Positions 1 to 64,000 of a stretch of DNA of 64,000 bases are shown here, one piece after another. Location: NCBI GenBank assembly GCA_965262145.1, contig OZ253501.1:1695366-1759365 (forward strand). Reading direction: 5' to 3'. The notes below the pieces were generated by a model that did no database searches, was not told the DNA's origin, and was given only the letters and a program-made list of their open reading frames with translations. Both the position numbers and the translations under genes were made by a program. How positions within the stretch are numbered: position 1 is the stretch's first letter; each line of letters begins with the position of its first letter. Source of the DNA: Candidatus Latescibacterota bacterium. GTDB taxonomy: Bacteria > Latescibacterota > UBA2968.

Positions 1-168
1 GAAGAAGGTTTTTTCGACTTCGGGACGGTACACGGCAAAGGGGCGATGTTTTGCACAGTACGTGCCCAATCCGCCGCTGTATTTGTACACGTATTCATCG
101 CCCGATGGCTGATTGTAATACCATATCCCGCGATAGCCCGTGTCTTTTTGGTTTATGGTGAGGGTCAT
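1..168 (-). CDS. Hypothetical protein, N-terminal 56 codons only (gene continues beyond window start)
   Basis: Minus-strand ATG at 168 is preceded by AAAGGAGAAAAC (RBS). The frame stays open to position 1 (MTLTINQKDTGYRGIWYYNQPSGDEYVYKYSGGLGTYCAKHRPFAVYRPEVEKTFF...). I recognise no family. The listed + ORF 46..276 is its shadow. Confidence 0.45.
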   Translation of the reverse strand, partial: MTLTINQKDTGYRGIWYYNQPSGDEYVYKYSGGLGTYCAKHRPFAVYRPEVEKTFF

Positions 169-282
169 GTTTTCTCCTTTAAAAAAATATTTGTGGATGG
201 TAAAAGAAAGGGGAAAAAGAAATTCGCGTCAAGTTTCTTGACAAAGTTTCGTTTCATGACTTCATTGAAAAAATAATGTGCC

Positions 283-333
283 ATGTAGGGGCGGTGCCCC
301 TGTGTCCGCTCATTGTAGGGGCGGTGCCCCTGT
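283..333. repeat. Two tandem copies of a 21-bp element TGTAGGGGCGGTGCCCCTGTG (period 30 bp), each containing the perfect palindrome AGGGGC-GGT-GCCCCT. Candidate operator/REP-like element upstream of the nitroreductase gene.
   Basis: Read directly: copy 1 at 283-303 and copy 2 at 313-333. They lie between the divergent start at 168 (-) and the start at 361 (+). Confidence 0.55.
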
Positions 334-360
334 GCCCGCCCTCTCTTAGAAAGGATTATT

Positions 361-1113
361 ATGTCGAATCCCACGATTGATTTTTTGATGTCGCACAGGA
401 GTATTCGGAGGTTTGAAGACCGGCCGTTGCCAGATGGCGTGTTGGAGACGCTGATTCGGTGCGGGCAGCAGGCGAGTACGTCGAGCAATTTGCAGGCTTA
501 TACGGTGATTCATGTGGCTGATCCCGAGCGCAAAAAGAAGCTGGCTGAGTTGTGTGCCGATCAGGTGCAGATTCATCAGAGTGCGGCATTTTTGGCTTTT
601 TGTGCGGATTTGCATCGGGATTGGATGGCGAATCAGATGCACGGGGTTGAGCGGTTTGATGGGGATTATGTCGAGGCGTTGATGATTGCGACGGTGGATG
701 TCGCGCTGATGATGCAAAATGTGGCTATTGCGGCGGAATCTATGGGGTTGGGTATTTGCATGATCGGGGCGATGCGAAATAATCCCAAGGCTGTGGGTGA
801 ATTGCTTGGCTTGCCTCCTTATGTTGTGGCTGTGTCTGGTTTTTGTATTGGGTATCCCGCGCAGGGTCCAGAGGTGAAACCGCGTTTGCCCCTCGATGCG
901 GTGTTGCACCGCGAGCGTTATCTGGACGATGAGGCGCATCGTGCGATTATGAATGCTTACGATCAGAAGATGGTGGAGTTTTATGCGTCACAGGGGATGC
1001 ACGAAGGAGATCAGCGATGGACAACGGTGGTGGGGGGACGCACCGGGCAATTTCATGTGAGAGAGGAACTGGACGAGTTTCTGACGGCGCAGGGGTTTAA
1101 GTTGCGGAGGTAG
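361..1113 (+). CDS. NAD(P)H nitroreductase, NfsA-like family
   Basis: 250 aa. Has the N-terminal 'SHRSIRRFEDRPLP' motif typical of NfsA/Frp oxygen-insensitive nitroreductases. RBS AAAGGA lies 7 nt upstream. Confidence 0.85.
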   Translation: MSNPTIDFLMSHRSIRRFEDRPLPDGVLETLIRCGQQASTSSNLQAYTVIHVADPERKKKLAELCADQVQIHQSAAFLAFCADLHRDWMANQMHGVERFDGDYVEALMIATVDVALMMQNVAIAAESMGLGICMIGAMRNNPKAVGELLGLPPYVVAVSGFCIGYPAQGPEVKPRLPLDAVLHRERYLDDEAHRAIMNAYDQKMVEFYASQGMHEGDQRWTTVVGGRTGQFHVREELDEFLTAQGFKLRR

Positions 1114-1227
1114 AGATATGGGCCTGTTTGTATTCTCTTTGACGATTTCCCTATCTTCGCGTATAAGTTTAAGAGACGGGAGAATATTCTTTGAGACTTC
1201 GCATGAGAATTATTGCGGGAATATACC

Positions 1228-2541
1228 ATGAGCAATGTCATTGAAGAAATTGATCGGCTGAAAGAGGAGTTAGACGCATTTCGACCATTGCCTTCTGATG
1301 TTCTCGACCGGATAGGGCAAAAGCTCCGAATTGAGTCGAATTATCACTCCAATGCCGTAGAAGGCAATAGTCTGACCCTTGGAGAAACGAGAAGTCTGAT
1401 CCTACATGGGCTGACTGCCCGCGGGAAACCGATGCGCGATCATCTGGACATTAAGGGGCATGATGAGGCAGTAAAGGCGATGGAGGATGCGGTAAGAAGA
1501 GACGAAGCATTCAACGAGGTCTTTATTCGCAATCTCCATGAAGTGTTGTTGAAAGAGCCTTATGAAAACGACGCGATAACGCCAGATGGACAGCGCGTGA
1601 AACGACGCATTGCCATTGGAGAATATAAGACACAGCCAAATAATGTGCGGACTTCTACAGGAGAGATTTATTATTTTACGCCGCCGGATCAGGTGAAACC
1701 GGCGATGGGAGATCTCATAGATTGGTACAGAAGACAAGAGGACGAGGGCGAGCATCCGATTGTTATAGCCGCTACGTTTCACTACCGATTCATCCGCATT
1801 CATCCGTTTGATGATGGTAATGGTCGCCTGGCGCGGCTTTTGATGAATATGATTTTGATCAAACACGGGTACACGGTGGCCGTAGTCCTCGTTGAGGAGA
1901 GAGGTCAATACATCGGGATGCTGGAGCAAGCCGATAAGACCGAAGATTTGGCCGAGTTTATCACCTATATTGCACATTGTTGCGAACATACCCTGAATCT
2001 CCATCTAAAAGCCGCTCGAGGAGAGGATATTGAAGATGTGGGGGATATAAATAAAGAGATCGCGATCTTCAAATGTTCTTTGCAAAAGGGCAGAGGCGAG
2101 ACAATTAATGCGAGAGAGTATGCGGAGAAGGTGCTGTATCCATTATTGTTTTATTGCAAGGAGACAGTTGAGGAGTTTTCCGATCTGTTTGAGAGTATTC
2201 ATACATCTGGCGATTCTACTGTGAGAGAGGCTGACAATCAAATCTCTTCTTTTTCCATACTAGAGGAGATGAGTGACGCTTGGCCTGAAAACGCACTTTC
2301 TATTTTTACTTCCATCGAATTTGATTTATGGGCTTTTCAGGGAAAGCAGAATGACGATTTTGAATTGGAAATTGAAAATGAAGCAGACGCGGATGAATGC
2401 TACTGGAAATTTGATGGTGATTTTACAGGCGAAAGAGTTGGAGGCACATATAAAGGGCAAGATTTAGAGGTCCTCAAAAAGACGTTTAACGAAATGATAC
2501 GGTTCATGATGAACAAGCTATCGGAGCAATCTAATGACTGA
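1228..2541 (+). CDS. Fic family protein (AMPylation/adenylyltransferase fold) with long C-terminal extension
   Basis: Canonical Fic motif HPFDDGNGRLARLLMNMIL (HPFx[DE]GNGRxxR). The frame opens at TTG 1213. ATG 1228 (MSNVIEEIDRL) is the more likely start. Confidence 0.85.
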   Translation: MSNVIEEIDRLKEELDAFRPLPSDVLDRIGQKLRIESNYHSNAVEGNSLTLGETRSLILHGLTARGKPMRDHLDIKGHDEAVKAMEDAVRRDEAFNEVFIRNLHEVLLKEPYENDAITPDGQRVKRRIAIGEYKTQPNNVRTSTGEIYYFTPPDQVKPAMGDLIDWYRRQEDEGEHPIVIAATFHYRFIRIHPFDDGNGRLARLLMNMILIKHGYTVAVVLVEERGQYIGMLEQADKTEDLAEFITYIAHCCEHTLNLHLKAARGEDIEDVGDINKEIAIFKCSLQKGRGETINAREYAEKVLYPLLFYCKETVEEFSDLFESIHTSGDSTVREADNQISSFSILEEMSDAWPENALSIFTSIEFDLWAFQGKQNDDFELEIENEADADECYWKFDGDFTGERVGGTYKGQDLEVLKKTFNEMIRFMMNKLSEQSND

Positions 2542-2616
2542 AAAGCCGAGCAAGAGAGAACCTAAAAGAGAGCAAGAGACAAGGGAATCATAAGAAAACG
2601 CACGGAAAGGGAAGCT

Positions 2617-2928
2617 GTGAACGCTAGAATTGAGATACCAGGAGACGAGATTGCTGAGTTCTGTCGGCGCAATCATATTCAGCGCCTGGCACTATTTGGA
2701 TCGGTGCTGAGGGACGATTTCACGCCTGAGAGCGACGTGGATGTTCTGGTGGCGTTTGAGCCGCATGTACGTATCGGGTTTGCGTTTATCACTATACAGG
2801 ACGAGTTGTCAGAGATACTTGGTCAGAGAGTGGATATGCATACCTTCAGAGGAGTTGAAAATAGCCGCAATTGGTTGCTTCGGGAAGAGATACTCAATTC
2901 AGCAGAGGCTGTGTATGAGCAAGCGTGA
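2617..2928 (+). CDS. mntA: MNT-type nucleotidyltransferase antitoxin (HepT/MNT TA system)
   Basis: 103 aa. Minimal nucleotidyltransferase motif 'LFGSVLRDDFTPESDVDVLV' (GSx...DxD). GTG start is preceded by AAAGGGAAG. Confidence 0.8.
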   Translation: MNARIEIPGDEIAEFCRRNHIQRLALFGSVLRDDFTPESDVDVLVAFEPHVRIGFAFITIQDELSEILGQRVDMHTFRGVENSRNWLLREEILNSAEAVYEQA

Positions 2929-3259
2929 TGACCAAATAAGCCTCGTAGATATGCTAAACCACGCTAAAGAAGCCGTAGATTTGTTGGGCGGAGCAAGCTT
3001 AGAAGACTTGATAGGCGACCGGGTAATGCAACTCGCCCTGCAAAAGTTGGTGGAGGTTGTGGGTGAAGCGGCTAACCGCGTTTCTGAGGGGACGCAACAG
3101 CAACATACATCGATAGCTTGGGGGGAGATTATCGGAACGCGCAACCGGATGGTTCACGGTTATGATGATGTTGACTTGAGTATTCTTTGGGATATTATCA
3201 AGAACGATTTGCCGCAGCTCATTGGGCAACTTGAAGCACTCGTTTTGAAAAGCACTTGA
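2915..3259 (+). CDS. hepT: HepT (DUF86) HEPN RNase toxin
   Basis: Carries the Rx4HxY HEPN motif 'RNRMVHGY'. ATG 2915 overlaps the mntA stop (2928) by 14 nt, a typical TA operon arrangement. The listed ORF 2741..3259 over-extends 5' into mntA in another frame. Confidence 0.8.
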   Translation: MSKRDDQISLVDMLNHAKEAVDLLGGASLEDLIGDRVMQLALQKLVEVVGEAANRVSEGTQQQHTSIAWGEIIGTRNRMVHGYDDVDLSILWDIIKNDLPQLIGQLEALVLKST

Positions 3260-3327
3260 CCAGGTTACAGGTGTGTATTATATACGCCGATGCGATTTGA
3301 AGACGAATAATCACAAAGGAGGAAAAA

Positions 3328-3975
3328 ATGAAAGTGCTGGTTTTGTCGGGGCCGAACCATCGGTTTGATGCAAGTGCCGAGGTTATTAATGGGTTTTTGG
3401 GTGCTCAAGACGATTTGTCTGTGGCGCTTGAAGACAATAAGGATGTGTTGACTTCAGATGCTTTGAACGATTTTGATGTGCTGGTACACGGTACGGGATT
3501 CACGCGCACAGAGCGGGAGGCAGATGGGACGGTGAATCGTCTGCGGGATTTGACGCCCGAGCAAGAAGAGGGGCTATTCGATTTTGTGGCAGGTGGCAAA
3601 GGTCTGGTGGGCATTCACGGTACGGCCTGGTGGATTGGCGGGAAAGCCGTGGATTTGATTGGCGGGCACGCAAACTGGCATCCGCCGGGATTGACGTTCA
3701 CCGTGAATATTGCAGATGACGCACACCCCATTACACAGGGGGTGGATGATTTTGAAGTGGAAGACGAGATTTATATGTCGGCCTGGGATCCCACCGTTCA
3801 CATTTTGGCAACTGCGGATTGGAGCGATAAGCAGCATCCCATGGCCTGGGTGAAGGGTTATGGCGAAGGACGGGTATTTTATACGACTCTGGGACACGGG
3901 CCAGGTACATTTGAGCGAGCGGCGATGCAGCAATTAGTGACGCAGGGCGTGAGGTGGGCTGGAGGGAACTCGTAA
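3328..3975 (+). CDS. ThuA-like (trehalose-utilisation) class-I glutamine amidotransferase-like domain protein
   Basis: 215 aa with ThuA-family features (…WHPPG…, GYGEGRVFYTTLGHGPGTFE). RBS AAAGGAGGAAAAA. Confidence 0.7.
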   Translation: MKVLVLSGPNHRFDASAEVINGFLGAQDDLSVALEDNKDVLTSDALNDFDVLVHGTGFTRTEREADGTVNRLRDLTPEQEEGLFDFVAGGKGLVGIHGTAWWIGGKAVDLIGGHANWHPPGLTFTVNIADDAHPITQGVDDFEVEDEIYMSAWDPTVHILATADWSDKQHPMAWVKGYGEGRVFYTTLGHGPGTFERAAMQQLVTQGVRWAGGNS

Positions 3976-4624
3976 TGCTTAGATTTGCCGAAGAACTCAT
4001 GCTTTTGATACTCGACGACGAGAATGGGAGGTTTGCTCGCGTGCCAGACCGGCTGATGCGGTACGCGCTGGCCGGTGGTGTGTTGATGGATTTGGCACTG
4101 GAAAATCGGATTGATACGGACTCAAAAATTTGATCCTCGTCGATTCGACCCCGGTTCAGGATAGCTTGCTCGATCCGACGCTCGCGGATATTGCCCAGGC
4201 GACCGATACTAAGGATGCGCGTTTTTGGGTGGAACGCACCGCGCTTCGCGCCGATGAGATTCGAGAAGTGGCACTCAACCGGCTCGTAGAACAGGGTATT
4301 CTACAGCGCGAGGAGGACCGGTTTTTGTGGGTATTCCAGTCGCGGCGCTATCCCATTGTTGACAACACGGCTGAGCGCGAGGTCAAGCTGAGGATTATGG
4401 AGGTGCTGTTTAGCGACCAGATACCCGATCCGCGCGATGTGGTGATTATCGGATTGGCGCATGCATGCGATATATTCAAGGAAATCCTGTCCGCACGCGA
4501 ACTGGCGCGTGTTGCCGATCGCATCGATCAGGTGCGAAAGCTGGATTTGATCGGCCAGGCCATGTCGCAGGCGATCACAGATATCGAGCTATCACTCGCC
4601 CTCGCCGTGCAGATGATGCCGTGA
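3975..4624 (+). pseudogene. GPP34/GOLPH3-family protein gene interrupted by a -1 frameshift in an A5 homopolymer (4124-4128)
   Basis: Frame A (3975-4133) encodes MLRFAEELMLLILDDENGRFARVPDRLMRYALAGGVLMDLALENRIDTDSKI*, a GPP34 N-terminus. Frame B (4115-4624) continues with the GPP34 C-terminal region. Inserting one A in the aaaaa run restores a single ~216-aa ORF. Confidence 0.6.
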
Positions 4625-4644
4625 GATGAGAGAAATATGTACAT

Positions 4645-4686
4645 AAAAAAGCCGCCCTGCAGAAGTTTTGCAGGGCGGCTTTTTTA
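4645..4686. terminator. Bidirectional rho-independent terminator between the convergent GPP34 and sulfatase genes
   Basis: Layout is AAAAAA-GCCGCCCTGC-agaagtttt-GCAGGGCGGC-TTTTTT. A perfect 10-bp stem is flanked by an A-run and a T-run. Confidence 0.7.
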
Positions 4687-4693
4687 TGTTTTT

Positions 4694-5977
4694 TTAAACC
4701 TGAAGCTCTGCGGGGTCATTGATGCGCGCGCCTTCGGGGGCAGGGACTGAGCCTGCGAGCAATGGGTCGCGAGTTGTTTCCATCCAGGTTTGGAGGCGAT
4801 GGCGCAGGTCGTCTATCGCGTCCTGATGGTTGGAGTCAGAGGCGAGATTGTTGGTCTCATATGGGTCAAAAATGAGGTCGTAGAGTTGTTCGTGGGGCTG
4901 ATTTTGCCGTCGCCAGCCCTGGGTGAGAAAGTAGGACTTGCTCGGGCTGCCGTCGCAGTTGATGTCGCCGGGGCGCAGTGTGGGATACCAGTGGCGGATG
5001 TATTTCCATTTTTTTGTGCGAATGGCGCGTTGTGGGTCGTAATAGCTGTGGTAGTTGACTTCTGCGAAAATTTCATCGTGGATTTCATCTGTTTCTTCGC
5101 GGACAAGTGGCAGCACGGATTTGCCTTGCAGCCAGTGGGGATGGTCTATGCCGATCACGTCGCACAAGGTGGGGAAGAGGTCAATTTGAGAGACCATGCC
5201 ATCGATGACTTTGCCGCCTGAGAAACCCGGTCCGCGCATGATAAGCAAGACGCCGATGCCGTGATCGGTGAGGTTGCATTTCATCATGGGGAATGCAATG
5301 CCGTGGTCTGTGGTGCTGATGACAAGAGTGTTGTCGGAAAGTCCGGCACGATCTATGGCGTTGAGGATGCGCCCGACTTCTGTATCGAGGATGCGAACGC
5401 AGGTTTTGTAAGCGGCGGTATCGTATCGGGTTTCAGGGGTGTCGGGCAAAGGTGCGGGGGGGATGCAATAGCGCGGGTCGTCTCCAGGCCCTGGTTCGGG
5501 AAAGCTGCGATGGGTGACGGTATATCCGACGTCGAGAAAGAAGGGCTTGTCGTGAGATCTGTTGAGAAATTCAATGGCCGCATCTGTGGTCGTCTGTTGA
5601 TTTTTCTCTGTGTCGAATATTTCGTCATAACCGATTTCCGAGGGATCGGCTGCGGGGGGGCGACCGACGTGCTGAAAACCTGAGAGGGCGGTTGTGTAAC
5701 CCGCTTTTTTGAGCGTATGAACGAGGTGATGGCTGTAATCCTTGAGGCGAAAACCGCGGTGTGCCAACCCCAGCATGCCGCAACTATGGGGCCATTGTCC
5801 GGTCAGGAGTGCGGCTCGGCTCGGCGAACAGGTCGGGTTGGCGCAAAATGCCTGGCGAAAGAGAACGCCCTGCTCGGCAAGGCGCTGAAAATTCGGGGTT
5901 GGCATGGCATGCCCAAAGGGCTGAATGTAGCGACCCGTGTCGTGAGAGTGGATGTAGAGGATGTTTGGATGGGCCAT
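4694..5977 (-). CDS. Formylglycine-dependent sulfatase (arylsulfatase family)
   Basis: 427 aa. Sulfatase signature 'CSPSRAALLTGQWPHSCGM' (C-x-P-x-R). RBS AGGAGAA. Confidence 0.85.
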   Translation of the reverse strand: MAHPNILYIHSHDTGRYIQPFGHAMPTPNFQRLAEQGVLFRQAFCANPTCSPSRAALLTGQWPHSCGMLGLAHRGFRLKDYSHHLVHTLKKAGYTTALSGFQHVGRPPAADPSEIGYDEIFDTEKNQQTTTDAAIEFLNRSHDKPFFLDVGYTVTHRSFPEPGPGDDPRYCIPPAPLPDTPETRYDTAAYKTCVRILDTEVGRILNAIDRAGLSDNTLVISTTDHGIAFPMMKCNLTDHGIGVLLIMRGPGFSGGKVIDGMVSQIDLFPTLCDVIGIDHPHWLQGKSVLPLVREETDEIHDEIFAEVNYHSYYDPQRAIRTKKWKYIRHWYPTLRPGDINCDGSPSKSYFLTQGWRRQNQPHEQLYDLIFDPYETNNLASDSNHQDAIDDLRHRLQTWMETTRDPLLAGSVPAPEGARINDPAELQV

Positions 5978-5996
5978 TGAATTCTCCTGTGATTAT

Positions 5997-7403
5997 TTAT
6001 AGATACGCTCGAAGGTGTTTGAGGGCGCGGCCATTGTCTATTGCTTCTCGTGTCTGTTGAATTGAATCGTGGGGATCGGCGGTGAAACCGAGCAGATAAT
6101 CTGTGAGGGCGGCATTGAGTACGATGCGGTCGTAAACAGGACCTTTTTCCCCAGAGAGGGCTGCAAGACCGAGTTTGGCAAAGGTCCGCGCATTGACGGC
6201 TTTGGGGCGTGGATTTTGTGCGTAGTGAAAGCCGTAAGTGGCGGGATTGATGTCGCAAGCATAAGTTTGACCGGCGCGAAAGCCCTGTGAAAAATTGATG
6301 GCGTTGCGCGTTTTATCGGTGGGTTTTCCCAGGCGAAGGGAAAAGTGGCTGCTGCCTTCTTCGCCCTTGATTGCGACGGCAGATGTAAATCCGGTCTCGC
6401 GTGCGATTTTCAGGAGGGGGATTTCGTATCCCGAATGGTAATAACCGATGACAATGTGATTGCTGCCAGCGCAGGAGAAGAGTTGCTGCGCTTTTTCTGT
6501 GGCAGACCACGGGGGGCGTTTGCCAATGTGGGCGCGAAGGTCGCGGGATGCGTAGGCCGCCGGGGCATATTCGCGCTGGCTGATGTAGGCAAAGCCAATC
6601 TCGGGATTTTCGAGTCGTTCTGCTGCTTCTGAAAGCGACAAATTGGTGCGGGCATTGAGGGCGTTGAGGATCTGTTCGTCAGTCACACCCCATTTGGGCG
6701 GCATGGCATCTACACCGTGAAGCACGGTGGAGCGGCCGAGGGCCGCGCGCAGTGCCGCGACAAAAAGGGTGGGTTTGAAGTAGCGGGTTGAGCCATTGTA
6801 GGGTTGGCCAAAGTGGGTGAGGTTATTCACCTGTACTGCGTGTGCGCGTTCGGGTGCAAAGGTCGAGTGGAGGTATCCGCGCACCTCGTCGTAGGATTCG
6901 AGATTCATGCGCTGGCCGATCAGCGCAGCACCTTTGAGGCTGCCGCGAACGCTGTCGGTGAGAATGGCTTCGCACATAAGGCGCGTTTGGTCGTAGGTGA
7001 GATGCCCGCCGTTGAGAATGGTTTTTAGCGCGGAAATGACGGTTTGCTCATTGGGTGATTTTGTGGGACAGTGATCTTTAAGGCCGAATATATATTGCAG
7101 GTCGGGTGGCAAGTGGGTGTGTAGAGGAGGGGTATATTGTTCAAAGGCATTGATTTCCGCCTGGCTCCAGGCTGTTTTGGGCGGGTAATTGCGCCGCAGA
7201 TGCATTGCTGCAAAAAAGGCTCCCATCTGGACATCGGAGACCGGATGACGCGCTTTGTTTTGCAGCGTATTGAGGATGGCATCCAGGACGGGTTGTGGCT
7301 GTGGATCGCTGGATTTTTTGCCCAGAGGACGAGATTGCGTGGGGCCTGTACACACACGCGCCTGGGCTTCGAGGACGAGGGGGTTGGGGTCGGATAGTGG
7401 CAT
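5997..7403 (-). CDS. Divergent TrpD-like (glycosyl transferase family 3 / anthranilate phosphoribosyltransferase fold) protein
   Basis: 468 aa. The N-terminal helical region (…PVLDAILNTLQNKARHPVSDVQMGAFFAAMHLR…) and 'GSTRYFKPTLFVAALRAALG' parallel the TrpD 'GTGGDGANTFNISTAAAFVAAAAG' region. The GTGGD loop is not conserved. Family placement is tentative. Confidence 0.4.
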   Translation of the reverse strand: MPLSDPNPLVLEAQARVCTGPTQSRPLGKKSSDPQPQPVLDAILNTLQNKARHPVSDVQMGAFFAAMHLRRNYPPKTAWSQAEINAFEQYTPPLHTHLPPDLQYIFGLKDHCPTKSPNEQTVISALKTILNGGHLTYDQTRLMCEAILTDSVRGSLKGAALIGQRMNLESYDEVRGYLHSTFAPERAHAVQVNNLTHFGQPYNGSTRYFKPTLFVAALRAALGRSTVLHGVDAMPPKWGVTDEQILNALNARTNLSLSEAAERLENPEIGFAYISQREYAPAAYASRDLRAHIGKRPPWSATEKAQQLFSCAGSNHIVIGYYHSGYEIPLLKIARETGFTSAVAIKGEEGSSHFSLRLGKPTDKTRNAINFSQGFRAGQTYACDINPATYGFHYAQNPRPKAVNARTFAKLGLAALSGEKGPVYDRIVLNAALTDYLLGFTADPHDSIQQTREAIDNGRALKHLRAYL

Positions 7404-7519
7404 AAGGTGAAATTATCGCGGAGATGCGGTGTTGTCAAGCGATTGAAATGAGGGAACCACAGTTGAGAGATGAAGTATTAGTAAATATTGACCTCTACAC
7501 GCAAATTACAACTTTTAGT

Positions 7520-7555
7520 AAAGTCAAGTTTTGTTCCAAAAAAAGATTTGACTTT
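7520..7555. promoter_or_regulatory. Perfect 8-bp inverted repeat AAAGTCAA-N20-TTGACTTT in the divergent promoter region between the TrpD-like gene (-) and the STAS gene (+)
   Basis: Read directly. The right arm contains a TTGACT -35-like hexamer. Confidence 0.3.
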
Positions 7556-7752
7556 CGCACAGACAAGTAATATTTTAGCTGAGTTTCTCAATTCCCTGCA
7601 AGAATATATTCTCGCTACAGGACGCAATAGCCCTTGACCGAATTGAGCGAATGGCTTGATCGGGTTTCGATTGATGCAAAAGTCGAATTTCATGCACGCG
7701 ATGTGCGGCAAGAGTTTTCGTAGATCATTTTCACACATCAGGATACAGGTCA

Positions 7753-8091
7753 ATGGAGATTAAAACGCAACGAGAAAATGGAATTTTAATCGCGAACGTG
7801 AATGGCCGGGTTGATAGTGCCAATGCCCGCGAGTTCGAAAATGTATTAAGCTCCGCAATCAGTGACGACGATACCTGTGTGATTGTAGATTTTGGAGGGC
7901 TTTCTTACATTAGCAGCTCGGGTCTGCGGGTCATTTTGCTGGTTGCCAAGTCACTCCGGAATCGCAACGCGGAATTCGCGCTTTGCTCGCTTTCTGGCCC
8001 CATCGGAGAGGTCTTTAAAATCAGCGGATTTGACAAGATCATTTCGATCTATGATTCACAGGCAGAGGCCTGCGCCGCACTGGGCGGATAA
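7753..8091 (+). CDS. STAS-domain anti-sigma-factor antagonist (SpoIIAA/RsbV-like)
   Basis: 112 aa with the conserved phospho-serine region 'LSYISSSGLRVILLV'. Confidence 0.8.
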   Translation: MEIKTQRENGILIANVNGRVDSANAREFENVLSSAISDDDTCVIVDFGGLSYISSSGLRVILLVAKSLRNRNAEFALCSLSGPIGEVFKISGFDKIISIYDSQAEACAALGG

Positions 8092-8580
8092 CCTGCCTTT
8101 CGCTTTGTCGCGTGTGCTCTCAAGCCATAGATGGAGGACTTGGCGTGTTTTAACCTATTTCATAGACCAAGACTCGCCCTGTTTTAATCTGTGTGCTTTC
8201 CACAATCGGGTTGCAGGCGAAGCCATATTATCGAACTCACACGCCGATCCGATTTTCCTGTGTATCTGTTCCATAGATCACTATTTCAGGGTATCTCTCA
8301 TGCCCTGTATATCCGCTTTCAAACCTCCCGAATAACAGCCACCCCTCTATAATTCAGTAACTGGTGTCGTGCAGTTTGTCATTACACAATGACCGATTTA
8401 GCAATCGTTCATATTCTTTAATACCTCTCCTCGGATTCTTCTCTCTTACAACGCAGCGAGTAATGGGGATAAGTCCATAAAGCGAGGACGTTTGCTATCG
8501 CAATGATTGTACACCGATCAAAGAATGCTTAACGTCGGTATAAGTAAGACACCATTAATATATCAATATAAGAGGCGTAT

Positions 8581-9756
8581 ATGACAAAGGCGCAATACAA
8601 AATCCTCGTGGTTGATGACGAACCCGATCTCGAACATCTTATGCGGCAGCGCATGCGGCGCGATGTGCGCGCTGGGCTCTACTCATTTGCCTTTGCCCAA
8701 AACGGCGTTGAGGCTCTTGAGGTGCTGAATAAGGATCCGGATATTGACATGGTGCTCTCGGACATCAATATGCCGCGGATGGATGGTCTCACGCTGCTCG
8801 AACAGATGCCGCTAGTCGATCCCAACCTCCGTGCTGTGATTGTCTCGGCTTATGGCGACATGAAAAACATCCGTACGGCCATGAACCGGGGAGCGTTCGA
8901 CTTTGTTACCAAGCCCATTGATTTTCAAGATTTGCGGGTCACTATTGAGCGCACTTTGGTACACCTGAAAATGTGGCGCGAGGCTGTGGCTTCTCGGGAT
9001 AAGTTGGTGGCACTGCAAAACGAGCTTCGCGTTGCCCATGATATGCAGCAGTCGATCCTGCCGAAGACCTTCCCCAATAAACCCGGTTATCAGTTGTTTG
9101 GAAACATGGAGCCTGCACGCGAAGTGGGGGGCGATTTTTTCGATGTTATCAATCTGGAAAACGGCCGCGTTGGTCTGGCAATTGCCGATGTCTCCGACAA
9201 GGGCGTACCGGCTGCCCTTTTCATGATGTCCAGCCGCACGTTGTTGAAAGGGGCCGCCATCGGCAAATCGAACCCGGGCGATGTGCTGACCGAGGTCAAT
9301 AGTCTCTTGCAGGAAGACAACGACGCTGCGATGTTTGTCACCGTGTTTTATGCCGAATACAATCCGGCGAATGGATTGCTGTCGTACGCCAATGGGGGGC
9401 ACAATCCTCCGATTGTCATCCACGCGGATGGTAGCTCGACTATACTTCCCCGGACCGACGGAATTGCTCTGGGTATTCTGCCAGACATCCGATACGAACA
9501 AAACGCAGTCATTTTGGCGCCCGGCGATGTCCTCGTGCTTTACACAGATGGCGTCACCGAAGCTGTGAATGCGCAGAATGAGGAGTTTGGGATGGAGCGC
9601 TTGCGTGCGGTATTGGTATTGGCCCAGGCGAGTTCGCATGATGTCCGCGAGATAAACCAGGCGGTATTTCAAGCTGTGCAGGCATTCGCGGGCGAGATAC
9701 CCCAGTTCGACGATATGACCTGTATGACACTTTTTTGCAGAGAGTTAGAGACATGA
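8581..9756 (+). CDS. Response-regulator receiver fused to PP2C-type (SpoIIE/RsbU-like) serine phosphatase
   Basis: N-terminal receiver domain (ILVVDDEPD…LSDINMPRMDGL…K). C-terminal PP2C domain (GGDFFDV…, YTDGVTEA, …FDDMT). RBS AAGAGG. Confidence 0.85.
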   Translation: MTKAQYKILVVDDEPDLEHLMRQRMRRDVRAGLYSFAFAQNGVEALEVLNKDPDIDMVLSDINMPRMDGLTLLEQMPLVDPNLRAVIVSAYGDMKNIRTAMNRGAFDFVTKPIDFQDLRVTIERTLVHLKMWREAVASRDKLVALQNELRVAHDMQQSILPKTFPNKPGYQLFGNMEPAREVGGDFFDVINLENGRVGLAIADVSDKGVPAALFMMSSRTLLKGAAIGKSNPGDVLTEVNSLLQEDNDAAMFVTVFYAEYNPANGLLSYANGGHNPPIVIHADGSSTILPRTDGIALGILPDIRYEQNAVILAPGDVLVLYTDGVTEAVNAQNEEFGMERLRAVLVLAQASSHDVREINQAVFQAVQAFAGEIPQFDDMTCMTLFCRELET

Positions 9757-10175
9757 AGGTGAAACGTTCTTTGTGTATTGAGTCGGATCTCAGCGAGTTG
9801 GAGCGGCTCCACGACGCTGTGGCAGAACTCGGCGAGGTGGGGAATTGGCCCCCCGATCTCGTGTTTCAGGTCGATCTCGTCCTCGAAGAGTTGATCGTCA
9901 ATACTGTGAACTACGGGTACGACGACGATGCACGCCACGAGATTGAGATTGCGCTGACCTCGGATGCGGATGTCTTCACCGTTGAGATTATAGACGGCGG
10001 GCATGCCTTTAATCCACTGAGCGACGCTCCCGAACCGGATCTGGATGCAGAGATAGCAGATCGCCCGATAGGGGGGCTTGGCATCCATCTGATGCGCGCT
10101 ATGATGGACGAAGTACACTATCGGCGCGAGCAGGATAAGAACTATCTTACTCTGATCAAGCGGAGGAATGGATGA
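9753..10175 (+). CDS. Anti-sigma regulatory factor / GHKL serine kinase (RsbW/SpoIIAB-like)
   Basis: HATPase_c motifs present: N-box 'EELIVNTVNYG', 'IIDGGHAFNP', 'GGLGIHLMRAM'. The ATG at 9753 gives an ATGA overlap with the upstream stop. Confidence 0.7.
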   Translation: MKVKRSLCIESDLSELERLHDAVAELGEVGNWPPDLVFQVDLVLEELIVNTVNYGYDDDARHEIEIALTSDADVFTVEIIDGGHAFNPLSDAPEPDLDAEIADRPIGGLGIHLMRAMMDEVHYRREQDKNYLTLIKRRNG

Positions 10176-11344
10176 GGAGAACGCGCTACAGTTGTGCGGT
10201 TTTACTACTCGTCTTGCTAATTGTAGAAATCCGTGCGGAAGAATCTGGAATCTCTGACGAGCGCATCCTTTTTGGACAGTCCGCCGCCTTTAGTGGTCCC
10301 GCTCGAGAATTGGGCAAGAACATGCGGATCGGAATTGAGGCAGCTTTTCAAGAGGCTAACGCGCGGGGCGGCGTGCATGGTCGGCAGCTAATATTGTTGT
10401 CTTTCGATGACGCATACGAACCCGAAGCTGCCATCGCCAACACCCAGCGGCTGATTGAGAAAGAAGGGGTTTTCGCGCTGATTGGTGCTGTTGGCACGCC
10501 CACTTCGCGCTCTGCTACTCCTATCGCCGAGCGCGCGGGTGTTCCCTACATCGCTCCCTTTACCGGTGCTGCCTTCCTGCGTGAAGCCAGGTGGAAAAGT
10601 GTGATCAATCTGCGGGCGTCTTATAATCAAGAGACCGAGGCTATGGTCGCTCGTTTGACCACAGACCTGGGCATTAAACGCATCGCCGTGATGTACCAGG
10701 ACGACTCTTTTGGGCGAGCGGGCTATCGCGGCGTGCGGCAGGCACTCGAACGGCGTAGCATGGAACCGGTTGCAATAGGCGTGTACCCGCGCAATACCAC
10801 AGCGGTGAAGACGGGCTTGCTCAACCTGCATAGTGCAAACCCCGATGCAGTCATCCTGATTGGGGCCTATCAACCGGTAGCAACGCTGATTGCCTGGGCG
10901 CGACACACGGGGCTGGATCCCGTATTCATGACCATCTCCTTTGTGGGCAGCAACGCTTTGGCCGAAGAACTCGGTCGCGCTGGTGCTGGGGTCTTTGTCA
11001 CTCAGGTCGTACCTTTTCCAACAGATGAGATCCCCCGCGTTGGTATTGCCTATCGCCGTGCCCTGGCGACCCACGCGCCCGAAGCAACTCCTGGCTTTGT
11101 CTCCTACGAAGGCTATTTGGCGGGTCGATTGGCTATCGTCGCTCTCGAACGCTGTGGTAGGGAGGTTGACCGCGCCGGGTTTCTCAAGAGTTTGCGTAGC
11201 ACAGACATCATTGATCTCGATGGCTTTGAACTTCTCTATGGCGAAAATGATAATCAGGGTTCAGACGCTGTTTTTCTTACCGTGATTGGCACAGATGGCA
11301 GTTATCGCTCGATCCAAACGCTGCGGGACGCAATAAAGCCATGA
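10172..11344 (+). CDS. Periplasmic substrate-binding protein, type-1 PBP (LivK/branched-chain amino-acid-binding-like), probable co-sensor of the adjacent kinase
   Basis: 390 aa. Signal peptide (LLLVLLIVEIRA), then the PBP1 pattern (LIGAVGTPTS…, VPYIAPFTGA…). ATGA overlaps at both ends. Confidence 0.75.
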   Translation: MRRTRYSCAVLLLVLLIVEIRAEESGISDERILFGQSAAFSGPARELGKNMRIGIEAAFQEANARGGVHGRQLILLSFDDAYEPEAAIANTQRLIEKEGVFALIGAVGTPTSRSATPIAERAGVPYIAPFTGAAFLREARWKSVINLRASYNQETEAMVARLTTDLGIKRIAVMYQDDSFGRAGYRGVRQALERRSMEPVAIGVYPRNTTAVKTGLLNLHSANPDAVILIGAYQPVATLIAWARHTGLDPVFMTISFVGSNALAEELGRAGAGVFVTQVVPFPTDEIPRVGIAYRRALATHAPEATPGFVSYEGYLAGRLAIVALERCGREVDRAGFLKSLRSTDIIDLDGFELLYGENDNQGSDAVFLTVIGTDGSYRSIQTLRDAIKP

Positions 11345-13503
11345 TTGACATACTAAAACCTCTGCTTGAAGGCCGCTACCGAATCTCGACGCAACTCTAT
11401 CTGGGCATTGGCGGGGCTGTTGTCCTCACTATGGGGGCGAGTCTGGTTGGCTGGCTTTCCTTCAACAGCGTGGGTGACGCGCAAAGTCGCGTGAATGAAG
11501 GCAGTGTGCCCGGAATGGCAGCCGCATTTGGAGTCGCTCAACAAAGCGGTGCTCTTGTAGCTGCAGCCCCGCGCCTGGTCGCAGCTGCAACACTGGATGT
11601 CTTTGATCAGGTTACCGCTGAAATCGGCAAAGAGCAAAGTGCTTTTGAAGCGCAGTTGGTGGCTCTGACGCAGCAAGGTGAAGAAGAGAAACGCTTCAGT
11701 CGCATTCGCGCCCAGGGTGGTACGCTGATCTCAAATATCGAGGCAATTGAAAGCTCGGTAGCCGAGCGTTTTGATCTGCAAGCACGAAGCGAAGCCCTGC
11801 GTGCAGAACTGGTCAAAGTGCGCAACGAACTGGTTGATGTCATGGGTCCGCTTATTGACGATCAGCTGTTCTACGCTATGACGGGGTATCGCAATCTCGG
11901 CGAAGCACCCGCGCCGCTTACACAGCACTTGTCGAGAAAAGAGTTGGATCGCTATCGCCATCTGGCTGCGTTGCAAGCAGACGCGACCATAGCAATCCAG
12001 CTTCTGTCGAGTGCTTTCAATCTTTCGGACGCACCCCTGATTGAACCATTGCGGGAGCGCTTTGAGGCTGCTAAAGACAGGATTGAATGGAGTCTATCGG
12101 CACTCGGAACAGCCCGTACACGCAGTCAGATCGCTTCGATATGTGCCCGCCTGTACCAGTTGGGGCTGGGAGAGCAAGGGGGCTTCGACCTGCGTGCACG
12201 AGAACTCGAACTCGCTGCGCACCAGCGAGATCTGCTCGCACACAATCAGTCTCTGGCCCTTGATCTAATCGCTGAGGCCGAAGGGCTGGTAAATGCGGCC
12301 CGCATAAGTGCGGAGGAAGCTACCCTCGCTTCCACGCAGGCCATCGGCACCGGGCGCAGTCTTCTGTTGGTTTTGAATGTGATCAACATTACTGGCGCGT
12401 TGTTGATCGCCTATTTATTTGTGGGACGAATGCTGTTGCCCCGTCTCGAGCGACTATCCGAACGGATGCGCCGCATGGCTGATGGCGACCTGGAGGGCAA
12501 GGTCGAGATCGGTGGGCACGACGAGGTGGCAGACATGGCCGCAGCCCTTGAGATTTTTCGCCGCCACGCTCTGGAGGTGCAGCGCCTGAATCTGGTGGAA
12601 AAACTGGCCGAAGAGTTGCAATCTAAGAACGCAGAGCTTGAAAAGGTGCTGGACGACTTGCGGGTGGCGCAGGACCAGATTGTCATGCGCGAGAAATTGG
12701 CCGCGCTCGGCGAACTCACCGCAGGTGTGGCGCATGAGATCAAAAATCCGCTGAATTTTGTGAAAAACTTCTCGGAGGCGTCGGAAGAACTGATGGAAGA
12801 GTTGACTGAGGTACTGGACGAGAGTGTCGAAGCACTGGACGAGGAGCAGCGCGAATTGGTTGACGAGATATGCCAGGATCTCACCGACAACATGGGGCGC
12901 ATCCTCCAACACGGCAATCGCGCCGACCGCATCGTTCACGATATGCTCATGATGGGGCGCGGCTCTGGTGAGCGGCAGCCCACTGAGATCAACAATCTGC
13001 TCAATGAACACGCCCGCCTTGCCTATCACAGCGCACGGGCGACCGACCCGGATTTCAATTTGACCATCGAGCAGGATTTCGACCCGGAGGCGGGGCAAAT
13101 CGAGGTCGTCCCGCAGGATCTGGGGCGCGTCTTCCTCAACATGGTAGGCAATGCTTGTTATGCTACCGACGAGAAACGGCGTGCTATCGAATCAGATGCT
13201 GGCGAGACCTATTTCCCGACCCTGTCGCTGATTACCAGACGCCTGGATGATCGCATAGAGGTGTGCATACGGGACAACGGGAATGGGATGCCGCCCGAGG
13301 TTATCGAGAAAATTTTCAACCCATTCTTTACCACCAAACCGACAGACAAGGGCACTGGCCTCGGCCTTGCTCTTTCCAACGATATCGTGCGCGAACACGG
13401 GGGAACCATCCGGGTCGTATCCGAACCCGGTGAATTCACCGAGATGACAGTCGAATTGCCTTTGGTGCCGCCCGCGGTGACGATTGAAGAGGTAGCGAGC
13501 TAA
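11341..13503 (+). CDS. Sensor histidine kinase (2 TM, large periplasmic domain, HAMP, HisKA, HATPase)
   Basis: 720 aa. H-box 'AHEIKNPLNFV'. HAMP region 'RMRRMADGDLEGKVEI…'. G-boxes 'IRDNGNGMPPE' and 'GTGLGLALS'. Confidence 0.85.
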   Translation: MIDILKPLLEGRYRISTQLYLGIGGAVVLTMGASLVGWLSFNSVGDAQSRVNEGSVPGMAAAFGVAQQSGALVAAAPRLVAAATLDVFDQVTAEIGKEQSAFEAQLVALTQQGEEEKRFSRIRAQGGTLISNIEAIESSVAERFDLQARSEALRAELVKVRNELVDVMGPLIDDQLFYAMTGYRNLGEAPAPLTQHLSRKELDRYRHLAALQADATIAIQLLSSAFNLSDAPLIEPLRERFEAAKDRIEWSLSALGTARTRSQIASICARLYQLGLGEQGGFDLRARELELAAHQRDLLAHNQSLALDLIAEAEGLVNAARISAEEATLASTQAIGTGRSLLLVLNVINITGALLIAYLFVGRMLLPRLERLSERMRRMADGDLEGKVEIGGHDEVADMAAALEIFRRHALEVQRLNLVEKLAEELQSKNAELEKVLDDLRVAQDQIVMREKLAALGELTAGVAHEIKNPLNFVKNFSEASEELMEELTEVLDESVEALDEEQRELVDEICQDLTDNMGRILQHGNRADRIVHDMLMMGRGSGERQPTEINNLLNEHARLAYHSARATDPDFNLTIEQDFDPEAGQIEVVPQDLGRVFLNMVGNACYATDEKRRAIESDAGETYFPTLSLITRRLDDRIEVCIRDNGNGMPPEVIEKIFNPFFTTKPTDKGTGLGLALSNDIVREHGGTIRVVSEPGEFTEMTVELPLVPPAVTIEEVAS

Positions 13504-13538
13504 AGGGAAGAGGAGGCCCCCTGGCCGAACGAGTCAAG

Positions 13539-13958
13539 ATGTGGTCGTTCCTTGGCCTGGTGGCGATTACCGCGGGACCTGATATTGTTGATCACTACTG
13601 GGCGGTCATTATTGGTGCCATTGGCGCGGTTTTGTGTACCGCCGGGATCAGGTTCTTGGAGAAGGTCAAGCTGGATGATGTTGTCGGGGCAATACCGGCT
13701 CACTTGTTCGCCGGTATCTGGGGTACTTTGGCGGTCTGCATAGTTGGCGGCGGCAACTTGGGCGTGCAACTGATCGGCATCGTGGCAGTTGGCGCATTCG
13801 TGTTTGTCACTTCGTGGGTGTTGTGGCGTGTGATTGCGATGACGTTGGGCGTGCGTGTGTCGCGCCAGATCGAACAATTGGGGCAGGATGTCGGGGAATT
13901 GGGAATTGACGCCTATCCCGAATTTGTGCTTATGCCAGAAGAAGATGATGAGGAATAA
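13539..13958 (+). pseudogene. Ammonium transporter (Amt/AmtB) C-terminal fragment only (last ~3 TM helices and cytoplasmic tail); gene remnant
   Basis: 139 aa aligns to the AmtB C-terminus: '…LDDVVGAIPAHLFAGIWGTL…' matches 'VDDALDVFGVHGVCGIVG', and '…LGVRVSRQIEQLGQDVGELGIDAYPEF' matches 'GLRVPEEQEREGLDVNSHGENAY'. The N-terminal ~270 aa of a normal Amt are absent. The histidine kinase stop is 36 nt upstream. Confidence 0.65.
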
Positions 13959-14953
13959 GTACCGGCAAGAATATTGAGCACCCTTTGCATATCCTCTGGC
14001 GGATGTGCTCGAAACACCATTTTTCTTTTTGTTACGGGATGCACAAATGTCAATTGGGTTGCGTGGAGCATCTGTCGATTTGTTTGTGAGAGCAGGTGGG
14101 TTGCCGATTGTCGAAACAGGGGGGCAATCCCGTTCAACCGCTTCTCGCGTCCTCCGTATAGTAGGTCGCCAAATACAGGGCGATTGAGATGTGCTAGATG
14201 CACTCTGATCTGGTGTGTACGCCCCGTCTCCAGCGCGAGAGATAACAAAGAGAGAAAATCGTAACGCGCCCTTATTTTCCAGCGCGTTGCTGCAAATCGC
14301 CCATTCTGAGAAACAGCCATTCGCTTTCGATTTTTTGAGTGCCTTCCAATAGGTGCTTCTATACGCCCCTCATCTGCTTCAAAGCCCCCCCATATCAGCG
14401 CGAGATAGCGCCGTTCCATCGTGCGGGCTTCCAATTGGGCAGCCAATCCGCGATGCCCTTCATCGCTTTTGGCGACCACCATTAGCCCCGTTGTATCTCT
14501 GTCCAGCCGATGCACAATCCCCGGTCGCAAAATCCCATTGATACCCGACAAATGCGTGCAGTGTGACAGGAGGGCATTGACGAGTGTTCCCGAGGTCACC
14601 CTTCCCGCTGGATGTACAATCATACCCGCAGGTTTGTCGAGCACCAGCATATGATCATCTTCAAAAAAAATATCCAGAGGAATATCCTCTGGATCAATTG
14701 TACTGTCTCTTGGAGGTGGAATATCTACTGTGATGCTATCGTGAGCCACCACCCGATAGCTCGACCGCGTCGTCTTTCCATTGATGCAAACAGCACCTTC
14801 GACAATCAGTTTTTGAAATCGTGAACGCGAAAGTTCGGGGCGTTGAACGGCCAAATAGCGGTCTAGCCGCTGGCCTTCATGTTGGGGCAGAATTTTTAGA
14901 TGAATCACGGTTGTACACCGTCTCACGGTGTTTAGGTATAATGCCGAAAGCAA
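13913..14953 (-). CDS. rluD: 23S rRNA pseudouridine synthase, RluA family (RluD-like; S4 domain + catalytic domain)
   Basis: Catalytic motif 'HRLDRDTTGLMVVAK'. N-terminal S4-like region. The start is uncertain because the 5' region overlaps lspA. The 3' end overlaps the Amt fragment convergently. Confidence 0.8.
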   Translation of the reverse strand: MLSALYLNTVRRCTTVIHLKILPQHEGQRLDRYLAVQRPELSRSRFQKLIVEGAVCINGKTTRSSYRVVAHDSITVDIPPPRDSTIDPEDIPLDIFFEDDHMLVLDKPAGMIVHPAGRVTSGTLVNALLSHCTHLSGINGILRPGIVHRLDRDTTGLMVVAKSDEGHRGLAAQLEARTMERRYLALIWGGFEADEGRIEAPIGRHSKNRKRMAVSQNGRFAATRWKIRARYDFLSLLSLALETGRTHQIRVHLAHLNRPVFGDLLYGGREKRLNGIAPLFRQSATHLLSQTNRQMLHATQLTFVHPVTKRKMVFRAHPPEDMQRVLNILAGTYSSSSSSGISTNSG

Positions 14954-15374
14954 AAATTAAGAGGGCGGTTCCCACGCTAACACAGGTATCCGCGAGGTTA
15001 AAAACCCACCACCGCGTAGTCCCAATGCCAAAATCGAGAAAATCAATTACCACACCAAATCGCACGCGGTCGATGATATTGCCAATTGCGCCTCCCAGCA
15101 CCAGATTCAAACCAATGGCTGCGAGGCGGTCTTCGGGAGCGAGACGCCGCAGCAACACACCAACCACGAGAAGTGCCACACAAGCCAGTGACAGATGCAG
15201 GTATGGGTTGCCCAATCGGATGCCGAATACTGCACCTGGATTGTGAATATAGGTCAGCTTAAAAAAAGACCCCAACACCGGTACAGATTCACCCAGGGTC
15301 ATGGTTTGCAACACCCACCATTTTGTGAGTTGATCCAGTACCAATGCCACACCTGTAATCCACAAAAATTTCAC
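14877..15374 (-). CDS. lspA: Lipoprotein signal peptidase II
   Basis: LspA pattern '…LDQLTKWWV…', 'NPGAVFG', 'IDFLDF…FNLAD'. The likely start is GTG 15374 (VKFLWITG) with GAGG 6 nt upstream. The listed ORF start 15491 overlaps the upstream gene. Confidence 0.8.
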   Translation of the reverse strand: MKFLWITGVALVLDQLTKWWVLQTMTLGESVPVLGSFFKLTYIHNPGAVFGIRLGNPYLHLSLACVALLVVGVLLRRLAPEDRLAAIGLNLVLGGAIGNIIDRVRFGVVIDFLDFGIGTTRWWVFNLADTCVSVGTALLIFAFGIIPKHRETVYNRDSSKNSAPT

Positions 15375-15381
15375 AATTACC

Positions 15382-15753
15382 TCATGCCGATTTGTTTTGT
15401 TTTTCTTTACAGGGCACGCAAATTTCCGTGGTCGGCACAGCTTCCAGTCTTGCTCTGGGGATGGGATATTTACATTCTCGACACACGCCAAATTTGCGTT
15501 TTTTGATGCGCGTTAAAGCGGCTTCAATTTGATCCAAATAAGCACCGTCGCGCGCTGCAAATAGAAAAGCCTTTTCGCGTTCCATGGTCGAATTGCCCAA
15601 ATCGGGCATGTGATCTGAATACGTCAGGTCGCCCGACGATTCTGCCGAGGTGACCAGCATGGAATGGCTCTGCAAAGTACCCAGGTCTTTAACCATAGAG
15701 GTGCGTTTGGTCTCTAAAAGTTTTTCGAAATAATCCAGATCTTGTTGTGTCAT
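15382..15753 (-). CDS. TraR/DksA-family C4 zinc-finger transcription regulator
   Basis: 123 aa. C-terminal 'CRECKYPIPRARLEAVPTTEICVPC' CxxC…CxxC DksA/TraR finger. Confidence 0.75.
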   Translation of the reverse strand: MTQQDLDYFEKLLETKRTSMVKDLGTLQSHSMLVTSAESSGDLTYSDHMPDLGNSTMEREKAFLFAARDGAYLDQIEAALTRIKKRKFGVCRECKYPIPRARLEAVPTTEICVPCKEKQNKSA

Positions 15754-15754
15754 T

Positions 15755-16219
15755 TTATTCCTTTCTATCCGCAGCTTTCCGAATTTGACGCGCGTTTTCT
15801 ATGATTAGCGCGCATTGTTCCGGCCAAAAAAACACAGGGAGTGGATCAAGCGGCACCCACGACATATTTTCGTGATGCGTTGTGTCGGTTGGCACGGCAT
15901 CAATCTGCTTGGTCGAATACAAAAAATAATGTGTTATTTTCCATTCTGTCTTGTGAAAATCAAGCCGTTCTTTTGTGCCGAGTTTTTCTACAATTTGCAG
16001 TTTTGATATTCCCACTTCTTCTTCGATCTCTCGTCTGGCAGCACACTCGATTTCCTCGCCGGCTTCAACGTGTCCTTTGGGCAACACATAGTCGGTATGC
16101 CCTCTCTCGCGGGCCAAAGCCAGCAATATCTGATTGCCATCCCAACGCACGACCACACCGCCTGCAGCATGACGTTCTCGCAATCCTTTGGGACGTGTGT
16201 ACCAGCTATTGTCGATCAT
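15755..16219 (-). CDS. NUDIX hydrolase
   Basis: Nudix box 'GHVEAGEEIECAARREIEEEVG'. ATG 16219 avoids overlapping mtnP. Confidence 0.8.
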   Translation of the reverse strand: MIDNSWYTRPKGLRERHAAGGVVVRWDGNQILLALARERGHTDYVLPKGHVEAGEEIECAARREIEEEVGISKLQIVEKLGTKERLDFHKTEWKITHYFLYSTKQIDAVPTDTTHHENMSWVPLDPLPVFFWPEQCALIIENARQIRKAADRKE

Positions 16220-16224
16220 AAGAG

Positions 16225-17118
16225 TTATGGCTCGCGTTTTTCCCACTCCCAGTACTTATCGTATAAAAGACTGAGACGTTCTTTTGCCACGCCGGAAATC
16301 GCATCGGGTGCTGTAATAATCGCAAATTGTGCAGCATTGAGACAATCGCAATTCGATGTATTGGGCAACTGTGCAGCCACTGTGCATACAATTTGATTTG
16401 CGTGCTCGGCATTGTCTTTTAACACAGTGACTACTGCTTCTACTGACACATCTTCTTCGGCTTCATGCCAGCAATCGTAATCGGTGCCCATAGCCAGCAT
16501 CGCATAACACATTTCAGCCTCGCGCGCGAGCTTGGCTTCGGGCAAAGCCGTCATCCCAATAACGGTCGCATTGACTTCTCGGCGATAAAAATGGGACTCT
16601 GCGCGTGTGGAGAACTGCGGTCCCTCCATACAGATATACGTTCCGCCGTCGTGGGTGGTCACTCCGGAATTTTTTGCAGCGGCCAGCAGTAAGTCGCGCA
16701 ATTCGCCACAAAAAGGATCGGCAAAGGCGACATGTCCGGCAATGCCCTCACCAAAAAATGTGCTCGCACGGATGCCGCGGGTGCGATCAAAAATCTGGTC
16801 GGGCACCACCATATCACCCGGCTTTATTGATTCTCGCATAATTCCCACAGCACTTATCGCCAACAGATGCGTCACACCCATCTGTTTCATGGCATATACA
16901 TTGGCGCGATAGGGCACTTCAGAAGGTAGCAGCACATGCCCGCGTCCATGACGGGGCAAAAAATATACCGATTGGTCGCATATACGCGTTTCGACAACTG
17001 CATCTGAAGGCTCGCCAAAAGGGGTGGCAAGGCGATGTTCGGCTACGATTTCCACGCCTTCCATGTGATAAACACCCGATCCGCCCATAACACCCAGTCG
17101 AACAGTCTGTTCAGGCAT
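16225..17118 (-). CDS. mtnP: S-methyl-5'-thioadenosine phosphorylase
   Basis: 297 aa PNP-family-2 protein with MTAP hallmarks ('LGVMGGSGVY', '…TALPEAKLAREAEMCYA…'). Confidence 0.85.
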   Translation of the reverse strand: MPEQTVRLGVMGGSGVYHMEGVEIVAEHRLATPFGEPSDAVVETRICDQSVYFLPRHGRGHVLLPSEVPYRANVYAMKQMGVTHLLAISAVGIMRESIKPGDMVVPDQIFDRTRGIRASTFFGEGIAGHVAFADPFCGELRDLLLAAAKNSGVTTHDGGTYICMEGPQFSTRAESHFYRREVNATVIGMTALPEAKLAREAEMCYAMLAMGTDYDCWHEAEEDVSVEAVVTVLKDNAEHANQIVCTVAAQLPNTSNCDCLNAAQFAIITAPDAISGVAKERLSLLYDKYWEWEKREP

Positions 17119-17632
17119 CTCGGTCGTCCTGCTCTGCGGAGGCAGCTTCTATTTTTGGGATATTCTCTTGCACGACATCGAAGGTGGTCACTTCCAACTG
17201 TTCCACAAAATCAGTCTGAACCTGTACCAGAGCCTTAAACTTGGACAAAAACATATCGCGTTGATTTTGTAACTCTACAATCTCTGTGCGGATATCATGC
17301 ACTTGCGTGCGTGCTTTTTCAATGGCCCGATTGCTGCGGATTTCTGCTTCTTTTACAATCAGCTGGGCTTCTTTGTGCCCATTTTTCTTGACTTCATCAG
17401 CCGTTTGTTGGGCAGTCCTGAGCATCTCCTGGAGGGTTTGCTCTATTGACCGATAGTGATGTACTTCTGATTGCAACATGTTGAGATGTTCTTTTAGTTC
17501 GATATTTTCGCCGTTGAGATGTTCAACTTCTGTGGCCAGCATTTCGAGAAATGTCTGCACTTCCTCTTGATCATAACCGCGAAAAGATTTCTTAAAAATC
17601 TGCTTGCGAATATCCAGTGGTGTGATGTTCAC
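17111..17632 (-). CDS. divIVA: DivIVA-domain cell-division protein
   Basis: N-terminal 'MNITPLDIRKQIFKKSFRGYDQEEV' DivIVA signature followed by coiled coil. Confidence 0.75.
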   Translation of the reverse strand: MNITPLDIRKQIFKKSFRGYDQEEVQTFLEMLATEVEHLNGENIELKEHLNMLQSEVHHYRSIEQTLQEMLRTAQQTADEVKKNGHKEAQLIVKEAEIRSNRAIEKARTQVHDIRTEIVELQNQRDMFLSKFKALVQVQTDFVEQLEVTTFDVVQENIPKIEAASAEQDDRDA

Positions 17633-17651
17633 TATTTCCCCCAGGGGCTAT

Positions 17652-18239
17652 CTATAGTTCAAATATACTTTGAATGGCACTTTGAACAACTTGCAGAAGC
17701 AAAATTAACAAAATAGGCGACAAATCGAACATGCCCAGTGGCGGAACGATCTGCCGAAAAGGCCCCATAATAGGCTCAGTCAAGCTGTAAAGCGTCCACA
17801 TAAACTTGCCCTCGCGCACGAAGGGCAACCAGGAAAATACGATACGCGCGATAATTAAAACCAACAAGATCGCAACGGCTCCATAGAGCAACCATCCGAT
17901 GACATGCAGGATTTCGCCAGAAGAAATTCCGTGCAACATTCCAATGAGTGCGCGCAGTACATCGTTGGTCAACCACTTGAAAAAAAATGCCCCAATCAAT
18001 GTCGCGATCACCAGTATCAACGGTGCCGCGGCGGTATTTCCGGGCATGTGCTGAGCAATGGGCCACACGAGGGGTTCCGTTATGCGCCGAACATAATATG
18101 CAGACCAGCCAAAAGAATTTATACGCAACAAAACAGCGCGCAGCAACAGCAACGCCACCATGCCGATTACCAATGCAACAAGCACCCAGTCAATGGCCTG
18201 CTGTATTAAAATAATCGTCTGAGCAACCATATCTACCAT
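17652..18239 (-). CDS. yggT: YggT-family membrane protein (tandem YggT repeats)
   Basis: 195 aa, polytopic, with two YggT-like repeats. Conserved yggS-yggT-divIVA linkage. Confidence 0.7.
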   Translation of the reverse strand: MVDMVAQTIILIQQAIDWVLVALVIGMVALLLLRAVLLRINSFGWSAYYVRRITEPLVWPIAQHMPGNTAAAPLILVIATLIGAFFFKWLTNDVLRALIGMLHGISSGEILHVIGWLLYGAVAILLVLIIARIVFSWLPFVREGKFMWTLYSLTEPIMGPFRQIVPPLGMFDLSPILLILLLQVVQSAIQSIFEL

Positions 18240-18242
18240 AGT

Positions 18243-18926
18243 CTATACCGCCCGCTGACCAAAAATTGCCGTGCCCACGCGAACCATTGTCGCGCCTTCT
18301 TCAATCGCAACTTCAAAGTCGCTGGTCATCCCCATGGACAAGGCAGATACATGGGGCTTATGAATTGCGATGCGATCCCTGATTTGTCGCAACAAGACAA
18401 AATTTGGTCGCACTGTTTCGGGGTCTGGTGCAAATGCGCCAATCGTCATCAGCCCTGCCACCGAAACGCCCTCTAAGTCATCGACCTGCCCGACCAGGTC
18501 TAATGCCGCGTTGGGCGATACACCAAATTTCGATTCTTCGCCCGATGTATTCACCTGTACCAATACGCGAACTGCGGTATTATTTTTTGTAGCCTGCTGG
18601 CTGATCTCTCGCGCCAGACGCAATGTGTCAACCGAATGAATCAGATCGAATAAAGGCAACGCAATTTTGACTTTGTTGCGCTGTAAGTGCCCAATCAAAT
18701 GCCAGGATACAGTGCCCGCCACCTCTGTGACCTTGTACTGGGCCTCTTGCACGCGACTTTCACCTAAAACCCGTGTCCCCGCATCTATGACCTGTTGCAC
18801 GACATCGGCAGGCCAGGTCTTTGTTACGACAATCAATTTAACCGCATCTGTTGACCGCCCGGACCGATGGGCAGCCCTGGCTATGCGGTCTTGAACGCGC
18901 TTTAAGTTCTCAGCAATTGCCGACAT
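18243..18926 (-). CDS. yggS: YggS-family pyridoxal-phosphate homeostasis protein
   Basis: Alanine-racemase-N-terminal-fold PLP protein ('LIVVTKTWP', '…HLIGHLQRNK…'). Start taken at MSAIAENL. Confidence 0.8.
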   Translation of the reverse strand: MSAIAENLKRVQDRIARAAHRSGRSTDAVKLIVVTKTWPADVVQQVIDAGTRVLGESRVQEAQYKVTEVAGTVSWHLIGHLQRNKVKIALPLFDLIHSVDTLRLAREISQQATKNNTAVRVLVQVNTSGEESKFGVSPNAALDLVGQVDDLEGVSVAGLMTIGAFAPDPETVRPNFVLLRQIRDRIAIHKPHVSALSMGMTSDFEVAIEEGATMVRVGTAIFGQRAV

Positions 18927-19143
18927 AGGTTCCGGTCTCAAAATTGAAATATAGATTTTATAATGTAGGTAAAAAACCGTGTAATGGCAACAAAAAGGCT
19001 TGGAATATATGAAGTAAGCTGCGTGAGATTTTTAGCCGTGTCCCGCAAAAAATCGTTGACCCCACACGGGGGATATATGTATTGTAGTGTGCAGAGTACA
19101 GGCCCTTTCACGTCATGTCTTTACTAAGTCTGGAGCTATTCTT

Positions 19144-21066
19144 ATGCCTCGAAATGGTTATGGACACATGGTGCTGGATGATTATGTTGCGCGTGTGCGG
19201 GCTGTAAATGCCGACCGCGCAAAACGCCTGTCATCTATTCGCACAAAAAAAGAAGCTTTTGCATACCGAGATGCGGTACGCGAGGCCATTGACAAAGCCT
19301 ATCGCCCATGGCCGCGCAAAACACCTCTTCAAGCGCGCGTCGTCGGTACAATTGAATGCAGCCATTATCGCATTGAAAAAATCCTCTTTGAGAGCCGCCC
19401 GGGCTGTTTGGTCACTGCCCACCTCTACGTGCCCGACAAACTCGATGGGCCAGCACCTGGTATTATTGGCTCTTGCGGTCACGCTGCCGATGGCAAAAAT
19501 GCACCGCTTTATCAGGCATTTTGTCAGCGTCTGGCGCGCAATGGCTTTGTCGTCTTGATCTATGATCCCTTCAACCAGGGAGAGCGCGATCAATATTATG
19601 CTCTGCGTAGCAGGGAAAGCGTGCGATCATCCACACATGCCCACAATATGATGGGCAAACAACTCGAACTCGTGGGCGAATGGTTTGGCGCGTGGCGCGC
19701 CTGGGATGGTATTCGCGCGCTCGACTATCTGCTTACACGTCCCGAAGTTGATCCCGCGCACATCGGGCTTACGGGCAACTCGGGCGGCGGTACAATGACC
19801 AGTTGGATCTGGCCGGTAGAAGAGCGTTTTACTATGGCTGCCCCCAGTTGCTTTGTTACTACGTTTGCCGCCAACCTCGAAAATGAACTGCCCGCAGATT
19901 CGGAACAGTATCCGCCGGGTGTGATTGGCGCGGGTCTGGACATGGCCGATTTTTTTATTGCCCGAGCACCGGCTCCCGTCATTCTACTCGGTCAAACGTA
20001 TTGCTTTTTTGACCGACGTGGTCTCAAACAAGCCTATTCTGAAATCCGTCGTTTTTACGATATCGTTGGCGCACCAGCCAATGCGACTGATATTTTTATC
20101 GGGCCAGAAAACCACGGTTTTTTTCTCGACAACCAGGAAGCTATGGTGCGATTTTTTGCAAGGCATGCCGGCATTCAGCGGGTTACTCGTTTGGAAGAGA
20201 CTGAAGACCCGGGGGGCGAAGCATTAAATGTCACACCAAAAGGCGAAGTTGTGCCCGAAGGAGCTACCCCCATATACGATCTCATCGCACAAAAAGCCGA
20301 TGTTCTTGCGTCAAAACGCAAAAAGCTGAGCAAAGACCAGCTCATCCGTCGCGTGCTGCGTTTGCTCAACTTGTCTGTCAACCGCGACCTGCCACACCAT
20401 CGGTGGTTGCGCAGCACGACAGAAGATGGCGTTCGTCTGGCGCGGTATGCGATTGAAACCGAGGGCACTATTCGCGCTATTATGCGAAAACGCCTGTCCA
20501 ATCCATCTTATTCGCATACGCTCGATGTCGAGCGCGAAGTCCATCTCTATATGCCCCATATTTCTTCGGAAATAGATCTGGTTGAAGACCCTTTGGCGAA
20601 AAAACTCAAAGAGCAACATCCGCTCTATGCACTCGATGTGCGCGGCCTGGGGGAATCGCTTGCCGATGATGAACGCGACTTTTTTCACCCTTATGGCAAC
20701 GACTATATGTGCAATGGATATGGTCTGATGCTCGGTCAGTGCTTTCTCGGACGGCGGGTTCACGATGTGTTATCGACACTCGACCTGCTGGTTGATGAAG
20801 GGGCAGAAGAGATCCATCTCTACGGACGGGGGCAAGGTTCGCTTCACGCGCTGTTTGCCGGATTTCTCCATCCCGCAGTGACGTCTGTTACTCTGAAAAA
20901 CTATCCGCTGTCCTATCACGCATGGACACAAACGCCCCTGGTTAGTTGGCCTGCTACCAATATCCCTCGGGGCGTTCTCACATCATTTGATCTGCCCGAT
21001 CTGATGGATGCTCTGGACAAAAAACTCGAGCTTATACAACCCTGGGGGGCGATATGGGAGAAGTAA
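19144..21066 (+). CDS. Alpha/beta-hydrolase (AXE1/dienelactone-hydrolase-like esterase) with tandem second alpha/beta-like half
   Basis: Nucleophile elbow 'GLTGNSGGG' (GxSxG) in the first half. The second half has 'YGRGQGS', where the serine position is changed. Start chosen at ATG 19144 with GGAG upstream. The ORF opens at 19087. Confidence 0.55.
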   Translation: MPRNGYGHMVLDDYVARVRAVNADRAKRLSSIRTKKEAFAYRDAVREAIDKAYRPWPRKTPLQARVVGTIECSHYRIEKILFESRPGCLVTAHLYVPDKLDGPAPGIIGSCGHAADGKNAPLYQAFCQRLARNGFVVLIYDPFNQGERDQYYALRSRESVRSSTHAHNMMGKQLELVGEWFGAWRAWDGIRALDYLLTRPEVDPAHIGLTGNSGGGTMTSWIWPVEERFTMAAPSCFVTTFAANLENELPADSEQYPPGVIGAGLDMADFFIARAPAPVILLGQTYCFFDRRGLKQAYSEIRRFYDIVGAPANATDIFIGPENHGFFLDNQEAMVRFFARHAGIQRVTRLEETEDPGGEALNVTPKGEVVPEGATPIYDLIAQKADVLASKRKKLSKDQLIRRVLRLLNLSVNRDLPHHRWLRSTTEDGVRLARYAIETEGTIRAIMRKRLSNPSYSHTLDVEREVHLYMPHISSEIDLVEDPLAKKLKEQHPLYALDVRGLGESLADDERDFFHPYGNDYMCNGYGLMLGQCFLGRRVHDVLSTLDLLVDEGAEEIHLYGRGQGSLHALFAGFLHPAVTSVTLKNYPLSYHAWTQTPLVSWPATNIPRGVLTSFDLPDLMDALDKKLELIQPWGAIWEK

Positions 21067-21098
21067 GAAGTAAGAAGTGGGGCTGGAGACTGGCTGGT

Positions 21099-21875
21099 TT
21101 ATCTTTCCAGTTGCTCGCGCAAATGGGCTTCCATTGCCACAAATTGGGGGTCGGCGCGCAAGGTGTTTTCTCGAGGATGGGGAAAATTAACTTTCAGGTC
21201 TTCCGTAATTCTGCCGGGTCTGGCAGACATCACCACAACGCGGTCAGAGAGGAGCAATGCCTCGGAAATGCTGTGGGTGATAAATAAAACAGCAGCACCG
21301 GTCGCCTGCCATATTCGCAACAGTTCAATCTGCATCTTTTCCCGCGTCATTTCATCCAATGCCCCCAAAGGCTCGTCCATAAGCAAAACGGATGGTCGGA
21401 AGGTCAAAACTCTGGCAATGGCGACCCGCGATTGCATGCCACCCGATAGTTCGCGCGGATAAGCATGCTCAAATCCAGCCAATCCGACTATGTCGATCGT
21501 CTTAGAGACCCGGCTCAGAATTTCTGCGTCTCCAAAGACCTCTGCTGGCAGACGCACATTTTCTTCCACAGTGCGCCAGGCGAGAAGCGAGGGTTGTTGA
21601 AACACAAAGCCGACCAATCGTTCGCGCCGCGCGGCTTCGGGTATTTTCCCCAGTACGCGAACCGTGCCTTTGGTCGGTGTTTCCAGATCGCCGACAATCC
21701 GCATTAAGCTCGTTTTACCACATCCCGAGGGACCGATCATGCTGACAAATTCGCCTTGCTCAATCCGCAGAGAAATTTGTGCGAGCGCCTCTACGCGGTT
21801 GCTGTCGGTCACAAAAACCTTGTGAATATCCCGCAGTTCAATGGCTAATTCACTCACTTTACGTCTCACCTTCAA
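21099..21875 (-). CDS. ABC transporter ATP-binding protein (NitT/TauT-SsuB-like), no cognate permease/SBP adjacent
   Basis: Walker A 'GPSGCGKTS', signature 'LSGGMQSRVAIAR', Walker B 'LLMDEPLGALD'. Confidence 0.85.
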   Translation of the reverse strand: MKVRRKVSELAIELRDIHKVFVTDSNRVEALAQISLRIEQGEFVSMIGPSGCGKTSLMRIVGDLETPTKGTVRVLGKIPEAARRERLVGFVFQQPSLLAWRTVEENVRLPAEVFGDAEILSRVSKTIDIVGLAGFEHAYPRELSGGMQSRVAIARVLTFRPSVLLMDEPLGALDEMTREKMQIELLRIWQATGAAVLFITHSISEALLLSDRVVVMSARPGRITEDLKVNFPHPRENTLRADPQFVAMEAHLREQLER

Positions 21876-23353
21876 TGCTTGATCAAGTGTTTTTCCAGGG
21901 TTTTGACTACGGTGCGCAGCGTTTTAATGCGCGCATATAGCTTGCAATTGGACTCTACAATGGTCCATGGCGCGTGATCTGTATTTGTGCGATATAACAT
22001 CTCATCCACAGCGTCGCGATACTGGTTCCATTTCTCTCGATTGCGCCAATCTTCATCTGTAATTTTCCACTGTTTGAACGGTGTTTTTTCGCGGTCTTGA
22101 AAGCGTCGCAATTGTTCGTCTTTGTCAATATCGATCCAGAATTTGAATAATAGGGTACCGTAATTTGCCATCTGTTCTTCCATTTCGTTGATTTCGCGAT
22201 ACGCGCGCTGCCATTCCTGTTTTGTCGCAAATCCCTCTACGCGCTCAACCAGAACGCGCCCGTACCACGACCGATCAAAGATGGCAAAATGGCCAGCTTT
22301 GGGCATTTTGATCCAGAACCGCCACAAATAGTGATGTGCCAATTCAATATCATTTGGCGCGGCGATGGGGATCACTTCGTATCCACGCGGGTCCATGCGG
22401 CGCACCAGGCGTTTGATATTGCCGCCCTTTCCCGCAGCGTCCCAGCCTTCGTACACAATGACCACCGACTGCCTTTGCATATACACATCGTGTTCAAGTT
22501 CCCATATTCGTTTCTGATAAACGCGGCGCAGGCGATCGTATTCTTTGCGCGTGAGTTCTTTGGACAAATCAGATGTATCGAGCATAGAATGCGGGATTGG
22601 GGATAGGGAAACCGCTTTGGCCCGCGTCTTTTTGTTTAGCGATGTCAGCTTTTTCTCCACGACTTCTATCACTTTTTCAAATACTGAAACCGCCGCAAAA
22701 CGCCAATTTTGGGCAGGAACAATATGCCAGGGCGCGTATTTACTATCCGTACGCGCGATCATCTCTTCGATGACTTCCCCATACGATTCGTATTGCTTAT
22801 TCTTTTTCCAATCGTAATCTGTTACGCGCCATGAAGTCATTGGGTTTTTCTCGAGTTGCTTAAAACGCTTTTGCTGTTCTTTGCGTGAAATGTGCAGGAA
22901 AAATTTGATGATCACATGGCCGTCATCTACGAGTTGTCGCTCGAAACTATTTACTTCTTGATATGCTTTATCAACCGGCAGTTTGCCCATCATCGGATCC
23001 ATTTTCTCCACAATGAACCGACTGTACCAACTCCGACCGTAAATCGCTATGCGCCCGCGTTCGGGTATTTGAGTCCAGAATCGCCACATAAATGGTCGGT
23101 AAGTCTCTTCTTCATTGGAAACCTGCGTCGAATATACTTTGACGCCTCGGGGATCGAGTACTTGCAACAATTCGTTGATCTGTCGCCCTTTGCCAGAAGC
23201 GCCCCAGCCTTCGAATACAATTGTGATGGACACATTGTTTTCCAGCGCCTGTCGCTCGAGTTGGCCCATTTTTATTTTCAACTTTTCCATCCGGGCGTTG
23301 TATTCAGATTTTTTCATTTCTTGTTTTAGATCAATAGCATCCAGCATTCCCAT
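21872..23353 (-). CDS. Two-domain polyphosphate kinase 2 (class II PPK2 / polyphosphate:AMP phosphotransferase-type)
   Basis: Two PPK2 repeats, each with a P-loop-like 'FEGWGASGKG' / 'YEGWDAAGKGG' and 'WRFW…R…IFDRSWY' motifs. 4-bp overlap with the downstream ABC ATPase. Confidence 0.85.
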   Translation of the reverse strand: MGMLDAIDLKQEMKKSEYNARMEKLKIKMGQLERQALENNVSITIVFEGWGASGKGRQINELLQVLDPRGVKVYSTQVSNEEETYRPFMWRFWTQIPERGRIAIYGRSWYSRFIVEKMDPMMGKLPVDKAYQEVNSFERQLVDDGHVIIKFFLHISRKEQQKRFKQLEKNPMTSWRVTDYDWKKNKQYESYGEVIEEMIARTDSKYAPWHIVPAQNWRFAAVSVFEKVIEVVEKKLTSLNKKTRAKAVSLSPIPHSMLDTSDLSKELTRKEYDRLRRVYQKRIWELEHDVYMQRQSVVIVYEGWDAAGKGGNIKRLVRRMDPRGYEVIPIAAPNDIELAHHYLWRFWIKMPKAGHFAIFDRSWYGRVLVERVEGFATKQEWQRAYREINEMEEQMANYGTLLFKFWIDIDKDEQLRRFQDREKTPFKQWKITDEDWRNREKWNQYRDAVDEMLYRTNTDHAPWTIVESNCKLYARIKTLRTVVKTLEKHLIKH

Positions 23354-23356
23354 ATT

Positions 23357-24481
23357 TTACTCCTCTACCCACGAGCGCGAGTCGGGCACGTCTAACCACG
23401 CCCCGTCTTGCACAATTGATTGCTGACTGATTAATCCCGGCAAGGTCATGTCCATTGCCTCGTGAATGCCAATTGGACAGTCGATTTCGCCGTTAATGCT
23501 TTGGATAAAATCCATTATTTCAAAAAAGTCGCCTCCGCCGTGCCCTGTTTTTAATGCCGCTTCAGAGGGGTTGCGCCACATGTCGGGCAAATAATCTTCT
23601 TCTAAATTTTCCAAAACCATCCATTCATTTTTTTTGTCGCAGATATCTGCAAGCCATACGCGATTGACGCCACCGCGCGCGCGCGCCGATTCATAACACC
23701 CTTTTGTCCCTTGTAGTTGGAAATTGCCGGTTGCATGGGGCCGCTCCGATAGCATATCTACCCGAATTTTTACCAGTCCACCGCACGCCATTTGGCACAA
23801 CATGACGCACGAATCCTGATTTTCATACTGATCTCCCCGCGGGTCTGTGTAATGGTGCCCGCTGCCTGCACAACACACGCGCACCACGCGGTCGCCTGGC
23901 ATCCATTGCAAAAGAGGTCCCAGGCTGTGCGTGCAATAGGTTATACCATCAATGCCCGTTTGCCACTTGCGCCGCCATGTTGTGATTTCATTCAGGGCTT
24001 TCAATTCGTGTAAATACTCTCCTTCTCCATAATATACATCGCCAAACAAACCCCGGCGCACGAGTTCTTTCACCAGTACGTTGGCGCGGGTATAGGTGTA
24101 ATTTTCAGCCATCATATAGATTGCTTTTGACGAAGTAGCGGCCTGCACCAACTCGCGGCATTCCGCTACGGAGACCCCGGCGGTGACTTCGCTCAGAACG
24201 TGAATATTGCGACGCAGTGCCTCAATTGCCTGCGGAGCGTGAAAATGCATGGGCGTGCCAATGACGACCGCATCGATTTCAGAACGCGCCAGCATGGTTT
24301 CATAATCCGCGTATTTTTCAGGCGCTCCCAATCGTTCAGCAGCAGCGTCGAGTTCCTCTTCGCGCACATCGCACACTGCGTGAATGCGGGCCGTTTCCTG
24401 CGCTTCAAAAGCCACCCGAAAACTGCCCCCTCGCCCAGCAGCCCCCACAATGCCCACGTTTAATTTTTCAGTAATGCCCAT
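23357..24481 (-). CDS. Gfo/Idh/MocA-family NAD(P)-dependent oxidoreductase
   Basis: Rossmann 'VGIVGAAGRGG'. ATG 24481 is preceded by GGGAG. The longer listed ORF start 24673 runs into the upstream gene. Confidence 0.8.
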   Translation of the reverse strand: MGITEKLNVGIVGAAGRGGSFRVAFEAQETARIHAVCDVREEELDAAAERLGAPEKYADYETMLARSEIDAVVIGTPMHFHAPQAIEALRRNIHVLSEVTAGVSVAECRELVQAATSSKAIYMMAENYTYTRANVLVKELVRRGLFGDVYYGEGEYLHELKALNEITTWRRKWQTGIDGITYCTHSLGPLLQWMPGDRVVRVCCAGSGHHYTDPRGDQYENQDSCVMLCQMACGGLVKIRVDMLSERPHATGNFQLQGTKGCYESARARGGVNRVWLADICDKKNEWMVLENLEEDYLPDMWRNPSEAALKTGHGGGDFFEIMDFIQSINGEIDCPIGIHEAMDMTLPGLISQQSIVQDGAWLDVPDSRSWVEE

Positions 24482-24485
24482 GGTT

Positions 24486-27272
24486 TTACTCCCATGTGTT
24501 GTTTGTAAAATCCAGTTGATTGGCGTTTTCGGATACGGCGCGTTTGATTTGATCTGGAACGCCATTGGGGAACTCTGCCTGTATTTCCAGCCGGACATCC
24601 ACCTGTGCTTGTGGGTCGCTTTGAAGAAGGCTGATGATTTCTTCGGCAATTTGTACAAGACGCATCTTTGCAACGGATGGATTTACATTCGCTGTGCCGA
24701 TGAATGTATGTATAGAAGTCTGTTCCTCTGGGGGGGGAGTCTCTTCGGGTGGTGGGGCAGGGGCGGGAGGACTGCCAGGGGGAGGGTCTGGGTCTATATC
24801 GGGATCAGGCGTTTGATTTTCAGCTTCGTATTGCTTTGCGGCTTCTGGTTCGATCAACAAGAGTGTGTCGTCGAGTTGTACATTTGCATCACCTAACTTG
24901 AAGCCATCGAATTTGCCATCGCTATGTCCATAAGCTGTACCAAAGAAATCTCGGCTGTCAGCCCCTGTCGCGATAACCTGAGCAAATACATCGCGATTTT
25001 TGAGGCGCGGAAGGTAGAGGTACTGCATCGTATCTTCCCAAAATACCATAGCCTCAATGGCGGGTTTATCGGGTTTCCAATAAAGCTCTTGTAGTCTGGT
25101 GCGAAGGTGAATAGGTGACCATGTGATAATTACCAGTTCGTTTTCCACGCATACGCGCTCAATTTCATTTCCCAATGGGGTGCCATGCGTGTTCAATGCA
25201 AATGCTTCGACAATGAGTTTGCGGTCTGTGGGCGTGTTTTGCACCGCACACAAAAGCCATTTATAACATTCTCGCGCAATTTGTGGGAGAACATCTTCGG
25301 CGGTTTGAAGCTGTTTTTGTGCCTGTTGGACCTGAAGCGTGTCCAGCACTAGGCGCATCTCAGATACATCTTCGACGATTGATTTCCAGGCCAAAGCCAC
25401 CCGAATACAATCGCGCAACCGCCCCAACAAACTATAATCTGGCGCGAGGAATACCAACCGATTGCCCCGGTACCTGGGTTTTGCACCGTGATTGCGCACA
25501 TAGTCCAGAATCGCTTCGGTTGAGAGCCGCGTTTCTTCACGAGAATAAAAATTTTCAGGCAAGAGATAGATCAGGCGCAATGCGCTGTCATCGGGAACAT
25601 CGGCATGGGGAGTAAATATGTGCTTGCCCTCGAAAAACGAGATGCCGGTTGACATTTTTTTCAGTACTTCGGCCAGCTTGCCGCGCACTTCGTTTTTGTC
25701 ATCAAAGCGTCTCTTGCGGTCTTCCATCTCGCGCCGAAGATTTGCTCGCGTATCAAACCAGAACCGCGTGACTTCTCGCGCTTTGTCGCCAGAACTGTTG
25801 AGATAATGCAAGCGATCCGATAGGCGATTGAGGGCGTCTGAATAAACCGAAGATGGTTGACCGGGTTGCAAACACCCCAATAGTACACGCGATCTATCGA
25901 GTCCCCGTGTGTTGGATGTTTGTACAGCAGAAGAAGGCGCACTCCCCAGAAAAAGCGTTCTTGCCACGCGGCGGGCAGCCTGAACAGCACCAAACCGAGG
26001 CTCTTTGTTTTCGAGTTCTGTTGTTTCTGCGCGTTCACCGTCTATGTCTCTTTCTATGACGGGATCCCAGCCCGCTGGCAAATAATAGGTCAATTCGTTG
26101 CGGGAGCCGCCATCGTACAGGGGCAAACTGCTGGGCAAAATCATCGTGTCTTTATTGTCGTCTTCCCATAACCGATAAATTACTTTGGCCATCAGTTTGA
26201 GTACGCCGCGCGTACGCTGGAACCCATCTATGGTAGCCCAATCTTCGTATAGCCGATCAAAGACTTCGGGGTGGATGGGATAGGCTTGTATCAAGCGGTC
26301 GAAATAGCGGGCTTCTTGTGTTTCTCCCGGTAGCTTTGCACCTTCGGCAACATACGCATCGGCATAAGCCCTGCAAACTGTTTCGCGGGTTTGTTCATCG
26401 GTGATGGTTTGGAATAAACGCCGCCTTACGATTTCAAATGCCTCTTCGGTTGCAACGGGCTTCCACAGGGCCTGTACGCGCCCAAATGTTTTTTCCAATG
26501 CACGCAAAGCCATGATCCCCCGGTTGCCACCTGCTTCCACTGTAGATTCGGGTAAGGATCCCAAAATCACGGCATTGGGTACTAATTTACACGCTTCTGT
26601 GAGGGCTTGAATAAATGACAAATTGCTGTCATAACTTCCACCGCTCAAATTTTGTCCTTCCTGAAATTGCCGAATATAAGCTACCAATTCGTCAATGAGG
26701 ATCACACAGGGTGCGTAAGTTTCCAGGAGTGTTTTTAGCACATCTTTGCCCGGTGATGTGCCATTTGCATCGGCTGCTTTGACAAGCTCAAATCCCTCTT
26801 TTTCCCCCAATTGGTAGGCGAGTTCACCCCACAATGTGCGAATGCCGTGTTTCCATGGCTGACCGGGTGCATGAGCCTGACCGTCTAAAATGGCAACCCG
26901 CGCTTTGGGTACGTCCATCATCCCGGCCTTGTCGAGCAGTGTTGGAATGCCCGCCAAATCACTCAATTCACAATTTCTCGTTGTGAGATGATAGACTGCC
27001 AATAGCGTGTGCGTTTTGCCGCCCCCAAAAGCCGTTTGCAATTGAATGACTGGCTCTCCACCTGTACCATTGAGCCGCTGCGCGACTTGCATCAGCAGCG
27101 TTTCCATGCCTTCTGTGATGTAGGTGCGCTGAAAAAAAGCAATGGGGTCTTGATATTCCCGCGTGGCTTCACCCTTGCGAACGGCTGTTATATCGGCGGC
27201 AAATTCCGATTGCTGAAACGTGCCTTCGAGCACATCGGGATGAGGAATAACGACTTCTCTCCAGGGTTTCAT
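24486..27272 (-). CDS. DUF499-family (BrxC-like) P-loop ATPase, component of a DUF499/DUF1156/SNF2 three-gene defence system
   Basis: Start '[14 protein letters not shown]…[11 protein letters not shown]' is typical of DUF499. Walker A '[10 protein letters not shown]'. Length ~928 aa. Confidence 0.75.
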
Positions 27273-27326
27273 AATACCTGCTCCGGTTGAATTTACTGTT
27301 CGGCCTTTGGGCAAGAGGGGCGTGGT

Positions 27327-30227
27327 TTATTCAAAAAGCCGTGATTGCACGGGTTCAGTCACAACTGCACTTTCAATGCCTGTCCAGCTTGTGACCAGTT
27401 CGTTATATGCTCGCGCATCCTCTGCCCATCCCTTGCGTTCACAAAGGGTGTAGAGACGATAAGCCAATTGCCGCGTGGCCCCGCGTTGGGACTTCACTGC
27501 TCCAAGTTGAGCACCGGCCACTGTTTCGCCCGATTGTTTTAATGTGCGAATCAAATGATGCAGGGTTTCCCAGATTGGGTTGCGTGAATCTGTGTGTGGA
27601 TTCCAATTGGTGGGATATTCAGACCACCTGTGCAAACGCACCTGCCCCCCGCCAGACGCAATGACCCCGGCATTTTCCACCCCATCGACACTTGTTCCCT
27701 TTGCGCGCGAAAGGGTATCTGCATCGCCATAGGGTCCCTCGCGCCAGCCGTATTGTTCAAACCAGTGCAAGCAGAATTGCGTATCGGCATCAAAATCGTC
27801 TTCAGCCAGGTACCGGTTGATAAGCTGAAGCGCTGTTCGCACGGGCATTGGTGTCCCATCGGCTTCAAGCACAGCCTGGTATTTGGAAAAAACAGCCATT
27901 CCCGGTCCAATGATGGCCTGAGACAAATCCACTGGTGCAACCGGAGACCGATCTTCACCGGCCCCTCGGGTCATCTCATCCAGTGCTTCTGGCAATACCG
28001 CATCTAACTCTCGCAAAAACTCTCGTCGAGAAATAACAGGTGCATCAGCAGAACGCTTTTTGCAAACGAGAATGATGCTGGAGGCGAGGGCATTGGTACC
28101 TGCTGCAATCTGGCGAGACTTCATTTCAGTACGCATCGGCCAGGTGCCCGAAAGCTGAAATCCTGCTTGATCAACAGCTTCTAAAAAGGTCTCCCAGCCG
28201 GTGGAAGTTGTGCCCCCGTTGGCTTTTTTTTCCGCCTGCTTGAAGGCATAGTAGATGGTAACGGGAAAACCGGGGTGTGCTTGCTCTGCCAGCCGTTGCA
28301 TCGCCTTTGTCATCCCGCCCATGAAGAATGCCTCTGCCTCATCATTACTGTTGTGGCGGTAGCGCATGGCAACCAATTCATCGGCCTTGGGCGTGGCGAG
28401 TGTGGCAAATAGGTCGGGAAATACCGAGCGTAGCGAACGGCGCAGCCAGATGTAGAAGAAGTCCGAAAGATCAGCGTAGCAGATGTTGTCGTAGTAAGGC
28501 GGATCGGTGGATATGATCATTCCATTTGACAAGTCCTGTGTCTGAGCGTCTGCCTGAACGGCAAAACCAGAAGTATTGATCTCAAGAGGAATACCCTTGA
28601 TCACTCCGGCAACTGAGATTTTGTAGTCACCTGCTGCACCTGCAAAGGGATTTACATCTGGGAAATCCCAAGTCATTGGAATGGCTTGGCGGGCGAATGC
28701 TGTCACGGTTTGTTCTCTTCCTGGTGTCCAACGTGCGATCGTACAAAGCGTGTTGCTCATGCGATCTACAGCAAAAGCCAGGTACACCCCCATCGCTTCT
28801 GCATACGCCGTTGCACCATTGCCGCCATCGCGCAGAGGGCTGTCGTCGTCAGGTAAACCGGCAGCGGTAGCATCGCGCTTGACTTGCTCCATTGCATCTT
28901 GTATCAGGTCGCTAAAAGTTGTGAGAGCGACGAGTTGGCGGGAGGTGAAAAGATCGGCCCATGTGAAGAAGCCGTAACCTCGGCCGCTAACCAAGTTGGG
29001 GGTATCGCGATTCATTGGTTCGTCCGGCTTCCACTTCGGTTTCGCCTCGTGTGCGATGGCTTCCATTTCCGGTGTAGGTGATAGGTACACCCGCCCGCGG
29101 TCGCCCGAGGCCACAATTGCCATGAGCCGTGCGCCCATGCGCCCGCCCATGCTCTCGGCCTTGATGTGGTTGCTCGACATCGGTGCGCCGGATAGCAAGC
29201 AACGGAAGGTTGACCCGCGTCCGAGTTTTGTTCCGGCTTTGGCTGCATCTGGATCCTTTGGCTTGCCTACTTTTAAGATGAAGTGATAGGCGTCTCCTTT
29301 GATGACTGGCTCTATGTAGGCTTCTTTTTTGTTCTTGGTGGAGAGCATAAAGGTCGAAATCAGGGGTACATCTACATGGGCAAAGGCCGGGTTTGGGCTT
29401 TTTACCGTGCGCGCCCACAGCCATGCGATGACTGTGAGTTTGCGTCCCGCGTACTGTTTCAGATCTGACCTTTTGGCGACCATCTCTTCTGTGATGGCGA
29501 TTTTTGGGTACAGATGGCCGATGCGTTTTTCGGCCTGGTCACGCATCCATTTGCCATAGTAGCGCACATCCTCGGCAAGGCCCGTTGCGCCTTTCCACCG
29601 CGCTTTTTGGGCGAGATTTTTCTGCATATCTGGGTTTACTGGCGGTCTGTTAGAAAATTTTGGTGGGATCTCGATCATTGCTTTGTTGATGAGCACAGCA
29701 ACGGGATTGAGGTCTGAGGCGTATGCTTTCAGGCCAAGGCGTTGCGCTTCCAGCGGGATTGCACCTCCGCCTGCAAACGGATCATGCAGGGCAGGGAGTT
29801 TGTCCGGGTTGAACAATTCGGCAGCCTGTGGGTGGTCTTTGTTGAGTTCACACACTTCTCGCCATGACCGACGGATCTCAACCCTTGCCTTTTCCAATAC
29901 TTCCTCGTTTGTGGTGTTTTCCCACCGTACGAGTTCTTCAATGATTTTGAATAGCCGTTTCCGCTCAATAGCGGCGTCCTTTTTATTCACGCCATATTTG
30001 AATCCGTCTCCTTGCTGGTATCCCGGGTCATTCACAAGCTGTGCAAAGATAACCGCGCGTGCCGCAGCAAGTGGTCGCCGTGCCCACCACAGATGCAGGG
30101 TGCTGGGGTGTCCATGTCGAATAGATTTTTCGCGTGCCGCTGCCGCGTTGATCGCGTCCAGAGGTAGCGCAACTTCAATGAGTTTCCTGGGTATTTTGAC
30201 ATTCTGATACATACCTGCTCGTTTCAT
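27327..30227 (-). CDS. DUF1156-family N6-adenine DNA methyltransferase
   Basis: DUF1156 N-terminal signature '[12 protein letters not shown]…[27 protein letters not shown]'. Catalytic motif IV 'DPPYYD'. ~966 aa. Start chosen at M15; M20 is also possible. Confidence 0.8.
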
Positions 30228-30272
30228 TTTGTGTGGGTGGTGGTTCCTGTTCGATTGGCAGTCTCTCAATGG

Positions 30273-30701
30273 TCATTCTTCAGGTAAGTTGGGACGCTCG
30301 CGCCAGCGCGAGGCATCTGCGAGTTCTTGTGCATGCCGCTTTTGTTCTTCCCTGTCTTCAGCTGTAAGCTCTGGTAGGCGAATATCCGCATGATACGGAT
30401 TATTATCGAGCGGAGAGGCAATGGCCTGCCGTCCATTGCAGTCAGCTTCCTCAGCGGTAAGGAAGGCCCATCCGTAGAAAGTGGCACTAGGTGTACGTGC
30501 TGCGCCTACATTATCAGCAATTGCAACTGCCTCTTTCGCTGGTGCGATACTGAGTCTGTCAACCGAAATGTCGGTTTGGCCCTCTTTTTCTAAAAAAGCA
30601 TTATGTGAGACTCTGGATCGCCGCGCACGCTTCGCCTCCCTACTTGAAAACATACTACGCCCGAGTTCCTCCGCCGGTGCGATGTTATTCGGAATATTCA
30701 T
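30273..30701 (-). CDS. Hypothetical protein (142 aa), cargo gene inside the defence island
   Basis: Open frame with good coding periodicity, 46 nt downstream of the lower-GC pair. I recognise no family. Confidence 0.4.
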   Translation of the reverse strand: MNIPNNIAPAEELGRSMFSSREAKRARRSRVSHNAFLEKEGQTDISVDRLSIAPAKEAVAIADNVGAARTPSATFYGWAFLTAEEADCNGRQAIASPLDNNPYHADIRLPELTAEDREEQKRHAQELADASRWRERPNLPEE

Positions 30702-30715
30702 GAAATTTTATCATC

Positions 30716-31423
30716 CTACTGATGCAACTCGATTAGAGCTTCACGCACAAAGCCGTCGGGAAGTGTACTGGTAGTGTCATAACGGGCGCGTCTATGATTG
30801 CCGTTCATGTTGACCAGACACAGCGCACCGCCTGCGGAATCGCATAGTAACAAAACTGACCGTCCGTGCCCGCCCGGAGCATCAATGGCAATCTCGCCAT
30901 CCGGTGTGGGATATACCTCGAAACGACGGGGTGAAATCAAGTACATCTCTCTCAACAAGCGCTCCGCATTTTCCAAAGCCATTTCGGATGGCACAGGGAA
31001 CCCTTCTTCAAGTGCTTCGTCCTTTGCCTCCTGAAGATCGTACAGTGCATCGTACAGTTCAGGATTGAGTGTCTTCTCAATTGCTTCGTAAAAATCACGG
31101 AATGCGTTGGCCCGTTCAAAGTTGTATGCCTTCGCAATTCGACTAATTAGAAGATTATAGATATCGGAACTCGATGTATCGGGTTCGATACTATAACTAG
31201 GCGAAAGCAATAATGTTTCTAAGTCTTTTGACTCTTTTGCAGGCTCATTTAAAATAGCCTCTAATATAGACTGACTATTAATTAGTCCCTCCTCAGTCTT
31301 GCTAATCCAATCTGTCGAATAGCCAAATATATTCATATCGTCCGGGGTAGTTCCGGTATCCGGACTATCTAATAGCCCGATGTTTTTGTACAGCATTAAT
31401 GTGGGAGAACTGAAAGTTGTCAT
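30716..31423 (-). CDS. Hypothetical protein (235 aa), lower-GC cargo gene
   Basis: 4-bp ATGA overlap with the upstream ORF. No recognisable motifs. Visibly AT-richer than the flanks. Confidence 0.4.
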   Translation of the reverse strand: MTTFSSPTLMLYKNIGLLDSPDTGTTPDDMNIFGYSTDWISKTEEGLINSQSILEAILNEPAKESKDLETLLLSPSYSIEPDTSSSDIYNLLISRIAKAYNFERANAFRDFYEAIEKTLNPELYDALYDLQEAKDEALEEGFPVPSEMALENAERLLREMYLISPRRFEVYPTPDGEIAIDAPGGHGRSVLLLCDSAGGALCLVNMNGNHRRARYDTTSTLPDGFVREALIELHQ

Positions 31424-32127
31424 GATTTAGACTCCTGGAAATTGAACTTTTTTACCAGCGCATCAAAATCAGATAAATCATTTTTCCACAATGTAAGAAT
31501 GTCTGAAATTATGTTGATACGGTCTTGCTGATCCATTGTTGATGGTATATCTCGATGAATATTTGCTTGAAACAGCATAATAGGGATTTCTGGATCATCA
31601 TTTTTTTTCTTCGTTGTTTCAGCGATATCCAAGACAATCTTTCTTGTGTCATATTGATATATCGTTTTCAAATGAACCTCCGGTGTAACGTCCTTGAATG
31701 ACATCTCCGCACTTTTGATTAGGATATTAGAAACTTTTTCTGGAACTTCAGCAGATAAATACCTGTAACCTTTGGGATTGATACCAATAGCACTATAAGG
31801 GACATGAGGCACTTTCTCCATATAACGTTTCGCTATTTCCGGACACAGAATATCTTCTGGCGCCAAAGAGTCTCCCGTTTGCAGAAAAGTTACGCGATCA
31901 GGTAACGCCTGCACGATGATACCTCTCTCAAATTTCACTTGCGAAAAGAGCGGACTTGAAATTGGATTACCTTGCAGCGACAGGTCGGCATTCACGATTT
32001 CATTGTGACGCAAAAAGTCCGGGTTAATGATTGAGGGATTGTTTGACTGAGCAACTAAAACAACAGCAACCTCACCCAGTTTAACGCTCTTATCACTTTT
32101 TTCGTCCAGCAATTTCTCCTGTGTCAT
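31420..32127 (-). CDS. Hypothetical protein (235 aa), lower-GC cargo gene, first gene of a two-gene operon
   Basis: Open frame, translationally coupled to 30716..31423. Its own upstream intergenic region (32128-32279) carries an imperfect palindrome. Confidence 0.4.
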   Translation of the reverse strand: MTQEKLLDEKSDKSVKLGEVAVVLVAQSNNPSIINPDFLRHNEIVNADLSLQGNPISSPLFSQVKFERGIIVQALPDRVTFLQTGDSLAPEDILCPEIAKRYMEKVPHVPYSAIGINPKGYRYLSAEVPEKVSNILIKSAEMSFKDVTPEVHLKTIYQYDTRKIVLDIAETTKKKNDDPEIPIMLFQANIHRDIPSTMDQQDRINIISDILTLWKNDLSDFDALVKKFNFQESKS

Positions 32128-32224
32128 GATTGACCTCTCTTTTTAGTAGAATCGGCTGACCGCCGAACTACATCTCACTGCGAAATGGATCAACAGATAG
32201 TCATAATTTTTTGACTCCCGCCCA

Positions 32225-32253
32225 CCTATTGTAGAATTTGTCCACAATGTAGG
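32225..32253. promoter_or_regulatory. Imperfect palindrome CCTATTGTAG-aatttgtc-CACAATGTAGG in the promoter region of the lower-GC operon
   Basis: Read directly. TTGT…ACAA arms. Possible operator. Confidence 0.3.
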
Positions 32254-32279
32254 TGTATTTCAGTCATCTCCCGCGTCTC

Positions 32280-32762
32280 TCAGCTCAGCACTTGTGCCAG
32301 AGAGGTCCCACATTTAATTCTCTGAACGATTACTGATCTCCCGCGAAACTGGACTTTGTTGGACTTGTTTCTCAGTCGTCTTTGCTCAATTTTCGAAATC
32401 CTACCCGATGCAACAACCGGGGTAAAATTCGTATTTGCGTTATGTGGAATAATCTGATTGGCGACATCAGCACCAGCCTGAAGTTGCTTTGCGACCGCAC
32501 TGGCACTGACCCCACCTGATTTCAGTTCTATGGGTACGGTCCACGGACTTCCATCTGTATCGTCTAAATATCCGAGAAACAGGTAGTCGCATCGCGTTTC
32601 ATGCTGGCTCGGAGGTGAACTGGGAGAATCCATGTGGATCAGGACGAATTGACGCGAAACCCCCTTGAGAAAAATCGAACACTTTCCCGCTCTACACTGC
32701 TTTCTCAGGCATCGAGCATCCAATTTCCCTCGTACCGATTCCATCATCGTCATCTGGTTCAA
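32280..32762 (-). CDS. Small putative PD-(D/E)xK-like nuclease / Cys-cluster protein, partner of the AAA_21 ATPase
   Basis: 160 aa. 'LIHMD…CDYLFLGY…PIELKSG' fits a D…D…ExK arrangement. N-terminal CxxxxCxxxxC. ATGA overlap with the ATPase stop. Confidence 0.35.
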   Translation of the reverse strand: MNQMTMMESVRGKLDARCLRKQCRAGKCSIFLKGVSRQFVLIHMDSPSSPPSQHETRCDYLFLGYLDDTDGSPWTVPIELKSGGVSASAVAKQLQAGADVANQIIPHNANTNFTPVVASGRISKIEQRRLRNKSNKVQFRGRSVIVQRIKCGTSLAQVLS

Positions 32763-34291
32763 CTTTCCTCAATTCGGTTGGAGATTGTTGCCCAATCGTT
32801 GTGGGTACCAATCGCAATGTCGTCATAATCAGATCGGAATCCACCATAATCCACATCAAGGGGCATCTCCTTCACTATCGAACCCTTGGGGCGTTTTTTT
32901 GGCTCGAATAGCCAGGCGCCTACCTGGTCGGGACTGAGCGCGTAATCCGCCCCACCGACCCCTTTTCTCCGAGATTCAGGTAGATCGGATAGACGTACCA
33001 AGTTAGCGAGTTCTTCCAGTACCCATTCGCTATGTGTGGTAATGATGACCCGTATGCCGGAACGCACCGCCGCAGCGAGGTGCCGAATGAACGCGACCTG
33101 CATTCCGGGGTGTAAGTGGGATTCGGGTTCTTCGATGATCAGGACTTCCCCAGGGGAGACGACATGGCGCAGGTACAATACGACGGGCGCGAGTTCCGAT
33201 ACCATTGACGAAGTATTCATCAATTGCATGTCTTCTTTCCATCCTGTTGGTTGGTAGGAAAATACCGGGTAGCCAGTAGATGAATTTTCGATGCGAATTG
33301 ATCCACTCAGGATTTCTTTTTCGAGACGTTGGGTGAGATTCTCATTTAGCCTTTTCTTTTTCCTTGCCAAATCGCCCAAGTCAAGGAGTTGTTCGATGAA
33401 GTCGGCGAGAACGCCAGACAACTCAGGTAATGCTCGTTCGGGGCGAAGACCCGCACGCGACGCACCTTGGATCAAAGAACCTACGACGACTTTGTGCGCG
33501 TGCATGACGCCCGCGCGGTCTGCGGGGAGATAATAGGCAGGCCGACTCATTGGATTCGCGAAGTAAGAAACGACGTTACCAAAAAGGTTATCTATCAATG
33601 CAGCCGCCGCCAAAAACCTTCTTTCTCTACTATCTGGCCATTTTGGTTCGAAATTTTTTATTCGGGATGTGATTTGGATATACTCCTCAATGGCGCCTTT
33701 TCCGATCTGCAAAGGTGCTGTGTCGGGAATTGAAGCGATGAAAGCCTTTTTTGTAATATTGAATTTATACAATGAACTGTTGTTGTACCTCGCTTCTGAT
33801 GAGCCTGGCGTTTTTGAAAGTAGAGCGACCTTCGCGCTTTCCTTATTTGCATGGCGAATAAGCTTTCTGGTCTCGTCAATACCAAAACACCGCATTATTT
33901 CAGGGGCGAGATCATCGCCGAGGAGAACATCACTGAGCATAGGACGGATCAGCGATGCAATTACGTCTGGTACAGGAAAATCCTCTGACGAACCCTTTAT
34001 TTTCATTTGCGAAACGATTTGGTCCGCTCCGTCAATCAAACGCGCGATATTTTCCTCGGATATCGCCTGCTCGTATAATAAACCTCTACGAGAAGAAAAA
34101 TAAGGACGTCTTGTTGTCCTGCGGCTATTAAAAAACTTATGCAGCGCGTAGATCAAAATCGCCAGATAAGATTTTCCCGTATTGCTCGGTCCGACAAATA
34201 CGGTGAGTGGGCGCAGTTCGATTTCTGCACTATAAATCGGTCCGAAATCCCTGACCGATAGCATCAGATTTCTGTTTTCTGATGTCGCCAT
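32759..34291 (-). CDS. AAA_15/AAA_21 (OLD/ABC-like) ATPase of abortive-infection-type two-gene modules
   Basis: Walker A 'GPSNTGKSYL'. Walker B / H-loop 'VLIIEEPESHLHP' … 'ITTHS'. ATG 34291 is preceded by AGGAGG. Confidence 0.75.
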   Translation of the reverse strand: MATSENRNLMLSVRDFGPIYSAEIELRPLTVFVGPSNTGKSYLAILIYALHKFFNSRRTTRRPYFSSRRGLLYEQAISEENIARLIDGADQIVSQMKIKGSSEDFPVPDVIASLIRPMLSDVLLGDDLAPEIMRCFGIDETRKLIRHANKESAKVALLSKTPGSSEARYNNSSLYKFNITKKAFIASIPDTAPLQIGKGAIEEYIQITSRIKNFEPKWPDSRERRFLAAAALIDNLFGNVVSYFANPMSRPAYYLPADRAGVMHAHKVVVGSLIQGASRAGLRPERALPELSGVLADFIEQLLDLGDLARKKKRLNENLTQRLEKEILSGSIRIENSSTGYPVFSYQPTGWKEDMQLMNTSSMVSELAPVVLYLRHVVSPGEVLIIEEPESHLHPGMQVAFIRHLAAAVRSGIRVIITTHSEWVLEELANLVRLSDLPESRRKGVGGADYALSPDQVGAWLFEPKKRPKGSIVKEMPLDVDYGGFRSDYDDIAIGTHNDWATISNRIEES

Positions 34292-34320
34292 TGTTGCCTC
34301 CTCTGAATATCCTGGATGGC

Positions 34321-35103
34321 TTATTGGGCAGGTGTACCTTTTTGGAGCAACGTTTTTAGATCGAAGTTGACAGATGAAACGCCCCAACCTGGTTCGGTGT
34401 CAAAGGGGTTGCGAATATAATAGGGGCCATCTACGGTGTCGTCTTCATCCACGAGTACAATCGCGAGTAAGAATTTGTTGGCTTGATTGAGTGCATAAAG
34501 GATTTCATTACGAGATATAGTCACGGTGGTTGCACCTTTCACACGGCCTTTCACTTCTATGTGTCGAACTTCGTTGGTTACTTCATCATCAACGGTGGTA
34601 TAAGATGTGATATCCCATCCGCATTTCTGTGCCGAAACATCTATGACGCGACATCCGCGTTGTTTTTCCACTTGAATTACAGTATCCATTGCAATGCGTT
34701 CAATACGCGCGCGTGCCTGTGCATCAACAGCAAAAGTGGATTTCCCTTCTTCTGGTAGTTCGCCGCGCAATTTGCGAAGTAAGCCCACGGGAACGACGAG
34801 CGCACCTCCAAGGGCAACGGGTGTCGCAGATGTGACGTGCCGCATGGCCTGGAGTTCCTTTTTTCGATTTTCCAAACGTCCTTCAAGATCGCTCACCATA
34901 CGTCTTGCTCTTTCGAGAGGGAGGCGCACGTCTTTACCCATTTCTGCGTCTTCTTTGAGTTTGAGCCAGCGGTCCGACAAAAATTCGATTTCTCTGGTCA
35001 AGCGTTCATGAACAGCGGCGAGGGTCTTATCTACCCCGAAAAATTCATAAAATCTGAGAAATTGGCGTAAATACTGGACTTCCCAGTTATTGCATCGAAA
35101 CAA
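34321..35103 (-). CDS. DUF3883-like restriction-endonuclease-fold domain protein (stand-alone), encoded in-frame downstream of the SNF2 helicase
   Basis: C-terminal '[19 protein letters not shown]…[11 protein letters not shown]…' is a PD-(D/E)xK-like core (D…E-V-K) typical of DUF3883. TTG start. Confidence 0.5.
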
Positions 35104-35157
35104 ATATTTTTGGCCTAAATTTCATAACCATTTGTAAAAAATAAAATTATGGAAATT

Positions 35158-37986
35158 TTAAGCAAATTCATGAATTAGTCGGGCTACATGTTCAATCCGT
35201 CGTTGGGCTACTTCTCCATAATGTTCGGGCACCAGTGTTTCGGCGGCTAATGCCAATGCGCGTTGTTCATGATCTGTACAAATCCACGGTTCAGCGAGCA
35301 CATCTTTGAGCAAGTCGCGGTCACCATCTGAAATGGGTTCTAAATCGAGATGTGGTGCCCATCCTGCAAAAGCAGCAGAACCGTCGGGCGCAACACGTAC
35401 AAATTGTAAGCGTTTAGACAATGTCCTGTCAACATCTCCTTTGATTTCATGTGTGAGTAGAAAAAGCAAATGGGGTTCTATGCCTTCATCGGTGGGATCG
35501 ACGAGCACTGTACCTTGCCGTAGCAAATTGCCGTGACGCTCCAACAATACATCGCTGGCAGCCAACATCAACGGATGGCCGGGGTGCAACATCGCCGCGA
35601 AAGGCGCATTGGGCTTATCAACGAGACGAACAGCCTCTTTAGTAAAGCAGACTCGTTCGTATTTTTTCAGTACGGGCGCTATATCGCGACGGTTACGACC
35701 CGTTATCATTCGGTCTCGATCCCGAATTGCAACAGGAACATGTGTAATTTCAAAACGGGCAGCTTCCCGTTGATAAATAACGCCTCCTAAGGACTCAAAA
35801 GCTTTTAAGAAAAAGGAACGCACAAAATAGGGCTGAAGTCGTCTGGCCTCGGCTTTTTCCATTTCTTCTTTGACCGCAAAGAGGCGTTCGGGATGCATTG
35901 TTTCTTTTGCAAGTGCGTTGCGGTGGAGAATAGCGAGTATGTGTTCGCGGTCAAAGGCGTGATCGACCTTTTGATTCAAGCTTGCCCGGATTTCGGGCTG
36001 ATCGCCATATCTGATCGCATTAAGCAAAAGGTCTTTCAGGCTAACGCCTTCAAATACTTCGCCCAAAATGTCAAATACCCGACCTTGTAGAGCCGAACTC
36101 TCAACTTCCAGTTTTTGCAAAAGCCGGTGATACACATCGCCTTCACGGGTCTCTCTGGCTACCAGATTCCAAAGATGACATACATCTTGTTGTCCAATGC
36201 GATGTATGCGCCCAAAACGCTGTTCCAGACGGTTGGGATTCCACGGCAAATCGTAATTCACCATCAGATTGGCATTCTGAAGGTTCACGCCTTCTCCGGC
36301 GGCATCTGTTGCAACGAGGATACGCACTTCGGGGTCGGAGCGGAACCGAGCCTGGACGCGCAAACGCTCGTCGTGTTGAATACCACCGTGAATGGTGACG
36401 ACTGAATTGGGATTCCCCAGCACACCTGCAATTTTATTTTGCAGATAGTTGATGGTATCGCGGTGCTCAGAAAAAACGATCAGCTTGCGCAAATTTCCAT
36501 CTGTATCGCGTATAGCCTGGTCCTGCTGCAAAATGCGCGAAAGCTCGTCCCATTTGCGATCTCGCTCGGAATGCACAACTGCTTCGGCCTGATTTTCCAG
36601 TTTTTTTAAAATATCTATTTCTTGCGCCAATTCTGTAACTGTCCGTGCAGCAGTCGCCTGATCTACAAGTGTCTCTTCCAGATTTTCTTGCTCTTCGGCA
36701 TTGAGTTCATCGTCGTCTTCGGGAATGTCCGCAAGAAGCTCAGCAAGATTTTTTGGCTTGTGCATACCCAATTTTTCTTCGCGCAAACGGCTTTCCAATC
36801 GTTCTTTTCTGCGCTTAAGCGACTGGAAAATTGCTTCGGGACTCGAGGCGAGACGGCGTTGTAATATTGTTAATGCAAATCCAACTGAGCCTTTGCGTTT
36901 GCTATCGAGTTGATCTGCCTTGCCCATTTCAGTTTGCACATAGTGTGTCACTGCCTCGTAAAGCGTGGCCTCAATATCCGAGAGTGTATAATTTACCGTA
37001 TATGCTTTGCGTTCGGGAAATAACGGTGTGCCATCAAACTTAAACATTTCCTCTTTGACCATTCGGCGCATCAAATCCGAGTAATCGACTTTGTGAACTC
37101 CATCTCGAAATTTACCATAAAATCGGTCTGAATCCAGCAATGAGAGGAAAAGCTGAAAATCTTCTTCTTTGCCGTTGTGGGGCGTTGCCGTTAGGAATAG
37201 AAGATGCCGTGTGTGCTCACCTACTTTTTCCGCTAAAAGAAAGCGTTTTGTGCGTTCAATTTCGCGTCCATAAAAATGTGCCGAAAGTTTATGCGCTTCA
37301 TCAAAGACTACCAGATCCCAGGGTTCAAGACACAGTTTTTGTTGATAGTCTTCATTGCGTGCCATCTGGTCGAGCCGGACAATGAGATGATCGTGGACTT
37401 CAAATGGGTTGCGGCCAGGAGAAGTGGCTTCGAGTTCTTTTGAAAAAATGCGAAATTCCAGACCGAATTTTTCATACAACTCATCGCGCCACTGTTCAAC
37501 GAGATTCCCGGGTGCTACAATTAGAATACGGCGTGCATCTGCACGCATAAGCAATTCGCGGATGTAGAGGCCCGCCATAATGGTCTTCCCCGCACCGGGA
37601 TCGTCAGCCAGAATATAGCGCAGGGGTTGCCGGGGTAGCAGGGACTCATAAACTGCTGTTATCTGATGTGGAAGTGGCTCCACATTTGACGTGTGGACAG
37701 CCATCATCGGATCAAAGAGAAAAGCCAGATCAATACGTTTGGCTTCGACCGCGAGTTTAAAGGCTTCGCCATCCCCATCAAATGACCATGGACGCTCCTG
37801 TGTGGCAAGCGCAATATTTTCCTCATCCGCTCGATTCAGCAAGCGTTCTTTGAGCGTGCCATCGGGTGTTTTGTAGATAAGCGTTACAGAATCTTCAGTA
37901 ATGGGTATTACCGCGACGACAGAGACAACACTTGACGGTTCAATACCCACAAGGGAGTTACCCACAGATAAGTCTTCGATTCGCAT
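35158..37986 (-). CDS. SNF2-family helicase of the DUF499/DUF1156 defence system
   Basis: Motif I 'DDPGAGKT', motif II 'VVFDEAHKL', motif VI '[11 protein letters not shown]'. Start chosen at MRIEDLSV (ATG 37986). The ORF stays open up to 38094. Confidence 0.8.
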
Positions 37987-38126
37987 TAAAATACCTTTAT
38001 TAACAAATTCTATAGCAATCAGCGCATAGGCGTAGCTACGCCACAACGATAGGAATGACAACAAAAAAACTTTCTGGATCGCGGCTAAAACCATGCCGCG
38101 ATGACGGCTCTACAGCGCATGATTCG

Positions 38127-39815
38127 CTAACCGCTTTCGCTATGGCCCGTGAGGCGTATATCTTCCACCAGCATTTGCACGTTGGTTCTGCCTTGCCAGG
38201 TATTGGCCTGTAGTGCAAAGGCGAGATCGACGCGGTCGCCCAGTGATAATTCGTAAACCCGTTCGCCCTGGCGAAACCAGATTGCATCGCACAGATCAGC
38301 ACCTGTATCCACGCTGAGTTTCAGATGCGCCCCGCGGCTTATGGCGCGCGCATCTGCAATTCGGCAATTGCGGGCTATAAAACGCGGCAACGCGTTCTTT
38401 GCACCAAAAGGTGCCAATTTGTCCAGGGCGTCAACTGTCGTCAGAGATATATCGGATGGTTTAAGTGCCACATCGACTTCTAATTGGGGCGTCAGTGCTT
38501 CCTCTGATAGCCGCGCTTGAGCATCTGCGATCAACCGGTCTTGAAATTCGAGATAATTTTCAGCGGGGACTGAAAATCCGGCGGCATCGGCGTGTCCACC
38601 AAATTCGGTGAGCAAATCTGAGACGCGGAAAATCGCCTCGACGATATTGTATCCACCTGTTGTGCGCGCAGAACCCGTATAGATGCCATTTTTTCGAAAG
38701 TTGGTACACACCAGCGCTGGGCGCGAAAATTTTTCGACCAATCGCCCGGCGATCAGCCCGACCACACCCAGATGCCAGTCTTCACCACGCACCACCAGAA
38801 TGCGATATTGATCCAACCAGTTATCCTCTACCATGCGTTCTGCTTCGGCTATACCGTCGTTTTGCAGAGCCTGTCTTTCGCCATTTAGACCGTTTAATTC
38901 TTCGGCGAGTTTTGCCGCCTGTCCCCGGTTTTGACAGCGCAACAAATCGAGTGCCAGATCGGCCGATGATAGGCGCCCGGCGCTGTTGATGCGCGGTCCC
39001 AGGAAGAATCCAATAGAGATCGTGTCAACGGGGCGGTTGGTCGTACCCGCGACGGCTTTGAGTGCCTGCAAGCCCGGTCGCTCGGTGGTATTGAGGACCT
39101 GCATCCCCTTTCGCGTAAGCAGGCGATTTTCTGCAACCATGGGGGCCATATCAGCCACAGTGCCCAATGCGACGAGATCCAAAAGCGAGTTCAAATATCG
39201 GCGGCGTTCTGAATTGGGCAGGAACTCGGATGCCAGAGCCTGTACTACCTTAAATGCCACCCCCACGGCAGCCAGTCCCTTGAAGGGATATTCGCAGTCT
39301 GCGCGATTGGGATTCACCAGTGCCAGGGCGTCTGGCAATTTGTCTTGTGGATGGTGATGGTCAATGACTACCACATCAATTCCGGCGTTATTGGCAGTGT
39401 CAACAGCCTCAAAAGATGAAATACCATTGTCGGCAGTTACAATGAGTTGTGCTCCCCTGTTGAGTGCCCTCGTCACACCCGGCGGTTTCATGCCATACCC
39501 ATCTCGGAACCGGTCGGGCAACAAAAATGTGGCATCGGCACCCACCATATCAAAAAAATCGAGCAAAACAGCGGTGCTCGTGACGCCATCTACATCGTAA
39601 TCGCCAAAAACCACAATGCGCTCTTTATTGTGAATGGCTTCCGAAATGCGTTCAACTATGCGGTGCATGTCTTTCATTAAATAGGGGTCATTCAAAATAT
39701 CGGGAGAATCGGCCAAATCCTCTATTTTCAGTGAACGGTTTGCGAGAATGACATCGGCAATAGAATGATAATCGCCCTTATGGCGTATGTTCCATATCGG
39801 GTATTTAGGCTCCAT
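38127..39815 (-). CDS. recJ: Single-stranded-DNA-specific exonuclease RecJ
   Basis: DHH motifs 'VFGDYDVDGVTS', 'VIDHHHP'. DHHA1 region 'GGHADAAG'. Confidence 0.85.
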   Translation of the reverse strand: MEPKYPIWNIRHKGDYHSIADVILANRSLKIEDLADSPDILNDPYLMKDMHRIVERISEAIHNKERIVVFGDYDVDGVTSTAVLLDFFDMVGADATFLLPDRFRDGYGMKPPGVTRALNRGAQLIVTADNGISSFEAVDTANNAGIDVVVIDHHHPQDKLPDALALVNPNRADCEYPFKGLAAVGVAFKVVQALASEFLPNSERRRYLNSLLDLVALGTVADMAPMVAENRLLTRKGMQVLNTTERPGLQALKAVAGTTNRPVDTISIGFFLGPRINSAGRLSSADLALDLLRCQNRGQAAKLAEELNGLNGERQALQNDGIAEAERMVEDNWLDQYRILVVRGEDWHLGVVGLIAGRLVEKFSRPALVCTNFRKNGIYTGSARTTGGYNIVEAIFRVSDLLTEFGGHADAAGFSVPAENYLEFQDRLIADAQARLSEEALTPQLEVDVALKPSDISLTTVDALDKLAPFGAKNALPRFIARNCRIADARAISRGAHLKLSVDTGADLCDAIWFRQGERVYELSLGDRVDLAFALQANTWQGRTNVQMLVEDIRLTGHSESG

Positions 39816-39979
39816 AAAATCTCCAGAGTGGTTGATTATAGTGAGTATATGCGATCTGTGCTTGACTTGAAGTCAATTTGAACGTTAATTTTTTGAAACC
39901 AATATTTCACTTGGGAATCTCATAGGCTGAACGGTGGATCAATTTTACACCTTCTGCTAACCGCTTTCAGGAGTTTAAA

Positions 39980-40375
39980 ATGTCAGAATATTTCAATACA
40001 GTCAAATCTTATCTTCAAGACCTCAATCTCGCGGTTGACGAGGAAGATACCGCTGAAGAACTCGTTGTGGTGAGTGACGAAGATCGCGGTATCAATCACC
40101 TCATTGTCGATTGTGAAGATCCCATCCTCATTATTGAGCAGGCCATTCTGCCCATTCCCAACGTTCCTGGCGACCTGTACAAAAGGTTGCTCGAAATGAA
40201 TCGCACACTTGTTCACGGGGCGTTTGCCCTCGATGAGGAGATCGGTACGGTTCTTTTTCGCGATACCTTGCGCCTCGATACCCTCGACCGATCTGAGCTT
40301 GAAGGCTCGATTACCGCGCTCGAACTCGCCCTGGCCGAAAATGCCGCAGAATTACTCGAATATAGCCATCAGTAG
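39980..40375 (+). CDS. YbjN-like (putative sensory-transduction/chaperone-fold) protein, PspA-associated
   Basis: 131 aa, acidic, YbjN-like length and pattern. Family call by gestalt and context only. Confidence 0.45.
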   Translation: MSEYFNTVKSYLQDLNLAVDEEDTAEELVVVSDEDRGINHLIVDCEDPILIIEQAILPIPNVPGDLYKRLLEMNRTLVHGAFALDEEIGTVLFRDTLRLDTLDRSELEGSITALELALAENAAELLEYSHQ

Positions 40376-40424
40376 CCAGTTGTACTACGTTAGACCGCTG
40401 ACCACTTTCTTAAAGGAGTATCTT

Positions 40425-41129
40425 ATGAGCATCTTTCAACGTCTCTTCAATGTGGGCAAGTCCGAAGTCAATGCTGCCATTGACAAATTTGAAGATCCGA
40501 TAAAAATGACCGAACAGGGTATCCGAGACCTGAAAAATGACCTCAATAGCGCGATGACCAGCCTGGCTGAGGTCAAAGGGCAGGCCATTCGATTGCGAAA
40601 GCAGGCGGAAGACAACAAAAAGGCATCTGCTGATTGGGAGCGAAAGGCCATGATTTTGCTCCAAAAATCCCAAAGCGGCGATCTGGATGCTGGGGAAGCC
40701 GATCGGTTAGCAGCGGAAGCTCTCAGCCGCAAATCAGAAGCCGACAGCCGTATCTCTCAGTTTGATCAGGATGCCCAGATGCAGGAAGATATGGCCGCTA
40801 AGCTTCAAAGCCAGGTGGAGAAACTCAAATCTACTGTTGCAAGACACGAAAATGAACTCATTTCATTGCGTGCGCGTGCAAAAACAGCCGCTGCGACAAA
40901 AAAAATCAACAAGCAACTCGCCAAGGTCGATTCGTCTGGTACGATCTCTATGCTCGAGCGCATGAAAGAGCGGGTTGAAGAAGACGAATCGCTCTCGCAG
41001 GCTTATGGTGAAATGGCCGATGAATCCAAGAGCGTTGATGAGGAAATTGACGCGGCGCTGAGTACTTCATCAAGTGGCACAGATCAACGCCTTGCCGAAC
41101 TCAAAGCAAAGATGGGGATGAATTCGTAA
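40425..41129 (+). CDS. pspA: PspA/IM30 (phage-shock protein A / Vipp1) family protein
   Basis: N-terminus 'MSIFQRLFNVGKSEVNAAIDKFEDPIKMTEQGIRDL' is canonical PspA. Coiled coil throughout. RBS AAAGGAG. Confidence 0.85.
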   Translation: MSIFQRLFNVGKSEVNAAIDKFEDPIKMTEQGIRDLKNDLNSAMTSLAEVKGQAIRLRKQAEDNKKASADWERKAMILLQKSQSGDLDAGEADRLAAEALSRKSEADSRISQFDQDAQMQEDMAAKLQSQVEKLKSTVARHENELISLRARAKTAAATKKINKQLAKVDSSGTISMLERMKERVEEDESLSQAYGEMADESKSVDEEIDAALSTSSSGTDQRLAELKAKMGMNS

Positions 41130-41216
41130 GTGATGGATTGGCTCTGGGTGTGCCTGTGAGTGAGAGACTCGCGCACCCGGATGAGATTTTTACTCGCTGC
41201 GTTGCAGGGAGAGAAA

Positions 41217-41756
41217 ATGAATTGGAATCCGTTTAAAAAAAACAAAGAAGAACCCGAAGCTCTCGATCCCCTGAATGTTACGCTGTCCGATCTCAAGTTG
41301 GGGTATGTCCTCGACTACGATCTCAAAACATGGCAGGTCACGGCGCAGCATTATTACGATTACGAAGGTGATCGCGTGGATGAATGGGAACTCTCCTGCG
41401 GCGATGATGTGGCATATCTCGAGCGGGCAGAAGACGATGATATCACCTGGGCATTGACGCACAAAATTCGCCTTTCCGATATTGAGGGCAATATCCGTGC
41501 GCATATGAGCAACTACGATGATCCTCCAGATGAAGTCACTTGCAATGGTGTTATTTACTACGGGGAATCATCAGCCGTTGGATCTTATTACAAAGATGGC
41601 GAGGGAGAGGGGCAGGAGTTTGTCATCTGGAATTATCTCGATGAGTCGGGAAAGCACACTTTGTCTCTTGAGCAATGGGCAGAAGATGCTTATGATGCCT
41701 CAGTGGGTGAGGTCGTCGAAGAATATCAATTTAGCAGTATCCTGCCAGTCGCGTAA
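41217..41756 (+). CDS. DUF4178-domain protein (PspA-associated, B. subtilis YdjH-like)
   Basis: 179 aa. 'LKLGYVLDYDLKTWQVTA…YEWELS…' resembles DUF4178. [10 protein letters not shown]. Context is downstream of pspA. Confidence 0.5.
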   Translation: MNWNPFKKNKEEPEALDPLNVTLSDLKLGYVLDYDLKTWQVTAQHYYDYEGDRVDEWELSCGDDVAYLERAEDDDITWALTHKIRLSDIEGNIRAHMSNYDDPPDEVTCNGVIYYGESSAVGSYYKDGEGEGQEFVIWNYLDESGKHTLSLEQWAEDAYDASVGEVVEEYQFSSILPVA

Positions 41757-41761
41757 TACCT

Positions 41762-43333
41762 CTATTCAACTCCCCATTCCGATTTTCGATAGTATCGATC
41801 TACTGTCGGTTCCATTTCTGTGCTGACATCAATCGCGTGTTTTTCTTCAAACATGCCCTTCCAGAAGTGCAACATTCCCCGCATCGTTTCCGCATTCAAA
41901 AATTGCGTTTCAATATCCTCAAAAGTGAGTTGCCGCATTCGGCGACTCAGATCCTCTTCGCGCATTCCCTGTGTTTTCATCCCCAGTACCCATCCCCAAT
42001 CGCCCATCGTTGGTATATAGGTGTGATAGGGTATTGTCGAAAAGCCAGCGTCTGCCATCGTGCGCTCAATACAGAGAAAAGCAAGACGCGCGTTAAAGGG
42101 ACTCGACGCCTGGGTTACCAGCACGCCATCGGGTGTTAGGTGACGCGCACACAAGCGATAAAATTCCCGCGAATACAATCTGGCGAGGTCTGGTCCTTTG
42201 GGATCGGGTAAGTCGATGATGATGATATTGAACAACGCATCTGAACGCGCCAGAAATGCGCCCGCATCGCCGATTACCACATTTACACGCGGGTCGTCCA
42301 GTGCCCGCGCATTCGCTTCCACAAAAACCGGGTGTGTTCGCGCCAGATCGATTATCGCTTCATCTAAATCTACAAGCGCAATCGCTTTCACATCTGCATA
42401 TTTCGCGACTTCGCGCACAGCCAGTCCATCCCCTCCGCCTAAAATGAGTACGTTATTCCGCGATCCCGATAGTTTCATGGCCGGATGTACCAGCGATTCG
42501 TGATAGCGTTCTTCGTCATAGGTGCTGAATTGCACGTTGCCATTTAAGTGCAGCCAGTGGTAGCCTTTCCATTCTGTTATGACAATGCGTTGATAAACGG
42601 TTTGATCTTGATAGACCACGCGATCGCGATACCGACTTTGCTCGCCCCATATTACAATGGGACGGATATAAATTCCCAGTACCAGAAGGCCCGCGCCCAG
42701 AATCCAGAATGCCGTCAATAGCCGCCGGCGACGCGCCAATAAGTGTCGATATTGCCACAGTAATACCGATGCCACGATAAAGTTAATCGCGCCCAATACC
42801 AGTGGTGTGTACGTCAGACCCAATTTTGGCAATAAAAAAAAGGCGAACAATAGTCCGCCGATCAATGCGCCAAAATAGTCTTTTTCCATCACTGAGGCGA
42901 TATTGGTGCTCAAATCCTGGTACGCTTCGTTCATGCGCGCTACCAGCGGAATTTCCATGCCGATTAGCACGCCGATTGCAAAGGCATAGCCATAGATAAA
43001 AACGCCTGCCGACAACACAAATGCCGATCCAAAATACGCCGCAACCGCACAGGTGACGCACAGAGCCGAGAGATAAAATTCGATTGCGATAAAGCGATCC
43101 AGCAATCGATCTGTCAACAATCGGCTCCACCGGCTGCCCAGGCCCATGGCAAATAACATCAGCGACATGAGCATCGCCCACTGCAATGTCGTATTGCCCA
43201 ATAGATAGCTCGCCAGTGTTGATAGCGTAAATTCCGCTACTATGCCCGAGCATCCCGTGGCGAATATACAGGCTTTTAAGAGATAGCTTTGACGCATACC
43301 AAAATAATAAAAATAACTCGGAGGGCTGAACAC
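41762..43333 (-). CDS. Membrane-anchored polyamine aminopropyltransferase (spermidine synthase fused to N-terminal polytopic membrane domain)
   Basis: ~7 TM N-terminal domain, then SpeE motifs 'VLILGGGDGLAVREV' and 'IIIDLPDP'. Confidence 0.8.
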   Translation of the reverse strand: MFSPPSYFYYFGMRQSYLLKACIFATGCSGIVAEFTLSTLASYLLGNTTLQWAMLMSLMLFAMGLGSRWSRLLTDRLLDRFIAIEFYLSALCVTCAVAAYFGSAFVLSAGVFIYGYAFAIGVLIGMEIPLVARMNEAYQDLSTNIASVMEKDYFGALIGGLLFAFFLLPKLGLTYTPLVLGAINFIVASVLLWQYRHLLARRRRLLTAFWILGAGLLVLGIYIRPIVIWGEQSRYRDRVVYQDQTVYQRIVITEWKGYHWLHLNGNVQFSTYDEERYHESLVHPAMKLSGSRNNVLILGGGDGLAVREVAKYADVKAIALVDLDEAIIDLARTHPVFVEANARALDDPRVNVVIGDAGAFLARSDALFNIIIIDLPDPKGPDLARLYSREFYRLCARHLTPDGVLVTQASSPFNARLAFLCIERTMADAGFSTIPYHTYIPTMGDWGWVLGMKTQGMREEDLSRRMRQLTFEDIETQFLNAETMRGMLHFWKGMFEEKHAIDVSTEMEPTVDRYYRKSEWGVE

Positions 43334-43420
43334 CCGCCGAGTTGGAGAGATTTAATCAGGGAATTTCACAGTGCGATAGCAGTGTCTTTTGGGGTTTCGC
43401 CATCCACACAACTTCCCTTC

Positions 43421-44266
43421 TCACAAACTCCACACAATCAGGAACGACGCGCCGATATAAGATGTGGCTTCGATGAAGCCTGCGGCCAAATTGGGGTGTT
43501 CTTGATTGGCGATTTCATCGGTCAGTTTTTGTCCTGGCAAGAGAATCACATCGGAGATGAATCGGGCGATGGGTAGCAGTATTAATCCCGCGATTACTTC
43601 GATTGCAAAATCCTGTAGATTTACGGTCCATGAAATAAAATCACCCGCCGATGCGTGAAATACTATAATGCCAATGCCGACCAATGCGCCCGCAAAAGCG
43701 ACGCCTGCCGCGACATTGTCTTTTTCAATTTCGTCGTGAATACTATACGGGGTAATCCATTCGTACACCAGCCCGGCCAGTATCAGGGCGGCCTGGCCCA
43801 ATGCCCAGAAAATCACTGTTGTTACAATTCCGCCTATCTCACCGGATACCGCACCAAAAATCACTAATCCCGTTGCAATATACGACGCGGCGACTACAAC
43901 ACCTGTGCCCGCGTTTTGATCGTCAATCAATTCATCCCGCACTTTGAATCCGTGTAAGATCAGCCCGTCGTTGACCAGACGCGATAGATTCATCAACAGG
44001 ATAGAAAGCACTCCGTAAATGCCGATGTCGATCAAATCGTTTTCCAATCCTTGGGATGGCCCCGACAAGGTGCCGCCAATAGCCATTACCAATCCAAAAT
44101 AATATCCCGCCATGGCCACACCTAGTGCTGCGTTGTCTTTTTCGACCAGTTCATCCCGCACGCTGTAACTCGATGTCGTCAAATCCTTGACCAATTTGCC
44201 GAGCCAGAACAATATAAACGCGCTAATGAGATAAATACCCGTTGCAATCAAATCTTGTCCAATCAT
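43421..44266 (-). CDS. DUF350-repeat membrane protein (E. coli YjfL-like)
   Basis: Three or four repeats of 'DEL…(K)DN.A.G…AG…G' with flanking TM helices. Confidence 0.65.
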   Translation of the reverse strand: MIGQDLIATGIYLISAFILFWLGKLVKDLTTSSYSVRDELVEKDNAALGVAMAGYYFGLVMAIGGTLSGPSQGLENDLIDIGIYGVLSILLMNLSRLVNDGLILHGFKVRDELIDDQNAGTGVVVAASYIATGLVIFGAVSGEIGGIVTTVIFWALGQAALILAGLVYEWITPYSIHDEIEKDNVAAGVAFAGALVGIGIIVFHASAGDFISWTVNLQDFAIEVIAGLILLPIARFISDVILLPGQKLTDEIANQEHPNLAAGFIEATSYIGASFLIVWSL

Positions 44267-44994
44267 TTTCCAAACCCTCCAAAACTACGGCTGCCAAATC
44301 CAGATCGGCTGCGGCTTGTCGAACGCGAGCTTCCAAATCCGCTGCGACTCTGGCTCGTGCGACTTTGCACTTTTTGTGTGAACGATTGTCTCTTTTGCGC
44401 TATGTTTGCCTGGCGTCGCTGGAATGTCGATGGTTTTTGTTTTTGCGTGACAGATCCCTGCGTGCCGTACTCCCGATTGCGCCCATAATACGGGCGTCGA
44501 TCCTGGCGATAAGACCGATAATCGTCGTAATCGTAGCGACTCATGCCGAACCCGCCGCCCCAACCGAGCAAACTTCGCATCATCGCGTATTGCCCGTAAA
44601 ACTCCCAGAACGATGTGCCTCCGCGATTCGTCCATTGTCCGTATTGTGGATTGCCCACATAGTGGTATCCGGGCGGATGTGGCGTATTGTTGACGCCATC
44701 TTGCTTCGATTTGGCAATCAGCGCCATTCCCAAAAACGGTTCGTATTTTCGATAGATGGACTCCGATACTTCTATCCAGTCCGATTGTACCTTTTTTTCG
44801 CCCTGTGTAATTAAATACCGATGATAATACGAGGTAAAAACAGTGCCTTCTTCACGTATATCATCCAACACAATCATATACGCCGGTGCCGAGGCCAGCG
44901 ATTTCTGCATCTCAACTACGGGATCGCGTTTACCGCCGCACCCGCACAACAACAGAAGGCCGATCAACAAGACCGGCAATCGTTCTCGTGTCAT
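44263..44994 (-). CDS. Lipoprotein with Gly/Ser/Arg-rich C-terminal tail (possibly YjfM/DUF1190-like)
   Basis: Lipobox 'LLLCGCGG'. 4-bp overlap with the DUF350 gene. Confidence 0.5.
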   Translation of the reverse strand: MTRERLPVLLIGLLLLCGCGGKRDPVVEMQKSLASAPAYMIVLDDIREEGTVFTSYYHRYLITQGEKKVQSDWIEVSESIYRKYEPFLGMALIAKSKQDGVNNTPHPPGYHYVGNPQYGQWTNRGGTSFWEFYGQYAMMRSLLGWGGGFGMSRYDYDDYRSYRQDRRPYYGRNREYGTQGSVTQKQKPSTFQRRQANIAQKRQSFTQKVQSRTSQSRSGFGSSRSTSRSRSGFGSRSFGGFGK

Positions 44995-45118
44995 AATTTC
45001 CTCCAGATATGGGTGGTTGCAACCATAGCTTTTTCCTTGAAGTAAGATACGTCAATATCGGTTTTGTGCAATATGGAACTGGTCTGGGGGATGGGATTCA
45101 ACGGCCAGTTGTACATCA

Positions 45119-46582
45119 TTATCTCGGATCTTCGGGCAATTGCGAAAAATCGAATGCATTTACTTCGTCGATGTTTGGCGCGAATGGGGGGATGGCGTGG
45201 GGGATATGGCTGTGCCCACAGCGTGCGATGAGTGCTCTGGCACGCGCTTGCCGTTCGGCTTGTTTCAAAATATCATCGGCAGACCAGCGTGCAAAAATTT
45301 TTGCGAGGCCCGATTGGATCGCGTCTTGATATCGGGGGTCATCGCTCAGGTCGCGGCGTTCTTCGGGGTCTTCGTCGATGTTGAATAGCTGGCAGGTGTC
45401 AAGCTCGGAGTAATAGTTCAATTTCCACGGCCCCGTGCGGATCATGCATGCGGGTTGGTCGCCCAGCAAGCCGATATATTCTGCAAAGACTTCATTGGGC
45501 CAGTCCGATGGCGGGGGACCTTTGAGGAATGAGGCGAAGCTTTTGCCCGAGACATCGGGCATGGGGTCTGCACCTGCAATGTCCAGAGCCGTGGGGCCGA
45601 CGTCGATGAGGCTGACGATGGCGTCTTCTGTGTGGTTTTCGTGAAAATGGCCCGGCCATGAACTGATTAAGGGTATGCCCACAGAGCCTTCGTAAAAGCT
45701 GCTTTTCCACCACATGCCGTGTTCGTGGGCCATATCGCCGTGGTCCGAGGTGTAGATGATGACGGTATTATCCGCATTAGAGGAGGATTGTACGGTGTCA
45801 CTGATCTGGCCGATGTATCGGTCGAGTTCGGTTGTCAAGCCGTAATAAGCGGCTAACCCGCGGCGGTTCTGCTCTGGGGTGATGTCGTCAACGCCGCGTC
45901 GCTCGCGCCATTTTTTCATGGCTGGATGCAGGGCATTTAAGTATTCGGGCGATTCGGGTTCGAGGGGTGGGATTTGCGCCATGTAATATTCAAAGTCTTC
46001 TCTGCCGCAGATAAGGGGATTGTGCGGGTTCATGTAACCGACGACGAGGGCATAAGGTCTGTCGCTATTTTGCCGATCGGCGATGAATTTGCAGGCTGTT
46101 TCGGTGACGGATTTGTCAAAGTAGCGATAGCCGGTTTCGCCATAGCCAGATACTTGAACGCCGTATTTGGTTTGTCCTGTTGTGCGGTTGTATCCCGCGC
46201 CGAGAATTTCTGCGGATAGCCCACCGCAGTCGGCGTGGATGCGTTTTTCAAAGCCATGAAATTGATCGGGATTTCTAAAGTGCATGCGACCACATAGCAC
46301 GGCTTCGTAGCCGGCCGCGCCAAATGCATGGGCAAATGTGGGGGTGTCAAAAGACAGGCTGCCGCTGTTGTCATAAACGCCCACGTCGCTGGGGTACTGC
46401 GCCGACATAAAGCCCGATCGCGAAGGCGCGCAGAGGGGATAGGGACAATACGCATTGCGAAACCGGGTCCCGCGACGCGCAAGCGTATCTAAATTTGGCG
46501 TTTGCACAATGGGATTTCCCGCACATCCCATTACATGGGGATTGTGCTGATCGGAGATGATGATGATAATGTTAGGAGTCAT
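45119..46582 (-). CDS. Formylglycine-dependent sulfatase
   Basis: Signature 'CAPSRSGFMS' (C-x-P-S-R). 487 aa. Confidence 0.85.
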   Translation of the reverse strand: MTPNIIIIISDQHNPHVMGCAGNPIVQTPNLDTLARRGTRFRNAYCPYPLCAPSRSGFMSAQYPSDVGVYDNSGSLSFDTPTFAHAFGAAGYEAVLCGRMHFRNPDQFHGFEKRIHADCGGLSAEILGAGYNRTTGQTKYGVQVSGYGETGYRYFDKSVTETACKFIADRQNSDRPYALVVGYMNPHNPLICGREDFEYYMAQIPPLEPESPEYLNALHPAMKKWRERRGVDDITPEQNRRGLAAYYGLTTELDRYIGQISDTVQSSSNADNTVIIYTSDHGDMAHEHGMWWKSSFYEGSVGIPLISSWPGHFHENHTEDAIVSLIDVGPTALDIAGADPMPDVSGKSFASFLKGPPPSDWPNEVFAEYIGLLGDQPACMIRTGPWKLNYYSELDTCQLFNIDEDPEERRDLSDDPRYQDAIQSGLAKIFARWSADDILKQAERQARARALIARCGHSHIPHAIPPFAPNIDEVNAFDFSQLPEDPR

Positions 46583-46645
46583 AAGGAGAAGTGTGAAGTG
46601 TGGAGGGTGGAGGGTGAAGGAACAGGCATAAGCACTAACAGTGGA

Positions 46646-47353
46646 TTATTTTCCATCATTCCCGTTGTACAGACCTTCTCCGCGTACCAACAGGCGTTTG
46701 GGGTTGGGGATGTCCATGAGTTCGTCAACGCTGTGATAGCCAACTGTCATGCTCATGCGCGTGTCGTCGGTGTGGTTTTCGCCTGCGCCGTGAACGACCA
46801 TGCTGTCGATTGCGAGCATCCCTCCTGCGGGCATGGGTACGGGGAGTGCCTGACCCAGAATATCGCTTGCCCAGTCTGCATCGTGAATAGATGTGGAAAC
46901 GCCGGGGAAGTGATGTGATCCGGGTACAATGCGGGTGCATCCATTTTCGAGGGTGGTTTCTTCGAGGTAAAAGATGATGGTGTAGATGTTGCGCGTCCAC
47001 TGCCTGACGTCGCGATGAAGATACGCGCCTTTGTTGTCATCCGCCGTGCGCAAGGTGGCGTGGTTATGGCGGTTGGTGAGGATTTCGATATTGGGTCCCA
47101 AAAGGGATTCGAGTGGGTCGAGTGTGAATGGGTGCGTGACTGCTTCTCGAAAGATCGGCACGCGATCCATAAGGGCAGAGATACGCACGGCACGGCCATC
47201 TTTATTGCGTGAGATGGGTTCGACTTCGCAGTCGATATCTTCCGTAATAGCGGTCTTCAGGTTTTCAACCATTTCTTCTGGCAAGCGGTCTGGAAGGCAG
47301 AGAAAACCGTTGTTTCGAAAGAGCTGGATTTGTCGCATGGTGAGTGAGGGCAT
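46646..47353 (-). CDS. Phytanoyl-CoA dioxygenase (PhyH) family Fe(II)/2-oxoglutarate oxygenase
   Basis: PhyH-like double-stranded-helix-fold pattern ('…HRD…', '…VHGAGEN…'). Confidence 0.7.
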   Translation of the reverse strand: MPSLTMRQIQLFRNNGFLCLPDRLPEEMVENLKTAITEDIDCEVEPISRNKDGRAVRISALMDRVPIFREAVTHPFTLDPLESLLGPNIEILTNRHNHATLRTADDNKGAYLHRDVRQWTRNIYTIIFYLEETTLENGCTRIVPGSHHFPGVSTSIHDADWASDILGQALPVPMPAGGMLAIDSMVVHGAGENHTDDTRMSMTVGYHSVDELMDIPNPKRLLVRGEGLYNGNDGK

Positions 47354-47356
47354 GTC

Positions 47357-48106
47357 CTACTCCTGAATGGGAAGAGCATAGGGATGTGGGTGTCCTGTAT
47401 AGGCTTTTTCACCGCGCACGAGAATTTTTTCCGGGTCGTTTTTGATCACATCGTGGGCGTCGTGGGCGCGATAGGCAACCGTCATGCTGCGGCGAGAATG
47501 ATCTGAACGATTTGTGTCCGACCCGTGATAACAGCAGTCGTTAAAGAGGATTACACCGCCGCGCGGCATGGGGATTGGCACTGCGCGGTAATAGTTGTCG
47601 CTGTGGTAAAAGTTGTCTCTGTGTTTCTGTGGTCGGCGCGGGTTGAGAAATGGACGGTTGTGGCTGCCGGGCACGATGCGTATACAGCCGTTTTCAACGG
47701 TTGATTCTTCGAGGTATATCAAGCCGGTGATCAGCGTGTGGTCATAGGGTTCTTCACCTGCGTGCCAGGGGACGGGATAAGACCCGGATGGGCGCACCAT
47801 GACGTGATTGTGTTTGTTGGTGAGTACTTCGATGTTTGGACCGATGATGCCTTCGAGGGCGTTGAGGATGATGGGGTGAGACGCGGCTTCGAAATAGACG
47901 GGGTCTCGCAAAAAAATTTTTGAAAGACGGCGAACATTTTCTGACGTCCGATCCCCTTTTTCTTCCCAAACAATGGGTTCTCGCATGCCTGAAATCTGCC
48001 GGGAGGTGACTTCATTTAGGCGATCGACCAGATCGCCGGGCAGAGTCTCGCGAACTTTGTAAAATCCAGTGGTTTTGAAATACCAGAGGTCTTCTTCTGT
48101 GATCAT
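47357..48106 (-). CDS. Phytanoyl-CoA dioxygenase (PhyH) family protein, paralogue of the adjacent gene
   Basis: Similar layout to 46646..47353 ('…WHAGEEP…', 'CYHGSDTNRSD'). Confidence 0.7.
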   Translation of the reverse strand: MITEEDLWYFKTTGFYKVRETLPGDLVDRLNEVTSRQISGMREPIVWEEKGDRTSENVRRLSKIFLRDPVYFEAASHPIILNALEGIIGPNIEVLTNKHNHVMVRPSGSYPVPWHAGEEPYDHTLITGLIYLEESTVENGCIRIVPGSHNRPFLNPRRPQKHRDNFYHSDNYYRAVPIPMPRGGVILFNDCCYHGSDTNRSDHSRRSMTVAYRAHDAHDVIKNDPEKILVRGEKAYTGHPHPYALPIQE

Positions 48107-48138
48107 GTTGAGATATCCTTATGAGTGAGAATCCCCTA

Positions 48139-49479
48139 TTACCTCGGGTCCATTACTCGCCCGACAAACAGGGTGGTGTTGGTCGCTATGTCTCGGATGA
48201 GGAAGATAAATGGCCGATCGACCGCGACCACAATTGGTGGTGGGGGAACGGATTTTACGCCTACGACCACGGCAGTGGCCGCTGCGGCTTCTGTGCCATT
48301 CTCATTTACCAGGACGAATGCTTTGTGAAAGGCATCTGAAATGGAGAGGTCTTTTCTTCCATCCATGCCCGAGAAGTCAGCTAACTGCTGGTCAAAGGCG
48401 TCTGACATTCCCAGCTTTTTGAGGGTTGCGCCCAATTTGAATTGGGCCTCAAACTCGAATGAAGGCATGGTGAGTTCTACGTGCTCGCGGCTCAGGTCTC
48501 CCGAAATTTGGCTGACGAGTTCGGCGTTTAGCGTATTTTCGAACGTATCAAAATTACCCTTGTCGGGAAGCAGGATGATCATGGACATTTCACTGCCATC
48601 GTAGAGCAACTCAACGGCCTGATATCCCGTGCTACTCGCATAGCCGAATGACTCGGTCTGTCGCATCATCGGTACTTTTATGCTGCTGCCATTTAGCAAG
48701 TGGAAGTCGCCTTCAGCAGTGGCTTTTTCGTCGAAGGTGTAGAGCCACGCCGCGTTGAAGTAGATGGCATTGGTGAGGACTAACCGGGTCAAGTTGTCGA
48801 TGGCACCGGAAGGTATCAGGTCTTTGATTTTCTCTTCGGTCTGCTGGGCGACCCAGTCGTTGATCGCGACTCGCGAGTTCTCGGGTGCTTCTGTGAAATT
48901 TGCTATTTTCATTCCAGCACCGTAATTCTCCGCCAGTTTGTCCAGGAAGTCCTGCAGGAAGTCATAGCCCTGTTGTCCCCAGATCGCATTGGCGATGTTC
49001 AATCGAAACCCCTTGCCATCTTTGCCACTGCTTTCTTCGCCGCGAGAGGCGAGTTGCAGATCGAGGGCGTTGAACGCGGGGTGCAATTTATCCTGGGGCA
49101 GGATGAAGTGTAGTGTGTTCGATATCTGGCGTTCGGTTTCGCCTCTGGCACCGGCATACGTCATGGCAAGTGCCAGTGAGATGCTGTAGGGCGAATAGAA
49201 CAGGTTTCCACTTTCTTCCTCACGCAATTTTTGATACAGGTCGAAAGCGAAGGCGTTATTTCCACGCACCAGGTCTGATAGTTCTGAATCTGTCGTTACT
49301 GGTACGGTTACTCGCGTCTTTTCTGATCGCACCTCTTCTGTCGCAGACGCAGATGGTGTCTCGGTCGGAGGTGGCGCCGTGGGCGAGATAGTCTCCGATG
49401 ATTTCTGACCGCATCCGATTAGTGCGGCTGATAGTATTACAGCGGGTAGCAAACGGTTGGCGAAGAGGGGAAATACCAT
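48139..49479 (-). CDS. Serpin (serine-protease inhibitor) lipoprotein
   Basis: Lipobox 'LIGCGQ'. Serpin core ('NAIYFNAAW', reactive-centre-loop region 'GTEAAAATAVVV', C-terminal 'FVGRVMDP'). Confidence 0.8.
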   Translation of the reverse strand: MVFPLFANRLLPAVILSAALIGCGQKSSETISPTAPPPTETPSASATEEVRSEKTRVTVPVTTDSELSDLVRGNNAFAFDLYQKLREEESGNLFYSPYSISLALAMTYAGARGETERQISNTLHFILPQDKLHPAFNALDLQLASRGEESSGKDGKGFRLNIANAIWGQQGYDFLQDFLDKLAENYGAGMKIANFTEAPENSRVAINDWVAQQTEEKIKDLIPSGAIDNLTRLVLTNAIYFNAAWLYTFDEKATAEGDFHLLNGSSIKVPMMRQTESFGYASSTGYQAVELLYDGSEMSMIILLPDKGNFDTFENTLNAELVSQISGDLSREHVELTMPSFEFEAQFKLGATLKKLGMSDAFDQQLADFSGMDGRKDLSISDAFHKAFVLVNENGTEAAAATAVVVGVKSVPPPPIVVAVDRPFIFLIRDIATNTTLFVGRVMDPR

Positions 49480-49746
49480 TCTATACCTCCCTGGCTACTG
49501 TTTCGATGTATAGGTAGAGAAAAATTATCCTAAATTATAGTATAAATCAAGGTTTATTATTCGCGGTGGGTTGCACGCGCAGGATGTTCCCCGAAAGCCA
49601 CACTTCAAGCCCGATGATCCGAGGTGTTATATTTTTTTAGATCTGGATGCCCTCGTTTTTTCTATGAGGAAGAAAAAAAATGTAGTATATTGAAGTTAGT
49701 TGGAGTTCTTTAGTTTTTTGCTTGCTTTTTGTGAAAGGATGTCTGT

Positions 49747-51582
49747 ATGTCCAATGCGCTCTTGGTATATCCAAAAAACCCGGTGACGTTCTGGAGTTTT
49801 GATGAAGCTTTAAAGTTGGTCGGAAAGAAGTCGGCTTTTCCGCCTTTGGGGTTGTTGACAATTGCCGGTATGATGCCCGATAACTACAGTTTGCGCGTGG
49901 TGGATGTAAATGTGCATCCATTGACAGATAAAGATCTGGATTGGGCGGATATAGTGATTACATCGTCGATGATTATTCACTGGCATTCTCTCGAAGAAAT
50001 TATTGCCCAGTGCAATGTCACAGGCGTGCCCGTGCTCAATGGCGGTCCGTTGCCCACGCAGTATTGCGAAGATATTGAAGGGGATGCGGTCTTTTATTTG
50101 GGCGAGGCTGAAAATGGCTTTATGGATGTGGTCGAGCGATTGGTATCTGAGCCTTATCAGGGAGGGCGAGAGTATATTGATCGACGAGGTGATTTTCAAA
50201 GCCTCACAACAACACCGCTTCCTCAATGGGATCTGGTCAGTTTTGACGATTATACCGTAATGGTGATTCAGATTACGCGAGGTTGTCCAGAAAGTTGTAC
50301 ATTTTGCAATATCCCCGCGCTTTACGGCAAGATAACGCGTTTAAAAGATAGCAGCCGCGTGATTCAGGAATTGGACGCGCTTTACGATAGAGGCTGGCGC
50401 GGTTCGGTTATGGCAGTTGATGATAATATTGTTGGCAACCGCGACGAGATTCGACAAATACTGGAAGAAGAGGTGGTGCCCTGGCAAAGAGAGCGCGGGT
50501 ATCCTTTCCAATTATTTACGCAGGCCAGTATTCGCGTAAGTGATGATCCCGCGTTGTTAGAGGCGATGTACCTCGCTGGATTTGATAAGATTTTTGCGGG
50601 GATTGAATCGCCTGTGGAAGAAAGCCTGAAGTTTATGGGCGCGCAAAAGAATTTGCAGGGCGATACGCCTTTGCTGGACAAAGTGAAGATTCTGCAAAAC
50701 TATGGCATGGAAGTTCAGGCCGGTTTTATTATGGGCCTGGATACAGATCCAGATGATATTGCCGATCGCATGATTGCGTTTATTAGAGAAGCGGGTATTC
50801 CGGTGGCTATGGTGGGGATTTTGGGCGTGCTGCGCGACACGCCCGACTTCAAGCGCTACAAGCGTTTGGGTCGCCTGCGTGAAGACGTAAAATATACGGG
50901 TGATTCGGGTATTTTCAGCCGGGAGTTGAGTTATGTGCCTATCATTGATCCCGACGAACTGCTGGCGCGCCATCGCAAGGTTCTCGAAACGTTGAACAGT
51001 CCAGAGATTTTCTTTGAACGCTGCCGCACGCATTATGCACATCGCACGCGCAGACCGCTTCCATCAATGCCAATTGGTTGGACAGAACTCAGGGCGGGAT
51101 TACGCTCTTTTTGGCATCAAGGTGTGGTAGGGACTTATCGGTGGACGTTCTGGAAGTTTATGGCCCATATGCTCGTGCACCATCCCCGCGATTTTGGCGA
51201 TAGCATACGCATGTCCATTCATGGCCGTCACTTGATTCTCACCACGCGCGACGCCCTGCAAGTCGATGAGGTGAAAACCTTTTTCGATGAAGCGCTGGAT
51301 CATCTGAAGCGATTTAGCGAGGGATATAAAGAGGTGAGTGTCAGTGATTACGCGAGCAAGTTGATGCACGCCTTGCACGGGCGGGTTGATCATTTTCAGG
51401 ACGATTATCGCACTTTGCAGCACAACGCGGAGGTGATGTTGAAGGCGGCTCAGGAATACTGCGAAATGATCCGCGAAGAATTTCGCCATCAGGTTGCAGA
51501 ACCTTTCGAGCGTTTTCAACAAGAGATCGAAGCAATCCTCGAATCATATCCCACACAAAACAATTTGCAACCTGCGCGGTAA
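49747..51582 (+). CDS. B12-binding-domain radical SAM protein with DUF4070 C-terminal domain
   Basis: N-terminal B12-binding region. 'CPESCTFCN' CxxxCxxC cluster. Long C-terminal extension. Confidence 0.8.
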   Translation: MSNALLVYPKNPVTFWSFDEALKLVGKKSAFPPLGLLTIAGMMPDNYSLRVVDVNVHPLTDKDLDWADIVITSSMIIHWHSLEEIIAQCNVTGVPVLNGGPLPTQYCEDIEGDAVFYLGEAENGFMDVVERLVSEPYQGGREYIDRRGDFQSLTTTPLPQWDLVSFDDYTVMVIQITRGCPESCTFCNIPALYGKITRLKDSSRVIQELDALYDRGWRGSVMAVDDNIVGNRDEIRQILEEEVVPWQRERGYPFQLFTQASIRVSDDPALLEAMYLAGFDKIFAGIESPVEESLKFMGAQKNLQGDTPLLDKVKILQNYGMEVQAGFIMGLDTDPDDIADRMIAFIREAGIPVAMVGILGVLRDTPDFKRYKRLGRLREDVKYTGDSGIFSRELSYVPIIDPDELLARHRKVLETLNSPEIFFERCRTHYAHRTRRPLPSMPIGWTELRAGLRSFWHQGVVGTYRWTFWKFMAHMLVHHPRDFGDSIRMSIHGRHLILTTRDALQVDEVKTFFDEALDHLKRFSEGYKEVSVSDYASKLMHALHGRVDHFQDDYRTLQHNAEVMLKAAQEYCEMIREEFRHQVAEPFERFQQEIEAILESYPTQNNLQPAR

Positions 51583-51603
51583 GACGCACTTCGATTTAAA
51601 ACA

Positions 51604-51680
51604 AAAGCCCGGTATCTTTTTATGATACCGGGCTTTTGTTTTGACTAAGAAGCCGGAGACACTGTCCCCGGCTTTTTAGT
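51604..51680. terminator. Two adjacent hairpin terminators between the convergent rSAM and trxA genes
   Basis: AGCCCGGTATC-tttttatga-GATACCGGGCT followed by TTTTGTTTT. AGCCGGAGAC-act-GTCCCCGGCT followed by TTTTT. Confidence 0.65.
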
Positions 51681-51681
51681 T

Positions 51682-52008
51682 TTAGGCAAGTACGGCTTTG
51701 AGTTTGTCTTCTATCGCGCTTTTGGGGACAGCGCCGATAAGTTGATCTGCCTGTTTGCCATCTTTAAAGATGAGCAATGTGGGGATGCTGCGAATGCCAA
51801 ACCCCTGTGCTGTCTGCTGCGCGTGATCTACATCGACTTTGCAGACTTTAACGCGACCATCGTATTCCCGAGCGAGTTCTTCAATGCTGGGGGCAATCAT
51901 TCGGCATGGACCGCACCACGTTGCCCAAAAATCCACAAGCACGGGAAGATCGGAATCGACAACTTCTGTTTGAAAATTTTCATCTGTAATATTCAATGGG
52001 CTTCCCAC
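51682..52008 (-). CDS. trxA: Thioredoxin
   Basis: 108 aa, 'WCGPC' active site. Confidence 0.9.
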   Translation of the reverse strand: MGSPLNITDENFQTEVVDSDLPVLVDFWATWCGPCRMIAPSIEELAREYDGRVKVCKVDVDHAQQTAQGFGIRSIPTLLIFKDGKQADQLIGAVPKSAIEDKLKAVLA

Positions 52009-52079
52009 TTTGATACTCCTTTCGGATTGGGTTTTGTTCTAATGAGAATGTGCTAAGCTACCAGATTTCTATGGGGTTG

Positions 52080-53105
52080 TCAAGGGGATGCGCGGCAGAT
52101 TCGGTAGGCCAGGTGGGCGAGAATTTCGTGCGGTGTACCGCCGCTGGACTTGAGGCGATTGTCTGCGTGGAGAAGGGCATCATGGGCATTCCAGAGTGCT
52201 CGTTCGTCAAATAAACGGGCCTGATCGAGGTAGTTATTTAGAAAAAAAGCGGGCACTTTAAGACGCGAAGCCATTTCATTTCTGGGCAGGCGCTGGCCCA
52301 CTATCCATCGCGCGCGCCGCAGAATCCCAAAATGACGGACGAGTAGCGCGATCGTGCCGGCAGGGTGTTCTCCCTGTTCGCGGAGTCGTCCAATAAGGAT
52401 CTGTGCCTTGTCCAACTGGCGGTGCCCGAGTGCATCGGCGAGTTCAAAAACCGTGACTCCCCGCGTGTTGTCGATCACCCGAGCGACGTCCTCGCGCGAG
52501 ATTGGATTGGAGGAGGTAGCGATAAAGAGTTTGTCGATTTCGCCGTTCAATTCGCGCAGATTTGACCCAATGCTCATGTGGAGCAGGTGAGCCGCATCGG
52601 GCGCGATCTGTCTGCCCAGAGTTTTGACATGTGTCTGGATCCAGGCCGGGATTTCGTTGTCGTAGGGCGGGCGAAATTCGATTGCAATCGCGCGTTTTCG
52701 AAGTTCGGCAAACAGTTTTTTTCGACCATCTGGTTTGGCGGCAGTGATGATCAAGGTCGTTGTTTCGGGTGGAGATTCAATGAGGGGCAAGAGCTCGGGG
52801 GTGGCTGAATCGGGTAAGCGGTCGGCGTTTTTGAGGACAATCAGGCGGCGTTGCGCTATCATTGGAAAGGTGAGTGCTCGTGAAATGACCTGCGGAATAT
52901 CGATGTCTTCGGCGCGATAGATGTCGAGGTTGAAGGCGCGTGTTGCGGGTTCAATGAGGGTTTCAACGAGGACGTTGAGAAGCTGATCGCGTTGGAAGTC
53001 TTCCTGCCCGTGGAGATAGTAGAGGGATGATATCTGGCCTTTTTTCACGGCATTGAGAACCTGGTCTGGCGATGGGCCAGTTTTGCGAGGGCGTCGGGTA
53101 GCCAT
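52080..53105 (-). CDS. holA: DNA polymerase III subunit delta
   Basis: 341 aa. HolA N-terminal pattern 'LYYLHGQEDFQRD…' and clamp-loader delta fold. Confidence 0.75.
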   Translation of the reverse strand: MATRRPRKTGPSPDQVLNAVKKGQISSLYYLHGQEDFQRDQLLNVLVETLIEPATRAFNLDIYRAEDIDIPQVISRALTFPMIAQRRLIVLKNADRLPDSATPELLPLIESPPETTTLIITAAKPDGRKKLFAELRKRAIAIEFRPPYDNEIPAWIQTHVKTLGRQIAPDAAHLLHMSIGSNLRELNGEIDKLFIATSSNPISREDVARVIDNTRGVTVFELADALGHRQLDKAQILIGRLREQGEHPAGTIALLVRHFGILRRARWIVGQRLPRNEMASRLKVPAFFLNNYLDQARLFDERALWNAHDALLHADNRLKSSGGTPHEILAHLAYRICRASP

Positions 53106-53133
53106 GCTCTGTGTTATCCGAGAAATCTGAGTC

Positions 53134-53300
53134 TAAAGGTCTTTGAAGTCCGCGTCTTGAATTTGTGAATCGTCAATGTCGCGCAGTGGTTTTTTTTTCG
53201 ATGGCGCGGTCGGGCGCATTAGTATGGCGCGAAACAGGCGACCGACAAAGCGAAAAAATAGGACCAGGATAAGGGCAATGAGAAATAGACGAAGCAACAT
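53134..53300 (-). CDS. Unannotated 55-aa single-TM small protein co-transcribed downstream of the RND pump (AcrZ-like accessory candidate)
   Basis: My translation of the minus strand gives MLLRLFLIALILVLFFRFVGRLFRAILMRPTAPSKKKPLRDIDDSQIQDADFKDL*. GGAGACACCC precedes the ATG. It starts 23 nt after the RND stop. It is below the ORF-track length cut-off. Confidence 0.4.
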
Positions 53301-53323
53301 GGGTGTCTCCGTGCCTTAATGGC

Positions 53324-56300
53324 TCAATCTGCGGCGGTGTGGCGATATGGGGATGCCGATTCAATTTTGGGCGCGCCAAACCACCGCCAGATAAGGCTGA
53401 TCAGGACAGGTACAATAACCAGTGTGAGGGCAGTGGCAAATGCGAGACCAAAGATGACAGCTATGCCCATTGGCCCCCACCACTGACTGCTACGCCCCCC
53501 AATTTCCCATGAAAAAGAAAAAAAGTCAAAACTGATACCCGTGGCAAGGGGCAACAGGCCCAGAATGGTGGTTATGGCTGTGAGAAGGACAGGGCGAAAT
53601 CTTACGACACCTGCGCGTATGATCGCTTCGCGCGCTGAAAGGCCGCGCTGGCGCAACTGCAAGGTATAGCCGATTAGAACAATGGCGTTGTTGACAACCA
53701 CGCCTGCAAGGCTGATCACGCCAATGCCCGTCATGAGAATGCCAAATGGGGTTCCGGTGACAATCAGGCCGATCAGCACGCCAATCATAGACAAAATGAC
53801 GGATGTGAGAATGGTAAAGGGCAGGGCCAGAGAATTGAATTGCGTAATCAGAATGAGCGCGATGCCCGCCAATGCTATGAGCAGGGCTTTGGAAAGAAAG
53901 GCAGTGGCTTTTTGCTGTTCTTCATTTTCACCAGAATAGGCGATTTGATAGCCCGGTGGCAGAGGAAAATCGGATAGGGCTGCTTGCACATCGCGCATGG
54001 CTGCATCAGATGTGCGGTCTTGCACTTTGCCTTCAATAGAGATAACGCGCTTGAGATCTTTGCGCCGAATGCTGCCAAATCCCCCACCCGTTTCTATGCG
54101 TGCAACCGCGCTTATGGGCGTAAAATTGCCATCTTTTTCAATGGTGATGCGCTTGAGGTCGGCAAGGGTGTTGCGTTTGTCGGACTTGAATCTCACGCGG
54201 ATATCGTATTCGTCTTCGCCCAGTCGATATTCGGATGCTTCTGAACCGTAAACAGCCGAGCGCACCGTAGCGGCAATCAGGCGCGTATTGAGGCCCGCTA
54301 TTGCAGCGGCTTCTCGATCTACAACGATACGGACTTCGGGGCGCCCGCGGTCGTAGTCGTCTTTGAGATCGACAACGCCGGGCACATCGGCCACGACGCG
54401 TTTGATGCGTGCGGATAGTTTCCCCAAAGTCTCGAATTTTTCGCCGGATACCTCAACGCTGATGGGCGGGCCTACGGGGGGTCCACCGCGTTCTTGGGAC
54501 AGTTCGATTTCAGCACCGGTCAGGTTTTTGAGTTTGCTGCGAATTTCCTCAATGGTTTTAAAAGAGGATTGTTGCCGAAGGCTTTCATCAACAAAGTCGA
54601 TGGAGATGCGACTGGCATTTGAAACGCCTTCGCCACCTGCAAATACATCGCCGCCAGAGACACCCACGTTGGCGACATAGGTTTCAATATCGGGAATACC
54701 GGCGAGAATAGATTCGATCTGGCGTGCCAGTTGATCCGATGTTTCGAGGTTTGTGCCAGATGGAGCGCGCACATCGATATAGGCTGTGTTGGGTTCAATT
54801 TCGGGAAAAAATTCGATGCCTCGACCCCAAAAGTAGTACGCCACAACGACGAGAATGAGTGTGCTCGCTGCAAGAGAGAGGGTTATTCCCGGGTAATTGA
54901 GTGCCATTTCGAGGCGACGCTGATAGGCGTTGAGGCTGCGCTGGAGGCGGGGTGATGTTTCTTTGGCCGTTCCTCGCACCGTCATGAAAGATGCACAAAA
55001 TGTGGGATTGAGGACAAGGCCCACAAAGAGGGACGAAGACAGGGTTATGATCAGGGTTATGGGCAAATATTTCATAAATTCGCCCATAATGCCGGGCCAG
55101 ACAATCATGGGTGCAAAAGCACATAATGTCGTCAGTGTTGAGGTTATCACAGGCCATGCAACTTCTCCCGTGCCTTCCAACGCCCCCTGGATGGGAGATT
55201 GGCCTTCTTGCCGGTGACGATAGATATTTTCGACAATGACGATGGCATTATCGACGAGCATGCCGAGCGCGAGGATCAGACTAAACAAAACAATCATATT
55301 GAGCGTGATGCCCATAATGGATATGATGATAAAGGAAATGAGCATAGAGAGGGGAATGGCGATACCGACAAAAAAGGCATTGCGGAGGCCCAAGAAAAAG
55401 AGGAGCACCAGAATGACGAGGATAAGGCCAGATACGATATTGTTTTCGAGGTCTTTGACCATCATGCGAATATCTTCGGACTGGTCGCCCAAAATGGTGA
55501 TTTGTGTGCCTGCGGGAAGGGTGGGGTTCAAATCGTCGAGCGCTATTTTAATCTGATCGGCTATGGCAATCAGATTTTCACCGCTGCGTTTGACAATTTC
55601 GAGACTCACACTGGGCTTGTGGTTGAGGCGGGCGTAATTTGCGCGGTCCTTAAACCCATATACAACATCGGCAACATCGCGAATATAGACCAGGCGGCCT
55701 TGCGATGCTTTGATGAGGAGGTCGCCAATTTGGGGAACGGTTTCAAGCTCGCCGGGTACACGCACGGCGTATTTGTATGCGCCCATATCCACGCTACCGC
55801 CGGGAAGGGTCAAATTTTCGCGTTGAATGGCCTCAATCACGTCCTGGATAGCGAGTTTGTAGGCGATAAGGCGGTCGGGATCGACATCGACTTTGACTTC
55901 GTGTTCGAGACCACCCACCACGCGTACTTCGAGGATGCCGGGAATGGTTTCGATATGATCGGCGAAGTCTTCGGCAATTTCTTTGAGCCGAATAAGCCCA
56001 TAGTCTCCCGACAATGCGACGATCATCATGGGGATATTGGAAAAGTTGACTTCGAGAACCGCGGGGTCTTCTGCATCATCGGGTAATTCTGACTTGGCCA
56101 GATCGACCTTGTCTTTGACGCGCTGGAGAGCATTGTCAATGTCGGTATTGGGATTAAATTCGACTGTGATTGACGAAGCACCTTCGACCGAGCTCGATCG
56201 GATCATTTTGACGTTTTCAATAGATTGAAGTTCTTTTTCCAAAGGTCGGGTAATGAGGTTTTCCACATCCTGAGGCGAGGCACCGATATACGGCGTGCTG

Positions 56301-56440
56301 ACGATGATGAGGGGTATGGTAATATCTGGCGCGGCTTCGCGGGGAAGCGACAGATAGGCCGATATACCCGAGATGATCAGGATGCCGACAAAGACGTAAA
56401 CAGTGATGCGGTGTTTGAGTGCGTAAGCGGTGATGGTCAT
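53324..56440 (-). CDS. RND efflux transporter permease (AcrB/HAE1 family)
   Basis: 1038 aa, 12-TM RND architecture with two large periplasmic loops. Confidence 0.9.
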   Translation of the reverse strand: MTITAYALKHRITVYVFVGILIISGISAYLSLPREAAPDITIPLIIVSTPYIGASPQDVENLITRPLEKELQSIENVKMIRSSSVEGASSITVEFNPNTDIDNALQRVKDKVDLAKSELPDDAEDPAVLEVNFSNIPMMIVALSGDYGLIRLKEIAEDFADHIETIPGILEVRVVGGLEHEVKVDVDPDRLIAYKLAIQDVIEAIQRENLTLPGGSVDMGAYKYAVRVPGELETVPQIGDLLIKASQGRLVYIRDVADVVYGFKDRANYARLNHKPSVSLEIVKRSGENLIAIADQIKIALDDLNPTLPAGTQITILGDQSEDIRMMVKDLENNIVSGLILVILVLLFFLGLRNAFFVGIAIPLSMLISFIIISIMGITLNMIVLFSLILALGMLVDNAIVIVENIYRHRQEGQSPIQGALEGTGEVAWPVITSTLTTLCAFAPMIVWPGIMGEFMKYLPITLIITLSSSLFVGLVLNPTFCASFMTVRGTAKETSPRLQRSLNAYQRRLEMALNYPGITLSLAASTLILVVVAYYFWGRGIEFFPEIEPNTAYIDVRAPSGTNLETSDQLARQIESILAGIPDIETYVANVGVSGGDVFAGGEGVSNASRISIDFVDESLRQQSSFKTIEEIRSKLKNLTGAEIELSQERGGPPVGPPISVEVSGEKFETLGKLSARIKRVVADVPGVVDLKDDYDRGRPEVRIVVDREAAAIAGLNTRLIAATVRSAVYGSEASEYRLGEDEYDIRVRFKSDKRNTLADLKRITIEKDGNFTPISAVARIETGGGFGSIRRKDLKRVISIEGKVQDRTSDAAMRDVQAALSDFPLPPGYQIAYSGENEEQQKATAFLSKALLIALAGIALILITQFNSLALPFTILTSVILSMIGVLIGLIVTGTPFGILMTGIGVISLAGVVVNNAIVLIGYTLQLRQRGLSAREAIIRAGVVRFRPVLLTAITTILGLLPLATGISFDFFSFSWEIGGRSSQWWGPMGIAVIFGLAFATALTLVIVPVLISLIWRWFGAPKIESASPYRHTAAD

Positions 56441-57486
56441 GGGACGGGTTCCGCATATTTTATTGCCACGCGGTCGCCATCAATGAGGTCTCGCCCGCCT
56501 TTGACGATGATCTGATCGCCAAAGGAAAGCCCCTTCTGGACGACGACGCGCTCGGCTTCTGATGGCCCCAGGCTGAGCGGGCGCAAAAGGGCCATGTCAC
56601 CTTTCGCGATAAAGGCCACGGGTCCTGTTTCGTGTTCGATAATGGCTTCGCGGGGAATGACGAAGACATGCCGGTGAATACGCCGCACGGCTTTGAGCGT
56701 ACCGATCATGCCGGGGCGGATGTGACCTGTTGAGTTGGGCAGGTGGACTTCAATGGGAAAAACCCTCTGGTCTGTGTCTGCTGCCGGGCCAACATGGGCG
56801 ATTGTGCCCTCATAAGTCCGGTGCGGCAGGGCATCGAGGATGAGGGTGACGAGACTGCCTTTGCCAAAGTCGATGATTTCGCTTTCGGCCACCCAGGCCG
56901 CAACGCGCAGGCTATCGGTTTGAACGAGGCGAAATGCTGCGCCGCCCCGATCAATGTGTTGTCCCTGTGAGAGATACCGCTTTGCAATAGTGCCTGAAAA
57001 AGGCGCTTGTATCCGCCCATAAGAGAGCCGATGTTTTAAGGTCTGCGCTGCTGATTTGGCCCGATGGAAGTCGTATTCCGTGGCAAAATACGCCTGTTCG
57101 GAAATCGATCCTTCCGAGAAAAGTTGTTTGCTGCGTTCGCAATTGTAGGTTTGAAATTTGAGATTGGCCTCGGCTTCGATCAATGCGGCTTGCAGAAGCT
57201 CCATGTTGAGTTGCGCGAGGGCCTCTCCGCGTTTGACGTAATCGCCCACATCTTTGTACGTGCCGATGACCTCACCTGATTCGAGCGCGCTGATGGTCAC
57301 ATCGCGCCAGGCTTTTACTGTAGCAGATAGCCTGCTGTATTGGACGAGTGAATCGGGTTTGATCTCAAATGTAGATACATTGGTGGTGCGTTCTAATGGC
57401 ATTTCTTTTTCTGCCGCAGATTCGTCACCACATCCCAGATTGATCAACATCAAAAGACAGGGTATCAAAAGTCTGTACAAACTCAT
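56437..57486 (-). CDS. RND efflux periplasmic adaptor (membrane-fusion protein, HlyD family)
   Basis: 349 aa. Lipobox-like N-terminus, coiled-coil hairpin and beta-barrel. ATGA overlap with the permease. Confidence 0.85.
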   Translation of the reverse strand: MSLYRLLIPCLLMLINLGCGDESAAEKEMPLERTTNVSTFEIKPDSLVQYSRLSATVKAWRDVTISALESGEVIGTYKDVGDYVKRGEALAQLNMELLQAALIEAEANLKFQTYNCERSKQLFSEGSISEQAYFATEYDFHRAKSAAQTLKHRLSYGRIQAPFSGTIAKRYLSQGQHIDRGGAAFRLVQTDSLRVAAWVAESEIIDFGKGSLVTLILDALPHRTYEGTIAHVGPAADTDQRVFPIEVHLPNSTGHIRPGMIGTLKAVRRIHRHVFVIPREAIIEHETGPVAFIAKGDMALLRPLSLGPSEAERVVVQKGLSFGDQIIVKGGRDLIDGDRVAIKYAEPVP

Positions 57487-58916
57487 GGTTTATCCTCACC
57501 CAAAATGCCCATACTGAGTTCTAAATGCACGAGGGTGACCGCAAGGTCTCGCTTTGCGCGCGCGAGTTCGGCTTCGGCGCGTTGTAAGGTGAGTTGCCCA
57601 TCGATGACTTCGATCTGGGTGCCAACGCCATTTTCATAACGCGATTCCGCAATTTGCAGCCCTCGACGGGCGAGATCAAGGGCCTGAATCTGCGCGCTTT
57701 TTCTGGCGCGAACTTCGAGGAAAGTGCGCCACGCTTGCAGGACGTTGAACCGCACATCGCGTTCGGTCTTTTTTTGGACCAGTTCGGCTTGTCGCGTGTC
57801 TGAGCGAGCTTGTGCAACCTGTGCATTTGTGCGAAATCCGTCGAAAATGGGAATGTTGATCGCGATGCCCGAAAACCAGCTTTGGCGAAAATCGTCTTTT
57901 ACAAAATCAAATTCGTTTTTTTGCGCCTGCCATTGGCCATTGACAATTAGATCTATGGTTGGGCGGGATTCTGCCTGGGCAATGGTCTCTGCGTACTGGC
58001 GCATTTCAACTCCGAGTCGGTGCTGGCGCACAATGGAATTCATGTGCTTTGATAGGTCAATCAAAACGGCTTCGTCCTCGGTTGGCAAATGGTGGATTTT
58101 TTCGCGGAAAGTCCCGTGAGGTGTAATGGGTTCGTTGGGGTCGATGCCGATCAGGTTTTTGAACGCGAGATCTGCCAATACACGCGCATTTTCCGTGCGT
58201 ATGGAGTCTGTCAACAATTCGGCTACCTGTACTTGTGCGCGCAGCAAATCGTAGTCCGATACGCGCCCTGCCTCGCGCAGTTTTTCGACGCGCCTGAAAT
58301 TTGCACGCGCACGCGCCATGGAAGATTTGCTGACGTGCGTGAGTTCTCCAGCCAATAGCAGGTCGTAAAAAGCCGTTTCGACCTGTGTGTGTACTTGTTG
58401 CTTTGCAGCGCGTACCTTTTCCATCGAAAATTGCCTGAACAGACGCGCAACGCGCATGGCTGAAAAAGATTTGCCTCCACCCCAAATGGCTTGTCGAATG
58501 CCAACTGTGCCGATGAGGTTGTTGTGCGCGCCGACGGTAAATTGTTGTTGGCCTGCTGGCGTATCGAAAAAAAAGGTAGGCAGCAACCAGTTGCGCGTGT
58601 ACTGCAAGGTAATGTCAAACTGGGGGAGAACATCGGCCACTGCATGGCGAATCTGTTGGTGTGATTTGTCCAGATCTTCGCGCACAATTTGCAGGGCTTC
58701 GTTGTGCGATAGCGCGTGCTGTAAACTCTCTTCGAGTGTAATAGACCGGGAATAGGCTTTGGAGATCGCAAAAAAAAGGAACAGAAGGACGATGGTACAC
58801 AGCCATCGGCAAAGAGATATATAGTCCATCGGCATTTGGTGGGATCGAGATTTGGTGGGGATACTGTTTACCTGAAAATCTACGGGGTTTTGCCGTACAT
58901 TGTCAAGGTGTTTCAC
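57483..58916 (-). CDS. TolC-family outer-membrane efflux channel
   Basis: 477 aa with two TolC repeats. ATGA overlap with both folP and the adaptor gene. Confidence 0.85.
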   Translation of the reverse strand: MKHLDNVRQNPVDFQVNSIPTKSRSHQMPMDYISLCRWLCTIVLLFLFFAISKAYSRSITLEESLQHALSHNEALQIVREDLDKSHQQIRHAVADVLPQFDITLQYTRNWLLPTFFFDTPAGQQQFTVGAHNNLIGTVGIRQAIWGGGKSFSAMRVARLFRQFSMEKVRAAKQQVHTQVETAFYDLLLAGELTHVSKSSMARARANFRRVEKLREAGRVSDYDLLRAQVQVAELLTDSIRTENARVLADLAFKNLIGIDPNEPITPHGTFREKIHHLPTEDEAVLIDLSKHMNSIVRQHRLGVEMRQYAETIAQAESRPTIDLIVNGQWQAQKNEFDFVKDDFRQSWFSGIAINIPIFDGFRTNAQVAQARSDTRQAELVQKKTERDVRFNVLQAWRTFLEVRARKSAQIQALDLARRGLQIAESRYENGVGTQIEVIDGQLTLQRAEAELARAKRDLAVTLVHLELSMGILGEDKP

Positions 58917-59809
58917 AAATTGATACGGCAGACCCTGTCCGATAAGGTCAATGCCTGGACAGTCTCTGCGACATCGTGAACCCTTACAATGTGTACTCCT
59001 GCGGTTATACCCAATGTGATTGCAGCAATGCTGCCGGGTAGGCGCTCATGAGGTCGGTTTTGTGGGGCGGTAAATTGCTTGCGCGATGCACCCAGGAGAA
59101 GGGGATATCCCAGCGTGCGAAATTCGGACAGTCGGGCGAGTATCTCGATATTGTGCGCGTATTTTTTTCCAAACCCCAGCCCCGGATCAATCGCAATCTG
59201 AGAGCGGGAAATGCCCATCGCCGTTGCGCTGTCGATTTGTGCGCTAAAAAAGTCGAGAATATCGGACACAACATCGTTGTACATGGGGTTCTGCTGCATG
59301 GTTGAGGGCATTCCCTGCATGTGCATGAGGATAATAGCAGCTCCCGTTTCTGCAATCAGATGCATCATGCTGGCATCAAAACGCAGGGCACTGATGTCAT
59401 TGACAATGGTTGCGCCGTTGTCAATGGCCTGTCGGGCGACTTCGGCTTTGGTTGTGTCTATGGAGATGGGGACGGCGAGTTGTGGAGCAATGGCCTCAAT
59501 AATGGGAATGGTGCGATCCAGTTCTTCTTTTAGAGAGACGACAGCCGCCCCTTTGCCATAAGGTCCGGCTGGGCGGGATGATTCACCCCCTATATCGATA
59601 ATGTCGGCACCTGCCTCAACCAGTGCCAGTGCCCGCTCAATCGCTTTGCGCGGTTCAAAATAAAGGCCGCCGTCTGAGAACGAGTCTGGCGTGACATTGA
59701 GAACGCCCATCACGAGTGTTCGATGACCCAATTGGAGGGGTGTGCCACAGCATGAAAGCTGGTAAATAGGGCGTGTGTGTCTCATGGGAGCTAAAAAAAG
59801 AGATGGCAA
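58913..59809 (-). CDS. folP: Dihydropteroate synthase
   Basis: Pterin-binding DHPS motifs ('GVLNVTPDSFSDGG', 'IIDIGGESSRP'). Confidence 0.9.
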   Translation of the reverse strand: MPSLFLAPMRHTRPIYQLSCCGTPLQLGHRTLVMGVLNVTPDSFSDGGLYFEPRKAIERALALVEAGADIIDIGGESSRPAGPYGKGAAVVSLKEELDRTIPIIEAIAPQLAVPISIDTTKAEVARQAIDNGATIVNDISALRFDASMMHLIAETGAAIILMHMQGMPSTMQQNPMYNDVVSDILDFFSAQIDSATAMGISRSQIAIDPGLGFGKKYAHNIEILARLSEFRTLGYPLLLGASRKQFTAPQNRPHERLPGSIAAITLGITAGVHIVRVHDVAETVQALTLSDRVCRINL

Positions 59810-59833
59810 CCGCCATCTCTTTTTGTGTGTGGA

Positions 59834-61984
59834 TTAGTCACCTGATGGCTGTTTTTCTTCTTCAGCGGTGTGTTTCTCCGAGATTTGGTCTGTTGCTTTC
59901 TGTTCTTCTGTGACCTGATCTTTCGATTCTTCTGGATGTTTGGCACGCCCGTTTGGCACTGGTTTTTCGAGTGTTTTGCCTTCTAATAACTGGTCAATCT
60001 GTACATCGTTGAGGGTTTCAAATTCGAGTAATGCGTTGGCGAGGATGTGAACGTTGTCGATGTTATCACTGAGCAATTGTTCTGCGCGGGACTCGGCTTT
60101 GAGCACGAAGTTTTTAAGTTCCTCGTCGATCATTTCGGCTACTTTGTCGCTGTAGTCTCGACGTTGTGCCATTTCGCGCCCGATGAATATTTCGTCGTTT
60201 CGCTGCCCATAAGCAATGGGTCCGAGTTTTGGACTCATGCCCCAATCGCAAACCATTTGCCGGGCGAGATTGGTGGCCATGCGGTAATCTTGCTGCCCGC
60301 CTGTTGTGATTTCGCCAAAAACGAGCTTTTCGGCAATTCTACCACCCAGGGTGTAAGCGAGGACAGCTTCACAATAACTTTGAGGATAGGTGTGGCGCTC
60401 GTCGATGGGCAGGGTGTGTGTGACGCCGAGGGCACGCCCGCGAGGAATGATGGTCACTTTGTGCAGGGGATCGCTTTCTGGTATGAGTTTGGCTACCAGC
60501 GCATGACCAATTTCGTGATAGGACGTGAGGCGTTTTTCCTTGTCGGAAATGACAAGACTGCGTCGCTCTGCACCCATCATGACTTTGTCTTTGGCATCTT
60601 CAAAGTCGTTCATAGTTAGGCTATCTCGATTTTTTCTGGAGGCCAGCAGCGCGGCTTCGTTGACCAGGTTGGCGAGGTCTGCGCCTGACAGTCCGGGGGT
60701 TCCGCGCGCCAGCACCTGTAAGTTGACATCGTCGGAGAGGGGTGTGTTGCGGGTGTGGACTTTTAGAATGCCTTCCCGCCCTCTGATATCGGGACGATCC
60801 ACCACGACCAGGCGGTCGAAGCGTCCGGGTCGCAACAGCGCGGGGTCGAGCACATCGGGACGGTTGGTGGCTGCGATGAGGATGAGGCCCTCTTTGGATT
60901 CAAAACCATCCATTTCAACCAGGAGTTGATTGAGGGTTTGTTCGCGCTCGTCGTGACCCCCTCCAATACCTGCGCCGCGGTGCCGCCCCACAGCATCTAT
61001 TTCGTCGATAAAGATGATACACGGGGCATGATTTTTTCCCTGTTCAAAGAGATCGCGCACGCGCGATGCGCCCACGCCGACAAACATTTCGACAAAGTCC
61101 GAGCCGCTCATTAAAAAGAATGGAACAGCCGCTTCGCCTGCGACAGCGCGTGCCATATACGTTTTGCCCGTGCCGGGGGGGCCAACCAGGAGTACGCCTT
61201 TTGGAATGCGCCCGCCCAGGCGTTGAAATTTGCGCGGATCTTTCAGAAATTCGATGATTTCCTGTAGTTCTTGCTTGGCTTCTTCGGCACCTGCAACGTC
61301 TTTGAATGTGATTGTGGTTTTATCTTCAGAGATGAGCTTTGCCTTGCTTTTGCCAAAGCTGAACGCGCCTTTGGGGCCTCCTTGCATTTGACGCAAAATG
61401 AAGAGCCAAAGCCCTATGAACAGTAGCCATGGCAAAAAATTAAAAAATATGTTGAGCCAGTTGGAGGGTTTTTGAAAGCGAAAGTCGATGCCGTGTTTGA
61501 GCCATTCCTCAATGGTTGAGGCATCTATGACGCCCAGATCAACGACAAAATCGCGATAGGTGTGCTGTTGTCTGCGACCTGGAGGGGTAAGCTCTTCTGC
61601 GACGAGGAGGCCGTGAAATTCGTTTTCAATAATAATCGCGCTCTGGATTTTTCCCTCTTCGAGGAGCATTTTGTACTCTTTGTAGCTGAGCACGACATCG
61701 CTGGAGGGGGAACTGCCAAAAAACTTGGAAGCAAAAATGATAACCAGCAAAAAAAAGACCCAGAAAGCCAATGGTTTTGAGATGCGCCGCCAGGGCCACT
61801 TGCCATTCTCCTTATCCCCATTGCGATCAGCATTATCCCGGTTGAGCACGGAGAAGTTGGGTCGTCGCTCTTTTTTGTTTTTAGGCGCATCATCTTCGGG
61901 CTGTGTGGGAGCGCGATCAGGCGTCTCGTCGGACGGATGTGTTTCTTCATCCGGTTTCGAGTCCCTGTCTTTGGGGTCGGTCAT
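59834..61984 (-). CDS. ftsH: ATP-dependent zinc metalloprotease FtsH
   Basis: AAA Walker A 'GPPGTGKT', SRH region, and HEIGH zinc motif 'HEIGHAL'. Start taken at MTDPKD, adjacent to the tilS stop. Confidence 0.9.
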
Positions 61985-63432
61985 AAATGCCTCTTTTCGC
62001 ATTGTGTTATCAAGGCGTGCAGGTCACTGCTATAAGTTGCTTTGAGCACGCGCCGAGTAGCTGGTGTGATGGGTGCAATTTGTGAACGCCGAAGGCCAAC
62101 GACCCACAAAATGGTCGCGCCGCTCACCAGGAGTGGTATTTCGCCGCGCAGTAGGCGGGGTATTTTGCTGTCGCTGAGCAGTCTGCTGACTTTTTTTTTC
62201 CCGTGCATGCCAAAAGGGTGAATCCAGTCGCCCACCTGGAGTGAGCGGAGATACAACGCCCGGTTGGGGAGTTGATCCAGGTCAAAAAAGACGGTGTGGT
62301 TCGCTGTTTTTGAACTGCCGAAGCAGTTGTACACCGCTCGCAGATGTTCATGGTTGCACAATATGTTCATTGAGAATTTGCCGTTGATATCGAGCGGCAA
62401 ATCGGGTTCAACCAGAAAGCAGTAAGCTCGGGCTGGCTGGGCGATAATGAGTGTGTCATGCGTGCGATAAGCTGAGATTTCTGGCGTTATTTGAACGCTG
62501 TGTCCCGGGTTGGAAGAAATTTTGAGAATGCGATCAACAACCTGGAAACGCGCGGCTTCGGCACTGGCCTGAAGGGCAAAGAGTACCTTCCGAATCAGGC
62601 GACGCCGAAGTGATATATGATAACCGAAAAATCGCCTAACATCAAGGATAAATTTTCGATTGTCGCAGTACAAGAGGGTTTCCGAAAGTGCCTGTTCCGC
62701 AATGTTTTCGAGGTGTGCGTCGTCATTTTGCAGCAAGGTTGCCGCGCGTGAAAGGAGGTCTTCGATTTGGGGATTGTATGCCTTTTGCAAGTGGGGAATC
62801 AGGTCTGTGCGGATGCGATTGCGCAGAAATTTTGGATCGCTATTTGTTTCATCGCGCATCACCTGCAAATTGCGGGTGTTTACATAAAGTTCAATTTCCG
62901 ATCTGGAAAATGTGAGTAAGGGGCGAATCCAGCAAGCTTCTGAAATTGGACGCATACCCCCCAATCCGGTGAGTCCTGAACCTCGAACAAGGCGCAACAG
63001 AACGGTTTCTGCCTGATCGCTTTTTGTATGGCCAAGCGCGATCCGATTTGCGCCGGTTTTTTGTTGTATTTTTTTTAAAAATGCTCGTCGTGCATCGCGC
63101 GCTGCTTCTTCGATTGATTGCTTTTTATTTTTTGCCCGCTGCGCAACATCTTCCTTTTCGATATAGACGGGATAGTTTCGGGCGATTTGTTTGACAAATG
63201 TGGCATCGCTTTCGGCATTGGGACGAAGTTGATGATTGAGATGCGCGATATAAAGTGTGAGGTGCCATTTTGATCTGAGACGGTGGAGCAGATCGAATAA
63301 GGTGACGGAGTCGGGACCGCCAGACAGGGCTACGACCACCCCATCACCTGGTGCGAGGAGGCGTTCTCGTTGGATATAAGCTTCAACGCGATGTAGAAGA
63401 TCCATTTTCTGAACGGACATGTCGAGTTCCAT
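61981..63432 (-). CDS. tilS: tRNA(Ile)-lysidine synthetase
   Basis: PP-loop 'ALSGGPDSV'. TilS C-terminal domain. Confidence 0.85.
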
Positions 63433-63457
63433 TTTGCAAGTGTTTATACGCTTGTGA

Positions 63458-64000
63458 CTAAAAGTAGGTATTGAGGCGCATTTCCACGCCTTTGAAGGGG
63501 AGTACTAGATAGCAGGTCCCCGATGTGCAGGCGGTGCCTCCTCGCCGTTCGCCCACAAAGAGGACGGCGTCGTAATGCGTACCGAAACGCGTATTGAGAT
63601 TGAGAGACACGAAGGTGCGGCTGCCGGTTTCAATGTCGAAAGTTTCTGGACGGTCAACTACAAAAGGGTCGGTTGTGTGATCGACGACAAGGGCTGCGCC
63701 AAAACCGCGTGCGTATTGTGCGGAGAGCGCGCCATAAGTATTGGAGAAGTGCGGTTCGTTTTCAAAATGGACAGCGCGTTGATATTGGAGGTCGAGGCCA
63801 AGGGTATGGCCTCGTGTGGTTGTGGTTTCAAAAATCGCGCCGCCTGTGCGGTGGCTGTCGATGCTTTCGAGGTCGTCTTTGCCCCAGTTAAAGAAGAAGG
63901 TGGCGGTCAGGTTGTCAAATTTGTACAGATCAAATGATAGGTGTCTTTCTTTGAAAAAGGTCTGTATAGTTGGAGCCAAATCATTGCGTGCGTGGCTGAT
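63458..64000 (-). CDS. Outer-membrane beta-barrel protein, C-terminal part (N-terminus beyond window end)
   Basis: Alternating amphipathic beta-strand pattern ending in C-terminal Phe ('…RLNTYF'). The first in-window Met has no signal peptide, so the true start is probably upstream of the window. Confidence 0.45.
   Translation of the reverse strand: MSHARNDLAPTIQTFFKERHLSFDLYKFDNLTATFFFNWGKDDLESIDSHRTGGAIFETTTTRGHTLGLDLQYQRAVHFENEPHFSNTYGALSAQYARGFGAALVVDHTTDPFVVDRPETFDIETGSRTFVSLNLNTRFGTHYDAVLFVGERRGGTACTSGTCYLVLPFKGVEMRLNTYF

Follow-up and report, generated by a model that had tools for sequence, protein, structure and literature searches.

Several described partner-switching systems share parts of their wiring with the locus analyzed here. 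In RsfS/RsfR/RsfB and in the B. cereus RsbK/RsbY/RsbV/RsbW/SigB system, a membrane kinase acts on a REC-PP2C protein, which in turn acts on a STAS antagonist of an RsbW-type kinase (PMC10950880). For RsfS/RsfR/RsfB, both the phosphotransfer from membrane kinase to REC-PP2C and the dephosphorylation of the STAS protein have been established experimentally, and RsbK/RsbY is described in the same terms with citation of earlier work (PMC10950880). Rhodobacter capsulatus provides a Gram-negative case with separate genes for a REC-PP2C protein (RbaY), an RsbW-like kinase and a STAS protein (RbaV/RbaW/RbaY); no sigma gene or partner has been identified there, and the output may be the STAS protein itself (PMC3999984). 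The HptB/HsbR/HsbA system of P. aeruginosa and CrsR/CrsA of S. oneidensis are further PP2C/kinase/STAS switches that receive two-component input. In HsbR and CrsR the receiver, PP2C and kinase are fused in one protein, and the input comes via hybrid kinases and the Hpt protein HptB. HsbA binds the anti-sigma factor FlgM in addition to HsbR (PMC6482189). As to binding proteins that stimulate kinases, the passages considered from a 2021 review state that TorS is stimulated only via its binding protein TorT, and give the chemoreceptor BasT as the only signaling partner of a Peripla_BP_6 protein (PMC8050422). Here we describe a five-gene cassette, found in a window of 64 kb (the whole stretch of DNA that was analyzed), that appears to be a horizontally spread, binding-protein-coupled variant of the already established kinase to REC-PP2C to STAS wiring.

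A conserved five-gene signaling cassette

The cassette is real, and its five genes are those that the first-pass annotation had claimed: a STAS protein, a REC-PP2C protein, an RsbW-like kinase, a binding protein and a HAMP kinase (Table 1). The domain search that it had called for, run against Pfam, gave solid assignments for STAS, SpoIIE/PP2C, HATPase_c (GHKL) and Peripla_BP_6 alike.

Table 1. Features of the cassette and of the adjoining downstream region
Feature	Coordinates	Strand	Basis
STAS single-domain protein (RsbV/SpoIIAA-like antagonist), 112 aa	7753..8091	+	Pfam STAS, E 6e-21
Non-coding spacer, STAS to REC-PP2C	8092..8580	+	489 bp
Response regulator: receiver + PP2C (SpoIIE-type), 391 aa, RsbY/RsfR/RbaY-like	8581..9756	+	Pfam
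RsbW-like GHKL serine kinase (HATPase_c_2), 140 aa	9753..10175	+	Pfam, E 3e-28
Secreted Peripla_BP_6 solute-binding protein, 390 aa	10172..11344	+	Pfam, E 3e-59
Non-hybrid membrane HAMP histidine kinase, 720 aa	11341..13503	+	Pfam HAMP + HisKA + HATPase_c
Deletion junction, 36 bases	13518..13553	+	blastn vs L090, L091
Ammonium-transporter gene remnant, 139 codons	13539..13958	+	Pfam Ammonium_transp

The last four genes are joined by ATGA overlaps at 9753-9756, 10172-10175 and 11341-11344, all three of which had been proposed before and were seen again at the sequence level. The RsbW-like gene most likely starts at the ATG at 9753 rather than at the upstream TTG at 9735. Since the spacer parts the STAS gene from the other four, STAS is probably a separate transcription unit. 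The spacer can be aligned to the L090 and L091 loci, but with indels that break the frame, and is for this reason considered non-coding. It contains a conserved palindrome, GTCATTACACAATGAC, at 8378-8393, and is the probable site of the promoter/operator for the four genes downstream. Rfam gave no family match for the spacer, neither a sigma-54 consensus nor an NtrC-type promoter was found in it upstream of the four-gene operon, and no remnant was detected there of the Na+/H+ exchanger gene that occupies the same position in L007 and L010.

Loci of 37 GTDB species share this gene order, as do 6 further metagenome loci; the arrangement is far beyond chance. Conservation of the cassette extends to at least 37 species in seven phyla, most of them represented by MAGs of sponge or marine symbionts; at one locus (L016), the pair of binding-protein and kinase genes is present without the partner-switch genes. 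All five genes are under purifying selection, also in the present genome, with dN/dS values of 0.03-0.20 against two sister lineages (0.03-0.04 for the STAS gene).

The STAS protein scored above the cut-off of the NCBIfam anti-sigma factor antagonist superfamily (TIGR00377, 79.7 bits vs 53.45). Its predicted phospho-acceptor is Ser55 in YISSSGLR, which aligns with Ser58 of SpoIIAA and lies in a motif, YISS(A/S)GLR, that is at least 90% conserved among 38 orthologues. The REC-PP2C protein, the sole receiver protein of the operon, matched Pfam Response_reg (E 3e-25) and SpoIIE (E 1e-52), and its nearest solved structure, 3EQ2, is itself a REC-PP2C protein. Both its receiver motifs (DD, SDINMP, SAYGD and TKP) and its PP2C metal motifs (GGDFxD, ADVSDKG, TDGVTEA and DDxT) are conserved in 38 orthologues. 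The RsbW-like kinase has a conserved N-box (EE..N), D.G.pFdP motif and GGLG box. Its resemblance to RsbW and SpoIIAB is weak (PDB E 7e-5 to 3e-4), and assignment as an orthologue of either was rejected, since it scored 38 and 36 bits where the NCBIfam cut-offs are 145 and 135. The three proteins thus have the features of an RsbV/RsbW/RsbU-type module, namely a STAS protein with its serine, a GHKL kinase with ATP boxes and a PP2C phosphatase with metal aspartates, while a cognate sigma factor encoded alongside the module is absent.

Nitrogen-gene linkage and the sigma-factor question

Genes for Amt, CP_ATPgrasp, Alpha-E, transglutaminase or GlnE lie within 10 kb of the cassette at 20 of 37 loci, which are phylogenetically non-independent though their arrangements vary (upstream, downstream, divergent), compared with none of 42 control kinase loci; the other 17 cassette loci have none of these genes within that distance. 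In an unbiased neighbor census, these families were the only recurrent neighbors of the cassette. The linkage is operonic, with gaps of -4 to ~120 bp, in L007, L012, L017, L022, L028 and L040, and also in L093, where the order is Amt-PII-STAS-REC-PP2C-RsbW-SBP-HK-ATPgrasp-AlphaE-TGase. L093, with Amt-PII directly upstream of STAS, is the exception, as the Amt genes that adjoin the cassette are mostly without an adjacent PII gene. For the ATP-grasp/alpha-E/transglutaminase (Anbu-type) operon, high expression during nitrogen starvation has been reported (PMC6376114). This linkage, overlooked by the first-pass annotation, is the most informative functional clue, and we favor, with moderate confidence, a role for the cassette in reporting an external nitrogen-related solute and adjusting nitrogen acquisition.

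The earlier claim that the locus has no sigma factor was borne out. No Sigma70-family domain was found by Pfam in ~57 ORFs chosen across the window, phmmer with SigF, RpoD and ECF seeds gave no match among all window ORFs of at least 60 aa, and no sigma family recurred within 10 kb of the cassette at the 37 loci from seven phyla or across the 43 related loci. The only matches were sporadic: an ECF sigma gene with its own zf-HC2 anti-sigma gene in L007 and L010, and, in L034, an RpoD-like gene at a distance of 3 kb. Supported PP2C and GHKL domains, and an operon with no flanking sigma gene, were also the two points on which the first-pass annotation had beforehand staked its reading. Its further step, from the absence of a local sigma factor to a non-sigma output, is weak. 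In M. smegmatis, RsfS to RsfR to RsfB controls SigF, which is placed in a separate SigF/RsbW1 partner-switching module; the named neighbors at the rsfB locus are rsbW2 and a second response-regulator gene, with control of SigF running via RsbW1 (PMC10950880). Because SigF sits outside the module of the rsfB locus, the lack of a local sigma gene does not prove a non-sigma output.

An ordinary anti-sigma switch, in which the RsbW-like kinase would sequester a distal sigma factor of the group-3 or housekeeping type and the STAS protein would release it, with the nitrogen genes at most members of the regulon, is a possible but rather unlikely alternative. The M. smegmatis precedent is in its favor, as is the regulation by HsbR/CrsR of RpoS, a sigma factor that does not belong to their module (PMC6482189). 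The superfamily score of the STAS protein fits as well, and RsbW and SpoIIAB are the only named relatives of the RsbW-like kinase, but the score of that kinase (38 vs 145 bits) is far under the RsbW/SpoIIAB equivalog cut-offs. The lack of a sigma gene in the window, and of a recurrent one near the 37 cassettes, also argues against such a switch, and two-hybrid tests of the similar RbaV/W/Y system yielded no sigma partner (PMC3999984).

Just past the kinase gene, the 36 bases of the deletion junction stand for ~1007 bases of the sister locus L090 (positions 10178-11184 of L090, blastn). The remnant that overlaps this junction, likewise overlooked by the first-pass annotation, is the C-terminal part of an ammonium-transporter gene of ~460 codons (Pfam Ammonium_transp profile positions 261-399 of 399); it matches the marine Amt subtype of NCBIfam and is 73% identical to the L007 Amt in the stretch of residues 311-460 of the latter. 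In L090 and L091, a full-length 460-aa Amt is encoded at the position of the remnant, in identical synteny and 44 bp after the kinase gene. Ancestrally, the operon extended from REC-PP2C past the kinase gene and included amt. Since the cassette has stayed intact in the present genome although the adjacent amt is gone, amt cannot be the only target. That the cassette is itself a decaying leftover, its operon partner already deleted and other genes eroding, is very improbable: the ~1-kb deletion within amt, a split GPP34 gene and a fragmented kinase on one near-identical contig (L004) point to erosion, but the five ORFs are unbroken and each catalytic motif is present, the dN/dS values given above are low, several independent assemblies carry identical, intact copies, and L004, like L001, looks like a noisy long-read contig because unrelated genes are also broken there.

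A TorS-like kinase and its predicted binding-protein partner

The kinase comprises TM1, a TorS-like periplasmic sensor of ~300 aa, TM2, HAMP, a DHp domain that bears His465 and contains an acidic insert, and lastly a catalytic domain; its C-terminus lies ~10 residues past HATPase_c. Across 18 homologues, the H, N, G1, F and G2 boxes do not vary, and Pfam gave no receiver, HPt or CHASE3 match in the protein. The Pfam TorS_sensor_domain match was at threshold (27.5 bits vs a cut-off of 27), and this domain (PF21689) was detected in 24 of 36 kinase orthologues. A sensor-domain profile of the 36 orthologues matched the TorS structures 3O1H (E 9e-9) and 3I9Y (E 1.6e-8) over 268 of 300 positions, with the runner-up at only E 0.04. 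NCBIfam TMAO_torS (TIGR02956) matched residues 19-437 (E 8e-44), the total of 150 bits being well under the cut-off of 676. Judged by these profile matches, the periplasmic domain and the sensor of TorS are homologous. The REC-PP2C gene clusters with the kinase gene in all 37 cassette loci, and the same type of kinase core, with unrelated sensors, adjoins full-length REC-PP2C genes in L066, L076, L079 and L089.

The gene for the binding protein is directly upstream of the kinase gene at every one of the 37 loci, usually with a 4-bp overlap. The best solved relative of the protein is 4KV7 (E 1e-70), and the closest relatives of solved structure carry the annotation of Leu/Ile/Val-binding proteins. 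In a low-identity pairwise alignment, which is weak evidence, Ser79, Tyr202 and Glu226 of LivK correspond to Thr109, Ala232 and Ser256; as Glu226, the amino-group ligand of LivK, aligns with Ser256, a classical amino-acid mode of ligand binding seems doubtful. A LivJ/LivK-type transport receptor was rejected, with a PRK15404 score of 81 bits vs a cut-off of 477 and no LivHMGF-type neighbors in the window or recurrent in the neighbor census.

We predict that the binding protein serves the kinase as a dedicated co-sensor, a role proposed before that is now strengthened by the TorS-type sensor, the adjacency at all 37 loci and the lack of a recurrent ABC-transporter neighbor. There is only a slight chance that it is instead a transport protein found near the kinase by accident, with the kinase sensing something else directly or nothing periplasmic. 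Although most Peripla_BP_6 proteins are ABC-transport receptors and the nearest solved relatives have the annotation given above, the start/stop overlap and the adjacency across seven phyla are at odds with chance, no ABC-transporter family recurred beside the cassette in the census of 37 loci, and the only ABC gene found in the window is a lone ATPase 7.6 kb away. The low score against the LIV-binding-protein family also disfavors transport, and the characterized member of the TorS sensor type requires a binding protein.

Proposed signal flow and comparison with known systems

With the binding protein as co-sensor, the secreted protein would bind a periplasmic ligand and dock on the TorS-like sensor domain, and docking would alter autophosphorylation of the kinase at His465. 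The kinase would then add phosphate to the REC-PP2C receiver or take phosphate from it. The state of the receiver would change how active the PP2C domain is on phospho-Ser55 in STAS, with either sign, as RsbY is activated when phosphorylated whereas RsfR is inhibited. The RsbW-like kinase would re-phosphorylate the STAS protein, which in its unphosphorylated form would capture that kinase and free whatever else the kinase or the STAS protein holds. The final target would be encoded outside the cassette and reached via a distal sigma factor or direct protein-protein control. The physiological output may be nitrogen scavenging through the ammonium transporter, the ATP-grasp/Alpha-E/transglutaminase system and GlnE, whose genes are neighbors or operon partners of the cassette in relatives.

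The locus had been likened to HptB/HsbR/HsbA, with separate phosphatase and kinase genes and an SBP-coupled sensor as the points of difference. The separation holds, in that the cassette has three separate proteins with a simple non-hybrid kinase and Pfam found no Hpt domain in the locus, but HptB/HsbR/HsbA is a more distant parallel than RsbK/RsbY, RsfS/RsfR and RbaV/W/Y, which already have separate genes. RbaV/W/Y in turn differs in that no cognate kinase or binding protein was identified for it, rbaY is unlinked from rbaVW, and the phenotype relates to stationary phase and to the production of gene transfer agents. GlnK (PII)-AmtB is without sequence relation to the cassette and similar in operon logic only, a small signal-transduction protein being co-transcribed with an ammonium transporter.

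On the input side, TorS/TorT (TMAO sensing) and LuxQ/LuxP are also kinases stimulated by binding proteins, and the binding-protein gene here is likewise adjacent and independent of a transporter. The periplasmic sensor domain is shared by homology with TorS/TorT, but TorT is a Peripla_BP_1 protein whereas the present partner is Peripla_BP_6. TorS is moreover a hybrid with receiver and HPt that feeds the OmpR-type TorR and torCAD, while the present kinase ends after its catalytic domain and would feed a phosphatase; neither an OmpR-type regulator nor a TMAO reductase was found in the window. RsfS/RsfR and RsbK/RsbY share with the cassette separate phosphatase and kinase genes and a REC-PP2C protein that has a canonical phospho-acceptor pocket and is encoded beside a membrane kinase. 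RsfS and RsbK use a CHASE3 sensor (RsbK also GAF), with no binding protein described, in place of the TorS-like sensor with its Peripla_BP_6 partner, and RsbK is a hybrid kinase whereas the present one is not. The output of both systems is a known sigma factor; the neighborhood of the cassette is nitrogen-related.

Composition and integrity of the cassette

The first-pass annotation had described five genes, the last four joined by ATGA overlaps. Domain searches with Pfam confirmed all five assignments at the claimed positions, and all three overlaps were seen in the sequence. STAS, kinase and phosphatase genes from related loci were aligned (36-38 orthologues), and the receiver of the REC-PP2C protein retained its acidic pocket together with the Ser and Lys residues, the PP2C domain its four metal motifs and the RsbW-like kinase its N-box and glycine boxes. 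The YISS(A/S)GLR motif of the STAS protein was kept at 90% or more, and its Ser55 is the aligned counterpart of Ser58, the phosphorylated residue of SpoIIAA. For the histidine kinase (HK), the H (His465), N, G1, F and G2 boxes were invariant across 18 homologues; the protein stops right after the catalytic domain and is therefore not a hybrid kinase. All five genes gave dN/dS values of 0.03-0.20 against two sister lineages. Judged by sequence, the parts of the cassette look functional.

Features of the window and of related loci (handles beginning with L)
Locus	Feature	Position	Strand	Content or match
Window	STAS	7753-8091	+	STAS, E 6e-21
Window	REC-PP2C	8581-9756	+	Response_reg, E 3e-25; SpoIIE, E 1e-52
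Window	RsbW-like kinase	9753-10175	+	HATPase_c_2, E 3e-28
Window	Binding protein	10172-11344	+	Peripla_BP_6, E 3e-59
Window	Histidine kinase	11341-13503	+	HAMP, HisKA, HATPase_c
Window	ORF reaching into spacer	7892-8335		147 aa
Window	Palindrome	8378-8393		GTCATT-ACAC-AATGAC
Window	amt remnant	13539-13958		last 139 codons
Window	amt deletion junction	13518-13553		
Window	Fic and toxin-antitoxin genes	1213-3259		Fic-domain protein, then nucleotidyltransferase/HepT toxin-antitoxin pair
Window	ThuA and GPP34	3328-4624		ThuA gene, then GPP34 (Golgi phosphoprotein 3-like) gene
Window	Second sulfatase	4694-5977		
Window	Defence-island-like block, then RecJ	24486-39815	-	DUF499 (942 aa), DUF1156/N6-adenine methylase (980 aa), 3-4 small ORFs with no Pfam match, AAA_15/AAA_21 ATPase (542 aa), SNF2/ResIII helicase (978 aa), RecJ
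Window	Serpin region	45119-49479	-	bacterial serpin (E 6e-120) adjoining two PhyH dioxygenases and a sulfatase
L007, L010	Na+/H+ exchanger	5461-7171		CBS domain; between STAS and REC-PP2C
L033	Duplicated genes	2958-12211		two STAS and two RsbW-like genes
L092	Pyridoxal-dependent decarboxylase	12075-13634		after relocated STAS gene
L093	Amt-PII pair	4059-5552		directly upstream of STAS

A 489-bp spacer separates the STAS gene from the other four. Alignment to the sister genomes revealed frame-breaking indels, indicating that the spacer is non-coding; the 147-aa ORF at 7892-8335, broken by such indels in relatives and not conserved, was rejected as a gene. The spacer matched no Rfam family, was not enriched in matches to promoter or terminator consensus sequences and contained no sigma-54 consensus, and scanning all loci for sigma-54 sites revealed none that recurred systematically upstream of the cassette. 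We also considered the spacer as a remnant of the Na+/H+ exchanger gene found at this place in two related loci, of which there was no trace. Upstream of the REC-PP2C gene, the spacer carries a perfect palindrome that is conserved in two sister loci (kinases 90% and 81% identical), with one base changed in the L090 copy, and that may be an operator site.

The claim that the locus holds no sigma factor stood, as none was found by Pfam on ~57 ORFs across the 64-kb window or by phmmer of the window with SigF, RpoD and ECF seeds (the SigF and RpoD sequences served as seeds only). Among related loci, L007 and L010 have an ECF sigma gene with its own zf-HC2 anti-sigma ~3 kb upstream, and the other match is an RpoD-like gene in L034; these are incidental. 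No sigma family was present among the recurrent cassette neighbours in an unbiased census. The cassette is a partner-switching module by three of the four defining features, the linked sigma factor being the one it lacks.

Binding protein and sensor domain

A profile of the ~300-residue periplasmic domain of the histidine kinase, built from 36 orthologues, matched over the whole domain the TorS sensor in structures of the TorS-TorT complex (3O1H, E 9e-9; 3I9Y, E 1.6e-8), with coiled-coil noise as the next match (E 0.04). The Pfam TorS_sensor_domain was present in 24 of the 36 orthologues, and the NCBIfam TorS model aligned to kinase residues 19-437 (E 8e-44). Three independent profile tests place the predicted sensor with TorS. 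The sensor family is rare, with 486 representatives at E <=1e-3 among 1.84 billion proteins.

In all 37 cassette loci, the binding-protein (SBP) gene lies directly upstream of the kinase gene, usually with a 4-bp overlap, and the neighbour census found no recurrent ABC-transporter family. TorS, the textbook case of such coupling, is stimulated only via a periplasmic binding protein (PMC8050422). The cassette kinase would be a binding-protein-dependent histidine kinase in which a TorS-type sensor is served by a Peripla_BP_6 partner. The solved structure closest to the binding protein is 4KV7 (E 1e-70), labelled a probable Leu/Ile/Val-binding protein. The cassette protein is not a LivJ/K orthologue; LivK Glu226 is not conserved in the low-identity alignment, and comparison of LivK contact residues leans against a LivK-like amino-acid mode.

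Distribution and linkage to nitrogen genes

Using one genome per GTDB species, we detected full-length kinase orthologues (36-74% identity) in MAGs of seven phyla: Gemmatimonadota, Latescibacterota, Chloroflexota, Actinomycetota, Acidobacteriota, Pseudomonadota and Bdellovibrionota. The nearest GTDB locus is from a Latescibacterota MAG (74%), and kinases 88-90% identical occur in MAGs labelled 'Gemmatimonadota bacterium'. Kinase identity is discordant with taxonomy, the Chloroflexota copies being nearer to the window copy than those of Longimicrobiales, which argues for horizontal spread. The REC-PP2C, binding-protein and kinase genes occur together at 37 loci, with STAS and RsbW-like genes detected in 34 of them. 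One locus (L016) has the binding protein and kinase only; in L033, from Latescibacterota, one STAS/RsbW-like set accompanies REC-PP2C and the other, 2.8 kb apart, directly precedes the SBP-kinase pair. Extra genes, which vary from one relative to the next, also occur within or next to the cassette, namely the Na+/H+ exchanger, the Amt-PII pair and the pyridoxal-dependent decarboxylase of the table.

Many of the MAG names point to sponge symbionts as carriers, and one genus name among them, Aldehydirespirator, also appears in a sponge-symbiont genomics paper. GPP34, a reported marker of sponge symbiosis (PMC11706023), is carried by the window, and the eukaryote-like and sulfatase content of the window fits a sponge symbiont. 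In the window GPP34 is split, its N-terminal part standing apart; L091 and L095 have an intact gene of 216 aa.

The ORF that directly follows the kinase gene, overlooked in the first-pass annotation, is the end of an ammonium transporter gene. The sister genomes with kinases 90% and 81% identical have, in unchanged synteny, a gene for a full 460-residue Amt that begins 44 bp beyond the kinase, and the window has a deletion of ~1 kb relative to them. As amt was lost in the window genome and the cassette is intact, amt is not the sole target. Several near-identical assemblies retain the amt stump as an open frame; its dN/dS is 0.12, against 0.06 when intact copies are compared with each other.

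The unbiased census gave Amt, a circularly permuted ATP-grasp protein, Alpha-E, transglutaminase and GlnE as the only families recurring near the cassette. At least one of these was encoded within 10 kb in 20 of the 37 cassette loci versus none of 42 control loci, whose kinases have only the catalytic core in common with the cassette. Several arrangements are operonic. In L007 the ATP-grasp gene begins at the base after the kinase stop codon, in L022 and L028 the transglutaminase and STAS genes overlap by 4 bp, and in L093 the order along a single strand is Amt-PII-STAS-REC-PP2C-RsbW-SBP-HK-ATPgrasp-AlphaE-TGase. L048 has its STAS/RsbW pair on the opposite strand, divergent from REC-PP2C-SBP-HK and co-directional with an Amt/ATP-grasp operon ~1.3 kb away. 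Our search of the literature gave no earlier account of an ammonium transporter linked with a partner switch.

To our knowledge, what the ATP-grasp/Alpha-E/transglutaminase operon does has been unsettled since 2009. This Anbu-type operon is reportedly highly expressed under nitrogen starvation (PMC6376114). In five loci amt sits beside or inside this gene string, either between the ATP-grasp and Alpha-E genes (L007, L010, L017 and L026) or directly before ATP-grasp (L048), an arrangement we did not find in the Anbu-operon paper.

Signal flow, output and relation to known systems

The signal flow predicted from the sequence, from SBP to HK to REC-PP2C to the STAS/RsbW-like pair, is the best-supported reading and has a precedent in M. 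smegmatis, where the REC-PP2C protein RsfR is phosphorylated by RsfS and dephosphorylates the STAS protein RsfB (PMC10950880). RsbY of B. cereus is reported to be activated by RsbK in like manner, with the sign of the phosphorylation effect of opposite type in the two systems (PMC10950880). Kinases of the same core type adjoin full-length REC-PP2C genes even with a different sensor, which supports a cognate pair. Given the neighbourhood, we place the physiological role of the cassette in nitrogen acquisition.

The last step could act through a distal sigma factor or through direct control of the Amt, GlnE or ATP-grasp proteins. For RsfSR, the target can be a sigma factor of a separate module (PMC10950880), and the similar RbaV/W/Y module yielded no sigma partner (PMC3999984). 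A partner switch conserved across seven phyla with no sigma factor nearby offers a clean way to test for outputs other than a sigma factor. Rather unlikely, in our estimation, is that the STAS/RsbW-like pair has no anti-sigma role whatever and instead controls nitrogen acquisition post-translationally, sharing a transcript with its targets in the manner of GlnK and AmtB. The pair would then bind or phosphorylate the marine-type Amt, GlnE or the ATP-grasp/Alpha-E/transglutaminase proteins, triggered by an organic-nitrogen ligand from outside that the binding protein and kinase detect. If true, the cassette would be a mobile operon for nitrogen sensing that sponge symbionts across seven phyla exchange, and it would offer a first way into the function of the enigmatic Anbu-type operon. 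More generally, a functional nitrogen link would give a clue to how nitrogen in the surroundings is detected by uncultured marine and sponge symbionts.

The wiring principle, in which a two-component system drives a partner switch, is known already, and the cassette is built by recombining known modules. It is not of the HsbR type, HsbR being a fusion protein, and the sensor domain is the sole part it shares with TorS, whose partner TorT is a Peripla_BP_1 protein, in contrast to the Peripla_BP_6 partner here. What is new is this Peripla_BP_6/TorS-type pairing, the cross-phylum, symbiont-biased distribution and, as a third addition, the repeated, often operonic linkage to nitrogen genes, namely Amt, GlnE and the ATP-grasp/Alpha-E/transglutaminase operon.

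Follow-up and report, generated by a model that had tools for sequence, protein, structure and literature searches.

The pair of genes considered here lies on the minus strand of the window, by which we mean the whole analysed stretch of 64,000 nucleotides, and comprises a gene for an ABC-type ATPase directly followed by a gene for a small protein (Table 1). The initial annotation had placed both open reading frames at these positions and had treated them as a two-gene module, and on both points it was right. The sequence AGAGGAGG lies five nucleotides upstream of the ATPase ATG; a longer version of this ORF, opened by TTG and reaching 34387, runs into the upstream gene and probably does not reflect the real start. 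The small ORF can be opened at a TTG that overlaps the ATPase stop codon as TTGA, but since the homologues begin with MTMMES, translation probably opens at ATG 32753, which gives 157 aa and follows the ATPase stop by five nucleotides. A consensus scan for a promoter or terminator dedicated to the pair performed no better than on shuffled sequence, Rfam and tRNA searches gave no match anywhere in the window, and the three ORFs downstream of the pair matched nothing in any library searched.

Table 1. Genes, motifs and segments of the locus in window coordinates
Feature	Position	Strand	Basis or remark
HmaA (SNF2 helicase + NOV_C/DUF3883)	34321..38094	minus	PADLOC HmaA
Pair as cassette	32227..34362	minus	blastn of the window against L001, L004 and L008
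ABC-type (OLD/WonA-like) ATPase gene	32759..34291	minus	510 aa
Walker A GPSNTGKS (aa 34-41; K40 = WonA K34)	34169..34192	minus	invariant in 35 homologues
Hypervariable insert of the ATPase (aa ~61-240)	33572..34111	minus	identity among sister genomes
YYLPADRAG with R259 (= WonA R182)	33509..33535	minus	Y254, L255, P256, R259 and G261 invariant
ABC signature-like NTSSMVSE	33194..33217	minus	N359, S361, S362, S365 and E366 invariant
Walker B and D-loop VLIIEEPESHLHP (E388 = WonA E300)	33107..33145	minus	aligned to WonA FFIEEPEAHLFP
H-loop ITTHS (aa 417-421; H420 = WonA H333)	33029..33043	minus	
C-terminal extension of the ATPase (aa 436-510)	32762..32986	minus	model and conservation
Small PD-(D/E)xK-fold protein gene	32280..32762	minus	160 aa from TTG 32762
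N-terminal C18, C23 and C28 of the small protein	32679..32711	minus	
RCDYLF with catalytic D59 ("PD" position) and C58 before it	32577..32594	minus	D59 in 49/49
IELKSG with the (D/E)xK motif E79-L-K81	32514..32531	minus	E79 in 49/49, K81 in 47/49
KQLQAG with Q93, in the helix that follows the ExK strand	32472..32489	minus	Q93 in 49/49
HmaB (DUF1156 adenine methylase)	30269..27327	minus	PADLOC HmaB (E=0), Pfam DUF1156
HmaC (DUF499 ATPase)	27314..24486	minus	PADLOC HmaC (E=0), Pfam DUF499

The ATPase, which has more than 6,000 homologues, is matched by Pfam AAA_15 and AAA_21 and carries the complete set of ABC features: Walker A, an arginine-type substitute for the Q-loop, the signature, Walker B, the D-loop and the H-loop. 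The ABC layout of Walker A, D-loop and H-loop noticed earlier was recovered with all three quoted motifs, GPSNTGKS, LIIEEPESHLHP (aa 384-395) and ITTHS. The replacement of the Q-loop glutamine by R259 is a deviation of the OLD family, and the surrounding YYLPADRAG has the counterparts FIPASR in WonA and YIPAGR in an E. coli homologue; NTSSMVSE aligns with NASSGQQE of WonA. WonA is the ATPase of the WonAB system from the V. cholerae WASA-1 prophage characterised by Adams et al. (Nat Microbiol 2025, PMC12137116), and K40, R259, E388 and H420 of the window protein correspond to its mutagenised residues K34, R182, E300 and H333. The K34A and R182A substitutions each abolish defence, which is also lost on mutation of E300 and H333 (PMC12137116).

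Two parts of the ATPase outside these motifs deserve attention, as read from a structure model of moderate confidence (pLDDT 69.5; modelling is poor for residues 260-370). An insert of mixed helical and beta structure separates Walker A from the R-loop, and its identity falls to 30-60% between sister genomes that share 93-95% of RecJ, whereas the ABC core in the same genomes is 80-100% identical. Following Payne et al., we infer that this hypervariable insert is the sensor part of the protein. The C-terminal extension, modelled as a structured beta-hairpin and a helix, is 83-100% conserved among relatives, and its segment LSPDQVGAWLFE aligns with LSPERVKAYMLE of a WonA-type ATPase from Geobacillus. 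By analogy with WonAB, where the nuclease is predicted to attach to the ATPase's dimerised C-terminal extensions (PMC12137116), this extension may provide the docking surface for the small protein.

The model of the small protein is confident (pLDDT 91.6), its best structural matches are PD-(D/E)xK nucleases, and the catalytic residues are intact, which bears out the suggestion that the partner is a small nuclease of this fold. The proposed D...D...ExK arrangement was likewise found conserved, with D45 present in 46 of the 49 relatives, D59, E79 and K81 at the frequencies given in Table 1, and the invariant Q93 to be added to them. Position 43, a histidine in the window protein, is occupied by aspartate in 45 of 49 relatives. 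The IELKSG motif aligns to IELKG of WonB, and K81 is thereby equivalent to WonB K71, the substitution of which by alanine abolishes both defence and toxicity (PMC12137116).

The "Cys triad" that had been described for C18, C23 and C28 is only partly upheld by conservation: C18 (43/49) and C28 (49/49) are retained in the family, while C23 (29/49) is not. Two further cysteines, C58 and C151, are each conserved in 47/49. Most likely, C18, C28, C58 and C151 make up a structural metal site by which the N- and C-terminal elements are held against the catalytic strand. The WonB-type relatives similarly possess N-terminal Cys pairs and a Cys preceding the catalytic Asp.

No family in Pfam, NCBIfam or PHROGs was matched by the small protein, the homologues of which form 46 clusters at 90% identity and 1,517 clusters at 50% identity. 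A match to Pfam PhzC-PhzF (0.0075, 16 bits against a cut-off of 27 bits) is attributable to chance, and the only PDB sequence-profile match, to a myosin heavy chain kinase, had E>1. TOPRIM, HNH, DUF4435, NERD and PIN were considered as identities of the partner and no such domain was found, so that the initial annotation correctly set it apart from the HNH, TOPRIM and DUF4435 proteins, as the profile searches of the libraries and the modelled fold both indicate.

It was also supposed that the pairing itself might be undescribed, and here we come to a different view. An operon of an OLD-type ABC ATPase and a small "novel REase" was catalogued by Krishnan et al. in 2020, as cited in PMC12137116; PD-T4-4, an ATPase plus nuclease from E. 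coli ECOR58, was validated in 2022 by Vassallo et al. (PMC9519451); WonAB followed, and PDC-M29 and PDC-M47 are PADLOC candidate systems, the latter from the preprint of Payne et al. 2024. At the profile level, the window small protein aligns to the partner proteins of these systems. Using the Novel REase/WonB sequences from Supplementary Tables 4 and 5 of PMC12137116, the small-protein profile was aligned by hhalign to a profile of ten such sequences at 94.6% (E 6.8e-8) and to V. cholerae WonB alone at 75.6%, with only 49-63 core columns aligning. For PD-T4-4_B the probability was only 62% (E 7.4e-5). These links to WonB and PD-T4-4_B come from profile comparisons over 63-99 core columns in which small hand-made alignments were used.

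In direct library searches, the window small protein fell below significance against every library model, its best being PDC-M47B at 0.017, and 25 of its 49 relatives matched PDC-M47B at <=0.01 (best 1.7e-6), which makes this the sole library family matched directly. The PD-T4-4_B models were matched neither by 24 members at E<=1 nor by 49 members at E<=0.01. Among PADLOC models, the ATPase matched PD-T4-4_A best (1e-36) and PDC-M47A partially, with AriA and GajA weaker; the PD-T4-4_A match covers only ATPase residues 297-492, equivalent to model positions 244-443, while true members reach 1e-109 to 1e-232 along the entire length. By hhalign, the ATPase and PD-T4-4_A are related at 97.5%, and the likeness to WonA and PD-T4-4_A is limited to the ABC core and the C-terminal region, about 100-200 residues. 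The small partner, being a PD-(D/E)xK variant with the C-D, E-x-K and Q positions and homologous to WonB, falls within the Novel REase group. The pair is a divergent, unannotated example of the described WonAB / PD-T4-4 / PDC-M29 / PDC-M47 kind.

The comparison with individual systems shows where the divergence lies. WonAB and the Krishnan 2020 operon, which is PDC-M29 in PADLOC, have the gene order seen here, an ATPase followed by a small protein of ~140-170 aa. WonA shares with the window ATPase the OLD-type motifs, among them the arginine that replaces the Q-loop glutamine, and WonA-type proteins share the conserved stretch of the C-terminal extension; the window ATPase, however, is about 100 aa longer and its inserts differ. 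WonB has the D...C-D...E-L-K...Q signature in common with the window small protein, as well as the Cys in front of the catalytic Asp, and N-terminal cysteines are likewise present in most WonB-type relatives, but the fourth conserved Cys is the C-terminal C151 in the window family and lies at the D-G-C position in the WonB type. The PDC-M29B models, which WonB matches at 1.2e-9, gave no match from the window protein or its family. The hosts differ too (Latescibacterota, Poribacteria and other metagenome-assembled genomes), as does the setting, which is an Hma system and not a prophage.

PD-T4-4 is of the same gene order and nearly the same length (1,973 bp compared with 2,012 bp here), and its B protein is a PD-(D/E)xK protein with D...C-D...D-x-K...Q at similar spacing; PD-T4-4_B is, however, ~200 aa long and lacks the N- and C-terminal cysteines of the window family. 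PDC-M47 likewise has an ABC-ATPase family in first place and a small family in second (FAM_00005>>FAM_02059), and it occurs within BREX, DISARM or type I RM systems as an embedded element. The score of the window ATPase against PDC-M47A (1.5e-29) is far below that of true members, and PD-T4-4_A proteins themselves score 6e-92, so PADLOC would probably not call the window locus. The HEC pairs of Payne et al. 2024 occupy the same niche, co-oriented with the hma genes on either side, and also combine an ABC ATPase with a separate nuclease, which in HEC-02B is again a PD-(D/E)xK protein (NERD); the window ATPase matches the HEC-01A and HEC-02A models weakly (1e-12 to 4e-13), and the small protein is neither NERD nor TOPRIM nor PIN. 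OLD, GajA, AriA and PtuA have in common with the window protein an ABC ATPase head with OLD-type motifs, the similarity being confined to the stretch from Walker B to the H-loop. In the pair and the adjacent ORFs we found no TOPRIM (OLD, GajA, AriB), HNH (PtuB) or UvrD-like helicase (GajB), and DUF4435 is absent from the pair.

The description of the pair as "nested" proved apt, since the pair is flanked by HmaA and HmaB of a PADLOC-defined Hma system and shares its strand with HmaA, HmaB and HmaC. HmaA is split into ORFs of 978 and 260 aa by an insertion of ~151 bp at 35035-35185, of which the window contains no second copy; the PADLOC HmaA model is matched with E=0 for its positions 1-946 and with 1e-98 for positions 943-1170, and the HmaA orthologues are intact at 1170-1174 aa. 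Because HmaA is split and the window Hma looks damaged, the expression of the pair from an hmaA transcript is uncertain. According to Payne et al. 2024, 62.7% of Hma systems carry embedded genes, with ABC-ATPase pairs as the most frequent kind and one that confers protection. The window pair counts as such an embedded element, being co-oriented with the hma genes that enclose it and having homologues also outside Hma.

To follow the pair beyond the window, we consider related loci gathered with a narrow alignment (A3), a sample biased towards Latescibacterota and Poribacteria. An ATPase homologue stands immediately upstream of the small gene, adjacent to it or overlapping, in 25/25 loci. Of the first 25 contexts, eleven fall within Hma and show three arrangements (HmaA-pair-HmaB, HmaC-pair-HmaB and HmaA-X-pair-HEC-01-HmaB), and the pair is free-standing in 14 loci; the embedded set comprises the window and loci L002, L009-L012, L016, L018, L019, L021, L025 and L026-L028. 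Across the loci, its co-embedded neighbours are HEC-01 (in L011), AbiJ, other AAA_15 pairs and SoFic. In six Latescibacterota sister genomes the pair stands alone beside recJ and the hma genes are all gone. In eight further loci no Hma occurs within 10 kb, and the pair is surrounded by genes for sulfatase, AMP-ligase, FTHFS, MFS, transketolase and Lon; such housekeeping contexts occur in other phyla, and the overall distribution is patchy across unrelated phyla. Comparison by blastn with three of the Hma-less sisters (L001, L004 and L008) delimits the cassette: homology picks up again at 34341-34362 and stops at 32227-32269, and this is the sole segment kept between recJ and the downstream gene. 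The pair is thus autonomous, as it is found alone beside recJ in six sisters and elsewhere among housekeeping genes. It also diverges far faster than RecJ, being 72-87% identical between genomes whose RecJ is 93-95% identical, and the N-terminal half of the nuclease occurs in two allelic types.

We suggest, with a probability of roughly 0.7, that the locus carries a self-contained two-gene anti-phage module, carried as a cassette between hmaA and hmaB and belonging to the superfamily in which OLD-type ABC ATPases have a small restriction-endonuclease-fold protein as partner. Its most likely function, judged by analogy with relatives, would be abortive infection, with the ATPase sensing the phage and licensing the nuclease. 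In WonAB, both genes are needed for phage defence, and the phenotype is abortive infection with translation arrest (PMC12137116). If the window pair works in the same way, the ATPase would dimerise via its ABC head and form composite ATP sites, while the small nuclease would be held on the C-terminal extension. A phage cue might then be detected by the variable insert, ATP binding or hydrolysis would be required to license the nuclease, and its activity would halt the infected cell before the phage can produce progeny. As candidate substrate, an RNA that takes part in translation (tRNA or rRNA) appears slightly better than DNA. RNA is favoured because WonB arrests translation while genomic DNA is not degraded (PMC12137116), and because PD-T4-4, which forms higher-order complexes, was inactive on all DNA substrates tried in vitro (Ragucci et al. 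2025 preprint).

A more ambitious reading, which we regard as rather unlikely, is that the pair represents a distinct, unmodelled clade of the ABC-ATPase/REase superfamily that is common in uncultured phyla of sponge-type and marine kind (Latescibacterota, Poribacteria) and has three undescribed properties: a metal-stapled nuclease, part swapping and partnership with Hma. In that case the C18/C28/C58/C151 site would serve as a switch, structural or redox-sensitive, beside the catalytic Asp. The N-terminal half of the nuclease and the insert of the ATPase would be swapped between near-identical genomes, retuning sensing or cutting. Finally, Hma would be a preferential partner, the pair firing as a backup when phage anti-restriction proteins disable Hma. 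Such a backup role would explain both the frequent embedding of the pair and its survival as the single piece left when Hma decays.

The Hma context may also be read with the pair as an accessory effector of Hma, for example the missing nuclease that restricts unmethylated DNA, and functionless without it. The position of the pair 29 nt downstream of the HmaA C-terminal ORF in the same orientation, its recurrence within Hma in the three arrangements given above, and the fact that Hma has no dedicated nuclease except the NOV_C/DUF3883 domain of HmaA are in agreement with this. However, the six sisters that keep the pair at the recJ-adjacent site after loss of the hma genes and the eight more loci remote from Hma speak against such dependence. 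The related WonAB and PD-T4-4 protect unaided in heterologous hosts (PMC12137116, PMC9519451), and embedded HEC pairs function without Hma (Payne et al. 2024), which makes an effector role improbable.

A toxin-antitoxin-like addiction module, in which the nuclease is the toxin, the ATPase is the neutralising antitoxin and the pair stabilises the island without sensing phage, appears to us similarly improbable. Its two-gene architecture with a small nuclease, the Pfam description of AAA_21 ("putative AbiEii toxin, Type IV TA system"), the toxicity of over-produced WonB (PMC12137116) and the retention of the pair where neighbouring genes are deleted would all suit such a module. Nevertheless, the toxicity of WonB needs WonA and the ATPase activity of WonA, and simple sequestration is excluded for WonAB (PMC12137116). 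Moreover, all catalytic ABC motifs are strongly conserved in the window ATPase, which a mere antitoxin would not need, and its hypervariable insert is better explained by sensing.

That the pair is a housekeeping DNA-repair or recombination unit tied to recJ, with a RecF/RecN/SbcC-like ATPase and a structure-specific nuclease, is very improbable given its patchy spread over unrelated phyla, its much faster divergence than RecJ at the same locus together with allelic replacement, the lack of coiled-coil arms, nearest sequence families that are defence systems, co-embedding with HEC-01, AbiJ and other defence cassettes, and, among the loci examined, the absence of recJ adjacency outside this Latescibacterota lineage.

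As an anti-phage module of the WonAB/PD-T4-4 kind, the locus reveals no new principle and no new kind of system. Since the partner lacks a Pfam, NCBIfam or PHROGs family and in the window falls below PADLOC significance, library-based pipelines would probably label the locus "AAA family ATPase + hypothetical protein". A profile built from the partner family, with its many clusters at 50% identity, would extend the detection of WonAB/PD-T4-4-type systems into uncultured phyla. In addition, the recJ-adjacent site offers a natural series, from a full Hma with cassettes through a decaying Hma to the pair alone. Together with the hypervariability localised in the ATPase insert and in the N-terminal half of the nuclease, this series should be useful for finding the parts of the system that are engaged in sensing and in the arms race.

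The ATPase gene and the small PD-(D/E)xK gene form one unit, and their linkage is obligatory. Among 25 loci retrieved by homology to the small protein (L001 and L006 lie on the same contig), the ORF immediately upstream of the small gene is in every case homologous to the window ATPase (phmmer E 1e-99 to 1e-245), which abuts or overlaps the small gene (n = 25). In L021, one of these related loci, the ATPase homologue is broken into shorter ORFs, and the best phmmer value is 2e-91. In the window, AGAGGAGG is located five nt upstream of the ATPase ATG. Of the two possible starts of the small protein, the ATG is more likely than the TTG, because homologues begin MTMMES; residues are nevertheless numbered according to the 160-aa form throughout. 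No tRNA genes or Rfam matches at gathering score were found in the window.

Coordinates of the ATPase–nuclease pair and its neighbours in the window
Feature	Position	Strand	Basis or remark
recJ	39815..38127	minus	upstream of hma genes
HmaA N-terminal ORF, 978 aa	38094..35158	minus	PADLOC model positions 1-946
HmaA C-terminal ORF, 260 aa	35103..34321	minus	PADLOC model positions 943-1170
ATPase ORF, 510 aa	ATG 34291 to stop 32759	minus	ORF reading
Small-protein ORF, long form, 160 aa	TTG 32762 to 32280	minus	TTG overlaps ATPase stop as TTGA
Small-protein ORF, short form, 157 aa	ATG 32753 to 32280	minus	ATG five nt past ATPase stop
Three co-oriented, partly overlapping ORFs	30273-32127	minus	between pair and hmaB; GC 0.40
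ORF, 235 aa	32127..31420	minus	between pair and hmaB
ORF, 235 aa	31423..30716	minus	between pair and hmaB
ORF, 142 aa	30701..30273	minus	between pair and hmaB
HmaB	30269..27327	minus	PADLOC
HmaC	27314..24486	minus	PADLOC

The ATPase carries the Pfam domains AAA_15 (1.5e-20) and AAA_21 (2e-12), and the motifs quoted in the initial annotation were all found: GPSNTGKS at aa 34-41, LIIEEPESHLHP at 384-395 and ITTHS at 417-421. Its top PADLOC match is PD-T4-4_A (1e-36), followed by PDC-M47A (1.5e-29), NsnB and AriA, while many weak matches to GajA, HEC-01A, HEC-02A and Old are confined to the Walker B–H-loop stretch. The PDB sequence search returned OLD and PtuA only, across about 45 residues, and NCBIfam gave sub-threshold matches only (PtuA, transporter). 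Among 35 homologues, the invariant positions are G34 and S36-S41 of Walker A, YLPxxR259xG, N359/S361/S362/S365/E366, L384-E388/P389/E390/H392/H394/P395 and T418-T419-H420-S421. The ATP-binding and hydrolysis motifs are intact.

For the small protein, nothing significant was obtained from Pfam, NCBIfam, PHROGs, PADLOC (window sequence) or the PDB sequence profile. Its homologues comprise 46 clusters at 90% identity, and a profile search against 1.84 billion representatives gave 1517 clusters at E<=1e-3 (943 at E<=1e-10), nearly all of them stand-alone proteins of about 150-165 aa, so that despite the empty library searches it belongs to a real and sizeable family. C28, D59, E79 and Q93 are invariant among 49 diverse members; D43, D45, C58, K81, G83, L94, P115, C151 and L155 are nearly so, and C18 is kept in 43 of the 49. 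D45 ends one predicted strand, C58-D59 opens the next, the third contains E79-x-K81, and the helix that follows carries Q93, an order that is the canonical layout of the PD-(D/E)xK fold. Together, this conservation and fold layout support the proposed “small PD-(D/E)xK-like partner”, for which a Cys triad (C18, C23, C28) and a D…D…ExK arrangement (D45, D59, E79-L-K81) had been cited, all of them present. The nuclease active site is intact. A structural metal site is probably made up by the four conserved cysteines; in WonB-type relatives, analogous cysteines are placed differently (N-terminal pair, D-G-C, C-D).

Two experimentally studied systems are close to this pair. PD-T4-4 (1973 bp in E. 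coli ECOR58), annotated “ATPase, nuclease” and validated against T4, is classed as a PD-(D/E)xK nuclease–NTPase system; it forms higher-order complexes and was inactive on every DNA substrate tested. WonAB of V. cholerae combines an OLD-type ABC ATPase, whose defence is abolished by K34A, R182A, E300A or H333A, with a small PD-(D/E)xK variant, WonB, in which K71A abolishes defence and toxicity (Adams et al., PMC12137116). Defence requires both genes, and infection is aborted without lysis, with translation halted and genomic DNA intact; WonB is Lon-labile, its toxicity requires active WonA, and the dimerised C-terminal extensions of WonA are its predicted docking site (PMC12137116). Adams et al. 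remarked on the likeness of WonAB to PD-T4-4 and, as cited there, WonAB is assigned to the “OLD-ABC ATPase + Novel REase” operon of Krishnan et al. 2020, present in 0.96% of genomes (PMC12137116).

Profile comparisons connect the window pair with both systems. An alignment of 10 Novel REase sequences from the supplementary tables of PMC12137116 matched the window small-protein family with 94.6% probability (E 6.8e-8), with D45, C58-D59, E79-L-K81 and Q93 in register; V. cholerae WonB alone gave 75.6% (E 2.4e-5), with K81 aligned to K71. The window ATPase profile matched WonA at 97.1% (E 5e-11), and with a Geobacillus WonA homologue the match reached into the C-terminal extension. Bona fide PD-T4-4 pairs were recovered from E. 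coli and Klebsiella Col plasmids; a PD-T4-4_B family alignment (D55, C88-D89, D106-x-K108, Q120) matched the window family with an hhalign probability of 62% (E 7.4e-5, 99 columns), motifs in register. The recovered PD-T4-4 proteins cross-match PDC-M47A and PDC-M47B, while WonB-type proteins match PDC-M29B (B. fragilis 3.7e-62, WonB 1.2e-9) and cross-match PDC-M47B and PD-T4-4_B. On the strength of these cross-matches, the separately named WonAB/PDC-M29, PDC-M47 and PD-T4-4 are, with the present family, branches of one superfamily that pairs an ABC ATPase with a small “C-D / E-x-K / Q” REase. Within it, the present family stands apart as a branch of its own, for which none of the current models is a good fit. 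The locus is real and its domain-level reading (both ORFs, motifs, PD-(D/E)xK fold) was right, but the idea of an undescribed pairing was wrong, since WonAB, the Krishnan operon and PD-T4-4 had already been described. It is a divergent newcomer to a known system type, in a known type of context.

This context is an Hma system, in which the pair is embedded on the same strand as the hma genes. Embedded genes occur in 62.7% of 1485 Hma systems, the commonest family being diverse ABC ATPases with TOPRIM/NERD/PIN partners (HEC-01, HEC-02, HEC-03), and the same work added 145 further untested PDC candidates to PADLOC (Payne et al., bioRxiv 10.1101/2024.01.29.577857).

The fetched loci belong to MAGs of Latescibacterota (close to the window), Poribacteria, Bryobacterales, Dehalococcoidia and Alphaproteobacteria. 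Nearest to the window are L026, L027 and L028, which have its layout, except that L027 has lost HmaC and carries HmaB as a fusion with the GFO_IDH gene downstream. Six other Latescibacterota genomes have kept, between recJ and the downstream gene, nothing but the equivalent of 34362..32227, i.e. the pair and a leader of about 70 nt. Comparison of window 24000-40000 with L026, L027, L001, L004 and L008 gives an Hma decay series at one recJ-adjacent site, from full Hma (window, L026) through the HmaB–GFO_IDH fusion to the pair alone, with deletion edges that fall within hmaA and hmaC, 20-40 bp from their 3' ends. At eight loci, Hma is absent within 10 kb and the neighbours are ordinary metabolic genes; at one of these sites without Hma (L013:8358-12647, a Poribacteria MAG), two diverged copies of the pair stand in tandem.

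In Poribacteria and two Latescibacterota (L009, L010, L012, L016, L018, L019, L021, L025), the order is HmaC–pair–HmaB, and phmmer with the window HmaA detected no SNF2 HmaA in these loci of about 20 kb, which may represent an Hma variant without helicase or separated from it. Their HmaC is about 200 aa longer N-terminally than the PADLOC model, and in L012 a SoFic gene follows HmaB. In L002 and L011, the pair shares the HmaA–HmaB gap with other cassettes (HEC-01, AAA_15 + DUF3226, AAA_15/DUF3696, AbiJ, IS66). The L002 array (2930-20471) holds AAA_15 + DUF3226, the pair, a stray NOV_C fragment ORF, AAA_15/DUF3696 with a 164-aa ORF, AbiJ_NTD4 and IS66; in L011 (2317-19170), a full HEC-01 follows the pair. 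The NOV_C fragment hints that the 3' end of hmaA is involved in cassette exchange. Since it occurs both with and without Hma, the pair is a mobile, self-sufficient cassette, often but not necessarily Hma-embedded. That it acts as an Hma-dependent effector is unlikely, given its 14 Hma-free contexts and the autonomous action of related systems.

The pair also diverges in a localised manner. At the recJ site, identities between genomes are 93-95% for RecJ, 72-93% for the ATPase and 52-87% for the small protein. ATPase aa ~61-240 (window 33572-34111), the inserts that separate Walker A from the R-loop, show 30-60% identity versus 80-100% in the ABC core. In the small protein, residues 1 to ~90 (window 32496-32784) occur as two types, 20-40% identical, whose DNA sequences cannot be aligned; both types share a conserved C-terminal half and retain all catalytic residues and cysteines. 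Such a pattern points to recombinational swapping or diversifying selection. The genomic behaviour of the pair is defence-type, with localised hypervariability. We see the value of the locus mainly in annotation, because it supplies a model for a clade that was not covered; it is also a natural series revealing which parts of ATPase–nuclease systems diversify.

By analogy with WonAB and the ABC-ATPase defence literature, the ATPase would dimerise and carry the nuclease on its C-terminal extension, its variable inserts would sense a phage cue, nuclease activity would be released by ATP-dependent licensing, and the infected cell would be arrested. We lean slightly towards an RNA rather than a DNA substrate, because WonB stops translation without DNA loss and PD-T4-4 cut no DNA in vitro. 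Both the genetics of WonAB and the conserved catalytic ATPase argue against a simple toxin–antitoxin module. A repair function tied to recJ is disfavoured by the patchy distribution and fast divergence of the pair and by its defence-type relatives.

Two further features concern the window’s Hma region. The three-ORF block between the pair and hmaB has no match in Pfam, NCBIfam, PHROGs or PDB and a sole PADLOC match, PDC-M32A (0.0014); it adjoins the pair also in L026-L028, followed there by an ApeA_NTD1 gene, and is missing from Hma-less relatives. It is a second, uncharacterised embedded cassette. The window HmaA (34321-38094) is split by an extra ~151 bp at 35035-35185, AT-rich and with stop codons; in L026, L027 and L028, HmaA is unsplit (1170-1174 aa). 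This insertion, of which no second copy was found within the window, is bounded by imperfect 23-nt inverted repeats and is possibly either a small MITE-like element or an artefact of assembly; the host Hma of the window may be non-functional.

Follow-up and report, generated by a model that had tools for sequence, protein, structure and literature searches.

The window analysed here, a 64,000-nt stretch of DNA, carries on its minus strand the genes of Hma (helicase, methylase, ATPase), an anti-phage defence system that received its name from PADLOC (Payne et al. 2021, PMC8565338); its HmaA protein was studied in Halomonas meridiana by Liu et al. (2024, PMC11232893). As in known Hma systems, three genes run in the same direction and encode an SNF2 helicase with a C-terminal NOV_C/DUF3883 domain (hmaA), a DUF1156 methyltransferase (hmaB), and a DUF499 ATPase (hmaC). 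Unlike in known systems, hmaA is cut at codon 934/935 by a 149-bp element, and no one polypeptide contains both the helicase and the nuclease. The locus comprises the following features:

24486..27314, minus strand: hmaC, DUF499 ATPase (PADLOC HmaC profile positions 3-940 of 941, E = 0); appears intact
27327..30269, minus strand: hmaB, DUF1156 methyltransferase (PADLOC HmaB profile positions 2-957 of 967, E = 0; Pfam DUF1156 and MethyltransfD12); appears intact
32759..34291, minus strand: AAA_15/AAA_21 ATPase gene (Pfam) inside the hma operon; best PADLOC match PD-T4-4_A, E = 1.3e-36
34321..35031, minus strand: 3' part of hmaA, codons 935-1170 and stop; helical linker and NOV_C (DUF3883) PD-(D/E)xK nuclease (PADLOC HmaA profile positions 943-1170 of 1176, E = 1e-98)
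35031..35034, minus strand: right target-site duplication GTAG (DNA alignment and BLAST overlaps)
35035..35183, minus strand: MITE, 149 bp, 29.5% GC; minus strand 5' CCCGACTAATTCATGAA ... TTTATGAATTTTTCGGG 3'
35122..35124, minus strand: second in-frame stop TGA, within the element; also present in the copy at locus L006
35158..35160, minus strand: premature stop TAA, within the element; ends the truncated helicase
35184..35187, minus strand: left target-site duplication GTAG (DNA alignment with syntenic loci; 4-bp subject overlap in each BLAST pair)
35184..37986, minus strand: 5' part of hmaA, codons 1-934 of the ancestral 1170, including the left GTAG copy (PADLOC HmaA profile positions 2-946 of 1176, 1625 bits, E = 0)

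The 5' part of hmaA lies in a 978-codon minus-strand ORF (38094..35158) that ends with the TAA at 35160-35158, and the 3' part in a minus-strand ORF that runs from a TTG at 35103 to a stop at 34323-34321. Both share one reading frame (35158 - 34321 = 837 = 3 x 279), and the TGA at 35124-35122 is a second in-frame stop between them. This arrangement of ends, start, frame, and stops, described earlier from the letters alone (hereafter, the sequence-only reading), was verified throughout. The helicase ORF matches the Pfam families SNF2-rel_dom, ResIII, DEAD, and Helicase_C; together with the PADLOC HmaA score, these matches show that the core features of the helicase are present, and two of its motifs are legible in the translation. 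The 3' ORF matches NOV_C (formerly DUF3883) with E = 1.4e-20, and its nuclease domain looks intact, with a legible D...EVK motif. There is no solved structure of HmaA, and the best structural match, RapA, covers the helicase core only. The likely start of hmaA is the ATG at 37986 (MRIEDL...), the listed ORF beginning 36 codons upstream at 38094; with the start at M37, coverage by 1170-aa homologues is 100%. The present helicase product consists of 934 native residues and an element-encoded 8-residue tail, ARLIHEFA. The protein collection lists this 978-aa product as P0122, from two contigs.

The ATPase gene embedded in the operon has a likely start at ATG 34291, preceded by GAGGAGG, and together with a 160-aa ORF (32280-32762) it probably constitutes a separate two-gene defence module. 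In this respect too the locus resembles known Hma operons, many of which are reported to contain an AAA ATPase and an unannotated partner between hmaA and hmaB (PMC11232893).

The sequence-only reading had described the gap between the two ORFs as a 54-bp AT-rich spacer. The 54 bases and their AT-richness are as described, but the foreign stretch itself is 149 bp long; the GC content is 27-28% over about 35050-35199, compared with about 45-52% to either side of it. When the DNA was aligned with the syntenic loci L001 and L002, 153 bp proved to be inserted at CAY-GTAG-ATAAR, bounded by GTAG at both ends. The element is absent from eight related loci (L001, L002, L009, L011, L013, L015, L016, and L018), and the BLAST matches to all of them are interrupted at 35034/35184, the two subject segments overlapping by 4 bp in every case. 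The insertion adds exactly 153 bp, and no coding sequence was lost. Deletion of the element and one GTAG yields 3513 nt and restores an HmaA of 1170 aa that aligns without gaps to its counterparts at L011 (98.7% at the amino acid level), L009 and L015 (96%), and L001 (94%), the intact L011 allele being located on a syntenic contig. Whether the spacer replaces coding sequence or is an insertion, a question raised in the sequence-only reading, is thus settled in favour of an insertion.

All 120 homologues among the matches listed are fused proteins of 1166-1224 aa with a query coverage of 99-100%, and the two ORFs match consecutive stretches of one PADLOC HmaA profile (2-946 and 943-1170). The earlier statement that this helicase normally bears a C-terminal nuclease domain is borne out by these data and by the published description of HmaA (PMC11232893): the ancestral gene had the hallmark of HmaA, helicase and C-terminal nuclease in one polypeptide, while in the present allele two stops lie between them. 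A natural two-subunit design conserved in the family, one of the options raised earlier, is disfavoured because the listed homologues are fused and the eight related loci are uninterrupted; a split conserved together with its spacer was not seen in the homologues.

The inserted element has the properties of a MITE (miniature inverted-repeat transposable element). It is short (MITEs being below about 300 bp), non-coding, and bounded by imperfect terminal inverted repeats that start with CCCGA, 15 of the first 20 terminal bases being complementary; it is flanked by a target-site duplication, and the empty site is found in relatives; and its three copies occupy unrelated sites and share no homology beyond the repeat ends, although the copy number looks low. 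Each of the six frames contains at least two stop codons, so the element cannot be translated throughout. Its RNA folds as a long hairpin (-40.7 kcal/mol, z = -2.57), and an Rfam scan of 34700-35500 for known RNA families gave only two sub-threshold snoRNA chance matches. The final 8 codons of the upstream ORF come from the element, and the downstream ORF owes its first 24 codons to the element together with the right GTAG copy. The shared frame of the two ORFs follows from the length of the insert (153 bp, or 51 codons), a one-in-three chance rather than a designed feature.

The best explanation, to which we assign a probability of about 0.9, is a very recent insertion of the 149-bp MITE at codon 934/935 of hmaA, most likely creating a loss-of-function allele. 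A non-autonomous element has landed in an intact fused gene and duplicated the 4-bp target GTAG; the inserted stops truncate the helicase after residue 934 and leave the nuclease (residues 935-1170) as a frame-matched remnant. Since the target duplications of the family follow the IS5 motif YTAR, the element may have been mobilised in trans by an IS5-like DDE transposase. Among the options of the sequence-only reading, the evidence supports a pseudogenised fusion, by a mechanism which that reading had not recognised. The two ORFs should be annotated as one interrupted hmaA and not as a variant of Hma with two genes in its place; otherwise, programs that look for defence systems would either overlook this one or assign it a wrong architecture.

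Codon-level comparison of the 3' part with the intact L011 allele gave dN of 0.0019 and dS of 0.0059, with 2 differences in 708 nt (about 0.3%). The insertion is very recent, since the 3' remnant is nearly identical to the intact allele and has not decayed. Decay of the 3' part was considered, because BLAST identity had seemed lower downstream, and was rejected when the codon-level comparison placed the drop in the neighbouring ATPase gene.

Phage protection was demonstrated only for the Halomonas HmaA, against T4, and this defence depends on the helicase domain as well as on the NOV_C nickase (PMC11232893). The interrupted gene is probably a loss-of-function allele, because the nuclease is essential and neither a ribosome-binding site nor a promoter can be recognised for the remnant. 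In 34800-35400, a search for sigma-70-like promoters and for terminators found none, and no Shine-Dalgarno-like motif precedes any in-frame start of the remnant, while such motifs are present in 10 of the 13 neighbouring genes. The hmaA gene itself has no Shine-Dalgarno motif; its absence is therefore no proof that the remnant is untranslated. The hmaB and hmaC genes and the embedded ATPase module probably stay intact, and the locus would be a fresh case of a mobile element knocking out an immune effector with its methyltransferase and ATPase partners left in place.

In sister strains, hmaA has been repeatedly disrupted by IS5-like elements, an IS3-family element, and deletions; at L013, for example, the gene is broken by an IS5-like element. 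Because related strains have the gene IS-broken or deleted, this pattern suggests that hmaA is costly or counter-selected in this lineage. Defence genes, cas genes among them, are known to be inactivated by inserted IS elements and MITEs (Sheng et al. 2023, PMC10359306). The present locus resembles those cases in that a mobile element lies in an immune effector gene and several independent events have hit the same gene in related strains; it differs in that the target is hmaA of Hma and in that only the pattern of hits points to selection for loss. The repeated hits were also counted as support for an on/off switch at the population level, or a domain-splitting event, affecting a costly effector of the abortive-infection type. 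Since the insert consists of 149 bp and a 4-bp duplication and is in frame, precise excision would restore hmaA exactly; alternatively, helicase and nuclease might act as separate subunits. In both cases mobile elements would modulate Hma immunity in this lineage; we nevertheless consider such a role unlikely.

Also unlikely is a functional split, in which the helicase (residues 1-934) and the linker with the nuclease (935-1170) are made separately, the latter from TTG 35103 or an internal start, and assemble in trans. The two ORFs are intact and share a frame, and the insertion lies in the helical linker about 110 residues upstream of NOV_C, so that both domains are physically whole; moreover, the isolated C-terminal region of HmaA nicks DNA in vitro (PMC11232893), and some genes here, hmaA included, have no Shine-Dalgarno motif. 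However, the integrity of the ORFs is uninformative, since a divergence of about 0.3% from the intact allele leaves no time for selection. In addition, none of the 120 best homologues is split, the candidate starts have neither a promoter-like site nor a ribosome-binding motif, the element is an ordinary mobile sequence that also occurs in non-coding DNA at other places, and the same gene is outright destroyed in sister strains.

The view that the stops or the whole AT-rich stretch are errors of a long-read metagenome assembly is very improbable. The source does appear to be a long-read metagenome-assembled genome, and the L018 contig and the cluster member P0128 have frameshift-like truncations that could be read errors, but the stretch ends in inverted repeats and is flanked by a perfect duplication of its 4-bp target, and the stops are not sequencing errors because the same bases occur in the 100% identical copy at a different locus (L006) in an independent assembly. 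Errors arising at random would not create such a structure.

Programmed recoding, either by readthrough of both stops, as proposed earlier, or by a ribosome hop from GTA to an identical GTA across the element, like the translational bypass in phage T4 gene 60, is the least credible: the long hairpin of the element RNA and the identical in-frame GTA codons on either side would suit it, but the matching codons arise automatically from the 4-bp duplication and the 153-bp insert, the first stop lies 9 codons past the would-be take-off site rather than next to it, the 153-nt gap is three times that of gene 60, readthrough would have to suppress two different stops (TAA and TGA) 36 nt apart in a mobile element whose six frames all contain stops and would burden the protein with 51 foreign residues, and identical copies are located in non-coding DNA.

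The insertion of a MITE is further supported by its other copies. The L006 copy is identical at 149 of 149 positions, and the L026 copy at 140 of 149 (94%); both have flanks unrelated to those in hmaA and duplications of their own, TTGA and TTAG, respectively. These other copies lie in non-coding DNA. The GTDB species representatives and the JGI metagenomes each yielded a single matching copy, and the family looks low-copy. When metagenomes were scanned with 36 nt from inside the element, no match was obtained; a scan with the repeat-core pattern gave 20 loci. A sister family of 160-161-bp elements has the same repeat core and inserts at YTAR sites; in the two families together, 20 elements have perfect 4-bp duplications, 18 of which fit YTAR, and the family-wide target motif is CTAG/CTAA/TTAG. 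In the element's own family, two of the three copies (GTAG in the window and TTGA at L006) are each one base off YTAR. A 2-bp TA duplication of the IS630/mariner type was rejected, because the flanks CTAA, TTAG, and TTGA would then give inconsistent element ends.

IS5 generates 4-bp YTAR duplications (PMC5009759; PMC10359306). Like bacterial MITEs mobilised by IS5-type transposases, the element is small, AT-rich, and without coding capacity, with inverted repeats and a hairpin-forming RNA, and it has a 4-bp target duplication and a family-wide motif that fits that of IS5. Unlike them, its site in the window, GTAG, deviates from YTAR by one base, and no parent IS was found in the searched sets. 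IS5 repeat ends start with GG or GA, whereas the repeat ends of this MITE start with CC. A search for the repeat in the window (23 nt, 3 mismatches) found only the element itself and no parent, and in the 40 fetched loci only the MITEs themselves matched the repeat core. The IS5-like element at L013 was tried as a parent and rejected, its ends GAAGCTGTTTTAAAA being unrelated to the MITE repeats; the IS5-like insertions in the hmaA genes of sister strains have ends unrelated to those of the MITE. Two repeat matches in viral contigs, both within ORFs and without a partner repeat, were taken as chance, because about five chance matches are expected by a rough estimate. BLAST of the plasmid collection with both MITE types gave no match, and the repeat CCCGA(A/C)NAATTCAT(G/A)AA was not found in the searched literature, the plasmid collection, or Rfam; with its clear YTAR preference, this MITE group is a small addition to the catalogue of transposable elements in bacteria.

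Rickettsia palindromic elements are in-frame palindromic elements that remain translated within genes. The element in hmaA resembles them in being a short inverted-repeat sequence inside a protein-coding gene, with an inserted length (here 153 bp) that is a multiple of three; unlike them, it interrupts translation, having stops in every frame.

The hmaA gene (SNF2 helicase and NOV_C nuclease) of the anti-phage system named Hma by Payne et al. 2021 (PMC8565338) is split in the window into two ORFs by an inserted miniature inverted-repeat transposable element (MITE), lying between codons 934 and 935.

38094..35158, minus strand: helicase ORF, 978 codons, TAA at 35160-35158
35124-35122, minus strand: second in-frame stop, TGA, between the two ORFs
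35103..34321, minus strand: NOV_C ORF, 260 codons, TTG start
35035-35183, minus strand: 149-bp element, delimited by alignment and BLAST breakpoints
35031-35034 and 35184-35187: 4-bp target duplication GTAG flanking the element

The two ORFs share one frame (837 = 3 x 279); Pfam domains SNF2-rel_dom, ResIII, DEAD and Helicase_C were found in the first, the second matched NOV_C (previously DUF3883), and GC content is 27–28% across about 35050-35199 versus 45–52% on both flanks. The ORF list, Pfam and GC profile thus bear out the sequence-only reading of a helicase and a DUF3883 ORF in the same frame, separated by two stops and an AT-rich gap. On its 5' side, the open frame continues for 36 codons (37987-38094, minus strand) beyond the true start of hmaA (MRIEDL, ATG 37986). 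The truncated 978-aa product is on public record in NCBI and ENA (P0122, carried by a 6.18-Mb contig) with the upstream ATG, whereas the calls for intact homologues are 1170 aa long. Close relatives of the window proteins come from sources named Gemmatimonadota and Candidatus Latescibacterota MAGs.

For the protein search, 51 codons were taken out, giving a repaired product of 1170 aa. All 120 matches listed were fused helicase–NOV_C proteins of 1166–1224 aa, the best of which, P0001, has exactly 1170 aa (94% identity, 100% coverage). It is encoded at L001 (GCA_022827565.1), a syntenic locus carrying RecJ, hmaA, an AAA_15 ATPase, two small genes and DUF1156. DNA alignment of the window with L001 and L002 revealed a single clean 153-bp gap between CAC and GTAGATAAA, and in the window GTAG flanks the inserted stretch on both sides. 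In BLAST of the window against all fetched loci, eight of them (L001, L002, L009, L011, L013, L015, L016 and L018), where this site is uninterrupted, gave alignments that break at 35034/35184, with subject coordinates overlapping by 4 bp at each break. The inserted unit therefore consists of the 149-bp element and a 4-bp target duplication; no gene sequence was lost, and the alignment to full-length fusions identifies the spacer as an insertion, not a replacement of coding sequence. Inverted arms were located at 35029-35051 and 35167-35189 by repeat search. A single PADLOC HmaA profile of 1176 positions is matched by the helicase ORF (2-946) and the NOV_C ORF (943-1170).

The repaired hmaA aligns gap-free to four intact alleles and shares 98.7% protein identity with that of L011, a sister contig; its 3' part (708 nt) differs from the L011 allele by dN 0.0019 and dS 0.0059. 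This near-identity indicates a very young insertion, and the intact downstream ORF says nothing about selection. The fused-nuclease feature of HmaA is missing from the window gene only because of this recent event.

The truncated product comprises 934 native residues followed by ARLIHEFA, and the nuclease part (residues 935-1170) would need a new start to be made. No sigma-70-like promoter or terminator was found in 34800-35400, and a Shine-Dalgarno-like motif, which precedes 10 of the 13 neighbouring genes, is absent before every in-frame TTG, ATG and GTG candidate of the 3' part. HmaA by itself defends E. coli against T4, and neither the helicase domain nor the NOV_C nickase is dispensable for this defence (Liu et al. 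2024, PMC11232893). The window allele would thus be expected to be null for HmaA defence. That separate helicase and nuclease pieces still function seems very improbable, even though the break falls in a helical linker, some 110 residues ahead of NOV_C, and the C-terminal region on its own can nick DNA in vitro (PMC11232893). Among the readings offered earlier, pseudogenised fusion was right, transposable-element insertion being the mechanism; a natural two-subunit arrangement as the family design is contradicted by the fused matches and the eight empty sites, and programmed readthrough is unsupported. Each of the six frames of the element contains two stops or more.

The element (29.5% GC) fits the structural definition of a MITE. 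It is predicted to form a long hairpin (-40.7 kcal/mol, z = -2.57), and an Rfam scan of its region gave no match. Scanning one genome per species, and also metagenome contigs, with the shared repeat core (CCCGANNAATTCAT followed by ATGAATTNNTCGGG, 106-136 bases apart) recovered a 149/149 identical copy (L006) in non-coding DNA of Candidatus Latescibacterota chromosome OZ244960.1, bordered by TTGA on both sides, and a 140/149 identical, TTAG-flanked copy in a metagenome contig (L026). In a three-way alignment of the copies, similarity begins and ends exactly at the repeat ends. The scan also revealed a 160-161-bp family (repeat CCCGAACAATTCATAAA), with 17 members in metagenome contigs, besides L003 and L004, which the scan of one genome per species had yielded.

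L003, L004, L021-L025, L027-L032, L034-L040: 160-161-bp MITE family, repeat CCCGAACAATTCAT(A/G)AA, CTAG/CTAA/TTAG duplications

Members of this separate family turn up in MAGs of Wenzhouxiangella and other Gammaproteobacteria and in many metagenome contigs; it has the repeat core in common with the window element, not the interior, and the literature searched contained none of its repeat strings. Perfect 4-bp duplications of both families (n = 20) were CTAG (9), CTAA (6), TTAG (3), GTAG (1, window) and TTGA (1, L006). A 2-bp TA duplication is excluded by the non-palindromic duplications. Of these 20 duplications, 18 fit YTAR, the target reported for IS5 (PMC5009759; PMC10359306), those of the window and L006 being off by one base each; this target preference suggests an IS5-like transposase as the mover; no autonomous partner with matching ends was found in the window, fetched loci, plasmid collection or viral contigs. 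Two further pattern matches, L005 5821-5979 and L033 3450-3583, lack target duplications, the latter being an almost perfect palindrome of 134 bp within GC-rich sequence; both probably lie outside these families. That IS elements and MITEs insert into the effector genes of immune systems is already known (PMC10359306). The novelty is modest: the disrupted hmaA and the MITE family, which appears to be uncatalogued, are both of known kinds.

The hmaA region (window 34321-37986) was compared in ten contigs, L009-L018, syntenic to window 24000-50400 and sharing an identical YbjN-like neighbour.

L009, L011, L015: intact, 1170 aa
L013, L016: cut into 222-, 501/528- and 411-aa pieces by IS5-like (DUF4096 + DDE_Tnp_1) and DUF772 elements
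L017 (short contig): 222-aa piece and adjoining IS copy only
L012: replaced by an IS3-type element
L010, L014: missing along with hmaBC
L018: 1092 + 122 aa, possible frameshift or read error

The breaks in L013 and L016 occupy two or more sites, other than that of the window. Inactivation of hmaA recurs among these closely related contigs, and the window MITE allele is one further independent event.

The remainder of the operon is arranged as follows.

32280-34291, minus strand: ATPase (AAA_15/AAA_21; best PADLOC match PD-T4-4_A) and 160-aa unannotated partner
30273-32127, minus strand: three co-oriented ORFs of 142, 235 and 235 aa, between the ATPase module and hmaB
27327-30269, minus strand: hmaB (DUF1156 methyltransferase), PADLOC profile matched end to end
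24486-27314, minus strand: hmaC (DUF499 ATPase), PADLOC profile matched end to end

The hmaA–hmaB interval thus holds one ATPase gene, probably starting at ATG 34291 after GAGGAGG, and four small ORFs. Liu et al. (PMC11232893) describe inserts of this type, an ATPase with an unannotated partner, for roughly two thirds of the hma operons. The pair is kept, at only 85% identity, in strains without any hma genes (L010, L012, L014); the two genes probably form a defence module of their own within a variable island. For the 142-, 235- and 235-aa ORFs, neither Pfam nor PADLOC gave a match, and they differ in length between sister loci (140/222/240, 142/273/235).

Identity to sister contigs falls sharply 3' of hmaA (32763-35034 versus 35184-40400), for example from 98.6% to 93.3% for L011 and from 95.4% to 84.9% for L009. 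The drop affects the ATPase gene and spares the 3' part of hmaA, which points to recombination or cassette exchange within the operon. Gene order is kept in all sister contigs at 41762-49479, a stretch whose products include a serpin, two PhyH dioxygenases, a sulfatase, a spermidine synthase-like protein, PspA and a DUF4178 protein.

Follow-up and report, generated by a model that had tools for sequence, protein, structure and literature searches.

A Latescibacterota example of the gene-cluster type that links CesT-PspA to a membrane aminopropyltransferase

The 64,000-nt stretch of Candidatus Latescibacterota bacterium DNA analysed here (GCA_965262145.1 OZ253501.1:1695366-1759365; the window) holds a six-gene cluster that is a real but ordinary further example of a cluster type described in 2024, with a few details that are apparently unreported. 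Its gene content supports well its assignment, as a Latescibacterota member, to the operon family that was described by Ravi et al. 2024 (mSystems 9:e00847-23, PMC11237479), in which 6-7 genes encode a CesT/Tir-PspA pair, a 7TM spermine-synthase protein, a YjfL/DUF350 protein, a Ctha_1186 lipoprotein and a DUF4178 protein. This identity, taken jointly with a mechanism in which the products would act as a trans-membrane module, is our best explanation of the locus, with a probability of roughly 60%. ORF calling recovered all six genes at the coordinates given by an earlier reading made from the sequence alone (the sequence-only reading). They form two convergent units in which the DUF4178 and SpeE stop codons lie 5 bp apart, as follows.

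39861..39925, + strand: conserved upstream block 5' of the CesT-like gene; CTTGAC..TTTGAAC..TTTTTGAAACCAATATTTC..TTGGGAATCTCATA
39980-40375, + strand: CesT/Tir-type chaperone-like protein of the YbjN superfamily; 131 aa, pI 4.1
40425-41129, + strand: PspA/IM30 (ESCRT-III-like) protein; 234 aa, N-terminus MSIFQRLF
41217-41756, + strand: DUF4178 protein; 179 aa, acidic (pI 4.1), no signal peptide
41762-43297 (ATG) or 43333 (GTG), - strand: membrane polyamine aminopropyltransferase (7TM-SpeE); 511 or 523 aa
43301..43343, - strand: terminator-like hairpin between DUF350 and SpeE; AACTCGGCGGG...CCCTCCGAGTT followed by a T-run
43421-44266, - strand: YjfL-family membrane protein, 2xDUF350, 8 TM; 281 aa
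44263-44994, - strand: Ctha_1186-family lipoprotein; 243 aa, pI 9.9

Pfam confirmed all four domain assignments that the sequence-only reading had put up for checking (PspA_IM30, DUF4178, DUF350 and Spermine_synth), together with the YbjN-like character of the first plus-strand gene. The CesT-like protein matches CesT_Tir_1 (PF22550) over its full length (residues 1-130, E 1e-46), with YbjN (PF10722, E 1e-8) as a second match, and its gene lies directly 5' of PspA in every PspA-containing locus surveyed, here across an intergenic gap of 49 bp. PspA itself matches PF04012 PspA_IM30 at E 8e-45 (153.6 bits, cut-off 33.9), falls below the NCBIfam equivalog cut-offs for E. coli PspA (TIGR02977; 65.8 bits against 242.95) and LiaH, and is weakly similar to YjfJ by blastp (E 1e-4), a result in keeping with the resemblance to the E. 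coli yjf cluster claimed for the locus. The DUF4178 protein (PF13785, E 1e-18) is predicted to be cytoplasmic, and a PDB sequence search returned no relative of it. The block at 39861..39925 is retained when 16 upstream regions from Latescibacterota are aligned, those of the more distant L015 and L020 among them, and it is probably the promoter or operator of the CesT-PspA-DUF4178 unit; comparison of upstream regions found no operator common to both convergent units. The classical E. coli pspFABCDE system was considered and rejected: PspA scores below the TIGR02977 cut-off, the cluster contains no PspB, PspC or PspF gene, and no sigma-54 consensus was found upstream of the CesT-like gene.

Converging on this unit are the lipoprotein, DUF350 and membrane-SpeE genes, likewise where they had been placed. 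SpeE matches Spermine_synth (PF01564, E 8e-43) over residues 274-454 of the 523-aa ORF, scores 572.8 bits against NCBIfam NF002956, polyamine aminopropyltransferase (cut-off 472), and barely reaches the MFS_SpdSyn model (41 bits, cut-off 40); it is a member of the 7TM PRK03612 family. The 7-TM anchor attributed to it was borne out, with six to seven hydrophobic TM helices in residues 1-220 preceding the catalytic domain and PDB relatives aligning to residues 221-474 only. The helix count is left approximate because the AF2 model (pLDDT 86.7) renders residues 133-182 as one helix of low confidence. Three invariant acidic residues, E22, E73 and E115, lie inside the TM helices. The dcAdoMet-binding and catalytic motifs (GGGDG, the acidic ribose binder, D-A, D-x-x-D-P and Y-H-E; here Y265-H-E, G287GGDG, D344 and D362-L-P-D365-P) are invariant in 58 homologues and also align with solved SpeE enzymes, the closest of which are spermidine, thermospermine and triamine/agmatine aminopropyltransferases (E 1e-37 to 1e-20). 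The earlier description of a "bona fide spermidine synthase" stands as regards intact catalytic motifs and is overstated as regards spermidine, as the acceptor substrate is not readable from sequence and spermidine formation from putrescine is a putative activity. The positive-inside rule predicts an N-in, 7-TM, C-out protein, an orientation in which the catalytic domain would be periplasmic and so on the other side of the membrane from its aminopropyl donor, which is cytoplasmic. An MTA phosphorylase (MTAP) gene is present in the same window; no speD was found among the scanned window ORFs. The hairpin, whose stem folds to 10-12 bp in ViennaRNA, ends 3 nt ahead of the SpeE ATG and is conserved in L003-L011, L016 and L019 with variation in the loop and inner stem. 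It matches no Rfam family; lying between DUF350 and SpeE, it probably acts as an attenuator within the operon.

The DUF350 protein matches PF03994 in two stretches (E 3e-56), and its proposed correspondence to YjfL was upheld by blastp (7e-6) and phmmer (1e-8). It contains four repeated acidic loop motifs (RDE[LI]xxxxN), and the K/R pattern of its loops predicts an N-out topology, which agrees with a Ctha_1186-DUF350 fusion protein (P0268). Its start codon overlaps the stop codon of the lipoprotein gene (ATGA). The lipoprotein carries a lipobox, L-C-G-C19, with an invariant Cys19 followed at +2 by Gly, not Asp, and is modelled as a beta-rich globular core leading into a Ser/Arg/Gly-rich tail that ends GFGK. 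No Pfam family matched it; Ctha_1186 itself did, at E 2e-48 and 98% coverage. The suggestion that it might be YjfM-like was not sustained (hhalign probability 0.7%; Pfam DUF1190 E 6.8, with 7.4 bits where the cut-off is 22); the two proteins share no more than their layout and tail composition.

The C-terminus of this lipoprotein is strongly conserved, ending Gly-Lys in 72/72 homologues from genome loci and in 126 of 148 family representatives. Lipoproteins ending GGRRR(R) lack an adjacent DUF350/SpeE pair (4/4), while GK-ending lipoproteins sampled via the lipoprotein itself adjoin one (3/3), a perfect split that gives p = 1/35 over 7 loci and may just as well be due to DUF350 as to SpeE. In three fusion proteins (P0300, P0316 and P0364) DUF4178 is joined through a TM helix to a Ctha_1186 domain, which is thereby anchored in the inner membrane, and in P0268 the tail has been lost. 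The Gly-Lys terminus, the RRR variants, the fusions and the C-out prediction for SpeE are apparently unreported, none of them having been found in Ravi et al.

Every gene-content feature of the Ravi et al. operon was found in the window (CesT-PspA, 7TM+Spermine_synth, an 8TM YjfL/DUF350 protein, a Ctha_1186 lipoprotein and DUF4178), so that all six components are held in common, down to the low-complexity tail of the lipoprotein. The archetype in that paper is Shewanella oneidensis SO_3765 (AAN56744, AAN56746, AAN56747), entered in its supplement as LipoSIG+Ctha_1186+Low-comp > YjfL-TM > SIG+TM+Spermine_synth > CesT_Tir/DUF2170 > PspA > DUF4178 > RHH. Whereas the Shewanella genes form a single operon, the PspA half is inverted in the window to give two convergent units; the chaperone-like protein is PF22550/YbjN in the window and DUF2170 in Shewanella; and the window cluster has no ORF for the RHH regulator, a gene that Ravi et al. 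treat as optional. The hosts differ as well, in that the BacA paper cites such contexts as proteobacterial. Ravi et al. conclude that PspA membrane dynamics are coupled either with the amount of polyamine or with the aminopropylation of some other substrate (PMC11237479). The second link between PspA and polyamine synthesis that the sequence-only reading had put forward is correct, yet already published.

We surveyed 80 loci, one genome per species, found through the SpeE protein in at least 9 phyla and including Latescibacterota, Gemmatimonadota, Binatia, Acidobacteriota, Calditrichota, Cytophagia, Desulfobacterota and KSB1. Among the 70 loci whose upstream sequence extends to 2.5 kb or more, 69 have the lipoprotein and DUF350 genes immediately upstream of membrane SpeE, confirming the co-occurrence of DUF350 with this enzyme. 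Within 6-8 kb of SpeE, PspA was present in 40, DUF4178 in 41 and the CesT-like gene in 40 of the 50 loci whose flanking sequence was long enough, and the PspA association is kept across at least 7 phyla despite rearrangements and unrelated insertions between cluster genes. If an unrelated PspA unit and SpeE unit merely abutted, this would account for their opposite strands without a shared promoter, for the insertions in relatives and for the lineages in which PspA is absent near the module. Such chance adjacency is refuted by the conservation data and is extremely unlikely: to the counts above are added Acidobacteriota, Calditrichota and Cytophagia, in each of which all genes form a single co-directional operon (DUF4178 > Lipo > DUF350 > SpeE > K+ channel > J-domain protein > CesT > PspA), the one Shewanella operon of the same content, and DUF4178, which is beside PspA here and fused to the lipoprotein elsewhere. 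The linkage of the cluster is not by chance.

PspA-CesT is missing near the module in 10/50 loci and in Chloroherpeton, and PspA is therefore not obligatory. The linkage counts define a conserved core of DUF4178, lipoprotein, DUF350 and SpeE, to which PspA-CesT is a frequent addition. This core occurs without PspA in Chloroherpeton, Scalindua, Desulfobacterales and others, which makes the earlier label "PspA-centred" questionable. Ravi et al. also list variants without the PspA dyad that combine DUF4247, DUF2617 and DUF350 with polyamine genes (examples CCP45394 and CCP45395). Like the core-only loci, these variants have no neighbouring PspA and link polyamine enzymes to DUF350 and to a lipoprotein or secreted protein, but they differ from the Ctha_1186/DUF4178 module in their accessory families. 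The two example proteins are those of M. tuberculosis encoded beside the membrane SpeE Rv2601. An MFS-SpdSyn-like fusion reportedly clusters with AdoMetDC and DUF350, and an acceptor other than putrescine is said to have been proposed for it. Those clusters share with the window a membrane-domain-fused SpeE-like enzyme and DUF350, whereas the window enzyme is of the 7TM PRK03612 type and has no AdoMetDC gene adjacent to it.

A parallel with the E. coli yjf-type ATP-grasp operon has already been drawn by Ravi et al. (PMC11237479). E. coli yjfIJKLMC (and tolC-ygiBC) and the window cluster are alike in a CesT-like protein followed by a PspA-family protein, a DUF350 membrane protein, a periplasmic protein that is held by a lipid or TM anchor and whose S/R/G-rich tail includes a G[FY]G motif and has a conserved end, and a polyamine-conjugating enzyme as the last gene. 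SpeE follows the DUF350/lipoprotein pair as in E. coli, and the position equivalent to YjfC claimed for it was verified. The enzyme is nevertheless an ATP-grasp peptide-spermidine ligase in E. coli and an aminopropyltransferase in the window, whose cluster contains no GSP-synthetase-like ATP-grasp ligase of the YjfC type, and E. coli YjfL has one DUF350 unit (4 TM) against two. The accessory families DUF2491 (YjfK), DUF1190 (YjfM) and DUF2170 (YjfI) are replaced by DUF4178, Ctha_1186 and PF22550, respectively, with no similarity detectable within any pair by Pfam, BLAST or hhalign. The B. subtilis pspA-ydjGHI (samGHI) operon likewise encodes PspA with membrane partners that recruit it. These are given in published descriptions as YdjG (Zn-ribbon/NTF2-like+TM), YdjH (TPM) and YdjI (band-7); the descriptions include no polyamine enzyme and no DUF4178, which the sequence-only reading had named as a partner in the ydjFGHI operon, and Pfam found no YdjG/YdjH/YdjI-type domain in the window cluster. 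That reading is as a whole partly supported, with its domains confirmed and the co-localisation conserved in related genomes.

In the mechanism we favour, cytoplasmic DUF4178, the periplasmic lipoprotein, DUF350 and 7TM-SpeE would form one trans-membrane module. The analysis shows the identities of the genes, their linkage, the fusions and the intactness of the catalytic motifs; what SpeE accepts as substrate, how the proteins are oriented, which signal induces them and whether they contact PspA are inferred. The SpeE domain would take an aminopropyl group from decarboxylated S-adenosylmethionine and transfer it to an amine located at the cytoplasmic membrane. This may yield a free polyamine, passed to the envelope via the acidic domains of 7TM or DUF350, or else an amine bound to membrane or protein, and either would alter the charge and stability of the envelope. 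The CesT-like partner would keep or deliver PspA, which would be drawn to the same membrane patch and would seal or remodel it under envelope stress. The ATGA overlap and both fusion types are offered as evidence for one physical unit, the motifs invariant in 58 homologues and the MTAP gene for an active enzyme, and the TM-embedded E22, E73 and E115 with the four DUF350 loop motifs for cation handling. Counted against the mechanism are the C-out prediction for SpeE and its approximate helix count, the separate convergent units with no operator found in common, the non-obligatory PspA, the lack of speD among the scanned window ORFs and the reported failure of related MFS-SpdSyn fusions to make spermidine. 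Our literature search found no experiment on any member of the Ctha_1186/DUF350/SpeE operon.

SpeE could also be a housekeeping spermidine, thermospermine or agmatine aminopropyltransferase whose neighbours tune or use free polyamine, for example through export that shields anionic lipids. Surface spermidine protects the Pseudomonas outer membrane, which provides a precedent (Johnson 2012, cited in PMC11107197). The passed NF002956 equivalog cut-off, the solved relatives with intact catalytic motifs and the MTAP gene are consistent with such a role, but it would need neither an invariant, translationally coupled lipoprotein and DUF350 (69/70 loci) nor a DUF4178 partner, nor a conserved 7TM domain with buried acidic residues. 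Related MFS-SpdSyn fusions, moreover, reportedly made no spermidine and did not complement an E. coli speE mutant. We consider ordinary polyamine supply unlikely, if worth keeping in view.

The conserved tail raises a different possibility, that SpeE aminopropylates the C-terminal lysine of the Ctha_1186 lipoprotein to give a protein-borne, spermidine-like group at the membrane surface. The side chain of lysine resembles putrescine in being an aminobutyl group; the Gly-Lys end and its split from the GGRRR(R) variants would fit; SpeE domain and lipoprotein are on one side of the membrane according to the positive-inside rule; and Ravi et al. name "aminopropylation of other substrates" (PMC11237479). 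E. coli may offer an analogy in the ATP-grasp enzymes YjfC and YgiC, both named "peptide--spermidine ligase" in RefSeq, which would ligate spermidine to peptide C-termini beside lipoproteins ending ...WGG or ...MGG. The tails of YjfM and YgiB resemble that of Ctha_1186, and a GG end is found in 34 of 41 YjfM orthologues, a comparison limited to Enterobacterales. Against this, the donor dcAdoMet is cytoplasmic whereas the lipoprotein tail is periplasmic, and as YjfC/YgiC are also cytoplasmic the E. coli analogy shares the same topology problem. To our knowledge, no aminopropyltransferase is known to act on protein lysine. Lysine aminopropylation is in our judgement improbable. More doubtful still is its extended form, in which SpeE would make no free polyamine and would modify the lipoprotein lysine or another membrane-bound amine, leaving a polyamine anchored to protein where the inner membrane faces the periplasm; YjfC/YgiC would reach the same end product by other chemistry on the ...GG ends of YjfM/YgiB, with DUF350 as the platform of both and PspA as the repair arm.

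The same lysine might instead be cross-linked to peptidoglycan as in Braun's lipoprotein, the module sensing or adjusting envelope geometry and its link to SpeE being secondary. In E. coli, L,D-transpeptidases link the C-terminal Lys of Lpp to meso-DAP, and here lipobox cysteine and C-terminal lysine are both invariant and the +2 residue is Gly rather than Asp. The modelled core is, however, beta-rich and globular, not a trimeric coiled coil; the fusion forms are TM-anchored in the inner membrane or joined to DUF350 with the tail lost; and the co-occurrence of GK with DUF350/SpeE would be left unexplained. We consider a cell-wall tether very unlikely.

The cluster type is known from comparative genomics only, and the window provides a well-preserved example from a phylum without a cultured model. 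The occurrence of this type extends widely beyond Proteobacteria, and it is one of several recurring genomic links between ESCRT-III-like, membrane-repair PspA and polyamine chemistry. Experimental handles are offered by the near-invariant Gly-Lys end, lost along with DUF350/SpeE, by the fusions that tie DUF4178, lipoprotein and DUF350 into one unit, and by the conflict between predicted SpeE topology and the cytoplasmic location of its donor. Lysine aminopropylation, if true, would be a new protein modification; if not, the module would represent a membrane-coupled polyamine supply system for envelope stress.

The six ORFs between 39980 and 44994 lie in two convergent groups, and each domain named for them in the sequence-only reading was confirmed by Pfam and NCBIfam searches:

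39980-40375, + strand, CesT/Tir-type protein of the YbjN superfamily (PF22550, E 1e-46)
40425-41129, + strand, PspA/IM30 (E 8e-45)
41217-41756, + strand, DUF4178 protein (E 1e-18)
41762-43297, - strand, SpeE, a membrane domain of ~220 residues joined to a Spermine_synth domain (NF002956 'polyamine aminopropyltransferase', 572.8 bits, cut-off 472)
43421-44266, - strand, protein with two DUF350 repeats (E 3e-56)
44263-44994, - strand, lipoprotein without a Pfam family

The end of the lipoprotein gene and the beginning of the DUF350 gene share an ATGA, an overlap that points to translational coupling, and the stop codons of the DUF4178 and SpeE genes face each other 5 bp apart. Sequence searches returned no relatives of solved structure for DUF4178, the lipoprotein, the CesT-like protein or DUF350. 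The lipoprotein matched Ctha_1186 of Chloroherpeton thalassium (E 2e-48, 41% identity, 98% coverage), and because the match is to Ctha_1186 itself the cluster fits directly into an operon family described by Ravi et al. (PMC11237479). In that paper the family has a 7TM region at the N-terminus of a spermine/spermidine-synthase domain, together with DUF4178 and sometimes an RHH regulator; the supplement gives the Shewanella SO_3765 order as lipoprotein, YjfL, SpeE, CesT/DUF2170, PspA, DUF4178 and RHH.

The central idea of the sequence-only reading, a link between PspA and polyamines, was right and had already been published, since Ravi et al. reach the conclusion that coupling between polyamine genes and PspA-CesT/Tir recurs (PMC11237479). 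Two of its proposed parallels with model organisms needed correction. DUF4178 had been taken for a partner encoded in the B. subtilis pspA-ydjGHI operon, for which published domain descriptions, our source for its contents, give Zn-ribbon/NTF2-like membrane, TPM and band-7 proteins and make no mention of DUF4178. For the E. coli-type operon, Ravi et al. list DUF350, DUF1190, DUF2491 and a K+ channel alongside an ATP-grasp ligase resembling glutathionylspermidine synthetase (PMC11237479). The suggestion that the lipoprotein is YjfM-like was rejected, as no homology to YjfM/DUF1190 was detectable by hhalign (0.7%), Pfam (E 6.8) or blastp; the two proteins are alike in design only, each having a membrane anchor, a small domain, a Ser/Arg/Gly-rich tail with G[FY]G and a conserved C-terminus. 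DUF4178 likewise showed no similarity to YjfK/DUF2491. E. coli YjfC and YgiC carry the RefSeq name 'peptide--spermidine ligase', and the proteins adjacent to them, YjfM and YgiB, end in RGHWGG and SRSMGG, respectively, with a GG end in 34 of 41 full-length YjfM orthologues. A literature search on the mycobacterial SpeE cluster Rv2599-2601 returned no functional work.

The motifs of SpeE for catalysis and for binding of the aminopropyl donor dcAdoMet (Y265-H-E, GGGDG, D344-A, D362-L-P-D-P) are invariant. The earlier designation 'bona fide spermidine synthase' is nonetheless too strong: aminopropyltransferases making spermidine or thermospermine, and others of the triamine/agmatine type, are all among its closest relatives of solved structure, so that the acceptor may differ from that of a spermidine synthase. 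A scan of about 45 ORFs of the window, which did not take in every small ORF, for speD and other polyamine genes found only an S-methyl-5'-thioadenosine (MTA) phosphorylase at 16225-17118 (- strand; TIGR01694, 293.9 bits, cut-off 274.85), 25 kb from the cluster; this enzyme salvages MTA, the by-product of aminopropyl transfer. We consider it unlikely that SpeE serves plain housekeeping polyamine synthesis.

We next turn to the membrane topology of SpeE. In 58 homologues, K+R counts were 1.8 at the N-terminus and 2.9, 2.8 and 3.4 in loops 2-3, 4-5 and 6-7, with almost none in loops 1-2, 3-4 and 5-6. With seven helices the positive-inside rule predicts that the membrane domain (residues 1-220) is N-in and C-out, which would make the catalytic domain periplasmic. 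It would then share a side with the lipoprotein but be separated from its donor dcAdoMet, which is cytoplasmic, and this is a conflict. The AF2 model (pLDDT 86.7) shows a single helix over residues 133-182, its confidence being low at 127-160; a hairpin turn there is suggested by the invariant P157, G160 and P165. The modelled helix count, and hence the membrane side of the catalytic domain, is ambiguous. Three invariant acidic residues inside the helices (E22, E73, E115) would suit a membrane domain that binds cations or polyamines.

Searching with the window SpeE gave thousands of relatives. We analyzed 80 loci found through SpeE, at 51-93% identity and one genome per species, of which the closest were Latescibacterota MAGs, and searched the six window proteins against their six-frame ORFs; at least 587 matches exist and these are the 80 nearest, so they do not sample the whole family. 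The sequence-only reading had called for a survey of DUF350/membrane-SpeE co-occurrence across genomes. Where the sequence upstream of SpeE extended for 2.5 kb or more (70 loci), the lipoprotein and DUF350 genes immediately preceded it in 69, all but one Nitrospinota locus. Among the 50 loci with flanks of 6 kb or more on either side, PspA was present in 40, DUF4178 in 41 and CesT in 40. This conservation refutes chance adjacency, the only rival explanation to be refuted.

The window-like convergent layout was found in Latescibacterota, Gemmatimonadota, Binatia, some Desulfobacterota and KSB1. Acidobacteriota, Calditrichota and Cytophagia have a co-directional operon of DUF4178, lipoprotein, DUF350, SpeE, an RCK-gated K+ channel, a small J-domain protein, CesT and PspA, and Scalindua and many Desulfobacterales have lipoprotein, DUF350 and SpeE alone. 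Ravi et al. associate a K+ channel with the E. coli-type ATP-grasp operon alone; here one occurs in co-directional SpeE operons, between SpeE and CesT-PspA (relatives' loci L061 9085-10804, L064 9549-10670, L073 6919-8470 and L057 9531-11146); the small J-domain protein, which has an amphipathic N-terminus, comes next in L061, L073 and L057. In some Latescibacterota relatives, unrelated sequence has been inserted into the DUF350-SpeE or the SpeE-DUF4178 interval, with cluster linkage persisting:

L014, 6105-7888
L022, 7028-7564 and 10037-10735
L023, 4384-7978
L035, 9745-12502
L039, 3753-7956

The insertions include genes for a putative acyl-CoA synthetase, dehydrogenase, thiolase and transposase (from translated sequence only), RraA-like genes (Pfam) and unknown ORFs.

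The composition of the core became apparent from a profile of the lipoprotein family, which comprised 1,064 representatives at 50% clustering. Three of these (P0300, P0316, P0364) are fusions with an N-terminal DUF4178, a basic stretch, one TM helix, the Ctha_1186 domain and a tail, and a fourth (P0268) joins a Ctha_1186 lipoprotein to a double DUF350; a fusion locus lies at L085 4264-7991. The fusions imply that DUF4178 is cytoplasmic and Ctha_1186 periplasmic, with the lipoprotein joined to a periplasmic DUF350 N-terminus, and the distribution of K/R in the DUF350 loops gives separate grounds for predicting an N-out topology. In the neighbourhoods of P0300, P0346 and Ctha_1186 itself, DUF4178, lipoprotein, DUF350 and SpeE occur with no PspA within 4-8 kb; locus L097 has PspA with DUF4178 and the lipoprotein, and SpeE is absent. 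Together, the fusions and these three neighbourhoods indicate, at the level of sequence, that the invariant unit is DUF4178, Ctha_1186, DUF350 and 7TM-SpeE, with PspA-CesT a common accessory, and the earlier description of the locus as PspA-centred is questionable. In family members of ~450 aa (P0345, P0346, P0352, P0356 and others), a signal-anchor helix and a helical region of ~230 residues replace the lipobox.

The lipoprotein ends in Gly-Lys in all 72 homologues from genome loci and in 126 of the 148 best family representatives (of 1,064). Most of the remainder look truncated, and about ten end in GGRRR(R):

GGRRR(R) sub-family: proteins P0274, P0277, P0280, P0358, P0359, P0366; loci L088, L090, L092, L097

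Where their context was readable, DUF4178 lay upstream in 4/4 and DUF350 or SpeE was adjacent in 0/4; the downstream genes were all unrelated (IgGFc-binding, TPP enzyme, opposite-strand genes, MutS2-like), and PspA stood alongside DUF4178 once. Gly-Lys proteins sampled through the lipoprotein had DUF350 and SpeE downstream in 3/3. A perfect 3-versus-4 split has a probability of 1/35 (P0280, P0372 and P0374, on contigs too short, were left out). The sample is small (7 loci), but it links the lysine end with the presence of DUF350 and SpeE. That the lysine itself receives the aminopropyl group, as protein aminopropylation, seems doubtful to us, and a peptidoglycan-tethered lipoprotein is very unlikely.

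Scans for sigma-70 promoters and terminators across 39700-45300 gave chance counts; no sigma-54 consensus site lay upstream of either unit, its window-wide count also being that of chance; Rfam gave no match in 39000-46000; and no operator common to both upstream regions was seen. Two conserved non-coding elements were found:

39861-39925, + strand, block preceding the CesT-like gene and carrying TTTGAA(A)C repeats and a TTGACTT-G-AAGTCAA palindrome
43301-43343, - strand, GC-rich hairpin and T-run in the DUF350/SpeE interval, ending 3 nt before the SpeE ATG

L015 and L020, although more distant, retain part of the block. The hairpin is kept in at least nine Latescibacterota relatives, with variation in the loop and inner stem; it looks like an intra-operon intrinsic terminator or attenuator and would hold SpeE expression below that of the lipoprotein and DUF350.

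Elsewhere in the window, an Hma-type anti-phage defence system lies beside recJ (24486-38094, - strand):

24486-27314, - strand, HmaC (1402 bits)
27327-30269, - strand, HmaB, DNA-adenine methylase (1682 bits)
30716-32127, two unknown 235-aa ORFs, between the HmaB and HmaA ORFs
32759-34387, AAA_15/PD-T4-4_A-like ATPase, also between them
35158-38094 and 34321-35103, - strand, HmaA SNF2 helicase split in two ORFs (model 1-946 and 943-1170)

The close relative L002 has no Hma island next to recJ. L001, a 14.4-kb ENA metagenome contig, encodes a PspA identical to that of the window in the same CesT-PspA-DUF4178-SpeE arrangement, and has transposase genes (DDE_Tnp) between recJ and the helicase genes that the window lacks. 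The lipoprotein-side flank (45119-49479) encodes a sulfatase, two PhyH-family dioxygenases and then a putative serpin (translated sequence only), with no functional tie to the cluster found; the sulfatase and PhyH genes are syntenic with L002 (86% identity; 3485-6468).

The account best supported by these data, to which we assign a probability of roughly 0.6, is a proposed membrane aminopropyl-transfer module that works with PspA. A trans-membrane module of four proteins would perform aminopropyl transfer at the membrane and deliver or anchor a cationic product in the envelope, and PspA and its CesT-like partner would act on the same membrane region under stress. The data show the gene identities, their linkage, the fusions and the intact motifs; the substrate, signal and contacts of the module we infer. 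The observation behind the sequence-only reading is confirmed and its interpretation largely right, having been published earlier as comparative genomics. The locus is a Latescibacterota addition, in convergent layout, to a known operon family of putative function, and three leads deserve experiments in a tractable host: the Gly-Lys end of the lipoprotein, the fusion proteins and the conflict over topology.
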